A stretch of 64,000 nt of DNA from Macrostomum lignano. Taxonomy: Eukaryota. The stretch lies in NCBI GenBank assembly GCA_002269645.1, contig NIVC01001744.1, forward strand, positions 1-64,000, read 5' to 3'. Every line of letters starts with the position of its first letter. Within the stretch, counting starts at the first letter, position 1. Positions 1 through 64,000 of the stretch are shown here, piece after piece. The translations under genes were made by a program, and so were the position numbers. Below the pieces are notes generated by a model. It worked only from the letters and a program-made list of their open reading frames with translations. It was not told the origin of the DNA and searched no databases.

Positions 1-60
1 GATGTATTCAGATAAATCCCGGAGCCATACTTGTATGTCTATGGTTGAAGTTGGAATGGG

Positions 61-304
61 GGTGTGGGGGCGAAGCCCCTGCTGGGGATGTGGGGCGAAG
101 CCCTGCTGGGATGTGGGGGCAAAGCCCCTGCTGGGGATGTGGGGGCGAAGCCCTGCTGGGGATGTGGGGGCGAAGCCCTGCTGGGATGTGGGGGCGAAGC
201 CCCTGCTGGGATGTGGGGCGAAGCCCCTGCTGGGGATGTGGGGGCGAAGCCCCTGCTGGGGATGTGGGGGCAAAGCCCTGCTGGGGATGTGGGGGCAAAG
301 CCCC
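61..304. repeat. Tandem minisatellite, ~25-27 bp unit GGGGGCGAAGCCCCTGCTGGGGATGT, ~9 copies
   Basis: Direct inspection; copies differ mostly in G/C homopolymer length. Confidence 0.95.
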
Positions 305-688
305 ACATTCTTACCATAGACAAAATTTCATTAAGAAATTTCTTGAGTCACGAAGGAAGAGAAGGCAGAAGCTCGCTTATTTAGATACATAGAATAATCT
401 TGCAAAATGTCCGGGAAAGTGATCGATTAAATCGCGCAAAATAAATCTATGTCAATAACCTCCCTGAAAGTGAGCTTTAAAGTGGTTTAATACCGGTATA
501 TCATATAATCCTCCTCGAATCAGGATCAATCGAAGTTCATATATGATAAACGCTGTTTAATTCATCATAGTCTATGGTTAGAATGTCCTTCGAATGTGAA
601 TTAAACGACGTTTATTATTTACTTAATGCAATAGAAATATATATCCTGATTGCAATACCGCTTTTGACAATCTAAATGGGAATTTGGA

Positions 689-1237
689 CAATCAAAACGG
701 GACGCCATAGACATTCAATTCCAGGCCACAGGCTCGGGCTGCTTGGGAATACACAACCATAGCATGTGGAATTGACAATCAAAACGGGACGCCATAGACA
801 TTCAATTCAAGCCAGGCCACAGGCTCGGGCTGCTTGGGAATACGCAACCATAGCATGTGGAATTGACAATCAAAACGGGACGCCATAGACATTCAATTCA
901 AGCCAGGCCACAGCTCGGGCTGCTTGGGAATACACAACCATAGCATGTGGAATTGACAATCAAAACGGGACGCCATAGACATTCAATTCAAGCCAGGCCA
1001 CAGCTCGGGCTGCTTGGGAATACACAACCATAGCATGTGGAATTGACAATCAAAACGGGACGCCATAGACATTCAATTCAAGCCAGGCCACAGGCTCGGG
1101 CTGCTTGGGAATACACAACCATAGCATGTGGAATTGACAATCAAAACGGGACGTCATAGACATTCAATTCAAGCCAGGCCACAGGCTCGGGCTGCTTGGG
1201 AATACACAACCATAGCATGTGGAATTGACAATCAAAA
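689..1237. repeat. Tandem array, ~91-bp unit x6, containing part of the element's inverted repeat
   Basis: CAATCAAAACGGGACGCCATAGACATTC recurs at 689, 776, 867, 957, 1047, 1138; a partial copy starts at 1229. Confidence 0.95.
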
Positions 1238-1310
1238 TGGGAAAAAAGCCATTGAAAACGGGAATTCGCCTAATTTAATGTATTTTTATATCTCAGGGCC
1301 ACTGGAATAT

Positions 1311-1638
1311 TTAAAAGTGAAGAACAAGGTGAACATGCGGCTTCTTGGGAAAGCGCTCAGTCAGCAGTTCAGACATTTCCTTGAGCGTCAGGAAAGGATT
1401 TTCATCGAGTTTCTCAACCAAGAATTCTCTCATTTCCTGATCGGCCTTGCACAATCCTTATTTACGACCACCGCGAGGAAGGGATTCCACTTTGCCATCA
1501 AGTCAAAAGTTGGCAGCGATTCGGAATGCCGTTTTTTTCTTGATTTACAAGATTCTTGCAGCTTCCTGCGATGGATGACCCTTGTTCAATCGCATCAATC
1601 AGCCGCTGGCGATCTGCTACAGGAATTGGTGGCGCCAT
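1311..1638 (-). pseudogene. Tc1/IS630-like transposase N-terminal HTH fragment, disrupted
   Basis: Minus strand reads MAPPIPVADRQRLIDAIEQGSSIA/(+1 frameshift)EAARIL*IKKKTAFRIAANF*LDGKVESLPRGGRK*...DQEMREFLVEKLDENPFLTLKEMSELL. This fits the paired-like HTH, the PRGGR linker and the second HTH; three in-frame stops; no DDE domain. Confidence 0.75.
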
Positions 1639-2098
1639 TCAATGGGGTCGCTTTCAGGCCAAAGACGAACAAACAGGGAGAGAGGGACAGAGAGCTGTAA
1701 AATCTCAGTCCGATTCCCGTTTAATTTGAATGGCTTTTTCCCACACTGAATGTTCAAATTTATAGCCTATGGCCTAGCCTCCCTCAGTAGACTTTGCTAA
1801 ACTGCTTAAGTCCATGACTAGGGTGAGATCTGTGGCCTGGCTTGAATGTCTATGGCGTCCCGTTCCGACTGCCCAAATTCCCATTCCGATCGTCAAAAGC
1901 GATGATATTTGGTCACGAGTGCCATAGACATTTAAGCACTCAAAACCAAGTGTTGAATCCTAATATTAAATAACAATCAGCAAAAAAATTAATTTAATTT
2001 GGTTCACAAATATATCCAAAAAACTCCAAACAGATGCCTATTTGAAAGTAGTTTAATCCCGAAATAGGCGAGACGCCCATCTACGGTTTCTAGTATCT

Positions 2099-5000
2099 TT
2101 ATGGTTTGATCTGATTAACTAAATTAATTTGATTAATCAGACCTTTCCGAATGGTGCTTAGGTGATCATGAAACTCCACGTCTGTTTTCTTGCCATGAAG
2201 CTTATGCTTCTCCCTCAGAAAAAATGCCATCAAAGCTTCGCCAGTTGGTATGGGTCGCAAGAACAGAAACAACTGTGGAATTCGCTCCTTGGCTAGGACC
2301 GTGTTGCAGCCTGCTCCGACGATGCGCCCGTTTCCATCGATTCTTATCCACCAGGCTAGGTGCAGTACGTCGCTACTTGTCTCCCTCTCGTCCTTGAAAT
2401 TACCATTGTTAAAAAATATAGATGCATTAAAATTTTCTTTTTCATAATCTTTAAAGTCAATCATTTTTAAAACTTAAATGGCATCTTTTCTTACCTTGTA
2501 GAAGATAAATCGACAATTATTTTTTCGTCCCTCGACGTGCACAAATTGCTGAGAAGCGTCAATGCACCTCGGATCTTTTTTGAGAGCCAGATCTCGAATA
2601 CTGACAAGTTTTTTTCGCAGCTCCCATTCTTCTTTTGCGTTTCGTGGAACCACATGGCCGGGCTTGTCAGAAAAGATGTGAGACCAGTTTCCTTCATCAT
2701 TCAAAAACTGGTCGTTTTTAGATGTTCTGGGTTGGTTGTCAGCAGAGCTGGTAGCGCCTTCATTGTCACGGCCTGAACGTCCGCCCAGCTCTGAGTCAGA
2801 GGAACTCTCCATTTCGGGAAATTATTCCCAAGAAGTTCGTTTACAGTCCCTAAATCTAAACTGTCAAAAGTCCGCGTGGAGGCGAACTGCTTGCTATTCA
2901 GTTCGCCGAGAATCAGAAATGATACTACCTTGTGAACGGTGCTTCCCGGGGGAAACTCCATACGAAAACTGGAATGCACTGATTTGGGATTCAGTAAGAC
3001 ACCGCCGTATACTGTCGATCGTGTTGTTGCGTCCGAACTAGCGCTCAGCACTGCGGGTGCCCAATCACAATCGGATATCTTCTGTTGCCTCTGATGCAAG
3101 CTACTATTTAACTTATGCTGTATCTTGCTGTTCCAGTTCCTAAATTCTCTTCTCTTCGAGTCAATCAAATCTTGAATTTGTTGCCTAACATCCGCAGCAG
3201 AGCTTGATGGCAGACTGTCAGCCAACAGGTACTGGAGCGTTCTGACATCTCGCCTACGCAAGGCACGGACAGTCTCGGTCTTATTTAAGTTTAGTTGGCT
3301 TAGCAATTGATCATCAGTGGCCAGATTGCAACAATCATAGTGGCTTGCACCAGGGATTGATTCAGCTCGATCCAGTGTCTCTAGAACATTTTTCGCCATC
3401 TCATAACTCTTTTCCATTCTAACAGCTCGTTCGTGATCAAGAATTTGCTCTACTTGCTCCTGGCGAACGGTCATTGCTCCGAGGCTTTGGTGCATGGCCT
3501 TAATAATCAGGCAGAGTTTCGGAATCTTTGTTAGCTCTTTTAGTCTTTCAAACTCGGGAAAGAATCTACCCAAGCTGGGAAGGGCCTCCGTCATGTCCTT
3601 TGCGAACTGATTCTCTGGAGAATCTTCATCATCAGTCTCAGCGTCCTGGTGTTCGCCACCCATTGAAGCTACCATCCTGTGCGTTTTGACTTCCAAGCGA
3701 ACCTTTCCAAACACGAACTCAATCGTGTCAGGTGTTTCCTCCACTTTCATCTCCATGTCTGTGGCTGCAATCCAGAATCTGCTGCAGCGAGATCTTTGCC
3801 CACCTCTTTCGCTTAGAGGTCTCAACAGCCAGCGCAGCTGATCTGGCAGTCCAGCGAACAGACCCCTACCGTTAAGCAATGGTCTCCGATCGAACGGTGG
3901 CTTCCTGCAGATCTCTAATCCGGAACTGAATTGCTTCATGATGTAGTCCGTGTTGAAAAGAGTGTCTAGGAGTGGAGTTCCTTTAAGCAGATCTGGTTGG
4001 CTACTCCAGTACTTTTGAAACGGGTGGAATCGAGCTTCGTGAAGATTGGCGGGCTTGTCAAGGCTAAAAGCCACACCCGGATGATCCATTAGCAGACCAG
4101 TCAGCACATCGAAATCGCTGACAAGATTCCCTTTGCTGCCCACGACAGAAATTTGAAACGTATTTTTGTTAAAAATGACCTTGTCAATGCTCAAATACGT
4201 GTTTCCGCATCCTGAAAAATCAAGTGTCTGATTTGGTACAAGCCAACCGTCCTCTGGAACGTCAAGATAGCATGGATTTATCAGGGCGGCTACGTTGTTA
4301 AAGTCCAGATTCTGCTCTCTAAGCATCTCACGTGCAGTTAAGAGCTCAAGCTGGCGTGTCTCACTTTCAGTGAATGCAGAGCTGCTGATGCTGTATTCCA
4401 AGCTCTGGTAAGCTATGATACTCTTCGGTAGTTCAAGAAAATAGGAATTTTCTGGCTGAGACAAACCACAGAGAAGCTGACCTGCGCACTTTTTGAGCAC
4501 ATTTGAAAATACCAGCGACTCAGACGGACGAACCAGAGGCAGCGACACAAATGGTGAGAAACGACCAGTGAAGGCTACTATCTCTAGAATCGAAATGAGC
4601 CGTTCAACATCATCTGGTCGTCCAACTTTCGTAGCGGCATCTCTCAGCAAGGCAAAAGCGTGTCTCGAAACATAGTTTAACAAAGCTGAATCGGAAAAGT
4701 TGTTGAGACAAATGCTCACTGAAGCGATCCCGATTTCAAACATGGCTTCTTTGAGCGCATATCTCTGGTAGAGCGACTCCTCTATTTCCAGAGCTCGTAG
4801 AAGCAGAGCTACACACTCAAGAAAACAGGCGAGGACCTCAGCAAGCGTTTCGCAAGCCATGGCAAGGTCCAGTGCGCTCATTGCCGCTTGCAGTGGCGTC
4901 ATTTGGCCCTTTTCGAGTCTTCTGGAGATAGCGATCTCGCTCTTCTTCAACGCTTGCACGCTGTGTCCCGGTACGTAAATACCTGGGAATAGTGGGACTT

Positions 5001-6862
5001 GTGCTTTGGCTGGTGTTTCCGACGAAGCAGTCCGACGACTGAACATTCCCTGGCAGTCTGACCATGGGTTATCGATTAAATGGAACAGCGCATGAACCGG
5101 AAATGTCCCACAAAGAGCTCCGAATCTAGAGACAATACGCATTACAGATGATATCAAATCTGAGTGGTAGAAGACAGAGTATCCTTCGAGCACTGCTTGT
5201 GTGAGGTCCTTCATACCTCTGAGTTGAGCTGTTACATCACCTGAACAGCTGAGGATCCCTGCACCTCTCAGAAATAGACCTACAATTCTTGACTCAAGTT
5301 TCGCTTTAGCAAGTGCTTCGTCAGCCAGCTTAGCTGACTTGCTAGCCTGGCGTAGCAGCAACCTGTCTCTCGGTGACTGTGAGAACGCAATGTGAATCGA
5401 GTTGTTCAGATCGGCCGAGTCAACTATCAGCTTTAGCCGGGCTTCTTCTTGTGTTAAAAAAGATCGAAAATTTTCATTACTTTCCAAGGCAGACTCTTCA
5501 TTTTCTACCAAGAGTAACAGCAAGCGCAGCTCTTGGTCAGGATCTTTTTCTTCTGAAATTTCCAGTACGAGCTCAGTTTGACGGCTCTGCAGTGACTCAA
5601 TGTCATGCTCATTGCGTTGAGACTTCTGTAGAGCTAGCCACAGCGCCGAAGCAGCAAGAAAAAGTTTTGTAGTGAGAGCGATTGAAGGATCGAATGTTGC
5701 TTCGACCACAGACTTAGGCTGATTTATCTTCAGATTGTGCATCATTCTTTCGATACTTGCAATTCCTGTCGCCACGTAGGAAGCTACAAATCCTGTCTGA
5801 GGCGTCGCTGCCAACTCCTCCCACAACTGCAGTCTCTTCTTGGACTCAAGCTTAGAGCATGTGAGACACACAGGTCTGAACTCGTGACAGGCTCCTGCGA
5901 CAAGGAAGCATTTTCGTTCGGATAAATCTTTCTCGGCACTGCATACCACACAACGAGCACCGAGGAAAAACTTCTTTATACCCCTTCTCTCTCTATTAAC
6001 GTCGACGCGAAACTTGGGTAACACATCTTTGAGTCTTTGGCGCATCTTTTCGGGGTCGCTTGACAGTGGCTTGGAGCCAGATGGAGGAATCAATATCACC
6101 ATGAGTTTTCTCAATTCGCTTTCCTTCAAGCTGGAAAGGTCATAGCAGCATACTAGTTCGCCTTCTTGAACTGGTGGAACTTTCGTCTGCGTATTCCTTT
6201 TCAGCGTTTTTTCTAGCGTCTCTCTCGCCCATTTGCAGGCTTCGGTGAGAACTTCATCGTCTAAATGTTCTTCTGAAAGCTCGCCTGACGCGATACTCTC
6301 AATAAAAACCGGGCTTTGCAGAGTTGACCGTCTCGTCCTCTTAATAACCCGTAGCTTCTCCTGAAGATCCAGAACTGCTTGACGAGTTTCCTCGAAAAAC
6401 TTATTTGCGAATCCGTTTGGGTCGCATTGCGCTCCATGAGCCGTCTCGGAACTCTCCCTCCAAGCAGCGATTCTGCTCATGAGGTCCTTCGATAGTGTCT
6501 TTCCAGTTGGCAATCGAGGCAAATCAGCGCCACTCTCGTAATCCTCAGTTGCTTCATCTCGACGTTCGTCGTACTTCATTCGTTCGGTTTTATCGCACAG
6601 GACAGATTTGGCTTGATTCAGAAGCTTGGCCATGTCTTCAGCCTCGCTGCCAGCCTTGTCGGGATGATAGTTCGTCATTCGCTTGCGCCAAGCTCTCAGA
6701 ATTTCCGCCTCGGAAGCAGCTTGCGTCACACCCAGTAGCTGGCAAAAAATTGTTATTGTGAATATTATTATGGCTAATATTGCGTCATTAATACAACTGA
6801 GACTTAGTGGTGTTAAAAAAGTCACTCACCGAGTAGAAACTTGGTAAATCTGAGTTGGCCAT
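2099..6862 (-). CDS. Large J-domain (DnaJ) multidomain protein: J-domain, Cys-rich cluster, helical region, DUF1598-like region, putative toxin-like C-terminal tip
   Basis: Exon 1 6862-6830 (MANSDLPSFYS), GTGAGT..CAG intron 6829-6739, then LLGVTQAASEAEILRAWRKRMTNYHPDK (HPD motif). A long exon runs to a probable donor at 2929/2928, or reads through to a stop at 2701. Further exons ~2806-2495 and 2392-2099 join in phase 0 via a GTAAGA..AAG intron (2494-2393). The 2928-2807 junction is uncertain. Confidence 0.8.
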
Positions 6863-7647
6863 TTCTACTTTCGTTTTGAAGCCAAACTACCAAACTCAGT
6901 CGAAGTCTCAGACTTTGACGAAAAAACCTGAAAAAAGAAGCTTTGGATATAAGCGCGCATCGGCGCACACAACAGTTTTTAAAGAGCTACTCCCGACAGA
7001 GAGTATTGTGTACTTTTTTTGTTGGCTGAAAGCAAAGCAATACGCGCTCGTACTTTCCATAGTTTTTAAAAAAGCCTTTTCCCAGTCTATTTCAACAAAA
7101 CAGATATGCAGTCTCGTCACTTCTTCCTCGTTTCACTCTCGATTGTCAATGGCTTAAAGTACGTGAAGAAGCTATTGAACAGGCCAAAAAGAGATAGGTT
7201 GAAAAAAGCGAGGAGCGAAGGCCGAAGTTTGCTTAAACTTGTGTAGCGAGCTGAGTATTAGGCATTTGGAAGCACAAAAAGAAAAGTATTGCCCAACTGA
7301 CTGAATAAAACTTGTCTAAATAGAAGGACGGCAGTATAATTTGAGTTTGAGATGTGCCTCAGTTCCCCACTTTTAGCCATAGACAATCGAGAGTGAAACT
7401 ATAGCAACTCGTAAAATGTACTGCCGCCGGCTAAATTCAATGTTGGCTTGTCTAAATAGAAACTTAAAATGGTGCTCTAAATTAAATGGTATGACGAAAT
7501 TGCTAAAAATAGACTGCGAAATGTACATAATAAAGTAGGAAATTTAGCAAATATGAGCGTATAATAAAGTGTGCCGTAAAAAGTCCCGAGTCACTAGGCA
7601 GAGGATTTGTCAGTTAGTCTATTAGTGGCCAGATACAAAGTTAAAGG

Positions 7648-7859
7648 TGTTGCGTATTGCTATGGCTAATGCAAAGTATAGACTTTTACTTCGAAAATAG
7701 TCTATGGTTTTTGCGACGCGATACGGTACTCTCCTTTGTTTGCTAAGCTTCGAATCTTTTCATTTAGGAGCACAAGACCCTAGGAGCGCGCTGCCGCTAA
7801 AATATAGCTTAATTTCAAACTACCATAATTCATTGACTTGGCGTTCCTCAAACAAAACA
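7648..7859 (+). repeat. 5' LTR (212 bp)
   Basis: TGTTGCG...AAAACA; identical to the 3' LTR except one base (7711 T vs 11891 A). Confidence 0.97.
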
Positions 7860-7872
7860 TGGCGACGAGGAT
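7860..7872 (+). promoter_or_regulatory. Primer-binding site TGGCGACGAGGAT
   Basis: Starts with TGG immediately after the 5' LTR; this PBS type is common in Mag-like Gypsy elements. Primer tRNA not identified. Confidence 0.85.
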
Positions 7873-7920
7873 AAAAAGCAACTGAGGGTCGAGGAAAATT
7901 CCGCACCTGCTGCCCTCAAA

Positions 7921-10900
7921 ATGGCTCAGTCAATGGAGTACCGTCTTGGTGAGATGCCACTTTCTTACCCAGAGATAGAACAATACTTCAAACGACTTCT
8001 GTTCTACCTGGAGGCAACTGAAAAGAATGAGCAAGCTAAAGCAGTCCTACTGGCTACCTGCGGTGAATCTGCATTCAATCTGGTGGAGGAGCTGATAAAA
8101 CCAGAAGACATCACCAAGGCCGGTGTTACGTTCAAGTCGATTCAGGACACTTTGCTCGAGCACTTCAAACCGAAAGCTCTGCTTCATTATGAGCGACATG
8201 TGTTCCATTCTACTGTTCAAAAGGACGCGGAGAGCATTACAAATTTCGTTGCACGGCTCAAGCAACAGGCGAACAAGTGCCAATATGGTGAATTGCGCGA
8301 AGACCTGATCCTGTCTCAGTTTATCTTCGGACTTCGTAGTCAGAATCTGCGGCAAAAACTGCTATCCAAAGGCACGCTTGAGCTTAATGATGCTATTCAA
8401 GAGGGACTCATGACCGAGTCAATTGCAACTGCTACAGACAAGCCGGAAACTATCGCTAATGTGCAGAATGCTGGGACATTCTCGAGACCAAGAAGCTGCA
8501 GTGCCCAACGCTCTGTCTCATTCAAGCAACCTCAGGGACATCTGCATAATCAGTCGAGCGGCAAACCTAAAGGTAAAACAGCTAAGTGTCACACCTGTGG
8601 GAAATCGGGACATCTACGATCAGCATGCAGGTTCCAAGAAGCCAAGTGCCATAAATGCGGCAAGGTAGGACATCTAGCTACCGTGTGCAGATCAAAGGCT
8701 ATGAACGCAATCCAACGAATGCCAAGCTGCAGCCCTTCACCAGGGAACACTAGCTCTTACCATCTGGAACTCATTCATGCGGTTAGACAGCCAAAAACGG
8801 GTTGCTCAGATCAGTGGTTTGTTCGGTGTCGTCTAGGAAAAACTGAAGTCAACATGCTTGTGGACACCGGCAGCCAAGTAACCGTGGTTCCGGATCAAAT
8901 CGCCAAGAGCTCAGGCTTAGAGTTACAGCCAGTCAGCCAAAAACTAAGATCTTACGGAGGTTTTCAAGCTACGGTCACTTCTGTCATCTACGGGGCAAAG
9001 CTACAGGTTATTGGTGGCAAGTCTGCTTCAGAAAACATCTACGTCGGTCATGATACAACAGCTATTCTGGGCATGAACTTCATACCGTCCCTAGACCTAG
9101 TGCGAATGGATCAAGCGGTTCGAGTGTCGAATGAACACAAGTGCCTACCAGTCGTCCGAGATCAAAACTCAAACTTCATTGCCAGCTTTCGCTTACGTTC
9201 GGGTGTGAGTATGGAAGGCATGCGATTTCCTGCTCGCTCACTTCCTTTCTCCATGAAGTCTATGGTAGAAACCGAACTAAGAAGACTTCTTGCTTCAGGA
9301 ATCATCTATTCAGTCAAGAATCCTACTGTTGCAGCGCCAATAGTCCCAGTGGTCAAGCCCGAGGGATTAGTAAGACCTATTCGACTGTGTGGCGACTACT
9401 CTATGACGCTCAATCGTCTTATTGACGTGGACAAGTACAGGTTTCCGAAGATGGAGGAGATCCTGGCTAAGATTCCCAACGCTAAATTCTATACGGTCCT
9501 AGACTTAGAACAGGCCTTCTTACAGGTGGCTCTATCCCCTGAGAGCCAAGAGCTCACATGCATTTCTACTCACATGGGATTCTTTGCATTCAGATATCTA
9601 CAATTCGGGATTTCCGCGGCGCCTCTAATATTTCAGGAAATCATGGACGAAGTTCTTCGGGATGTACCATTTACAGCCTCATATCAGGATGACATCATTA
9701 TTGGGACTCCTGAGGATTCAGCCGAAAAACACATGCAGCTGGTTCGTCAAGTCAAGGATCGTTTGGCAAACTGCGGGTTCAAGATTAACCAGAGAAAGTC
9801 TCAAGAATGTCGTAGAGAAGTTCGATTTCTTGGCTTCATTTTGCGCGATGGAGGCATGCACCCCGACCCAGCACGAATGGAGGCGTGGAAGAGGTTACCA
9901 TATCCAAAAGACAAAGACCAACTGCGCAGCGCTCTGTGCACCTTCCGACACAATGGCGTCTTCTGCAAGAACTTTTCAATGATTGCACGACCGTTATATC
10001 AGCTGCTGAAGAAAGGAGTTCACTGGAGTTGGCATGGAGAGCAGTCTGCGGCATTCGACAAGCTGAAGAGCATTATTGCAGGCGGTGTGATAACCGCATA
10101 CGACATTACGAAACCGTTGTACTTGATTTGTGACGCCTCTAAGGATGGCCTCGGGTACGTTCTAGCTCATGATCCAATGCAACGACAGGTTGTCTGGCTA
10201 GGCAGCCGAGTCCTGACTCCAGCGGAGAGCAACTACGCTAACATTGAGCGGGAGGCGTTAGCGATCGTCGAAGGGACCAGATACTTTTATCAGTACCTCG
10301 CGGGTCGAAAATTTACCATCATTTCTGATCACCGACCGCTTCAGTACATATTTAATCCGAACAAGGTCTCCGAGCGAGTTTCAGCAAGGATTCAGCGATG
10401 GGCATTACTGTTAAGAGCTTACGATTACAATGTGATGTACGTCAAGGGTGAAACGATGTACGCTGCAGACACTTTGTCTAGACTTCCATTGCAGTCGGAT
10501 TCAGCGGATCAGAAGATCAACCTCTTAGAAATCAATGCACTGGAGGGTTTCGGAAACCCCGAACAGCTACTGCAGAGGATCGTGCGAACTAAAGATTACA
10601 AGTTGGACATGCTCAAGAAGTACATTCAAGACGGCTGGCCTGCTTATCCACCACCAGCTATGCTGCCATATTCACGCAATAAGTTGGAATACACACTCCA
10701 AAACGGAGTGATTTTCAAAGGATTGCGCATCGTCCCACCCTCTAGCCTGAGAAGCGAAATTCTTCAGATGCTTCACGAGGACCACCCCGGCATCGTGAGG
10801 ATGCTACGTCTATCCAGACAGTACTTCTGGTGGCCCGACATAGATGCTCAAATCAATGCATTCGTTCAACGTTGTGTTCAATGCCAGCTACATGCTAGGA

Positions 10901-11778
10901 AAAGAAGCAATGCAAATCTGTCGTCATGGCCGGAGACAAAAAGTTTCTTCGAGAGAGTTCACGTTGACATCGCTACTTTCAAAGGTCAACGCTTCCTTGT
11001 CCTGATTGACGCATTTTCAAAATGGGTAGATGTACAGTCCGTGCCGTCAATGAAAGCATCCATTGTCATCAGTGCGCTGAGAAAAACGTTCAAGTATACC
11101 GGATTGCCGAAAAATCTGGTTTCGGACAATGGTGGAACTTTTGTGGCAGAAGATTTCGTTACTTTCCTGCGAGAGAACTACATCGACCACACACTTACTC
11201 CCCCAGGACATCATCAGTCCAACGGTCAGGTGGAGAGAGTCATTGAAGAATTGAAGTTTTATTTAAGAAAGTTAAACGCTGGTGCCAATCTTTCTGAGCT
11301 GGAAAGGCATTTAGCAGGATTCTGCCTGTTTCAGAATACGACTCCTCACTGCAATGGATCAATTCCGGCACTTCTGGTGTTTCAGCAGTCGCCCCGAACA
11401 CGTCTATCAGCCATTTGTACAGAGAGGACGAGGCCGGTTCAAGAGCCAGTTCCTGTTTTCGTGCGTGTGGAGCACAAGGAGCAACGGGTCCCCTCTGAGC
11501 TGAAGTCTACAGTTGGTACAAATACTTTCCGAGACGCAGAAGGACGACTAGTGCACCAGTCCGATGCTACTGCTCGTACAGAGGAACTACCGATTGATGA
11601 TTCGAAGCAGTCTGGGATCACCCCTCGTGATACTGATGCAACTACGTGCCAAGACAGTGCTACCACAAGTCCAATGCGCCATGCAATGCAGTCGCCTAGG
11701 CACAAGGAACACGGTGTGCTCGAGTTCCGTAGGAGCACGCGAGTCAGGCGACCTCCGGAACGATTAACTTATTTCTGA
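7921..11778 (+). CDS. Gag-Pol polyprotein, 1285 aa, uninterrupted
   Basis: Two CCHC knuckles (CHTCGKSGHLRSAC, CHKCGKVGHLATVC), protease LVDTGS, RT YQDD, RNase H (CDAS/EREALA/SDHRPL), integrase HHCC and D,D(35)E. Order PR-RT-RH-IN defines Gypsy. Confidence 0.98.
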   Translation: MAQSMEYRLGEMPLSYPEIEQYFKRLLFYLEATEKNEQAKAVLLATCGESAFNLVEELIKPEDITKAGVTFKSIQDTLLEHFKPKALLHYERHVFHSTVQKDAESITNFVARLKQQANKCQYGELREDLILSQFIFGLRSQNLRQKLLSKGTLELNDAIQEGLMTESIATATDKPETIANVQNAGTFSRPRSCSAQRSVSFKQPQGHLHNQSSGKPKGKTAKCHTCGKSGHLRSACRFQEAKCHKCGKVGHLATVCRSKAMNAIQRMPSCSPSPGNTSSYHLELIHAVRQPKTGCSDQWFVRCRLGKTEVNMLVDTGSQVTVVPDQIAKSSGLELQPVSQKLRSYGGFQATVTSVIYGAKLQVIGGKSASENIYVGHDTTAILGMNFIPSLDLVRMDQAVRVSNEHKCLPVVRDQNSNFIASFRLRSGVSMEGMRFPARSLPFSMKSMVETELRRLLASGIIYSVKNPTVAAPIVPVVKPEGLVRPIRLCGDYSMTLNRLIDVDKYRFPKMEEILAKIPNAKFYTVLDLEQAFLQVALSPESQELTCISTHMGFFAFRYLQFGISAAPLIFQEIMDEVLRDVPFTASYQDDIIIGTPEDSAEKHMQLVRQVKDRLANCGFKINQRKSQECRREVRFLGFILRDGGMHPDPARMEAWKRLPYPKDKDQLRSALCTFRHNGVFCKNFSMIARPLYQLLKKGVHWSWHGEQSAAFDKLKSIIAGGVITAYDITKPLYLICDASKDGLGYVLAHDPMQRQVVWLGSRVLTPAESNYANIEREALAIVEGTRYFYQYLAGRKFTIISDHRPLQYIFNPNKVSERVSARIQRWALLLRAYDYNVMYVKGETMYAADTLSRLPLQSDSADQKINLLEINALEGFGNPEQLLQRIVRTKDYKLDMLKKYIQDGWPAYPPPAMLPYSRNKLEYTLQNGVIFKGLRIVPPSSLRSEILQMLHEDHPGIVRMLRLSRQYFWWPDIDAQINAFVQRCVQCQLHARKRSNANLSSWPETKSFFERVHVDIATFKGQRFLVLIDAFSKWVDVQSVPSMKASIVISALRKTFKYTGLPKNLVSDNGGTFVAEDFVTFLRENYIDHTLTPPGHHQSNGQVERVIEELKFYLRKLNAGANLSELERHLAGFCLFQNTTPHCNGSIPALLVFQQSPRTRLSAICTERTRPVQEPVPVFVRVEHKEQRVPSELKSTVGTNTFRDAEGRLVHQSDATARTEELPIDDSKQSGITPRDTDATTCQDSATTSPMRHAMQSPRHKEHGVLEFRRSTRVRRPPERLTYF

Positions 11779-11827
11779 ATTGCTTGAGGCGTAACTTTGA
11801 ACTGCACTGTATAAGCATCGGTGGGGG

Positions 11828-12039
11828 TGTTGCGTATTGCTATGGCTAATGCAAAGTATAGACTTTTACTTCGAAAATAGTCTATGGTTTATGCGACGCG
11901 ATACGGTACTCTCCTTTGTTTGCTAAGCTTCGAATCTTTTCATTTAGGAGCACAAGACCCTAGGAGCGCGCTGCCGCTAAAATATAGCTTAATTTCAAAC
12001 TACCATAATTCATTGACTTGGCGTTCCTCAAACAAAACA
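11828..12039 (+). repeat. 3' LTR (212 bp)
   Basis: Preceded by GTGGGGG and followed by TSD AAAGG. Confidence 0.97.
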
Positions 12040-12532
12040 AAAGGGAAGGGGATCAATCTTTGATCCGCCGAGCTATACTTGTGTACCAGCCTTTAGGGGA
12101 TTATATGGACGATAAAATGGGGATCTACGCAGTTTAGAACATTTCCCGTATCTAAAAGTTGGTACAACTAAGAAAAATCGGAGAACCGATGTTCGTCAAT
12201 ATAGAATATTCTATTTGCAACATGAAATTTGCAGCAGGATATGCAACGGCTTATGGACAAAAATTAGCTTACCAGTGCAATTTCCAGCTTTTTCTACCAT
12301 TCCTTGAGAAAAGAGACTTGAAAATGGCTGCTCTCTCTATAAACGAGCATAGCTATAGTTCCATGTTGGTCGTGCTTATTTACCCGTACATGTACGTTAA
12401 ACAATCAAAAGTGCACCTGGAGGGGTGGCTGAGGACTGCCCTGCCCCTGTACAGTTTTCTTAAAACTTTATTACGCCCGTCGAAATTGTAACTGGGAGCA
12501 TTTTGGTCCGTCATTGGCTATCGTCATTTCGT

Positions 12533-13090
12533 TAGGGATGCCAAAAACCATGCATTTTTTGAGAACCGGTTAACCGCTTTAAACAACTGTACTTTTCAGG
12601 AAACCAGTTTTTTGAAAAACAATTTTTTAATAAACCTGAGACCCCAAAATGTATTGAATTTTGAACTCCCAATTTAGCATAACTCGTTATTCCGTCCATT
12701 CACATGCTTCTTCTCTGCAATCTCGATCTGGTCTGGGGGTCTCTGTCTGATTAATGAGTGAGTGAGTTCATTCGTAGTGAAGTGTAGGGCCTCGTGTTCA
12801 ATTTAATATCTTCAGATAGTGTCACGTGTTACGTACTCACAAAAATCACAATGTACATGTATTGCGTTATTTTCGCACAGACTATAGTGTAGGCTCAGGC
12901 AGTCTTCTGCCAATTATATGAACGAAAATATATGCCTTGTTTTACTTAAAAATGGATAGAATTTTTTTCAAGTTTATCTATTTGTCGGAAAAAACCGCAA
13001 AAACGGACATTAGAACGTAAGTTTTTCTGAAACCGGTTTTTGGCCGAAAAACCGGTTTTTTAGCGAACCGGTTAACAGCGGTTAGCATCC
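12533..13090. mobile_element. Possible hAT-type non-autonomous relic
   Basis: Left end TAGGGATGCC, right end ...GCATCC (truncated), AACCGGTT(AAC) subterminal motifs at both ends; no TSD found. Confidence 0.4.
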
Positions 13091-15917
13091 GGTTGGCGCC
13101 GCCCCGGTTCAATACGAGTGTAGTGTATTTCACACACTCGCCAGATTTTATGGAAAAGTCTGTAGTCTAAAAGGCAGATCAGGGGCTGCAGGGCGGTCCG
13201 AAGACGCAGCGGGGAGGCGAGCGTCGCCCATTACGCTATCAGATCAAGGGCAGATTGTCAAAAATGAGTACAATGGATACAAATGTAGTTTCTGAATAAA
13301 ATTGATAGGTAGGCGAATATGGTATGATCCGTGCCTTCTGTTTGTTTGCAGGATTGACTTTTCTTGGCACACTAATTGAGATAAGATAAGAACCCAGTGC
13401 ATTCAACACCAACCCAAGGACTACTCGAGTAGAAGGACGAAAAGCTACTTTTCTTAGAAAATGTTAAGGAGGCTGGTTTTCGCCGAAAAATACACTTTCA
13501 GCTTCCTTTTTTTGAGCACAAAAATTGTTATTGCTTTCGATAGGAGGCAGACCCAATGTTCATCTTTTGATATGTTGCGCCTTTCTTTCAGCTCTATTGA
13601 TATTCATAAAGATTTTCGTTCATTAAATTAGGATTCTATGTTAATTTTTTATTCTACATACAATTACAAACATGTATGTCATGTGCCTAAAAACCATAAA
13701 AACGACACAGCTCGGCTCATTGGTTTTATGAATCTATTTTATCATTCTTATTAGCTCACTGTGTGTAACAATATGTGTAACAGAGATGACAAAATGATCT
13801 CATGATTCAGGGTCTCAGGATTCCTTGGCCACCACAACACTGGGTTGGGTTTGGAGATTTCGACAATTGAGTATGCTTAAGCTTAGTTGGTTATTTGTAC
13901 TTTGCTTACTTACTTTCGGTGTGCTGACTGATGAGCTTTTTTGACGCAGAAATTGCGTGTTTAATTAAATACTAAAAGCAAGACTAGTTTGTTCGCTTGT
14001 TACGTGTACAATGAGCACTCAGATGAGCAAACCGAAGCGCAACTATGGCCAAGACAGAGAAAACAGAGGGAGGCCTGCTGACCACCGTCTCGGACGGAAT
14101 TTCCGTCTATGCTCTGCCCTCCGCTTAAATTCAAAACCATCAGCATTCCATGCCACCACGTGATGAAGCAAGAGACAAGTGAAAACCCAGTGAAATCCAC
14201 TGCAGCTTTGCATGACCGTGTAAATCTCCAATACACCTAGCTCGATCTACTGTCTTCCAGAAAAAAGTTCTCGCCATCAGCTCCTGTGTAGCTTTAAACT
14301 CAGCGAGATTATCCTCCCACTCGGACAATCAAGCGGCGATTCAGGCCATTGAGCGCACCACCACCTGTTCTAATTCTAGCTTAACCGTTTAGGCGCCTCT
14401 AACAATTAAAGGTGTCTCTAAGGTGGATTCCCGGGCACTCGTGCCCCTCTCGAAAACGAGCTGGCCGATCGCCTGGCCAAGGCTGGCTCGGCTCGACCGG
14501 GTCTTTCACTGGCTCCCATCCTCACGGCATATATCACACGTAGCTCGGATTGAATAGTGCGATGGCATCCAAGCACAGAGTGAGGTAGGCTAGCTCCTCG
14601 ACTGCGTGGCTGTCCGCCGTCCCTTCCCCCGCTTCCCAAGTGCTCTTATTTGACTCAACCGCAGGCCGGACATTATGACATAACCACCATTGTCCTCTCT
14701 GAAGGAATGTATAGAATGCCCACGCGTCATATGTGAATGTCCCCCGGGAAACGAATCTTGGCCTAGCTATAATTTATAAAAAAGTAAAAAGTACATTTTT
14801 CTATTTATTTCGTATCACACTAATAATGAGTAATCAATGCAGAAGAAAACTAGCAAACCCGAGAGAGTTCGAATTATATACTTCCTACTTTGTAGAACTT
14901 TTTAACATCAATTAAAGAAACTTCTGTTTTCCGTCATTTATACTGTATGAGCTCATTCTAACTGGAGTTATGATCCCTTTTCTAAAATTCTAGATAAATG
15001 TACGCCTTTGAAACAAAACCTTTCCGCATCTCGCTGAAGTACTGATCAAAGTTACCTCTCTGTGCTCTAAATGAAATATTATACTTCGCTCTCAAAAGAA
15101 AGGCGATTAATTTCTCCTGGTAAAGCTTCTCCAGTTGGAAGGGATCGCAACAGCAGAAATAATTCGGCAGTTCGTTCCGCGGCGAAGGGTCGTGTGTGTT
15201 GCACCACCTCACAAATGAAGCGACCGTTTCTATCAGTTCTTATTCACTACGATAGGCACAGTGATCTTCCTTGTAATTTTTTATTGTAATTAAATTTTTG
15301 CACATTTTACTTTATGCTTTTCCAGTCTGGTACAAATATCAGTATTATGTTTTGTTAAGACTAAGACGTATAAAAACTTCGAGTATTTAAGTTTACAACA
15401 ACATGCATTTTTCTTTTCGAAAGAAGATAAATTTGAGAATTTAACGTTTATATAAGGTATATACCTTTTTATATATTGACTGATTGGTATGGCCTATCGG
15501 GCATCTCAGTATAGGTTGCCTAATAATATCATTCTATTCCATAAAAAAATCCGAATTGTAAAATGATATGTTTTTTAATTTTTCGGCTAGGGCCTAGTCT
15601 GTCTAGCATTTGTTTTAGTGTATATAGACATAACATTATTCTTTCATATTATACAATTAAATTTCACTTTTGTGGTTTTTTATACTATATAAAATTCTAA
15701 CTTGGCCTTATCCTAATTCCTAGGTCTATAAAAAGATAAATAATCTAAACTAAATATTCATTTATATCTATAGAGTATAGGGTATTACTAATACCTATAG
15801 ACATCATTTTTTATTATTGTTTCCATATAACATATTATATCAAATGGTCAAGGCTTTAAAAATAATAAATCCAATTATATATACTATACTATTTTGGATA
15901 TGTATTAGTGTATAGTA

Positions 15918-17577
15918 TTAGGGCTTCAACAAGCTGTTGAAGCCCGCAGATTTTGAACCCAGGGAACTCCAATCCCCAGAACTATTTTTGCATGTATTCT
16001 AAAATCTGAGGTAAAACTCAGAAAAAACTTATTAATAGTTAGGATAGAGTTGAATATAAAATAGAGTACATTTGTATAAAATTAGGATTTGAGACAAACA
16101 TTGATATTGTTGGCTGGTATTCTGCGCAGAATGTCAAGCAAACTCTGGCCTCTACCTCTGCCTTTCCCTATGTCCCTTGCATCCTTTGAATGAAACTTCT
16201 ATTTTCTCTTCTATTCCCTCTCTTCTCTCTCATCTCTTGTCTCATCTCTCTCCTCTCCTCTCTTCTTTCTTCTCTCATCTCTTCTTTCTCCCCTCTATTC
16301 TTTTCTTTCTCCTCTCCTTTCTCCTTTCTCCTCTCTTCTCTCAACTCTCTCTTTTCCTCTCTCCACTCACTCCTCAAATCTCTTCTATTATCTCTTTCCT
16401 TACCTCTCTCTTCTCTCTCATCTTTGTTCTCTTATCTCTCTTTTCTCTTTTATCTTTTCTCTCTTATCTCTTCTCATTTCTCTCTGCTCACTCCTCTCTC
16501 TCTCTTTCTCTCTTGTCTCATATCTTTTCTCCTCTCTAATCTTTCCACTTGTCCTGAAGAAGAATACAATAATTTTGAAATATCCGCAATTCAATTAAAC
16601 TGACTTTGTTCAGTCCTTTCTACCGTTACCATGTCAGTGCCTGAGATTGGAGGTGCCCTCCTCTCTCCCTCTCTCTCTGCCTCTCTCTCTTCTGTCTAAT
16701 CTCTTTTCTCCTCTCCAATCTCTCCCCTCTTTCCTCTCCTCTCTTGTCCTTTCCTCTCTTTCCCCTGTCCTCTTGATTCTTTCCCCCCTCCTCTCTCCTC
16801 ACTCACTTCTCTCTCATCTCTTATTTCTTATCTTTCCTCTCTACTCTCCCATCCCTCATCTGTTCACTCTCGTTTCTGCTATCTCATCTCCCCTATCGCC
16901 TCAGAGCCCTATCGCCTGACCCTTTGTCTGGGCTGGGGGAATGAGTGAGAGTGAGTGAGCGGCATAAACAACAGAAAAAGCAGACAAACTTCACATGCTT
17001 ACAGTTTCTGTTCTGATTAAGATACAGAGTTGAAACTTTACATTTAGACAAAGAATGAGTCAATGAAGAATTGTGTCAAGTTTGAAGTCAATCGCTTTAT
17101 GTGGAGCAAACTTATAGCAGCTGAAAAATAGTCAATTTTCAAACCCATTTTCCACATCTCGCCAGATAAGGGGAAAGAGAGGCAGGCAGAGGTTGGGGTG
17201 GCTGTCTCGCTGACAAAAACAGCCTAAATTTAAAAGTGCACAGCGCCGTTCAGGATTAAATTTCAGACTAGAAATTTACACGATTGTGTCAAAATAGTTA
17301 AAGATTATTTGTGTCAAATTTAAAGATGATCGGTAGAAGTGGAGCGGCGCTATAAAGGATTTAGTGAAAACATCGCGCATTTTGAGCAGTTTTTTGCACT
17401 TTTAGGTAGAAAGACTCAAATTTAGGAAATTTTAAGGTAGCCTATGACACTTTCCATAGTGAATTTAGGGTGGGTGCAAAATTTGGTGTAGTTTGATTGA
17501 GCAGTTTGGGAGTCCATAGCGAAGTAATTTGTCAGACACAGACAGACACACAGAGTTTTGGTTTTATAGGTATAGAT
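15918..17577 (+). mobile_element. Helitron/Helentron-like (HINE/DINE-type) non-autonomous repeat, tentative
   Basis: 5' perfect hairpin GGGCTTCAACA-AGC-TGTTGAAGCCC (15921-15945), internal CT-rich tract, 3' CAGA/CA microsatellite ending TTTTATAGGTATAGAT. Part of it recurs inverted at ~41580-42035. Confidence 0.5.
16190..16910. repeat. CT-rich low-complexity tracts
   Basis: Polypyrimidine (CT/CTT) sequence interrupted at ~16545-16660. Confidence 0.9.
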
Positions 17578-17984
17578 ATACTACTAATAAGTAGAATGCT
17601 GCAATTATTAGAAAAAGCAAAGTAGATCTTAAAGAATATATATATATTATATATATCTAGTATTAAGAAAGTTATGACCCTCTAATCTTGGTAATGCTCA
17701 AGAGCTAGATGATCAAATACTGAGATTACTGAGAGATATTTACAAGATTTATTCTAAGAAATATATGCAAGGAATTCTAGGCATATAATAAAATCAAATA
17801 AAGTATATAAAAAGTAGGAACACTATCAGTATAAAGTAAGAAAAACTCGGACTAATATTCTAACTTATCTTTAGAAATTAATTATAGTCTTGTAATAACA
17901 AAATTTGGAGCCAGCAGTAGATATTTCAGAGACCCCAGCATAGTAAAACATAAAATGGCATTTAAATGTATTTCAGACAATATA

Positions 17985-19538
17985 ATGTCCTTACTTGAGA
18001 CCTATGAGCAGCAGTTTGGCATAACAACAGCCGAGATAACTAGTAAAATTAACCAGATTAGTCACCTATCAAGTACAGGTGAGGTCACTTTACATAAATA
18101 AATAAGATATATTGTCTGCTATTCTTGTGTCCAAAAATCAATAACTTACTATTTTTGTGTATCTATAGATGACCGAGTGACCACTATTAGCCAAGCAGAG
18201 CGACTGTTTGCCGAGGCCAAGGAGACCCTGGAACAGCTGGAGCTGGAGATACGAAGCCAGCCACCATCGCTCAGGCAGAAGTACACTACCCGGCTGCAGA
18301 GCTATTCCGCCGAGCACAAGAAACTGGAGGTGGATTTTCGTCGGGCTAGGTAAATGGGGCCCACACCCTACTCACTGATCCTCTGGGTGCTGCCGCTCTA
18401 CTCACAGATCCTCCCGATCTCCCAGATCCCAGTTTGACCCATCAATCCTCCCAGAACACTATTGGTTTCCCAATGGTTCCAGATCTCCATATTAATCTCC
18501 AAATCCTCTCAGATCCCTATCTTAATCTCCAATCTTCTCGAATCCCTATCTTGATCCCACAACTCTCCCTGACCCCTAATCCTCTCAGATCCCCAATCTT
18601 AATCTCCAATCCTCCCAGATCCCCATCTTGGTTTCCCAATCCTCCCAGATCCCCATCTTAGTTTCCCAATCCTCCCAGATCCCCATCTTGGTTTCCCAAT
18701 CCTCCTAGATCCCCATTTTGGTTTCCCAATCCTCCTAGATCCCCATTTTGGTTTCCCAATCCTCCCAGATCCTCATCTTGGTTTCCCAATCCTCCCAGAT
18801 CCCCATCTTAGTTTCCCAATCCTCCCAGATCCCCATCTTGGTTTCCCAATCCTCCTCGATCCCCATTTTGGTTTCCCAATCCTCCTAGATCCCCATTTTG
18901 GTTTCCCAATCCTCCCAGATCCCCATCTTCGTTTCCCAATCCTCCCAGATCCTCATCTTGGTTTCCCAATCCTCTCAGATCCCCATCTTGGTTTCCCAAT
19001 CCTCCCAGGTCTTCATCTTGATCCCTCGCCACTCCTAGAGCTCATCTGGGTTACGAATCCTCCCAGATCCACTGATTTATCTCGAATCCTCATTTGAACT
19101 GCCAGAGAGGCCGGCCAGGCCAAGCGGGATCGAGACGAGCTTCTGTCGGAGGCCGAACAGTCGCTGCAGCATCGCCACGACGAGCTGGCCTCCGACTACC
19201 GCACCCGCCTGCTGGACAATACCGAACGTCTCGAACGTGCCGGTCGTCGTATCGACGAAGGCCTTGGCAGTGTTGAAACAACTCAACAAGTTGGCCGGAC
19301 CATTCTGGCCGATCTGGCCGGACAGCGGGAGACGCTGGAGCGCGGCCGAGACCGGCTACGCGGCGCCGATAGGGATCTGGGCGCCAGCAGTCGGATACTG
19401 AGCGGCATGCTGCGCAGGGTGGTGCAGAATCGGGCTCTGCTGCTGCTCATACTGGCCGTTGTGCTCATTGTTATTGGCCTGGCTGTTTACACCGTGGCCA
19501 GGGCCAACTTGTCTGGGCGGACGGCCGCGGCCGGATGA
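17985..19538 (+). CDS. vti1a: Vesicle transport through interaction with t-SNAREs 1A (Qb-SNARE), 235 aa
   Basis: join(17985..18078,18169..18349,19106..19538), 708 nt, GT-AG introns in phase. MSLLETYEQQFGITTAEITSKI...RTRLLDNTERLER...QRETLER...SSRILSGMLRRVVQNR followed by a TM helix. Confidence 0.95.
18590..19020. repeat. 30-bp tandem repeat CCTCCCAGATCCCCATCTTGGTTTCCCAAT in vti1a intron 2
   Basis: Direct inspection, ~13 copies. Confidence 0.95.
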
Positions 19539-19980
19539 ATGGAGAAAGTCGGGATCCAGAGGGCTCTGAAGCGGTCTCTGGGATCTGTTGCTAGGATTTG
19601 GGATTTCCCAGGATCACTTGTTAGGATTGGCCCTAAATATTCGGAAAAGTTCTGAAATTCAATGTGTCACTGCGGTTCACTATCTGATTTCTATCTGTAA
19701 TATCTGGCTGGGGCCATCGGCGACATCGTGTCGCTGAGGCAATTCCGCCCATTCGACTCAGGCATGTACACTCTCTGTGCCTTGGGGGTTGGACCTCATG
19801 GGTAATGGGTGTGAACAAGCCCCAAATGAATGGCACGGAATCGAAGCAGGGGTCCTGGTACGAGAGTCAGGCGCGTTTACTGGTGAGCTGCTGCGTTCCC
19901 CTCCCCCTCGAAATCTGGGATTATAACAGATTCTGATTTAGGGATCTTATAATACAATAGGAATCTCATTTTCATTAGGG

Positions 19981-22050
19981 ATCCCAGATTATCATTGAAG
20001 ATCTTAGATTGTCATTTGAAATCTCAGATTGTAATTGGGGATCTGAGATTGTCATTTGGGATCTCAGATTGTTATTGGGAATCTCAGATTGTTATTTGGG
20101 ATCTCAGATTGTCATTTGGGATCTCAGATTGTCATTTGGGATCTCAGATTGTCATTGGGGATCTCAGGTTGTCATTTGGGATCTCAGATTGTCATTTGGG
20201 ATCTCAGATTGTCATTGGGGATCTCAGATTGTCATTTGAGATCTCAGATTGTCATTGGGAATCTCAGATTGTTATTTGGGATCTCAGATTGTCATTGAGG
20301 ATCTCAGATTGTTATTTGGGATCTCAGATTGTCATTTGGGATCTCAGATTGTCATTTGGGATCTCAGATTGTCATTGTGGATCTCAGATTGTTATTTGGG
20401 ATCTCAGATTGTCATTGAGGATCTCAGATTGTTATTTGGGATCTCAGATTGTTATTTGGGATCTCAGATTGTCATTGAGGATCTCAGATTGTTATTTGGG
20501 ATCTCAGATTGTCATTGAGGATCTCAGATTGTTATTTGGGATCTCAGATTGTCATTTGGGATCTCAGATTGTCATTTGGGATCTCAGATTGTCATTGGGG
20601 ATCTCAGGTTGTCATTTGGGATCTCAGATTGTCATTTGGGATCTCAGATTGTCATTGTGGATCTCAGATTGTCATTTGAGATCTCAGATTGTCATTGGGA
20701 ATCTCAGATTGTTATTTGGGATCTCAGATTGTCATTGAGGATCTCAGATTGTTATTTGGGATCTCAGATTGTCATTTGGGATCTCAGATTGTCATTGTGG
20801 ATCTCAGATTGTTATTTGGGATCTCAGATTGTCATTGAGGATCTCAGATTGTCATTTGGGATCTCAGATTGTCATTGAGGATCTCAGATTGTTATTTGGG
20901 ATCTCAGATTGTCATTTGGGATCTCAGATTGTCATTTGGGATCTCAGATTGTCATTGTGGATCTCAGATTGTCATTGTGGATCTCAGATTGTCATTGAGG
21001 ATCTCAGATTGTCATTTGGAATCTCAGATTGTCATTGGGAATCTCAGATTGTTATTTGGGATCTCAGATTGTCATTGGGGATCTCAGGTTGTCATTTGGG
21101 ATCTCAGATTGTCATTGGGGATCTCAGATTGTCATTGGGAATCTCAGATTGTCATTGGGAATCTCAGATTGTCATTGGGAATCTCAGATTGTTATTTGGG
21201 ATCTCAGATTGTCATTGGGGATCTCAGGTTGTCATTTGGGATCTCAGGTTGTCATTTGGGATCTCAGATGGTCATTTGGGATCTCAGATTGTCATTTGGG
21301 ATCTCAGATTGTCATTTGGGAATTGGGATCTCAGATTGTCATTTGGGATCTCAGATTGTCATTTGGGATCTCAGATTGTCATTGTGGATCTCAGATTGTC
21401 ATTTAGGATCTCAGATTGTCGTTTGGGATCTCAGATTGTCATTTGGGATCTCCGATTGTCATTGGGAATCTCAGATTGTTATTTGGGATCTCAGATTGTC
21501 ATTGGGGATCTCAGGTTGTCATTGGGAATCTCAGATTGTTATTTGGGATCTCAGATTGTCATTGGGGATCTCAGGTTGTCATTTGGGATCTCAGATTGTC
21601 ATTTGGGATCTCAGATTGTCATTGGGGATCTCAGGTTGTCATTTGGGATCTCAGATTGTCATTGTGGATCTCAGATTGTCATTTGGGATCTCAGATTGTC
21701 ATTTGAGATCTCAGATTGTCATTGGGAATCTCAGATTGTTATTTGGGATCTCAGATTGTCATTGAGGATCTCAGATTGTTATTTGGAATCTCAGATTGTC
21801 ATTTGGGATCTCAGATTGTCATTTGGGATCTCAGATTGTCATTGAGGATCTCAGATTGTTATTTGGGATCTCAGATTGTCATTGAGGATCTCAGATTGTT
21901 ATTTGGGATCTCAGATTGTCATTTGGGATCTCAGATTGTCATTGTGGATCTCAGATTGTCATTGTGGATCTCAGATTGTTATTTGGGATCTCAGATTGTT
22001 ATTTGGGATCTCAGATTGTAATTGAGGATCTCAGATTGTCATTTAGGATC
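19981..22050. repeat. 20-bp satellite ATCTCAGATTGTCATTTGGG, ~100 copies
   Basis: Direct inspection; one register slip near 21321. Confidence 0.98.
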
Positions 22051-23090
22051 TGATATCATGATTTAGAATTTCAGAATTAGGATTAGGGATTTCAAATTGT
22101 GTTTGAGGATCTCAGGTAATTAATAATAACCAGTACTAAACGAATGCAAGCGGTCGAACTGAATTCTAGCTTACACTAAGCGTTAAAGCGGTGCATTTAC
22201 TGAGCTGTGCAATGCGAATGAATGACTGAAAGCTGATTGATATTCTTTATTGCACCCCTATGTTATTATACATTCAATGCGACAGAAACCTTTTTTTCTT
22301 TGTTATAATGTTGACCTGTTGTGTACTGTACAGATTTGTGCATGATTTTACTGTTTGGTCTTTTGTTCTGTCATAGCCCATGTGATAGTACTCGGTAATT
22401 TTTTATTGGACAACACAGTTTGGCTTCTGTGCACTTCAAAGCGATAGGCTCATTGGAAACTACAAAAGAATGTTTTGTTTTAATTTCACAATAATATTTC
22501 GCGTGAATTGAAATTCTGTCTTACATTCTGCGCGATTTAATTACTCTATCAGTGTCTTTCCTTATAAGCTAGCTGTTTTTTTATATAGAAATCAAAATCT
22601 TATTGAGATGCTGGTTATTCATTCAATATTATATAAGCAATTCAGAGCGATATTATGTTGTCCTGGCATTGTCTTTTTAGTTCTGTTTTTATATGTTGTT
22701 TGGTACGCTAATTCGTTCTGCACTTAATTTCTCTTTTAATACTTGACCTGCAGTGCATCCTTAATGCAGGGGTTTTATAGATTACATTTATCCGCTTAAT
22801 TATGCTACTTTAACTAGTTTCTAGTGCGCGTGCTATTTGATTATAAATGTGCATCGAACTAATTTTCACGTTTTCATTATGTTGCTACAATTATTTTAAT
22901 TGGATTTCTTTTTGTACATTTATTTCTATAGCGATATATAATATGCTGTAGATAAACTAATTGATCTACAATGTTTTCATTGTGAATAACTACATGATGT
23001 ACTTTATTGTAGAGTGTAGACCCACAAGCCCAAGCAAGTTTTTATAAGCTTTTCTAAGGCCTAAATTGTGCTTTAAAATGTAGCAATTAT

Positions 23091-24350
23091 TAGTATCCAG
23101 TAGTCTCTATTAGTATCCTGTAGTCCCTATTATTATCCAGTAGTCCCTATTAGTATCCTGTAGTCCCTATTAGTATCCAGTAGACTCTATTAGTATCCAG
23201 TAGTCCCTATTAGTATCCTGTAGTCCCTATTAGTATCCAGTAGTCTCTATTATTATCCAGTAGTCCCTATTAGTATCCTGTAGTCCCTATTAGTACCCAG
23301 TAGTCTCTATTAGTATCCTGTAGTGTCTATTATTATCCAGTAGTCCCTATTAGTATCCTGTAGTCCCTATTAGTATCCAGTAGTCCCTATTAGTATCCAG
23401 TAGTCTCTATTAGTATCCAGTAGTCTCTATTAGTATCCAGTAGTCCCTATTACTATCCAGTAGTCCCTATTAGTATCCTGTAGTCCCTATTAGTATCCTG
23501 TAGTCTCTATTAGTATCCTGTAGTCCCTATTATTATCCAGTAGTCCCTATTAGTATCCTGTAGTCCCTATTAGTACCCAGTAGTCTTTATTAGTATCCTG
23601 TAGTGTCTATTATTATCCAGTAGTCCCTATTAGTATCCTGTAGTGTCTATTATTATCCAGTAGACTCTATTAGTATCCTGTAGTCCCTATTAGTATCCAG
23701 TAGTCCCTATTAGTATCCAGTAGTCTCTATTAGTATCCAGTAGTCTCTATTAGTATCCAGTAGTCCCTATTACTATCCAGTAGTCCCTATTAGTATCCTG
23801 TAGTCCCTATTAGTATCCAGTAGTCTCTATTAGTATCCTGTAGTCCCTATTATTATCCAGTAGTCCCTATTAGTATCCTGTAGTCCCTATTAGTACCCAG
23901 TAGTCTTTATTAGTATCCTGTAGTGTCTATTATTATCCAGTAGTCCCTATTAGTATCCTGTAGTCCCTATTAGTATCCAGTAGTCTCTATTAGTATCCAG
24001 TAGTCCCTATTAGTACCCAGTAGTCTCTATTAGTATCCAGTAGTCTCTATTATTATCCAGTAGTCTCAATTAGTATCCTGTAGTCCCTATTAGTATCCTG
24101 TAGTCCCTATTAGTATCCTGTAGTCCCTATTAGTATCCAGTAGTCCCTATTAGTATCCAGTAGTCTCTATTAGTATCCAGTAGTCTCTATTAGTATCCTG
24201 TAGTCCCTATTAGTATCCAGTAGTCCCTATTAGTATCCTGTAGTCCCTATTAGTATCCAGTAGTCTCTATTAGTATCCAGTAGTCCCTATTAGTATCCAG
24301 TAGTCTCTATTAGTATCCAGTAGTCTCTATTAGTATCCACTAGTCTCCAT
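23091..24350. repeat. 20-bp satellite TAGTATCCAGTAGTCCCTAT, ~60 copies
   Basis: Direct inspection; unit is two TAGT-starting 10-mers. Confidence 0.98.
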
Positions 24351-24545
24351 TAGTCTCTAGTAGTATCCTGAGAAAGTATACTGAGAAAATATTTCTTGCA
24401 TGGGGGCTATAGGTTTTATTGTCTGAATCTAAATTACATTTTGGAATTTAAGATCCATAGTCAGGATGCCATACAGAAAATAGAAAATCTAAGATAACAT
24501 TGTCAGCTTAAACTGATCCGATTTCATGTTTCTCTACTGCTGAAG

Positions 24546-27500
24546 CAGCAGCCGCAACCTGGAGGGCATCGTCAAGCAGCTGCTGGTTGGGCAGCCGGCG
24601 GTCTGTCTGACAGACCTGTCGGTGCCTTACGGCCCGTCGGGGCGTCACCGGCTCTCAGTTTACCTGGTCAATATTAAACGGCTTCTAAATCCGACATTTA
24701 AATCCGCTTGTCAGGTTGCCGGCATTCCGGCACAGGATTTGGTGCACGCTCTCGCCGCGCTGTACGATGTTGCTCTGGGCTCCATGGAGACTGAGATTAT
24801 CTATTCGACTGTGTCTGGGGATAATACCTACAGTTTGGTTGCTGTGCGAGAGCCTGAGGAGGCTTTGGCAGCGGCTGAGGCGCGGGCAGAGAGAGCTCTG
24901 GCTGCTGAGAGGAAAAAATTGCAGAAACAGCAGGAGGAGAGGTAAGGGCTGAGCTGGGATATCTGCTGGCTATCTAGCTTGGGGATCAATGGGATATCTG
25001 CTGGCTATCTAGCTTGGGGATCAATGGGATATCTGCTGGCTATCTAGCTTGGGGATCAATGGGATATCTGCTGGCTATCTAGCTTGGGGATCAATGGGAT
25101 ATCTGCTGGCTATCTAGCTTGGGGATCAATGGGATATCTGCCGGCTATCTAGCTTGGGGATCAATGGGATATCTGCCGGCTATCTAGCTTGGGAATCAAT
25201 GGGATATCTGCCGGCTATCTAGCTTGGGAATCAATGGGATATCTGCCGGCTATCTAGCTTGGGGATCAATGGGATATCTGCCGGCTATCTAGCTTGGGGA
25301 TGTGAATGATCAATGGGATATCTGCCAGCTATCTAGCTTGGGGATTAATTGGATATCTGCTGGCTATCTAGCTTGGGAATCAATGGGATATCTGCCGGCT
25401 ATCTAGCTTGGGGATCAATGGGATATCTGCCGGCTATCTAGCTTGGGGATCAATGGGATATCTGCTGGCTATCTAGCTTGGGGATCAATGGGATATCTGC
25501 TGGCTATCTAGCTTGGGATCAATGGGATATCTGCCGGCTATCTAGCTTGGGGATCAATGGGATATCTGCTGGCTATCTAGCTTGGGGATCAATGGGATAT
25601 CTGCTGGCTATCTAGCTTGGGGATCAATGGGATATCTGCCGGCTATCTAGCTTGGGGATCAATGGGATATCTGCTGGCTATCTAGCTTGGGGATCAATGG
25701 ATATCTGCCGGCTATCTAGCTTAAGGATCAATGGGATATCTGCTGGCTATCTAGCTTGGGGATGTGAATGATCAATGGGATATCTGCCAGCTATCTAGCT
25801 TGGGGATTTATTGGATATCTGCCGGCTATCTAGCTTGGGGATTAATTGGATATCTGCCGGCTATCTAGCTTGGGGATCAATGGGATATCTGCCAGCTATC
25901 TAGCTTGGGAATCAATGGGATATCTGCCGGCTATCTAGCTTGGGGATCAATGGGATATCTGCCGGCTATCTAGCTTGGGGATGTGAATGATCAATGGGAT
26001 ATCTGCCAGCTATCTAGCTTGGGGATTAATTGGATATCTGCTGGCTATCTAGCTTGGGAATCAATGGGATATCTGCCGGCTATCTAGCTTGGGGATCAAT
26101 GGGATATCTGCCGGCTATCTAGCTTGGGGATCAATGGGATATCTGCTGGCTATCTAGCTTGGGGGATCAATGGGATATCTGCTGGCTATCTAGCTTGGGG
26201 ATCAATGGGATATCTGCCGGCTATCTAGCTTGGGGATCAATGGGATATCTGCTGGCTATCTAGCTTGGGGATCAATGGGATATCTGCCGGCTATCTAGCT
26301 TAAGGATCAATGGGATATCTGCTGGCTATCTAGCTTGGGGATGTGAATGATCAATGGGATATCTGCCAGCTATCTAGCTTGGGGATTTATTGGATATCTG
26401 CCGGCTATCTAGCTTGGGGATTAATTGGATATCTGCCGGCTATCTAGCTTGGGGATCAATGGGATATCTGCCAGCTATCTAGCTTGGGGATTAATTGGAT
26501 ATCTGCCGGCTATCTAGCTTGGGGATCAATGGGATATCTGCCGGCTATCTAGCTTGGGGATCAATGGGATATCTGCCGGCTATCTAGCTTGGGGATCAAT
26601 GGGATATCTGCCTGCTATCTAGCTTGGGGATCAATGGGATATCTGCCGGCTATCTAGCTTGGGGATCAATGGGATATCTGCCGGCTATCTAGCTTGGGGA
26701 TCAATGGGATATCTGCCGGCTATCTAGCTTGGGATGCGAATGATCAATGGGATATCTGCTGGCTATCTAGCTTTCGGATGTGAATGATCAATGGGATATC
26801 TACTGGCTATCTAGCTTGGGGATGTGAAGGATCAACGGGATATCTACTGGCTATCTAGCTGGGGGATGTGAAGGATCAACGGGATATCTACTGGCTATCT
26901 AGCTGGGGGATGTGAAGGATCAATGGGATATCTACTGGCTATCTAGCTGGGGGATGTGAAGGATCAACGGCATATCTACTGGCTATCTAGCTGGGGGATG
27001 TGAAGGATCAATGGGATATCTATTGCTTCAGAGTAGCTTGTGTGTCCGAGTACCTGCCCATGTTGCACCACTCCGTCCGTGAAACTGCCTGATTAATAGT
27101 TCGGCATCTGGCGACCCGGCGGGCGAGCCTCAGCCAATCGGAGAGGCCCTGGCGCAGGCTCGCAAGGCCCTGTACGTGCCGCTGTTAGCAAAGTACACTC
27201 CGCCAGACGAGGCCGAGCTGGACCACTTTGAGCCAGAGCCGGAGCGAACCTCCGACTTTGTGCAGTTCTACTCGTCTGATGAGGACGGCGAGACCGGTGG
27301 CGACGGCGACGGCGAATGGGAAGATGAGGACGACGATGATGATGAAGATGATTTCTCAGTCGGTTATCGCGGCTTCATCCGGCGGCAGCTGGAATCGCGA
27401 ATTCAATTTGAGGCTCGAGCGGCTGATCGGATAAAGGCGGCTGACGGTGAGCTGGGCGGATGCCTCATCAGCATGGCTAGAGCGGATCTGAGCAGCCTTG

Positions 27501-30232
27501 ATCAACTAATGACCAACACGCTCCGCCCACCCCGAAACCCGAAAGTACACGCTCGACTCACTCTAAAAGTACACTCCTGCTCAAGCCAGAAGTACACACC
27601 TACCCTTACTCGCCCGAATGCACACAGCTATTCGTCCAAAAGTACACCCCACTGTCCACTGGCTTCGAAAGTACACAGTCAAACTCGATGGCCAACAGCC
27701 CAACATGTACATTGCGCAAGCACCAACCAACTCGAAACAACACCAACCAACTCGAAACAACACCAACCAACTCCAAGCAACACCAACCAACTCCAAGCAA
27801 CACCAACCAACTCGAAACAACACCAACCAACTCCAACCAACTCCAACCAACTCCAACGAACTCCAAGCAACACCAACCAACTCCTACCAACCCCAACCAA
27901 CTCCAAGCAACACCAACCAACTCGAAACAACACCAACCAACTCCAACCAGGGGCCACAGAAGGCGCACCAGAAAGCTCAACCAATGAAGCCAAAGCCGCC
28001 AACCCCGCCGTTGTGGATCGGCTCGCGGGGGCGGCCACCTTCGATTTGAAAACTGTGGAGGGCGAGCGCGTCGTCCACCTGGTCTTCCTGGCCGTCCGAT
28101 CTCGGTTCCGCCGGGCTGGCCTGGGCAGCGCCCTGCTCCGCAGCCTCAAGGATCCCGCCATCGTGGGCCGCCACTCCGCTGTGGTTGTCCACGCCGATCC
28201 CGACGCCGTGTCCTTCTTCGCCCGCTGGGGCTTCATCACCGACCCTGTGATGAACGAGAAATGGAAAGAGTTCGCTGATCAGTTCTATAACTGCACTATC
28301 ATGTCCTACCACCCGCCCTGGTCCGCCTTCGCGCCCGATCACCCGGCCCTGCCCTACTCGCCTCGGCTCGATGCCAAGGAGATGGAACGGCAGTTCTTCG
28401 CTAATCGGGCTCAGCAGGTGAGGCAATGGATTTCTTTGATGCGCCGCTCCCTCCCTGATCCTTTGATGTGCCGCTATACCTCCCCGGTCCTTTGATGTGC
28501 CGCTGTAACTCCCCGATCCTTTGATGTGCCGCTGTAACTCCCCGATCCTTTGATGTGCCGCTATAACTCATATCCTTTGATGTGCCGGTATACCTCCCCG
28601 ATCCTTTGATGTGCCGCTATACCTCCCCGATCCTTTGATGTGCCGCTGTAACTCCCCGATCCTTTGATGTGCCGGTATACCTCCCCGATCCTTTGATGTG
28701 CCGGTATACCTCCCCGATCCTTTGATGTGCCGGTATACCTCCCCGATCCTTTGATGTGCCGCTATACCTCCCCGATCCTTTGATGTGCCGCTGTAACTCA
28801 TATCCTTTGATGTGCCGCTATACCTCCCCGATCTAAGTATCGTTGCCGCCACTAACTAACCCAGGCGTTTTCAGTGCTTATCTATATAATCCGATGCGTA
28901 ACTCGCACTCATCCATCCCCAACTTGCATGTGTCAGGTTAAGTCTCTAAACTCCCAAACAATTCTATTCGAACGAATGCGCCACGAGCTGGCCCACCTCC
29001 GCCTGCTGGTGCAGTCCAGGGACGACCTGATTCGCTCGCTCACCGAGCAGCTGCGCTTAGCGACTGGAGTCGGTGCCGAAGGCGGCGAGGCAGCTGACGG
29101 GCCTCAGAAGGCGGCTTCTCTGTCGGACGCGCCAGAGAGCGCCGCCACCGTAGAAAAAACCGATCCGGCTGTTCCAGCGCGCTGGCGCCAAGCTGCCGCG
29201 CGAATTGAGCGCGGTCTGAACTCCGATCCTCGGGCGCCGAATGGTCGGCACCGGGTCATTGCGGTGCGCGAACCCGCGACCGCTCTGTCCGAGTTGTGGC
29301 GCCATCAGCAGCAGCACGCGCAGTGCATCCAGCTGTACCTGTGCGGACCGCGGCGGGCCGAGGCCTGCGAGGCTCTGCTAGAGCGCGGATTCACCGGTGC
29401 TGAGCACATGGAGCAGGTAGGGCCACCTTGCCTGCCCTCTCTGACCCTTCTCTAGCCGTGTAAAGGAGTTACAGATATTGTAAATAATAATTGATTACCT
29501 GCCCTATTGGGCAGATGGCAACCGACAGCTCAGCCGCAGCTATTGCGCGGCGCATCTGAAGGCTGCGTACGGCTGTTCAGTCCAAGGACTGGGGAGTCGC
29601 CACACACCCTAAATTACCCCAGCTAATGCTGGCAGACATTTTACAGCTGGGTGAACCGAAGCAATGCAGAGTTAAGTGTCAGTGTCAGAGTGGGACCGGG
29701 AATCGAACCCCCGACCTTCACGTCGTGAGTCCGACGTTCTAACCACTAGGCTACAACCAACCTATATAAATAATAAGTAGATTTGCGTGTAAACTACTTG
29801 CAGTTCAGTAGAAAGTAAACAAGAAGCATTTTAATGTGTTTTTACGCTCGTCGGCAAAAGTCGCTTATTTTAGTAAGACTTAAATTTTAGGCGACGTAAA
29901 ATCGATTAACTTTAACTTTTAAAAATGCAACACTTTGCCAGGGCGCATTCGGCTTAGGCTTCTATTTGAGTCCCTCGCCGCTCACGGCTGCCCTGTACGC
30001 TCCATCCGGGATGCTGCTCCTGGTCTGGGCGGCCCTCGGCGCCACCGAGACCGTCGTGTCGCCCTGCCGCGGCCGCGCCGGCCCCTCGGCCGGCTACCAG
30101 TCGCTGCTGTGTCCTGGCCGTTCGGCTTACAAAGGCGACGATAACTTGGCTAGGGAATACCTGGTGTTTGATCCCAGGCAGCTGTCGCCCTGTCTGCTAG
30201 TGCTGTACAAAGACGATGCTGGTGATGAATGA
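24546..30232 (+). CDS. GCN5-like GNAT acetyltransferase + coiled coil + PARP-like ADP-ribosyltransferase domain protein (5' end not located)
   Basis: Exons ~24546-24941, 27100-27446, 27951-28417, 28937-29416, 29942-30232; all GT-AG and phase-compatible (>650 aa). GNAT motifs: RRAGLG and HADPDAVSFFARWGF. PARP-like motifs: GAFGLGFYLS and EYLVFDPRQLSPCLLVLY. Confidence 0.85.
24955..27020. repeat. 35-bp satellite GGGATATCTGCCGGCTATCTAGCTTGGGGATCAAT filling an intron
   Basis: ~55-60 copies beginning just after the donor at 24942. Confidence 0.97.
27721..27950. repeat. 20-bp repeat CACCAACCAACTCCAAGCAA abutting the splice acceptor
   Basis: Direct inspection; 10-bp subunits. Confidence 0.9.
28457..28832. 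repeat. 29-bp intronic repeat GATCCTTTGATGTGCCGCTATACCTCCCC
   Basis: ~13 copies. Confidence 0.95.
29485..29757 (-). mobile_element. tRNA-derived SINE in an intron
   Basis: Minus strand has Pol III box A (TAGCCTAGTGGTT) and box B (GGTTCGATTCC), a body containing CACCCAGCTGTAAAATG, and an ATT-like tail; the cloverleaf does not close. Confidence 0.75.
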
Positions 30233-30569
30233 TTTTCATTTTCTTTTGTTTTGGCATGCAGTTCTGTGCAGTTTCAATTTCTGGTGTTGTGTTGTTGAAA
30301 TTTCACTGCGATCAGTTTTGATATTAGAGAAAAAATGAATTAATGTGGTTTAAGAAGTTGCCTTTGAAATCTGCTTATTTCCGTCCATGCGACCCTGTTT
30401 TATTGCTGTTTTTTCACTCACTCTGTCAACTCTATTCCTAGATTTTTGGTACGATTTGTTACTCTGCTTTTTATCTTCTGGCTGTGCTAACTTTACACTC
30501 TTTTATTAGTTTTGTTTTGTTCTCAGTTGAAGCCTTGAAGGATTGACTGCATGCAATCACCTTATGTAG

Positions 30570-31150
30570 CCACAACCCCCGCCCCATCCAGGCCCCTGTG
30601 TAGCAACGACCCCACAACCACCACCCCATCCAGGCCCCTGTGTAGCCACGACCCCACAACCACCACCCCATCCAGGCCCCTGTGTAGCAACGACCCCGCA
30701 ACCACCACCCCATCCAGGAACCCGAAACCACCACCCCATAAAGGGTAGCCACAACCCCGAAACCACCACCCCATCCAGGGTAGCCACAGCCCCGAAATCA
30801 CCACCCCATCCAGGGTAGCCATAAGCCGAAACCACCACCCCATAAAGGGTAGCCACAACCCCGAAATCACCACCCCATCCAGGGTAGCCACAACCCCGAA
30901 ACCACCACCCCATCCAGGGTAGCCACAGCCCCGAAATCACCACCCCATCCAGGGTAGCCACAACCCCGAAACCACCACCCCATAAAGGGTAGCCACAACC
31001 CCGAAATCACCACCCCATCCAGGGTAGCCACAGCCCCGAAACCACCACCCCATCCAGGGTAGCCACAGCCCCGAAACCACCACCCCAGCCAGGGTAGCCA
31101 CAGCCCCGAAACCACCACCCCAGCCAGGGTAGCCACAGCCCCGAAACCAC
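30570..31150. repeat. ~35-bp tandem repeat CCCCGAAACCACCACCCCATCCAGGGTAGCCACAG
   Basis: Direct inspection; the 5' copies are a variant type. Confidence 0.95.
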
Positions 31151-31699
31151 CACTTCAGCCGGGCTAGGGTTAGCTCTATATACACTTTGTTATTAGCTTG
31201 AGTAATTTTTAGCATTCGCTACTATTAGTAGCTGAATTTTAGTGCCAATTCAAAAAATTAACTTTAAATAACTTAAACAGTGCTTGATATTTTGGTATGC
31301 AGCGTCATACGCAAGCTATGTTACACCAAATTCAACGAAACATTTCAAATGAATCGATGCTAATAATATTATAAAACTATATTTTGATTTATTGGAGTAG
31401 TTTTTTATCAAGATTTTTATGTTATTGTTATATTCTTCTACTTTGCTAATCTACTTAGGGTTTTCCTTCGGCATGCCTTATCTGAACAAAAATTTGTACT
31501 GGTCGCGCATTCTTGCATTCTTCCAGCTGATGCCTGCCGCGATATTCGATTTGCTGATTTAATTTTCAAAATAAATATTGGTATATCCGAATGCACTTAC
31601 TTATAGTAGTTTACCGTTAAAATATTTAGAGGTCTCGCTTTTTGCGGTCTTCTTTGTCACAAAGTGCAACTACCAACGAGAATTGAATAGAAAAAGGGT

Positions 31700-32866
31700 G
31701 GATTTGAGGAAGGAGAGGGCGGGTTGAGAAAGGAGAGGGCGGGTTCAGGAAGGAGAGGGTGGTTTGAGGAAGGAGAGGGTGGTTTGAGGAAGGAGAGGGC
31801 GGGTTGAGGAAGGAGAGGGCGGGTTGAGGAAGGAGAGGGTGGTTTGAGGAAGGAGAGGGTGGTTTGAGGAAGGAGAGGGCGGGTTGAGGAAGGAGAGGGT
31901 GGTTTGAGGAAGGAGAGGGTGGTTTGAGGAAGGAGAGGGTGGTTTGAGGAAGGAGAGGGCGGGTTGAGGAAGGAGAGGGTGGTTTGAGGAAGGAGAGGGT
32001 GGTTTGAGGAAGGAGAGGGCGGGTTGAGGAAGGAGAGGGCGGGTTGAGGAAGGAGAGGGTGGTTTGAGGAAGGAGAGGGCGGGTTGAGAAAGGAGAGGGC
32101 GGATCTAGGAAGGAGAGGGTGGTTTGAGGAAGGAGAGGGTGGTTTGAGGAAGGAGAGGGTGGTTTGAGGAAGGAGAGGGTGGTTTGAGGAAGGAGAGGGT
32201 GGTTTGAGGAAGGAGAGGGTGGTTTGAGGAAGGAGAGGGCGGGTTGAGGAAGGAGAGGGCGGGTTGAGGAAGGAGAGGGCGGATCTAGGAAGGAGAGGGC
32301 GGGTTGAGGAAGGAAAGGGCGGGTTGAGAAAGGAGAGGGCGGATCGAGGAAGGATAGGGCGGGTTGAAGAAGGAGAGGGCGGATCGAGAAAGGAGAGGGC
32401 GGATCGAGGAAGGAGAGGGTGGTTTGAGGAAGGAGAGGGTGGTTTGAGGAATGAGAGGGCGGGTTGAGGAAGGAGAGGGCGGGTTGAGGAAGGAGAGGGT
32501 GGATCTAGGAAGGAGAGGGCGGGTTGAGGAAGGAAAGGGCGGGTTGAGAAAGGAGAGGGCGGATCGAGGAAGGATAGGGCGGGTTGAGGAAGGAGAGGGC
32601 GGGTTGAGAAAGGAGAGGGCGGATCGAGGAAGGAGAGGGCGGGTTGAGGAAGGAGAAGGCGGGTTGAGAAAGGAGAGGGCGGATCGAGGAAGGATAGGGC
32701 GGGTTGAGGAAGGAGAGGGCGGATCGAGGAAGGATAGGGCGGGTTGAGGAAGGAGAGGGCGGATCTAGGAAGGAGAGGGCGGGTTGAGGAAGGAGAAGGC
32801 GGGTTGAGGAAGGAGAAGGCGGGTTGAGGAAGGAGAGGACGGGTTGAGGAAGGAGAGAGCGGATCA
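31700..32866. repeat. 20-bp purine-rich satellite GGGTTGAGGAAGGAGAGGGC
   Basis: ~58 copies. Confidence 0.97.
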
Positions 32867-33563
32867 AGCGGGTTTCAGAATGCAGTACATTGAATTTATT
32901 GTGCTACATGTAATCTGCCTGCTTGTCTACGGCAGCTCCCCAAGCTGCTATCCAAGCTTAATTTGCTAACGGCGGCTCTGCTTAACCTGAGATTCTAGTA
33001 ATCCACTGTGCCAGTCAGCCTTTCACAAGGCGCAATGAATTAAATTCGAATAGCCCAATGTTAAGGCGTTACTTTGCAAACAGGCTCGTTCGTTCAATAA
33101 TCCATAATCAGTGCATTGTACTGCAATAATATAATATATGCAGGCGTATGTACAGCAATTGCCTGCATTGCAAAGCAATTGCAAAGCAGCAGAGAAAGAG
33201 ATTATCGCATTGAGACTTCGGTCATGTGAAGGCTTCGTGTAGGCAGGCAGCCGCGTGCTTTCACAAATCGTTAAGAATATTGGCGAAAGCAGAAGCAGTT
33301 AGTCATCTTTCTATAAAAAAATAACATCCTTGATTTTCTTAGAAATGAGATGGAGGCCAGGTGTACATGGTTATTGGCTTGTCCTTGATTCGTGGGTGCC
33401 GCATGATCGCGGTGGACTTGCGAGCGAGCTCTTGCAAACAGGATATTGAATATACGAGCATACTGAAATGTGGAAGCAGGCAAGAGGCAACAAGCGGGTG
33501 ATAAATTACAGAATACAGACATGCATGGCACTGATAACTGACCGGCTGTTGTGGGCGCCACTG

Positions 33564-35108
33564 TCTAACAGGTAGACGCTACCGTCTAACAGGTAGACGC
33601 TACCGTCTAACAGGTAAACGCGCTACTGTCTAACAGGTAGACGCTACTGTCTAACAGGTAGATGTTACTGTCTAACAGGTAGACGCTACCGTCTAACAGG
33701 TAGATGCTACTGTCTAACAGGTAGACGCTACCGTCTAACAGGTAGACGCTACTGTCTAACAGGTAGACGCTACCGTCTAACAGGTAGACGCGCTACTGTC
33801 TAACAGGTAGATGCTACTGTCTAACAGGTAGACGCTACCGTCTAACAGGTAGATGCTACTGTCTAACAGGTAGACGCTACCGTTTAACAGGTAGATGCTA
33901 CGGTCTAACAGGTAGACGCTACTGTCTAACAGGTAGACGCTACCGTCTAACAGGTAGATGCTACGGTCTAACAGGTAGATGCTACTGTCTAACAGGTAGA
34001 CGCTACCGTCTAACAGGTAGACGCTACCGTCTAACAGGTAGATGCTACGGTCTAACAGGTAGACGCTACTGTCTAACAGGTAGATGCTACCGTCTAACAG
34101 GTAGACGCTACTGTCTAACAGGTAGATGCTACTGTCTAACAGGTAGACGCTACCGTCTAACAGGTAGATGCTACTGTCTAACAGGTAGACGCTACCATCT
34201 AACAGGTAGACGCTACCGTCTAACAGGTAGATGCTACTGTCTAACAGGTAGACGCTACCGTTTAACAGGTAGATGCTACGGTCTAACAGGTAGACGCTAC
34301 TGTCTAACAGGTAGACGCTACCGTCTAACAGGTAGATGCTACGGTCTAACAGGTAGATGCTACTGTCTAACAGGTAGACGCTACCATCTAACAGGTAGAC
34401 GCTACCGTCTAACAGGTAGATGCTACTGTCTAACAGGTAGATGCTACTGTCTAACAGGTAGACGCTACCGTCTAACAGGTAGATGCTACTGTCTAACAGG
34501 TAGACGCTACTGTCTAACAGGTAGACGCTACCGTCTAACAGGTAGATGCTACGGTCTAACAGGTAGACGCTACCGTCTAACAGGTAGATGCTACGGTCTA
34601 ACAGGTAGACGCTACCGTCTAACAGGTAGATGCTACGGTCTAACAGGTAGACGCTACCGTCTAACAGGTAGATGCTACGGTCTAACAGGTAGACGCTACC
34701 GTCTAACAGGTAGATGCTACGGTCTAACAGGTAGACGCTACCGTCTAACAGGTAGATGCTACTGTCTAACAGGTAGACGCTACTGTCTAACAGGTAGACG
34801 CTACCGTCTAACAGGTAGATGCTACGGTCTAACAGGTAGATGCTACTGTCTAACAGGTAGACGCTACTGTCTAACAGGTAGACGCTACCGTCTAACAGGT
34901 AGATGCTACGGTCTAACAGGTAGACGCTACCGTCTAACAGGTAGATGCTACGGTCTAACAGGTAGACGCTACCGTCTAACAGGTAGATGCTACGGTCTAA
35001 CAGGTAGACGCTACCGTCTAACAGGTAGATGCTACTGTCTAACAGGTAGACGCTACTGTCTAACAGGTTGACGATACTGTCTAACAGGTCAGCGCCACTG
35101 TCTAACAG
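33564..35108. repeat. 21-bp satellite GTCTAACAGGTAGACGCTACC
   Basis: ~73 copies; produces the spurious 448-aa LLDGSVY ORF. Confidence 0.97.
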
Positions 35109-35537
35109 TGCTTTCACAGTCACTCAAGCTAATACATGTAAATAGACAGAATCGCAAATCTTATTATTTCTTAGAAAGCAAGGCTATTCAACAAAAAGCG
35201 CAGAGTCAAGCGGCACAAGGAACAATACTACAAATACATGAACGAGTTTTCGAAAACAAGACGCTCTCTTTGTTAGTCTTTTGGAAGAAGACTTTGGAAG
35301 CTAGCAAAAAATAATAATTAAAGCAAGCATTATATCGTGACGTTTAGTTTTTTGTGGTTGCTTGTGCCCCAACTTCACTAATCCAAAGACGAAATGCCAT
35401 CTTCAAGGTACTACTTATATAAGTAGGGTTTATCAGTCGGTCCTCAAGTAAAGAAAAAATTTTCGAATTCTAATTGCAAAAATAGCGAAAGACGCTATTT
35501 TTACTACTCGAGAGGTGCACAGAACGGCGCCGAAATA

Positions 35538-37889
35538 TTACAATAGTTGGCACTCGCGCTTCTGTCTCCGAACTGGCCGGCGAGGGACCAGGACAAGGCG
35601 AATGGCTTCGTCGAAGACTGATTTCACCTCGGACTGCAGCTTGGATGAGCACTCCAGGTAGGCCGCTGCCTGAACCTCCTTGGCCAGAGCCAGGCCCTGG
35701 GAGACGGTTACGGATGCATGCGTCTGTGTTTATCTGCATTTAGATACCGGTAGAGGATGGAGGAGATAGGGGAAGGGGAGAAGAAAAATAGGAGATTAGA
35801 AAATGAGAGAGTAGAGGAGAGTATGAGAGACTAGGTGCGGGTGGTAGGAAGAGAGTAGATGGGAGGATGAGAGGGTAGAATATGAGAATAGATGGGAGGA
35901 TGAGAGGGTAGAATATGAGAGTAGATGGGATGATGAGAGTAGATGAGAGGATGAGAGGATGAGAGAGTAGATGATGACAGTAGATGGGATGATGAGAGTA
36001 GATGAAAGGCTGAGAGAGTAAATGATGATAGTAGATGGGAGGATGAGAGAGTAGAGGGTGAGAGTAGATGGGATGATGAGAGTAGATGGGATGATGAGAG
36101 TAAATGAGAGGATGAGAGGATGAGAGAGTAGATGATGACAGTAGATGGGATGATGAGAGTAGATAGATGGGATGATGAGAGTGGATGGGGATGATGAGAG
36201 AGTAGAGTATGAGAGAAGACTGGGAGGAAGGATGGGAGAATAGAGAGGGAAAAGATGATTGGTTAGTGAGCAAAGAAGGCGGACAAAATGGAGCTGGGTA
36301 GCGGGGCGATGGGGCGCAGTAGCTGCGCTAATGACAATCAAAATGCAAATGGAGTTGAGCCGCGGTCAGCCTCACCCGGCTCCAGAGCTCACCTTCTCAG
36401 TAGAGACTGGCGCCTTGCCCTTGGCCCTCAGTCTCTCAATTGTGTCGGGGTCTTCGCGCAAATCTCGCTTGGTGCCAACTAGCAGGATTGGCGCTTCCGG
36501 TGCGTAGTGCCGCACTTCCGGTACCCATTTTGAGCGGACATTGTCGCAACTGACCGGGTTTTCGAGCGAGAAGCAGACGATCATGACGTCAGTCTGAGGA
36601 TAGCTCAGAATGCGCAGCTGGTCGTATTCCTCCTGGCCTGGCGGGGCGGATGGGGGAGGGAGAGGGCGGATTGAAGAGGAGCGAGAGGGCGGATTGAAGA
36701 GGAGGGAGGGAGCGGATTAAAAAGAAGAAGGGAGTGGATTGAAGAGGAAAGGAGCGGATTGAAGAGGGAGGGAGTGAGCGGATTGAAGAGGGAGGGAGTG
36801 AGCGGATTGAAAAGAAGAAGGGAGTGGATTGAAGAGGAAAGGAGCGGATTGAAGAGGGAGGGAGTGAGCGGATTGAAGAGGGAGGGAGTGAGCGGATTGA
36901 AGAGGAAAGGAGCGGATTGAAGAGGGAGGGAGGGAGCAGATTGAAGAGGGAGGGAGGGAGCGGATTGAAGAGGGAGGGAGGGAGCGGATTAAAAATAAGA
37001 AGGGAGTGGATTGAAGAGGAAGGGAGCGGATTGAAGAGGGAGGGAGGGAGCGGATTGGAGAGGGAGGGAGGGAGCGGATTAAAAAGAAGAAGGGAGTGGA
37101 TTGAAGAGGAAGGGAGCGGATTGAAGAGGAAGGGAGCGGATTGAAGTGGGAGGGAGGGAGCAGATTGAAGAGGGAGGGAGGGAGCGGATTGAAGAGGGAG
37201 GGAGGGAGCGGATTGAAGAGGGAGGGAGGGAGGGAGCGGATTGAAGAGGAAAGGAGCGGATTGAAGAGGAAGGGAGCGGATTGAAGTGGGAGGGAGGGAG
37301 CAGATTGAAGAGGGAGGGAGGGAGCGGATTGAAGAGGGAGGGAGGGAGCGGATTGAAGAGGGAGGGAGGAGGGAGCGGATTGAAGAGGAAAGGAGCGGAT
37401 TGAAGAGGGAGGGAGGGAGCGGATTGAAGAGGGAGGGAGGGAGCGGATTGAAGAGGGAGGGAGGGAGGGAGCGGATTGAAGAGGAAAGGAGCGGATTGAA
37501 GAGGGAGGCAGGGAGCGGATTGAAGAGGGAGGGAGGGAGGGAGCGGATTGAAGAGGAAAGGAGCGGATTGAAGAGGGAGGCAGGGAGCAGATTGAAGAGG
37601 AAGGGAGCGGATTGAAGAGGAAGGGAGCGGATTGAAGAGGAAGGGAGCGGATTGAAGAGGAAGGGAGCGGATTGAAGAGCGGGGCTAACACAGACTGAAT
37701 AAGCGACCCACCGGCGGTGTCCCACAGGCACAAATTGATGGACTTCTGCTGCACCATCACGTTGGCACTGTAGGTGTCGAACACTGTGGGTATGTACTCT
37801 TCAGGGAACTGGTTGGTTGCGTAAGAGATCAGCAGGCAGGTCTTGCCCACAGCACCGTCGCCAACCACCACGCACTTAATCGATTGCAT
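35538..37889 (-). CDS. Rac/RhoG(Mtl)-like Rho-family small GTPase, 193 aa
   Basis: complement(join(35538..35696,36393..36637,37712..37889)), 582 nt. [32 protein letters not shown], polybasic tail and CAAX box CQLL. An upstream acceptor TTTTTCAG lies near 37905. Confidence 0.96.
35745..36260. repeat. GA-rich degenerate repeat (GATGAGAGTAGATGG-like) in GTPase intron 2
   Basis: Direct inspection. Confidence 0.85.
36650..37680. repeat. GGATTGAAGAGGGAGGGAGGGAGC-type repeat filling GTPase intron 1
   Basis: Variable 20-28-bp units. Confidence 0.93.
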
Positions 37890-39264
37890 TCTCAGTTCTC
37901 ACTGCTGAAAAATATGCTTTCAGGAGCTGGCAGCGGCTCAGTTGCTTTTGGAATGGGATAAAAAAAGGGAAAAGCAGTGGGAGAAGGGGAAGCCAATATA
38001 GGGAGAAATAGCCGCAGCGGACCGGGCAGCAGGGAGGGATAAATAAATCTTCCAACCCCCCTCCTTGCTGCTCCTTCCCTCTATCCCTAGGCCTCCTCAG
38101 TGCGTGAGCAGCTCCTTCCCAAGCTCCACAATCGACCTCCTAGTCTCCTCCTCCTCTGTCTGTCTGTCCTCCCCCAATCCCAGAAGCCGCAGCGACGGCA
38201 TTACTAGCTCTGCCCGCGGTGCTCCCCAATCTCCCCCTTCCCGTACCCTCTGGAAGCTACACCAACCCCCTCTCGCCTTTAGCACGGCCGCGCACTGCAC
38301 GGCGATCGCGAGGAAGGAATGTAAAATGCCTACTTGCCCGACTGCAGCTGGGCGAGGAGTTGAACTCAAGCCCTCTCGCCCATGCCTCATCTCAAACGGC
38401 TGGGGAGTCGTGGAGTTCCGTAGCTAGAAGCTGGTTTTAGGCCTACGGACATGAAGTGAGCTCTAGAGAACGCATAGCGCTGAATGGGGTTTAGCCATAG
38501 ACAAACTCGGTCTATGAGCATACTAAATGCACTAGCAATACGACTTCTACTTCAGGGTCAATGGTATTAAGCTTATCAAGCTAACGTTTCTTAGAAAAGC
38601 GACCACTGAAGACCGGTAAGCAAGCAATGTTCCAAGCAACATTATTCGTTCTGGTCTAGAAATCCATGTCTCGGAACTAAGAAGAGGTGGAGGGACCGGC
38701 TAAGAATTGAGGGCCGCGGGACTGCCAGCCTCGAGCTGCACTCGCTGCCCCAACTCGATCCTCCATTCGTCTGCTTTCCGGCGGTGCCTAAAGGATTTCT
38801 TATTCCCAGTTTCGGCGAATTCGAATCCGCCCCCACCTCGCCTGCCCCCCTCTACAGTCTATCAAGTGGCAAAGGCAGGGGGTCCTTAAACTCTAGACTC
38901 GAAGAAACCGAGCTTGCTGAATGTGCCGACAGTTCAATCGGAATCAGAAATCAATCGCAAGTTAAGCGTAGAGTTTTCTCAATAACAACAAGTGGGCAGG
39001 AAAGTTTCTTATAACAATCTTTATCTATTGGGCTTGCAATTTTATTGATTTATAAGAAATGACAACTTAAAACTTTTGCAAGCAATTCTACAATAGCTAC
39101 GAAGAAATATGCAGACCCAGACTAAACCAACCTATAGAGTGAATTAAAATGCCTTAGATAAGAAACGAGATCCTTCCTCTACTCAAGTCCTTAAGATGAC
39201 CGCCGTTAAATCATTCCCTACTGCATTTCTTTAAAGCAGCCATTGTAACAGAGGGGAAATTTAG

Positions 39265-39895
39265 CTGAGCTCCAACTCACCCTGCAGTGATTGGCTGGCA
39301 GCTCTGAGCTCCAACTCTCCCTGCTGTGATTGGCTGACAGCTCTGAGCTCCAACTCTTCCTGCTGTGATTGGCTGGCAGCTCTGAGCTCCAACTCTCTCT
39401 GCTGTGATTGGCTGGCAGCTCTGAGCTCCAACTCTCTCTGCTGTGATTGGCTGGCAGCTCTGAGCTCCAACTCTCCCTGATGTGATTGGCTAGCAGCTCT
39501 GAGCTACAGCTCGCCCTGCTGTGATTGGCTGGCAGCTCTGAGCTCCAACTCTCCCTGCTGTGATTGGCTAGCAGCTCTGAGCTCCAACTCTCTCTGCTGT
39601 GATTGGCTGGCAGCTCTGAGCTCCAACTCTCTCTGCTGTGATTGGCTGGCAGCTCTGAGCTCCAACTCTCCCTGATGTGATTGGCTGGCAGCTCTGAGCT
39701 CCAACTCTCCCTGCTGTGATTGGCTGGCAGCTCTGAGCTCCAACTCTCCCTGCTGTGATTGGCTAGCAGCTCTGAGCTCCAACTCTCTCTGCTGTGATTG
39801 GCTAGCAGCTCTGAGCTCCAACTCTCTCTGCTGTGATTGGCTAGCAGCTCTGAGCTCCAGCTCACCCTGCTGTGATTGGTTGGCAGCCCTGAGCT
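39265..39895. repeat. 39-bp tandem repeat CTCTGAGCTCCAACTCTCCCTGCTGTGATTGGCTGGCAG, ~16 copies
   Basis: Direct inspection; each unit contains ATTGG (CCAAT on the minus strand). Confidence 0.96.
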
Positions 39896-40427
39896 AGGAG
39901 GGACTGTTAGCACTGTACCAGCTGTACATTCCACCTGGCGCCTGATGAGGCGCGGCGATTTTTACAAAAAAATTCGAACTTTAAAGGAACTTTTCCAGAA
40001 AAAATCGAAAAGCAAATGAACCACCTGTAAGCATTTATATTTATTATAAACCAGAAAATTACCATCACCGATCGTTTTATTAAACAGCAGCACGACTGTT
40101 GTAATTATTGTATAAAAGCATTTGAGAGACGCTAGTTAATTTCTATTAAAACAATGCTAAAGCGAGTTACATAAGATCGTAACAAGCGTTAGTTTTGAAG
40201 TACAAATTCATAAAAAACTTAAATGCTAAACGGAGGAGGCCACAAAAGACTAATCAGGACTGGCTTAAGACAGAAAAAAATTAAAATACCTTTACTCATA
40301 ACGCCTAACAGAAACTGCAGTGAGTCAACAGCGTGCGCTTTGAAAACAACTTAAATTGGGATTTTTACCGGACTTAAAAAGAACTGTCCGACTTGAGCAA
40401 AAAACAGGCAGCGTCAATAAATTTCTG

Positions 40428-49196
<8,769 letters not shown>

Positions 49197-49617
49197 GACT
49201 GATGGCTTTGGTTGTTAATTCTGCACTAGAAACCGATTAACCTGATCTTTTATAATATACTTCATTGATATTTAAAAAACTACACCATCCTAATTTTATC
49301 TTCTATTTCTTATGCCACTGCTAGGAATAACCATAAATGACAATAATGAATATCAACCGACAGCAAATAAGAATTATTTTCACCTTTCCCTTATTAGTAT
49401 GCGCAATTAAGTTAATCCAAGATATGTTTGCCAATGTAAATGAGCTTTTGTCTATGGTCAATATGGTCATAAATTTGATATTTTGGTAAAATAATGTTTT
49501 GGCACATTACAAAAGTAATGATTGTTTTGGCAAGTTCAAAAAAGGTTTACTATATAGAACTTAGAAGAATGACTACTCAACAATGATATTTCCTACCCTC
49601 TTTTAGAACATGCTTGG

Positions 49618-49773
49618 GCGCAACCTTGGGACTCACCCGGCCGCCTCTATTGGCAACACACACATGTATGTCGCTATTGGACAGAATAGTAGTCACGTGA
49701 CTGCTCTCAGCCAATAGCGACTTACATGTCTGCGTTGCCAATAGAAACGGCCGGGTGACTCCCAAGGTTGCGC
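49618..49773. other. 156-bp imperfect palindrome upstream of mael (possible small MITE or regulatory element)
   Basis: GCGCAACCTTGGGA.TCACCCGGCCG..TCTATTGGCAAC... mirrored around the central GTCACGTGAC. Confidence 0.85.
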
Positions 49774-52198
49774 ACGTATGTTTTAGAATGAAGGACCTAG
49801 CAGATAGAACAAACAAGGCAGATTCCAATGAATACATTGCACTAAATTGCCTAGCTAGAATTGCACAAATTTGAATGAAGATAAATTGCCAACATTGCAT
49901 AAGATCTATTTTGAAAATTGTCCCAGTTTTATTTTGAAAACTACCTTATGCCAAGAATAAATGAATAACAAAAAAACAAAAAAGATAGAAACAATTAAAT
50001 AATAAAAAGCTTTACACTACAAATAAAAAATATTAAAAGTAACAAAGAGGTAAAATTACCAAATAGAAAGCAAGCCTTTATCTAAAAAATTAAAAAATAT
50101 AAAAAAACCTATATAAAAATAATAAATTGGAAACAAGCCTATACCTTAAATAGATATTGCATTTTAAAAGGGAACTGGCTACTTTGGTGGCACTTGGCAG
50201 TCATTTTGATTTTTGGTGTTATCTATTTAGTAAGAAATAAAAAATTTTCAAATTGCTAGTTTAGAAATTAATAAAATATATGCCATATAGCATTGTGTCT
50301 TCAAAATGAAAAAGTTCTCAAAATTGAGTTTGCTAAAATTAGGGTGTCCAGCGAGCCTATTTTTAGCATGTGTAAAACCGAAAAACGGTAAAAAGTGGTC
50401 TTCTTTAAACGTCTGTAACTTTTTAAATATTTGAGATATGACCACGTTCTTATATTCATTGAAAAGAAGGCAAACAGATGTTTCAAACGACATATAGTTT
50501 ACATGTTTAGGACATACGATTACAAAGATACAGCCTGTCAAACATCGTGTACATTTTCGTACATTTTCAAAACTGTGCCGAATTTGCTTGAAAATATGGG
50601 ATCGAGAGGATTCGTTTTTTAGTAAATGAGTGGATAACTGCTAAGAATGCTTGCACACTGAGTGTAGGTAACTTCCTGGGGGTCATTTTAAGGGAACTTT
50701 TTTGTTCAAAAATATGTACATGTACATGTACATGTAAAATTTAAAATGGCCATAACTTTTGAATGGAAAGAGCGGCCACCCTAATTCTTTTTGCTACTTA
50801 CTTCTAGGGACAAAATGAAACTTTTAGGCAAGACAAGATGAGTGTAACTCTTGCCGCAGTATGCTTAACAGAAATCGTCAAAATGCATGCAACTCCCCAT
50901 AAGAGACATTAAAATCGGGAAATTTTCGAAGCTCGAAAAAATGGCCAGTTAGTTTCTTCAATAAAATGATAGCAAAACAGGCCAAAATCTTTGTCCTAAA
51001 GGCACATACTGATAACTTTTGCCGCACCAACGTTATTAAGCATAATTGGCACAGGTGTACATGCAAAATACACTACAGAGATAGGAAAAATGTACATTGA
51101 GGGGCTGTATATTCGAAAAGAAGTCATGTATGCAATTTTTCTTTAAAAAGGGATAGCAGGACTTACGATATACTATATCTTTTATGCATTTCTCACTAAT
51201 CCATCTTTTATTTGCAGATCTTGCAGATGCCAGACATGCTGCGCCTATACAGTATCTGCTATGAGTGCATGACAAGCTCATGGGTGAAGCTTTCTACACA
51301 GTCGCCTCTGATCATTCCAGCTGGGCCCGAAGATTGCGCGCAGCTTCTCGAAGGCCTGCGTCGGCGCCCTCTTCTCTGAAGGGGACCAGGCAACAGCAGC
51401 AGCAAAGGTTGGCAAACTGGCGTGCTAGAAGTCGACTCTGGCTCAGTTGCAGCTGGGACCACAGCAGGAAAGACAAGTGCCTGGCCCATGTAGATGGCCC
51501 AGGGACTCTGCTTGCCAGCAGCTTCCTCGCGCACCTTTGACCTCTACAGGTCCCGCACCTTTTTCACTTTTGTTACTGCCTCCACAGGTTACAAAGTGCG
51601 TCTAGTTTAGTGTCTGCAGGCAGACTAAGACATTCTGCCAAGCTAATTAAAAATATTAAAGCACTAAAGTGAAGCAGTTGAGTAGAGGCTGAACTGACTA
51701 AAAGGGTTCTCAGCCAATTCGGCTGCTGGGAGACAACTGACTGGGGATGAAAACGGGAGCAGACGAATCGACTGTCATACTCTCATACATGTGCATGTAC
51801 ATACTACATATACAATGTAATCACGCTGTGTATTGCTCTCAAGATTGTTAGATTGGCTACGAACAAGTCACAATTCACCAATCACCAACATGGTGTCCCA
51901 TCTCAGCAATCTGTTGTTGCGCAGTTGGCGACTCCAGTCTCCAGCTGCCAGGCCATGTCATCCAAGCCGGTTCGTACCGCCCGCAGCTGGTGCAGATGCT
52001 GCTGACGCTGCAGACACCTTAATACTGGAGAGGCAAACGGGTTTTGTTGACTGCCTGCTGGCTGATTCCAGCACCCTGGACACTGCCGATGGCGACCTAC
52101 ATTCGTGTCAAGGACCTGAAACCCACCCTGTAACATTGTCTCATGCTTGACTGGCTTGATTGTAGTAGCTACAGTTGTAGTACTGTAGTAGACTCATA

Positions 52199-53751
52199 TA
52201 GGGGGCGACCGGGACAGCCAAAGTCGGGCCCGGGTCGGGCCCGGGAATGAGGACTCGGGCCCGGGTCGGGCCTCGGGAATTCGGGACAAGATCTTTAGGA
52301 CAGCTCAATAATTGGAAAAAAAATCATAATAAATCTTAATACTTTTAGCATATGCGGATTACTATTAAATATATAATAAATATATAGATATATTAAATCT
52401 AATATAATATATTAAATGTATAATAAATATATGATAAACATTAAATATATTATAATATATAAATATATTGAATATATAATAATATATAAATATAATAAAT
52501 ATAATATATTAAATTAAATATATATTAAATATATAATATAATAAATATTATTTTTATTTAATACATTAGTTAAGACTTCAGAATAGATAAGAGTTACATT
52601 AAAAGACTTAATACTCAAATATCAATATACCCAATAGTTCAAATTCAATGTCACTGTGTGGCACAAGTACTGTGTGTGTGCCAGTGACAGTGACACTAAT
52701 AGGCAGTGAGGTAGGCAAGCAGGCACTGCGGTAGTGCGGCTGGCACTGGCAGTGGCAGTAAGCAAAAAGAAGAAAAGCTGAAGCATTAAGTGTAAGGCAC
52801 TTGGCATTGGAAGCAATAAGGAAGTAAGAACCAAATCAATTGATTGATTCTTTTATTTGAATTTTTAGTTCCTTTACATAGCTTCAATGTAAAGAGCCAT
52901 GTACACAGTCAGTATTCAATAAGACAACAAGACAAGACAACAGAACAGAACACAAGTGAAGTGACAACACAACACAACACTCAACTGTCTCAACAGAACA
53001 GGCAAACAGACAATGGAAATACAAGTAATTAGCTGATACCTGCCTACCTGCTCACCTACCTACCTAAACGAATATGATTACGAATATGATACTATGAGTC
53101 TACGACTACAACTACACTACCTACAAATACAATACAAATATGAACACGATTACAAACTCTGACAGATAGCAAACTTCTTGGAAAAATGGTAGCCTTGGCC
53201 CTTAATAGGTACTTCTTGGAATGTAAATAGGAAATGTTATTTACAAAAGCTTAAAATTGACAAATCAACTTTTTTAAGAATCATATTTTTGCTTTTAGGC
53301 TGCAGCCTGCAGCGTGTAAAGTGGAATCAATATTGCAAAAAAGTATTGCAAAACTATGTTTTAATTTTATCTTCCTGGAAAAAATCCGATCTTCCTGGAA
53401 AGTGGAAACTGGCTGTGGCTGACGCTCACGGTCACAGTCACAGACGCTCACGCTAAGAGCATACTACAAATCAATGATATTGCTACTTCACATCATATCA
53501 TCTATTACTATTACTGCAGTCGTGCAGTGCTTGAGTCTTGAGTGCTGATGCGATGCTTAACTGAGTGTTGTGCTGTGCTGTGAATAAAAATAATTTTATT
53601 CTTATTCGCACGCGGTTAGTGCCTTTAGGGAAAAAAGACTTGTCCCGATTTCCCGACTTTTTTAGGGTCGGGCCCGGGCCCGGGTCGGGCCACGATTTTG
53701 GTCGGGATTCCCGACTTTTCGGGCCCGGGCCCGGGACTGGGTCGCCCCCTA
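52199..53751. mobile_element. hAT-superfamily non-autonomous element (MITE)
   Basis: 12-bp TIR TAGGGGGCGACC/GGTCGCCCCCTA, exact 8-bp TSD GACTCATA (52191-52198; 53752-53759), subterminal CGGGCCCGGG repeats, AT-rich non-coding interior. Confidence 0.92.
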
Positions 53752-56647
53752 GACTCATAGTACGATAAGAAGGCCAGCACAGCAGATGAAATATTTGCTG
53801 ACGAGCTGCATTGACTGCAGATGAATTTGGTAGCAGACAAATTGACTGGATTACCACGAACAGCTATCGTGCTGAAAAGTGAACACAGTGAACAAGTAAA
53901 TGAATCAAATGATGCAGATAAACTGTAAATCTATATTCGATCAATTGCTGAATTTGGGCATGGTCTCTTCAAACATGAAAGTACATGATTTAGTAACATA
54001 TTACTTAATACAGTATCGATTCATTACAGCTGCTAAATGGACTACAAAAATATTTTGAATGACTCCAGCATGAAGATAGTTAAGATTAATATTGACACGA
54101 GCTACATAGATTTTTAGACAACATAGACATCCAGAATGGTACTTTGGAAGACTCGTTTTCATAGAAATAATAGTCAATCATTTAAATACTACTTACAGTA
54201 GGAAGTAAAAAATCTTACTAATTATAGTATACAAGTATTACTTTGACATGGAAGTAATATCAAATAAGGTAAATAGAAACTATACCATGAAAAAGCCAAA
54301 GAATGGTACTCCAGAATCGCTATTTTGTCCTAATCCCTAGATATCTGCATATATAGAACAGTATATATATAGAAAAAATATCAGAAAACATTGTAGCAAC
54401 AAAAATCTACAAAATAAAACATAAAACACTAAAATTGGTTATAAAATAAGAAAGTTACAGACATTTTACTGCACAAAACATGCTTTTTTGCCTAAAAATA
54501 GCACAGTTTTTAGTGTATTTGAGATAGGAAAAAAACATTTTTTTTGAAATGAAAAACTCCATAACTTTTTTATTACTTGATCAATTTTCAAAAGTTTGGT
54601 GTCATTTCACTCATAACATCCAGGACTACAACATGGCATGATTAAAAATTTGGATTTCTGAAAAAAATTTTCTCACTGGACCCCCTACTAAAATATTACA
54701 ATATTTCACAAAAACATTATTTGCCAAAACATTACTTTGCTAAAATGCCATGTAATCCATTAAATAGTAGGCCTATATCTATAGCTATTATAGAATTCTA
54801 ATGCCCAAACTCTAGTCTAGCCTTTGTTATAATAGGCTAAATTCTAAATATATAAAACATTAGAAAGAAAAATGTTTATGTTATATCTCTAATAAATAAA
54901 CAAACACATACCTCAATTTTTGTTGACAAACCAAGCTGACAGAGTGCTTGGTAATGAGGAAAATTATAGTTTTCCACTGTAGCCATAGCTACAGCTACGG
55001 GATCCTATAGCAAATATGGTAAAATAGGTGCCTATGGCACTACAGATACCCCTATAGCCTAGCAAGCTGCTCTTATGGCTACAACTATGGAAATATGGTA
55101 GTTGCTATCACATTCCATAGATTCCTTTAGCCATAGTTATTAATTTAAAAAATTGAAAAAAAAATATTAAAAACAGCCAAACAGGTAGAGTAAAACAAAG
55201 ATACTTTAGTAAACTGTATTAACAATTTAGAATTAGAAACATATAGTTACATAGAATATACCAAATAAAGTACAATAAAACTTTAGCAAACTCTAATTTT
55301 TATTTATTTGAAAAAGTTTAGCATTAGTAGGACTATTTTCAGTAGCATTTAAGTATTGTTGCTATTGTAGGCCTATAGAAGTTCTATTAGAAGTTTCTAG
55401 ATTGACTAGAATAGAAGTTATATTAATATTAGGACTAGTAGGGCCTAAACATTATATTTATACTTAATTATTTCTATTTAAGCATTACTTAACTATAAAA
55501 CAACTTTATAATTAATACTTAAAGTATTATTTATACTTACTTGTTGATACATATGGGGTGGGGCCCCGCTGGGAAAAATGTTGGTGGATGCGCCGGGTTG
55601 AGCGGCTCAGTCTGCGCCAGGTTAGCGCCACGACGACCAACCAATCGGAAGCCGTTAAGAACTTGGCACCAACTTGGCAACGCGGCGCCGACGTGGCATA
55701 AAGTGACCCAGAATTTTGCACGCGCACAGAAAGCAGTTCAGCATACTATTCAAACTACTGAAAGTCAGTAGCAAGTATGAAATTTGTACTACTATAAATT
55801 TAGTTGCATAGATTTTTTTCCAAACTAAATGATTTTCCCTTGTATGTGTACACAAACACGACTTGATTACGCGCTCAGTTTATAATTTGCATCCTGTACA
55901 TAGGCAGGCGCTATAAATTAGAGATAATTAACGTCTCCTTCCGTCTAAAAAGACAAACAATGCAATGCAAGATCACTGTTAATAAAATAGCAGTAGCATT
56001 TTCATAATTTTGCGTAATTTTTTGTTATGTAACGGCAAAAGCAATCGTTTTATATTTTTGTGGTGCGCATGTAAATTACGCACATCTTAAAACCTTTTCA
56101 AAAAGTATACACGAGCATACATTGATTGCAAAGAGGAGATACATGCGAACTTGTACTTTCAAGACAATGTGAAAAATTTTTCTGGATCTACAGCTAGTAT
56201 ACTTTCACAATGGATACGCGCTTTGCTTAATCAGCTGAAAACCTTGTGGAGGGTGACTCTAGAAACAGTGGCCACTTGTGAAGAGGATTTTTAAAATTCA
56301 ATAAACATTGACGTAACTATTGCAATATAACTCTACATGTATGAGAATGGCTGTAAACGCAACATTCACAAAATGTGTGAAACGCAAGAAAAAATCCCTG
56401 ATTGTGCTCTCAGTTTATCTGGCTTCCCCATTTTTTCTATTGCTTTTTACTTTCACAGACTTTCACTGACCGCGGTCACCATGTGAACAGCAGTTATGTA
56501 TATGTAAAGAAGAAAAAATGAAGAACAAAAGAAAAAACAGAAAAAAACAAAACAAAAAAAGCAATTAGTGCGTGGCTGCAAACAGCACTAAATTCGTGAT
56601 AACTTAACGATAAGAGGCAAAAAGTTGTTAGTAAAAAATCAATTGTC

Positions 56648-58149
56648 TCACAATTCTATCATATTGATAAGTTCTCCATCGATTTGGCTGAAGCACGTCG
56701 TGAAGCTGTCGTTTGTTGGCGTTGGGGAAATGTTGCCCATTTGTGTATGCAGCAGTCGAGGATGTTTGGGCTTTGTCGACTCGCAGTAGTTGGCCTGGGC
56801 CATCGAGGATGCTGCAGCAGAAGCTGACGATGCAGCTGCAGCAGAAGCTGACGATGCAGCTGCAGCAGAAGCTGACGATGCAGCTGCAGCAGAAGCTGAG
56901 GATGCAGCTGCAGCAGAAGCTGAGGATGTAGGTATAGCAGAAACTGCCTGCAGCCGTATTGTTCGACTTCTCGCCTTGCGATCGTATCGGAGAACTTTTC
57001 TCACCGCCCTGAATCCGTCGGCCAGGGTGACCCCATCCAGCTGCTTGATAACGAATGCAGCAATCGCCGTAGCTCTAGGGTCGTATGCCCTGTCAGCGAT
57101 GACATCCTCGAGGCGCGGACTCCTGCCGGGGTTTCCACCTGAAGGTTGATTTTAAGTTTATGAAATGCATTTCTTTGTTTGGTTTCTAGGGAAAGGTGGG
57201 ATGATAATTTTGGCAAGGATGGTTGTAGGAATTGCAGTGTGAAATAAAAAATGTGCATGTACGCTCGTAAACTTTTTTGTTGAATATATCGTTTGACACT
57301 TAACTTTACAAACAGGAAGCAATGACTTAGTCTGGCGCTCTTCTACTGGGACAAGAGCATCTAAAAGCGATCGCGTCAATGCGTCTAACGCCTTAGCAAC
57401 CGGCATCCCGACGACTTTTGCAGTTGCCGCGGTCAGTAGACTGCACTGAATTCTGATCGCCGGGAGATGGTCGCTTAAAGCAATGGTGTTGGCCTCGGTG
57501 GTGCATACAGCCTCGTTCACGGCGTCGTTTCTGTTGCCGTCCAATGGGCTACGTTGCAGGTCAATGGCACCTGATATTGTAGCCTGAGCTGACGAGCCTG
57601 ATCTGACAGCGTTCCAGATGTCATCGACCTTGCCCAGGAGATTGTGCCTGCTTATTTCTTCGAGCACGCTGAGCTCCCTGCGCATCTCTCTGTGGCACTC
57701 GTCGAGTTCGGTCCGTAGCTGCTTCACCTCCGCGTCCAACACTTGGCACCTCCTGCACTGTTGTGGCAGAGGCACCTGTCTTGTAGGCTGGCCGGCATTG
57801 CTGCTCGTTCTGCAAACCTGATTATATGAACGTAGGAGCAATGCATATTATAATTATATAATGCAATTATAATATCCATATATTGATAGATGCATTGTAA
57901 TGTCAACATCATTTAACAGAAGCTTCTCACCTTGCTTATAGTGCTGGCCACGGAGCTTGCCAACTCAGTTGTCGGAAGCGCCTCGGTAAGCACCATGCAC
58001 TGGTGCAGTTTGTCTCCAAGCTGTACGGAGGCTTTCGTTCCATAGCAGACTTTCGTGGCTGCAGTTGACTCTACGATTATGCAGGATATCGCGGCAGCCA
58101 TAATTTCTTTCGACCCTTGTGTCAGCTGGATAACAAATGCGCTTTCCAT
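56648..58149 (-). CDS. CACTA accessory protein: coiled coil + BEN-like domain + Ala/Ser repeat
   Basis: complement(join(56648..57138,57310..57817,57931..58149)) is phase-compatible and open. An acceptor at 58160 suggests another upstream exon. TRSLLDALVPVEERQTKSLL..RATAIAAFVIKQ..FRAVRKVLRYDRK resembles the BEN helical pattern. Confidence 0.65.
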
Positions 58150-58964
58150 TGTACACTTTCTGCAATAAGGAAATCCCGAGAATAATTGATTGAGCTGGGT
58201 AATTGATTTCTCTGCCCAAATATCGACTAATTTGCCCGAAAGTTCCTATAATTGACTACACTTCCCCAGCCTCAGTTTCATATTTTCGCCTGCAGCTGTC
58301 GCATTAATATAGCTAGCTACATTGTGCTTTATAAAGGATGAACAAACGTAGAATTTGGTTGAAAGTTGCACATGGTTAGCACACGCACGATTTTATTTTA
58401 GCATGCAAGGAAATAAAAGAAAATAAATAATAATCGAATCGATAAGCAAAGGGTGAGCAAAGCAGTTAACACACATGAGTAAACAACTGAATAGAGCAAA
58501 TAAATGAAATGTGTTGCATAGCTGGCGACGGTCTATGGTGCTGGCGACCTCAAACGCGTGCGGGTGGCGTGTGCTGCGGCAACCAGGTACTGTAGCGATG
58601 AGCTATCAGGGGAATAGACTCGGTTGAAAAGTATAGCTTCGGGTGACTTGGGGGGGGGGGCGTCTGGGATTTGGGAGCGGGGCCCGGGGGGAACCGCGAT
58701 GACAGGGGTTTGGAAGTAAAGCCGTAGGGTCTGTGCATCTGTCCAAATTGGTTGTCAAGAAAGTTCGCTCAAATAGTTTTTCAATAAGCTATCACACCCG
58801 TGGTCTCGAAGGCCATGATCTGTCCTTAACCACCGTCGCCAAGCAACCATTAACGTCATCCGCCAGCTACGTTTTGTTGGATGGGTTAAGATGGAGAGTG
58901 GTAGGCCATTTTATCTCTTTTCACAATAGAGGTGAAAAGCCAGCGGGCACAGATTGGCATACTT

Positions 58965-61782
58965 TTACGATGATGCAGACTGAATACAGGGCAGAATAGC
59001 CAGCTGCCGACGAGTGACAGCGCAATGAGCCGTAATGGCAGTGGCAGCAATGAGCACGACTTCCCCTTCACCCTCTGCATCAAATGGGTTCACATCGGCA
59101 TGGAAGTCACGAATATGTCCAACAGTGCAGCCCTGATGTTCAGCGTCGTACTTCTGCGATGGGTCACAGTCAGCAAGTGCAACTGTCGGAAGGACCTTGA
59201 GCGTCAGAATAATTTCGTCGTTCTGTAGGCTGATGCATTCAACTCGACCGTAGGCATTGCCACCGTTAACTGGGTGTTTGAATTGCAAGAATGCATTTGA
59301 TGGCCGGATTCTACGATCCCTACGGAAGCATTGGACTTGCAAGCGCCCCATTGAAGTTGGAATGATAGCTTTAACCAGTTTGGCAGGGTTCGCACCGGAA
59401 AATTCAATTCCTGCCGCAGTCTTCCGTACCGGGCGCCGTTGCGCTTCACGGATTTGCAGCCTCATCTCTGCAGGTAGTGTCTCTTTCAGCTGCAGCATGC
59501 CTAGTCGCCGACTGATTCTGTTTCGAATTTCTACGTCCATTTTTTGGCATCCATGAATCATCGATCGCAGCCTCTGGTGGCATGTTTCGTAAATTCCTGC
59601 GCTCAGATCCCCCAGTGGCCCGAAGTTGATCACAGCGGCAACTAGATGGTGGAAAACTTGATGAGAGTTGTACGTGAGAAACGACTCGCCGAAGTGACGC
59701 TTGAACAGATCCTGTGCAACACTTAGGGAATGTTGCGCGCGTTCCACTTCCATCTGTGGAGCTCCAGGCAGTGTGAGCCAATAACAGGCACTGGAGAGCA
59801 TCACGACGGCGTCGTACAGAATGTCGTCAACATAGAGACGAAGAACCAGTGGTCCAAGAACTAACAGCCAGACTTGGTACTCGTGACCCCTGAAATGCTT
59901 AAGGTCACACAGCGAACGCGCCGGGGTGCGTTGGACCGCAGCACTCGGCAGCACGACGGCTTTGACAGCAACGTCTACCTCTGTGAGGATGTGGTGCAAA
60001 TTTGGGCTGTCAAAGCGCTGCAACTTAGGGCGCTCTTTGTCTGTTGATGGCAGGAACAGCACGCGCATGAGCCAGCGCTGCAGACCCAGATAAAGCGCGT
60101 GCAACGAACAGGGCGGGGTTTGTACAATAAAATCTAAGCCTCGTAATTGGCTCAAGCAAGATAATCCCTTCCCTAAACTGCTGCAGCTTTAAAGCATCCG
60201 CACGCTGAGGGGCGTCCATCAGAAACTTCAATGGGTGCATATACATACGTTGCTCAATTCCCTCGCGTACCACAATGAAGCCAACTTCTGCAATCGAATT
60301 CAGTGCATCAATTACCTTTGGCAGGAACAAATTGCAATTGGCCTTTTTGCCGTTGCCGTACCACAGCCCCACAAGTACTGAATTGGTAAGCTGCAAGTCA
60401 CGTGGCATTTCATTTATGGTGAGATACACAGGTGTGATGCTGAAGGGACTAGTTGAAAACAATGGGAACGCATCCATAGACAGAGAATACGTCAGGTCAG
60501 TCTTACGCTCCAGACGCTCTCTGCCAAATCGATCAATCAGTGAACGGTACATGGTACTGTTCGCCATCGAACTATGGGAGCCATCGGCAGTGCAGTCAAT
60601 GGGGAACGTGATGCACTCATGAACATTAGATTGTAAAACAGCACGCAGTTGTTGCCGAATGTCAAAGACCATGAAGTCAATCTTTGTTGTCGCGTCACAT
60701 GATTGACAGGCTAATCCTTCTTCCAGCTCATTGCTGCACTCACTGCAGTAAATGAACTTCTGGCTGATGCGAGGCCGAGGGAAGTGCCGCCAGAGGTCGT
60801 AGCTGCTCTTAAACGATGTTGTGCCCGGTGGAAGCAGACATTCGCTGGCTCGGAGCCAATCGCTGGTCTCAGCCCGAGACAGTCCCAACCTCGCTGAACA
60901 CTCGGCCAAGATGATAGCGCACTGTAATTTAGTCGATCGGCACTCGGGATACAATGCAGCACCCATCCCAGCGGGCTCGGGATCATCTGCCGGATCATCA
61001 AGTGGCTCCTCGTTTGTCCGTTCTGGCTCTGACATTTCTTCGACAAAGCTGTCTGTGTCTGCAGTCGAAGACTCATCCGAGCCAAAAACTGCAACCATCA
61101 CGTCCTCTGGCTCCAGCTCGCCATCCACATGAGACTCCTGCTGCGGTTGCTCCAACCCATCTAACTCATGATCACGCTCTGGCTCTAACCCATGCTCACG
61201 CTCTGGCTCTAACCCATGCTCACGCTCTGGCTCTAACCCATGCTCACGCTCTGGCTCTAACACATGCTCACGCTCTGGCTCTAACCCATGCTCACGCTCT
61301 GGCTCTAACCCATGCTCACGCTCTGGCTCTAAACCATGCTCACGCTCTGGCTCTAACCCATGCTCACGCTCTGGCTCTAACCCATGCTCACGCTCTGGCT
61401 CTAACCCATGCTCACGCTCTGGCTCTAACCCATGCTCACGCTCTGGCTCTAACCCATGCTCACGCTCTGGCTCTAAACCATGCTCACGCTCTGGCTCTAA
61501 CTCATGCTCACGCTCTGGCTCTAAACCATGAACACGCTCTGGCTCTAACTCATGCTCATCCTCTAACACAGGCCACATAGGTGTTCCACAATTTTGCTTA
61601 TCCTCCATCCTACGGAATTGTTTTCGGGAAGAACCTGCTGCTTCAGAGAATACATTGGAGTCAGGGGCCGCCGAATCACCTTGCTGAGCAGCACCAGAGG
61701 CAGCTTGACTAGCCAATCGACGACGGCGCTGAGTCCAGTAGCTGACTCTCTTGTCAGTTGGAACTGACCGTCCATGAAACAT
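58965..61782 (-). pseudogene. EnSpm/CACTA DDE transposase split in two frames by an apparent internal deletion near 60170
   Basis: ORF 61782-60025 has CxxC..CxxC, SMDAFP and MDAPQRA. ORF 60155-58965 (different frame) has KGLSCL..SLH, TYNSHQVFHHL and FGPL..YE. The usual intervening CxxC segment is missing. Confidence 0.85.
61170..61560 (-). repeat. 24-bp in-frame coding repeat, 16 copies, encoding EPEREHGL in the transposase N-terminus
   Basis: CTCTGGCTC recurs every 24 nt from 61177 to 61537. Confidence 0.95.
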
Positions 61783-64000
61783 TATCTGGCGGTAGTATGT
61801 GACATTTCATACATTAATATAGTGAATAAATCAAACTTGTGTTTCAATATAAAATTATAGCAAATGAATAGTATACATCTAAAGGAAATAATTGGTTGTA
61901 CAATGTTTGCATCTGATGAATTTGTTTATTATATTAAATTATATATTTAGCAACAATTTTTTTGCAAAAAATAAAGAGGAAGCACAACTTGACAATGAAC
62001 ATATAATCAGACAGACAGAAACATGTTAAACTTCTAAACATGTTAAGCCATTACTTTTAGCATTTAAAATACATTAAGAAAAGTATTAAAAATTTCATAA
62101 AGCTAATTTGAATTCATCAATAAATACCAACACTTCGTTGTAAATATCAACATATAGCAAAGAACAAGATTAGGCAAACTAGTATAGCTTTAATTAAAGT
62201 GTCCTAATGTGTCTAAAGTATTTGCAATACAATAAGCAATGCAATACATAATTATTGCATATCTAATAGCAACTTCTCAGCAACACTACATAATAGTAAA
62301 TCCAAATATATAAATACTAATACTAATAATAATAGGCCCCAATTTAATATTAGTAGTAAATTAGTACTAATAATACATATATATGTATATATACCACAAT
62401 TATCATCGATATAGTTTTTCATTTCCATTTCATTTTCACTTTTTAGGTTCAAATTACTTTTTATCTTTTTGCAACACTGAATTATATTCGAGTATCTAAA
62501 CATTTGGGGCCTACACTTTAAATCTACTCTGGTTTATATTTTCAAAATTTAAAAGCATATCAAATACATTAGGTTGACACACATGACATAGAATAAACAG
62601 CTCCAATGATCTATCCCAGTAATGAAATTAAATTACTCTGTCTAGAGGTTATAAGGAACAATCAGCTTTGCAATTATACTTAAATGCAATGTTATATTTG
62701 CATCTTGAGACAAAGCTAACAGACTTAAGATGTATTTTATATGCATAGGGTCTTTAAGTCAGCTTTGCGAATAAGATAATGATGTGAACAATAAATAATG
62801 TATTATATATATATAAAAGTAGACAGTATAGACAAAAATGGTGCTTTTCAGTTTTCATGAATTGTCAAATTACGTATTTCACAACAAAATTATGTATGGA
62901 ATTACACTTTTCAAGTAATCAAAGCTTAATTTAAGTTAGCTATAAAATATTCATTGATCATTCGGATCGCAAATCGCGCGCGCGCGTTAATTATTACTTG
63001 CACGATTAAGTTTTTTTTAAAATTCACCGATCTCAGTAACTGGATGATTATTTGATTTTACCTATTGGAAGGTAAAATGTAATAAACATCTTTATTTACT
63101 TATAACTGTTACAGAACAATAAATTACTTTCATAAAAGCATACCACTAAAACTTTGTTTTTTTACATACGAACAACCCATGGCCTAAGTTGGTGACAAAT
63201 GCGCCAGGTTACTTGGCTCTTCGACCTGGCGCAGTAAGTCAGTTTTTTCCCAGCGGGGCGGAGGACTTTGTGGTTCTTGGAATCGGTTTTGAAAATTAGC
63301 TGACACCAGGGTCATTCTTAAAAAATTGTCAACACGTTAAAACAAAGAAAAGCTTTAGAAAACTTCAAAGTTATCGAGAATGTCAAGGAAAATCAGAAAT
63401 AAAATTAATCTAATGTGTACGTAAGGAAGAAAGACTTGATGTTCACATAAAACTTTATAAAAAGTTGCGAAAATAAGCTTCTGGCGGTAGTTTATCTTTA
63501 TCGAGAAATTACTTTCCAGAGGATTGACTGTTATAGTTTTACACATTATTTAGTCTTTTGAGAGTATATTTATTTGTTACCTCAACTTAGTCGGATGTTT
63601 TTTTGCAGATAACTACCTTATTTATGCGTTTCAGAGTACAAAAAGGGAAGATATTGTGTTGGCTACTGCATTTTTGGCAAAGAAATATTATCAATGAAAT
63701 TTACAACTTTAGATTAGAAGCTTTTATGGACCACTTATGCATGTCCTACTTTCTTCATCGGGAGAAATAATGTAAAGTTTTGGTTTTTAAGACAAGTTTA
63801 GCTTTAGATGTTCACATTTTTGATTGTATCTGGACAGAATCTGCAGAGATTTTTATGAAAATCAAAAAAATTCTTTTTACAGGACAATTTTCCCTCCCAC
63901 AAAATTGTTGCAATCCGAAATTCACTCTGACGAAATAAGTGGATTAAAATACACGAAATTAATGAAAACCACTCCTAACAACCACAAAATCAAGCATTTT

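What the first reader, a model, noticed from the sequence alone, without database searches (positions are those of the whole stretch)
24546..30232. GCN5-like acetyltransferase fused to a PARP-like domain, both with altered catalytic residues
Seen: LAALYDVALGSMETEIIYSTV..YSLVAVR, then ~190 aa of coiled-coil and acidic insert. The rest of the fold follows: AGAATF..VVHLVFLAV..RRAGLG..HADPDAVSFFARWGF..NCTIM, which parallels the GCN5/PCAF HAT domain. A coiled coil and a PARP-like domain come next. Established: GCN5 uses the Glu of AEIVFCA as general base, and PARPs use an H-Y-E triad. Here the GNAT Glu position is His (28076-28078). The PARP His position (LFHG) reads YLCG, i.e. Cys (29342-29344), while Tyr (29963) and Glu (30155) are kept. 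Inference: one protein coupling acetylation and ADP-ribosylation, or a pseudoenzyme reader. I know of no characterised protein with this architecture.
Basis: partly seen in the sequence, partly recalled or inferred. Interest (0 to 1): 0.75.

Follow-up and report, generated by a model that had tools for sequence, protein, structure and literature searches.

The report
Split GCN5-like acetyltransferase fused to PARP-like domain
This is a real five-exon gene of the flatworm Macrostomum lignano, belonging to an old, widespread and unstudied animal protein family that joins a GCN5-type acetyltransferase domain to a PARP-type domain, each lacking a residue that the textbook enzymes need.

Summary
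On the + strand, five GT-AG exons (about 24546/24562-24941, 27100-27446, 27951-28417, 28937-29416, 29942-30232) encode about 659 aa, 98.9% identical to an annotated M. lignano protein from a syntenic second copy. The architecture has four parts:
- a GCN5/PCAF-type GNAT domain, split between strands beta2 and beta3 by an acidic insert of about 165 aa;
- a 57-residue helix, probably a coiled coil;
- a disordered linker;
- a C-terminal PARP catalytic-fold domain.

This is not a one-off. Full-length relatives occur in cnidarians, molluscs, annelids, nemerteans, echinoderms, amphioxus, shark, coelacanth, frogs and a unicellular holozoan. Every one I looked up is labelled uncharacterised.

The altered residues are family traits. 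The GCN5 base position is mostly Gln or His. The PARP His position is Cys or another small residue, never His. Tyr and Glu are kept.

The two M. lignano copies give dN/dS of about 0.10.

No function has been tested. My reading is that the GNAT module binds acetyl-CoA and is the core. The PARP-like module is an accessory with a non-canonical nucleotide pocket.

The parts
24546..24941 (+). First recognisable coding exon. It holds the N-terminal third of the GNAT fold (beta1, alpha1-alpha2 'LVHALAALYDVALG', beta2 'YSLVAVR') and the start of the insert helix. The 5' boundary is uncertain. An in-frame stop lies at 24541-24543, the annotated paralogue starts at 24562, and the first in-frame ATG is only at 24784.
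   Evidence: All 7 differences from the sister copy in this exon are synonymous. It aligns to tGCN5 residues 16-60 in the insert-deleted profile.
24942..27099 (+). Intron 1 (GT..AG), filled with 35-bp and 44-bp minisatellites.
27100..27446 (+). Exon 2. It encodes the acidic, largely disordered insert of the GNAT domain ('FVQFYSSDEDGE...DEDDDDDEDDFSVGYRGFIRRQLE'). The motif F..VFSD.ES...DFS.G..F...V.ERR is conserved across the family.
   Evidence: pLDDT is below 50 at residues 169-213.
27447..27950 (+). Intron 2, 504 nt, stop-free and frame-preserving in this copy. It contains a C/A-rich 20-bp (60-bp) minisatellite at 27721-27949 that mimics a 'PTNSKQHQ' coding repeat.
   Evidence: It is spliced out in P0001. 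The sister copy has an in-frame stop here.
27951..28417 (+). Exon 3. It holds the GNAT core (beta3 to beta6). His290 (28076-28078) sits at the GCN5 general-base position. The acetyl-CoA loop RRAGLG lies at 28109-28126, followed by 'VVHADPDAVSFFARWGF' and the GCN5-type tail 'EKWKEFADQFYNCTIM'. The long helix begins at 28373.
28418..28936 (+). Intron 3 with a 29-bp minisatellite.
28937..29416 (+). Exon 4. It holds the rest of the 57-residue helix (to 29062), a disordered linker, and the first half of the PARP-like domain from about 29177. Cys539 (29342-29344, 'LYLCG') sits at the PARP His position.
29417..29941 (+). Intron 4, containing a dispersed repeat (about 29506-29680).
29942..30232 (+). 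Exon 5. It holds the second half of the PARP-like domain: Tyr571 (29963-29965, 'GLGFYLS'), Ala579 (29987-29989) at the position of the nicotinamide-binding Ser, Tyr582, 'GYQSLLCPGR', Glu635 (30155-30157, 'REYLVFDPRQ') and the TGA stop at 30230-30232.

Best explanation
Shown:
- The locus is an intact, selected, single protein-coding gene of Macrostomum lignano.
- It is a member of an ancient holozoan family that nobody has characterised. NCBI names the coelacanth member after the zebrafish gene si:dkeyp-50b9.1.
- The protein has four parts: a GCN5/PCAF-type GNAT domain interrupted between beta2 and beta3 by a long acidic disordered loop, a long helix, a linker, and a domain homologous to the PARP catalytic domain.

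Inferred mechanism:
- The GNAT module is the core of the protein. It probably still binds acetyl-CoA or another acyl-CoA, because the R/Q-x-x-G-x-G loop and the beta4/beta5/alpha4 motifs are almost invariant.
- If it transfers an acyl group, it does so without the GCN5 glutamate. The M. lignano His could act as a base, but Gln is the commonest state in the family, so that position is not a conserved base.
- The acidic loop plausibly binds basic partners such as histones.
- The helix probably dimerises the protein.
- The PARP-like module keeps the nicotinamide-stacking Tyr, the Glu and nearly the whole PARP signature. It replaces the His that holds the adenine-ribose 2'-OH with Cys or another small residue, and the Ser that holds the nicotinamide amide with Ala.
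- It is therefore unlikely to be a canonical NAD+-dependent H-Y-E transferase. More likely it is an accessory nucleotide-binding or regulatory module with a constrained, altered pocket.

Weak hint only: a germline role. The hint is that zebrafish si:dkeyp-50b9.1 is listed among genes expressed far more in testis than in ovary.
For: Gene and splicing:
- Exons and splice sites.
- 98.9% identity to an annotated protein from a syntenic second copy.
- Exons are 97-99.7% identical between the copies, while the alignable parts of introns are 88-92% identical.
- dN/dS is 0.10, from 17 synonymous and 5 non-synonymous differences.

Split GCN5-type GNAT:
-.
- The insert-deleted family profile aligns contiguously to tGCN5 residues 16-158 of 162 at E=4.6e-13, and the top 13 hits are all GCN5/PCAF.
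- The AF2 secondary-structure order matches GNAT topology with the insert after beta2.
- The same two-piece match appears in the homologues inspected individually, with gaps of about 100-310 residues.

Cofactor loop: R/Q in 124 of 128 sequences and the second Gly in 126 of 128.

PARP homology:
-.
- 17 of 20 family members pass Pfam PF00644, best 8e-12.
- Foldseek top hits are tankyrase catalytic domains.

Pocket residues: Cys or a small residue, never His; Tyr 48/51; Glu 45/48. Ala is invariant opposite the tankyrase Ser in the 17 sequences of alignment A4.

Roles of those residues in PARP1: His862 binds the adenine-ribose 2'-OH, Tyr896 stacks on nicotinamide, Glu988 polarises the nicotinamide ribose (PMC6486540). 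Gly863 and Ser904 bind the carboxamide (PMC4157409).

Precedent: plant PARP3, with a Cys at the His position (C-V-E), is inactive and does not bind NAD+ (PMC6701155; PMC2964712).

Accessory nature: long GNAT-only relatives exist in trematodes, a monogenean and a horseshoe crab.

Testis hint: bioRxiv 10.1101/650218.
Against: - No biochemical, expression or phenotype data exist for any member.
- The very strong retention of Tyr, Glu, the GxGxYF loop, DS..PGR and an invariant Ala looks more like an active or ligand-binding pocket than a decayed one. A real but unusual transferase activity is therefore not excluded.
- The GNAT module lacks the GCN5 base, so it too could be only a CoA-binding pseudoenzyme.
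- The start codon was not found, and the annotated paralogue is also 5'-partial.
- Orthology to the zebrafish gene rests on NCBI's name for the coelacanth protein. I did not see the zebrafish sequence itself.
- The testis hint is one list in one preprint.
Confidence: 0.55

Rival explanations
1. It is a true bifunctional enzyme. An active lysine (or other) acetyltransferase and an active ADP-ribosyltransferase with a new C-Y-E site sit on one dimeric polypeptide and write both marks on the same targets.
For: - The acetyl-CoA loop is conserved, and Tyr and Glu are conserved.
- The family keeps the PARP Glu that most mono-ADP-ribosyltransferases have lost (for context).
- Pocket positions are invariant rather than drifting.
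- The two modules have stayed fused from a unicellular holozoan to vertebrates.
Against: - His is never present, and the nicotinamide-binding Ser is Ala in all 17 sequences of A4.
- Substitutions of that His accompany inactivity in PARP9 and PARP13 and in plant PARP3.
- Gln, which cannot act as a base, is the commonest residue at the GCN5 base position.
- Several lineages dropped the PARP-like module and kept the rest.
Confidence: 0.17
2. It is a double pseudoenzyme. Neither domain catalyses anything, and the protein is a scaffold or reader, for example of acetyl-CoA/CoA levels or of ADP-ribose-related ligands.
For: - Both textbook catalytic positions are changed family-wide.
- The closest profile hit among PARPs includes the inactive ZAP/PARP13 domain.
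Against: - The cofactor-binding motifs of both folds are among the best conserved columns.
- Many active GNATs have no Glu at this position (general knowledge of the GNAT superfamily, not tested here).
Confidence: 0.2
3. It is a gene-model artefact or a decaying copy. Either two neighbouring genes (a GNAT gene and a PARP-like gene) were read as one, or this is a pseudogene in a repeat-rich region.
For: - No start codon was found, and the annotated paralogue is 'partial'.
- Introns are packed with minisatellites, one of which stays open in frame.
- I saw no direct RNA evidence.
Against: - The same collinear architecture appears in 41 homologues, including RefSeq models from many phyla.
- All junctions are GT-AG and in phase, with no stop across 659 codons.
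- dN/dS is 0.10, and exons are better conserved than introns between the two copies.
Confidence: 0.04

Closest known systems
GCN5/PCAF (KAT2A/KAT2B) histone acetyltransferase domain, e.g. Tetrahymena GCN5 (PDB 1QSN, 1Q2C)
   Same: - Same GNAT sub-type. It aligns over tGCN5 residues 16-158, including alpha1-alpha2 ('L..L.N.F...LP.MP.E') and the R/Q-x-x-G-x-G loop.
- It also shares 'YADN.A..FF.K.GF' and the GCN5-specific tail 'EKWKGYIKDYDGGTLM'.
   Different: - The general-base Glu is His here, and mostly Gln or His in the family.
- An acidic loop of about 165 aa is inserted between beta2 and beta3.
- There is no bromodomain and no PCAF N-terminal domain.
- It is not an orthologue of GCN5.
Tankyrase-1/2 (PARP5a/b) catalytic domain
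   Same: - Best structural match (Foldseek E 5e-8, TM 0.63) and best profile match (4e-12).
- Shared motifs are GF, GxGxYF, xEY(V/I)(V/I)(F/Y)...Q..P.YL(I/L).Y, and both Tyr and Glu of the triad.
   Different: - His is replaced by Cys, and the nicotinamide-binding Ser by Ala.
- There are no ankyrin or SAM domains.
- The window protein alone is below Pfam's PARP threshold.
ZAP / PARP13 PARP-like domain (PDB 2X5Y, 4X52)
   Same: It is among the top profile hits over the whole domain (1.6e-12 and 7e-11). It also lacks the His and is regarded as catalytically inactive (PMC6486540).
   Different: ZAP has a Y-Y-V triad (PMC2964712, reports Val at the Glu position). This family keeps Glu, so its pocket is less degenerate.
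Land-plant PARP3 (clade 1D), triad C-V-E
   Same: It is the only described PARP I found with Cys at the His position and Glu retained. It was shown to be inactive and unable to bind NAD+ (PMC2964712; PMC6701155).
   Different: - Plant PARP3 has also lost the Tyr.
- It has BRCT/WGR/PRD domains and no GNAT.
- It is an independent lineage.
Uncharacterised animal proteins such as XP_038068410.1 (Patiria miniata), XP_014351554.1 'SI:DKEYP-50B9.1' (Latimeria), XP_031568080.1 (Actinia), and EP01137 P000504 (Pigoraptor, a unicellular holozoan)
   Same: Full-length, collinear relatives (E 1e-57 to 1e-27, 29-37% identity). They share the split GNAT, the acidic insert motif, the helix and the C/small-Y-E PARP-like domain.
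   Different: The M. lignano protein is the most divergent in the PARP-like part. It has His rather than the deuterostome Gln at the GCN5 base position.

Membership tests
GCN5/PCAF (KAT2) acetyltransferases | GNAT fold of the GCN5 sub-type (motifs D, A, B plus the GCN5-type C-terminal segment) | tested here: met
   Insert-deleted family profile against PDB gives tGCN5 at 4.6e-13 over residues 16-158, and the top 13 hits are all GCN5/PCAF. The single sequence gives 3e-4. AF2 topology agrees.
GCN5/PCAF (KAT2) acetyltransferases | Acetyl-CoA pyrophosphate loop Q/R-x-x-G-x-G/A | tested here: met
   RRAGLG at 28109-28126. In the family, R/Q occurs in 124 of 128 sequences and the last Gly in 126 of 128.
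GCN5/PCAF (KAT2) acetyltransferases | General-base glutamate in strand beta4 (tGCN5 Glu122, yeast Gcn5 Glu173; numbering recalled from memory) | tested here: not met
   His at 28076-28078 aligns to the Glu of 'AEVAFLAV'. Family counts are Q 45, H 35, D 16, Y 8, E 4.
GCN5/PCAF (KAT2) acetyltransferases | C-terminal bromodomain (and the PCAF-homology N-terminal domain in animals) | tested here: not met
   No bromodomain or PCAF_N hit in the window protein or in 20 relatives.
GCN5/PCAF (KAT2) acetyltransferases | Acetyl transfer to histone lysines | not testable with these tools
   Needs a recombinant protein assay.
PARP / ARTD family | PARP catalytic (ART) fold | tested here: met
   Foldseek of the AF2 model against PDB returns only PARP catalytic domains in the listed top 50, nearly all tankyrase, with E 5e-8, prob 1.00 and TM 0.63. 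The family profile gives TNKS1 4e-12 and ZAP 7e-11.
PARP / ARTD family | Sequence match to Pfam PF00644 above the curated cut-off | tested here: not met
   The window protein scores 15.6-17.3 bits against a cut-off of 26.7. Seventeen of 20 relatives match PF00644 at E<=0.01, best 8e-12.
PARP / ARTD family | Histidine of the H-Y-E / H-Y-x signature (binds the adenine-ribose 2'-OH of NAD+) | tested here: not met
   Cys at 29342-29344 aligns to the tankyrase 'FHGS' His. Family counts are C 28, G 9, A 5, S 5, T 1, and never His.
PARP / ARTD family | Tyrosine and glutamate of the H-Y-E signature | tested here: met
   Tyr at 29963-29965 and Glu at 30155-30157. In the family, Tyr is 48/51 and Glu 45/48.
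PARP / ARTD family | NAD+-dependent ADP-ribosyl transfer | not testable with these tools
   Needs NAD+ binding and transfer assays. The Ser904-equivalent is Ala, which, together with the missing His, argues against canonical binding.
Uncharacterised holozoan split-GNAT / coiled-coil / PARP-like family (si:dkeyp-50b9.1-like) | GNAT domain split by a long acidic insert between beta2 and beta3 | tested here: met
   The two-piece match to the insert-deleted profile appears in this protein and in the homologues inspected individually.
Uncharacterised holozoan split-GNAT / coiled-coil / PARP-like family (si:dkeyp-50b9.1-like) | Collinear full-length similarity, including the conserved helix 'KSL.AYQAQ..C..R..HEI..LR' and a C-terminal PARP-like domain with a small residue, Tyr, Glu and an invariant Ala | tested here: met
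   There are 26 relatives at E<=1e-30 and 41 with both domains.

The most novel reading that the evidence does not exclude
The C/small-Y-E domain may be a working nucleotide pocket of a new kind. The His that normally touches the adenine-ribose 2'-OH is replaced only by small residues. That could make room for a phosphorylated adenine ribose, as in NADP+ or the 3'-phospho-ADP moiety of CoA or acetyl-CoA.

On this reading, one dimeric germline protein would couple acetyl-CoA chemistry in the GNAT half to NAD(P)/CoA sensing or to an unusual ADP-ribosyl-type transfer in the PARP half. That would be a direct enzymatic link between acetylation and ADP-ribosylation, kept since before animals arose and lost in amniotes.
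Probability: 0.12. Interest if true: 0.9.

Novelty: new variant of a known kind. Interest (0 to 1): 0.6.

Why it matters
Acetylation and ADP-ribosylation are two major chromatin and signalling marks, and their crosstalk is usually studied through separate enzymes. Here both folds sit on one polypeptide in a family that:
- is at least as old as animals;
- is present in fish, amphibians, echinoderms, molluscs and cnidarians;
- was not seen in mammals among the members I could name;
- has never been studied.

The family also carries a PARP signature (Cys or a small residue, then Tyr, then Glu) for which I found no description in the literature.

M. lignano and zebrafish both allow knock-down or knock-out and simple fertility read-outs, so the question is directly testable. 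If the protein turns out to be ordinary, it is still a useful correction. The 'catalytic changes' are ancestral family states, not a peculiarity of this locus.

Tried and rejected
- Word-index homology searches with the full protein, the full alignment and a low-complexity-free alignment returned almost only the M. lignano proteins themselves. The family was found only by the exhaustive HMMER search.
- The single-sequence PDB search with the PARP-like part found nothing.
I rely on the profile alignment and on the secondary-structure order of the full model.
- Start codon search. There is an in-frame stop at 24541-24543 and no in-frame ATG before 24784.
  - The M. lignano spliced leader ends in ATG (PMC8629364).
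  - The good polypyrimidine acceptor at 24545|24546 and the CAG acceptors at 24548 and 24551 are out of frame for that ATG.
  - The only in-frame AG is at 24564|24565. It lacks the YTNCAG motif, and the annotated paralogue includes the codon before it. This is unresolved.
- No upstream exon could be recognised between the v-SNARE gene and 24546.
- I considered the 'PTNSKQHQ' repeat as coding and rejected it.
- I searched for Mlig018772 in paper texts and in three supplement sets and found nothing.
- Literature searches for a GNAT-PARP fusion or a C-Y-E triad found nothing relevant.
- ARAGORN and Rfam found no RNA genes in or near the gene.
- No DUF3715 (TASOR/TEX15 pseudo-PARP) hit was seen in Pfam scans, only PF00644.

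Full report
**Where we are.** The window is a repeat-rich eukaryotic sequence. Nearly every non-coding stretch is a 20-44 bp minisatellite. The spliced product of the finding is 94-99% identical to NCBI 'hypothetical protein BOX15_Mlig018772g2, partial [Macrostomum lignano]' (P0001). The contig that carries P0001 (NIVC01003488.1, locus L001) is collinear with the window over more than 20 kb at 92-99% identity. The window is therefore a second, allelic or homeologous, copy of that locus in this hidden-polyploid flatworm.

**The observation.** All quoted peptides are present in + strand frames. Reading the DNA at the junctions and comparing with P0001 gives five exons with GT-AG introns in consistent phase. 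They are 24546/24562-24941, 27100-27446, 27951-28417, 28937-29416 and 29942-30232 (TGA), and they encode 659 codons without a stop.

Two corrections are needed.
- The long ORF 27176-28495 reads through intron 2 (27447-27950). That intron holds a C/A-rich 20-bp minisatellite which translates as 'PTNSKQHQ' repeats. P0001 splices it out, and the sister copy has an in-frame stop there.
- The 5' end is open. An in-frame stop lies at 24541-24543, and the first in-frame ATG is at 24784. Yet the codons from 24562 onward are clearly translated. They align to conserved N-terminal motifs of relatives from other phyla, and all seven differences between the two copies in this exon are synonymous. The M. 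lignano spliced leader ends in ATG (PMC8629364), but no convincing in-frame trans-splice acceptor is present. A small upstream exon cannot be excluded.

**The GNAT half.** Pfam GNAT families match above their curated cut-offs. The best solved relative of the single sequence is Tetrahymena GCN5 (E=3e-4). That alignment includes the GCN5-type tail and places the window His opposite the catalytic Glu.

I built a family alignment and deleted the insert. The resulting profile aligns without a break to tGCN5 residues 16-158 of 162 at E=4.6e-13. The 13 best PDB hits are all GCN5/PCAF, and the next family (NAA30) is at 1.7e-6. The insert lies between beta2 and beta3. The secondary-structure order of the AlphaFold2 model agrees. 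The insert is acidic and largely disordered, but it contains a motif conserved across phyla.

**The PARP-like half.** Alone, the window sequence is only marginal against Pfam PARP (E=0.0035-0.011, below the cut-off), and it finds no PDB sequence. Three further lines settle it.
- Seventeen of 20 relatives match PF00644, best 8e-12.
- The family profile hits tankyrase-1 at 4e-12 and ZAP/PARP13 at 7e-11.
- The model (mean pLDDT 75.8, about 85-93 in the domains) has tankyrase catalytic domains as its best structural matches (E 5e-8, prob 1.00, TM 0.63).

The residue-by-residue alignment gives these equivalences:

| This family | Tankyrase / PARP1 position |
|---|---|
| Cys | His of 'HGS' |
| Tyr | Tyr of 'YFA' |
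| Ala | Ser of 'SKS' |
| Phe/Tyr | the stacking Tyr |
| Glu | Glu of 'AEYVIY' |

**The family.** An exhaustive HMMER search of 1.84 billion representatives found 180 relatives at E<=1e-3 and 26 at E<=1e-30. I looked up thirty of them, and a later search added two more. The named ones come from:
- amphioxus, a sea star, sea urchin and sea cucumber;
- gastropods, a chiton, a pearl oyster and an annelid;
- a nemertean, a sea anemone and a ctenophore;
- a sawshark, the coelacanth and two frogs;
- the unicellular holozoan Pigoraptor.

Every named one is 'uncharacterized', 'hypothetical', 'unnamed', or named by automatic domain annotation. The one misleading label is 'TNKS2', on an amphioxus model that is fused to a reverse transcriptase. 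NCBI names the coelacanth protein after the zebrafish gene si:dkeyp-50b9.1, not after a human gene. None of the members I looked up is from a mammal, bird, insect or nematode. I cannot claim absence there.

Of the 161 sequences collected, 41 carry both modules. Trematodes, a monogenean and a horseshoe crab have long forms with the split GNAT but no PARP-like domain and no replacement domain.

**Are the 'altered catalytic residues' special to this locus?** No.
- At the GCN5 base position the family reads Q 45, H 35, D 16, Y 8, E 4. His is typical of the spiralians I could name, and Gln of deuterostomes, the cnidarian, the ctenophore and Pigoraptor.
- At the PARP His position it reads C 28, G 9, A 5, S 5, T 1, and never His. 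Tyr is 48/51 and Glu 45/48.
- The acetyl-CoA loop is nearly invariant.
- The Ser-to-Ala change is found in all 17 sequences of alignment A4.

**Selection.** Between the two M. lignano copies, exons are 97.3-99.7% identical while alignable intron sequence is 88-92% identical. There are 17 synonymous and 5 non-synonymous differences, so dN/dS is about 0.10. The numbers are small but the direction is clear. Both copies are maintained as coding sequence.

**How it probably works (inference).** The GNAT module keeps every cofactor-binding motif, and it is the part retained in all lineages. I therefore take it as the functional core that binds acetyl-CoA or another acyl-CoA. It cannot use the GCN5 mechanism as such, because Gln is the commonest residue at the base position. 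The His of the flatworm protein could serve as a base, but that is not a family property. The acidic loop is the kind of sequence that binds basic proteins. The 57-residue helix is a likely dimerisation element.

In PARP1, His862 binds the adenine-ribose 2'-OH, Tyr896 stacks on nicotinamide and Glu988 polarises the nicotinamide ribose. Substitutions of the His accompany inactivity of PARP9 and PARP13 (PMC6486540). Gly863 and Ser904 hold the carboxamide (PMC4157409). Plant PARP3, which has Cys at the His position, is inactive and does not bind NAD+ (PMC6701155; PMC2964712).

With both His and Ser replaced, canonical NAD+ use is unlikely. The replacements are themselves constrained, though: only small residues at one position and only Ala at the other. 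The rest of the signature, including Glu, is kept. That pattern fits a still-used pocket with altered specificity better than it fits a dead one. I therefore rank the readings in this order: (1) 'accessory, non-canonical nucleotide-binding module', (2) 'double pseudoenzyme', (3) 'true second catalytic activity'.

The only functional hint in the literature is that zebrafish si:dkeyp-50b9.1 appears in a list of genes expressed far more in testis than in ovary, next to sycp3, hormad1 and dmc1 (bioRxiv 10.1101/650218).

**Comparison with what is known.** It works like a GCN5-type GNAT joined to a PARP-type fold, but it is a member of neither family in the strict sense. It fails the GCN5 tests for the catalytic Glu and the bromodomain. 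It fails the PARP test for the His. It is a clear member of an unnamed family that exists in databases only as predicted proteins. I found no paper that describes the architecture or a C-Y-E signature.

**Verdict.**
- The locus is a bona fide member of an unstudied, ancient family.
- Novelty is 'new variant of a known kind': two well-known folds in an undescribed, conserved combination with an undescribed PARP signature.
- Interest is 0.6. It is not a new fold or a new principle on present evidence, but it is a clean, testable lead in two tractable model animals.

Noticed in passing
window 27447-27950 (repeat at 27721-27949): Intron 2 is 504 nt, a multiple of three, and has no stop in the exon frame. 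It therefore fuses with its flanking exons into one 439-aa ORF whose middle reads as 'PTNSKQHQPT' repeats. The sister copy's intron is 648 nt and has an in-frame stop, so the open frame is a side effect of C/A-rich composition, not coding.
   Followed up: yes
window 2701-6825 (-): A single uninterrupted 1374-aa ORF with an N-terminal DnaJ (J) domain (Pfam 2.6e-13) and no other recognisable domain. That is unusual for a genome whose other genes here are split by introns.
   Followed up: partly
window 7921-11778 (+): An intact 1285-aa Ty3/gypsy-type polyprotein ORF (Gag, zinc knuckle, protease, RT, RNase H, integrase). It is probably a young LTR retrotransposon copy.
   Followed up: partly
window about 17980-19540 (+): A three-exon Vti1-like v-SNARE gene lies immediately upstream of the finding. 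It matches the PF05008 gene annotated upstream of P0001 in L001.
   Followed up: partly
window 47345-49196 (-): A Maelstrom gene (HMG-box exon plus Maelstrom-domain exon, Pfam 8.5e-13), a piRNA-pathway germline factor, lies about 17 kb downstream on the other strand. It is also a neighbour in L001. I know of no functional link to the finding.
   Followed up: partly
window about 37700-37889 (-): First exon of a Rho-family small GTPase ('[23 protein letters not shown]...'). It runs into a 24-bp (44-bp) minisatellite that keeps the frame open for another 300 codons or so.
   Followed up: no
window 29506-29680; L001 9576-9752: A dispersed repeat of about 175 bp sits in intron 4 of the window copy. 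It also lies, inverted and 94% identical, just upstream of the gene in the sister locus. It looks tRNA-derived by eye, but ARAGORN and Rfam report nothing.
   Followed up: partly
window 58965-61782 (-): Two large overlapping ORFs (396 and 585 aa) with no Pfam match. One contains a 24-bp repeat coding 'HGLEPERE'. This may be an unclassified mobile element.
   Followed up: no
homologues P0029, P0034, P0046/P0159, P0032, P0041: Parasitic flatworms (three trematodes and a monogenean) and a horseshoe crab keep the split GNAT and the helix but lack the PARP-like domain. The free-living flatworm M. lignano keeps it.
   Followed up: partly
homologue P0094 (Branchiostoma lanceolatum CAH1242857.1, labelled TNKS2 / ribonuclease H): A 1199-aa amphioxus model joins a reverse-transcriptase domain to a C-terminal copy of this family's PARP-like domain. 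It is probably a gene-model fusion with a retroelement, and the name is misleading.
   Followed up: partly
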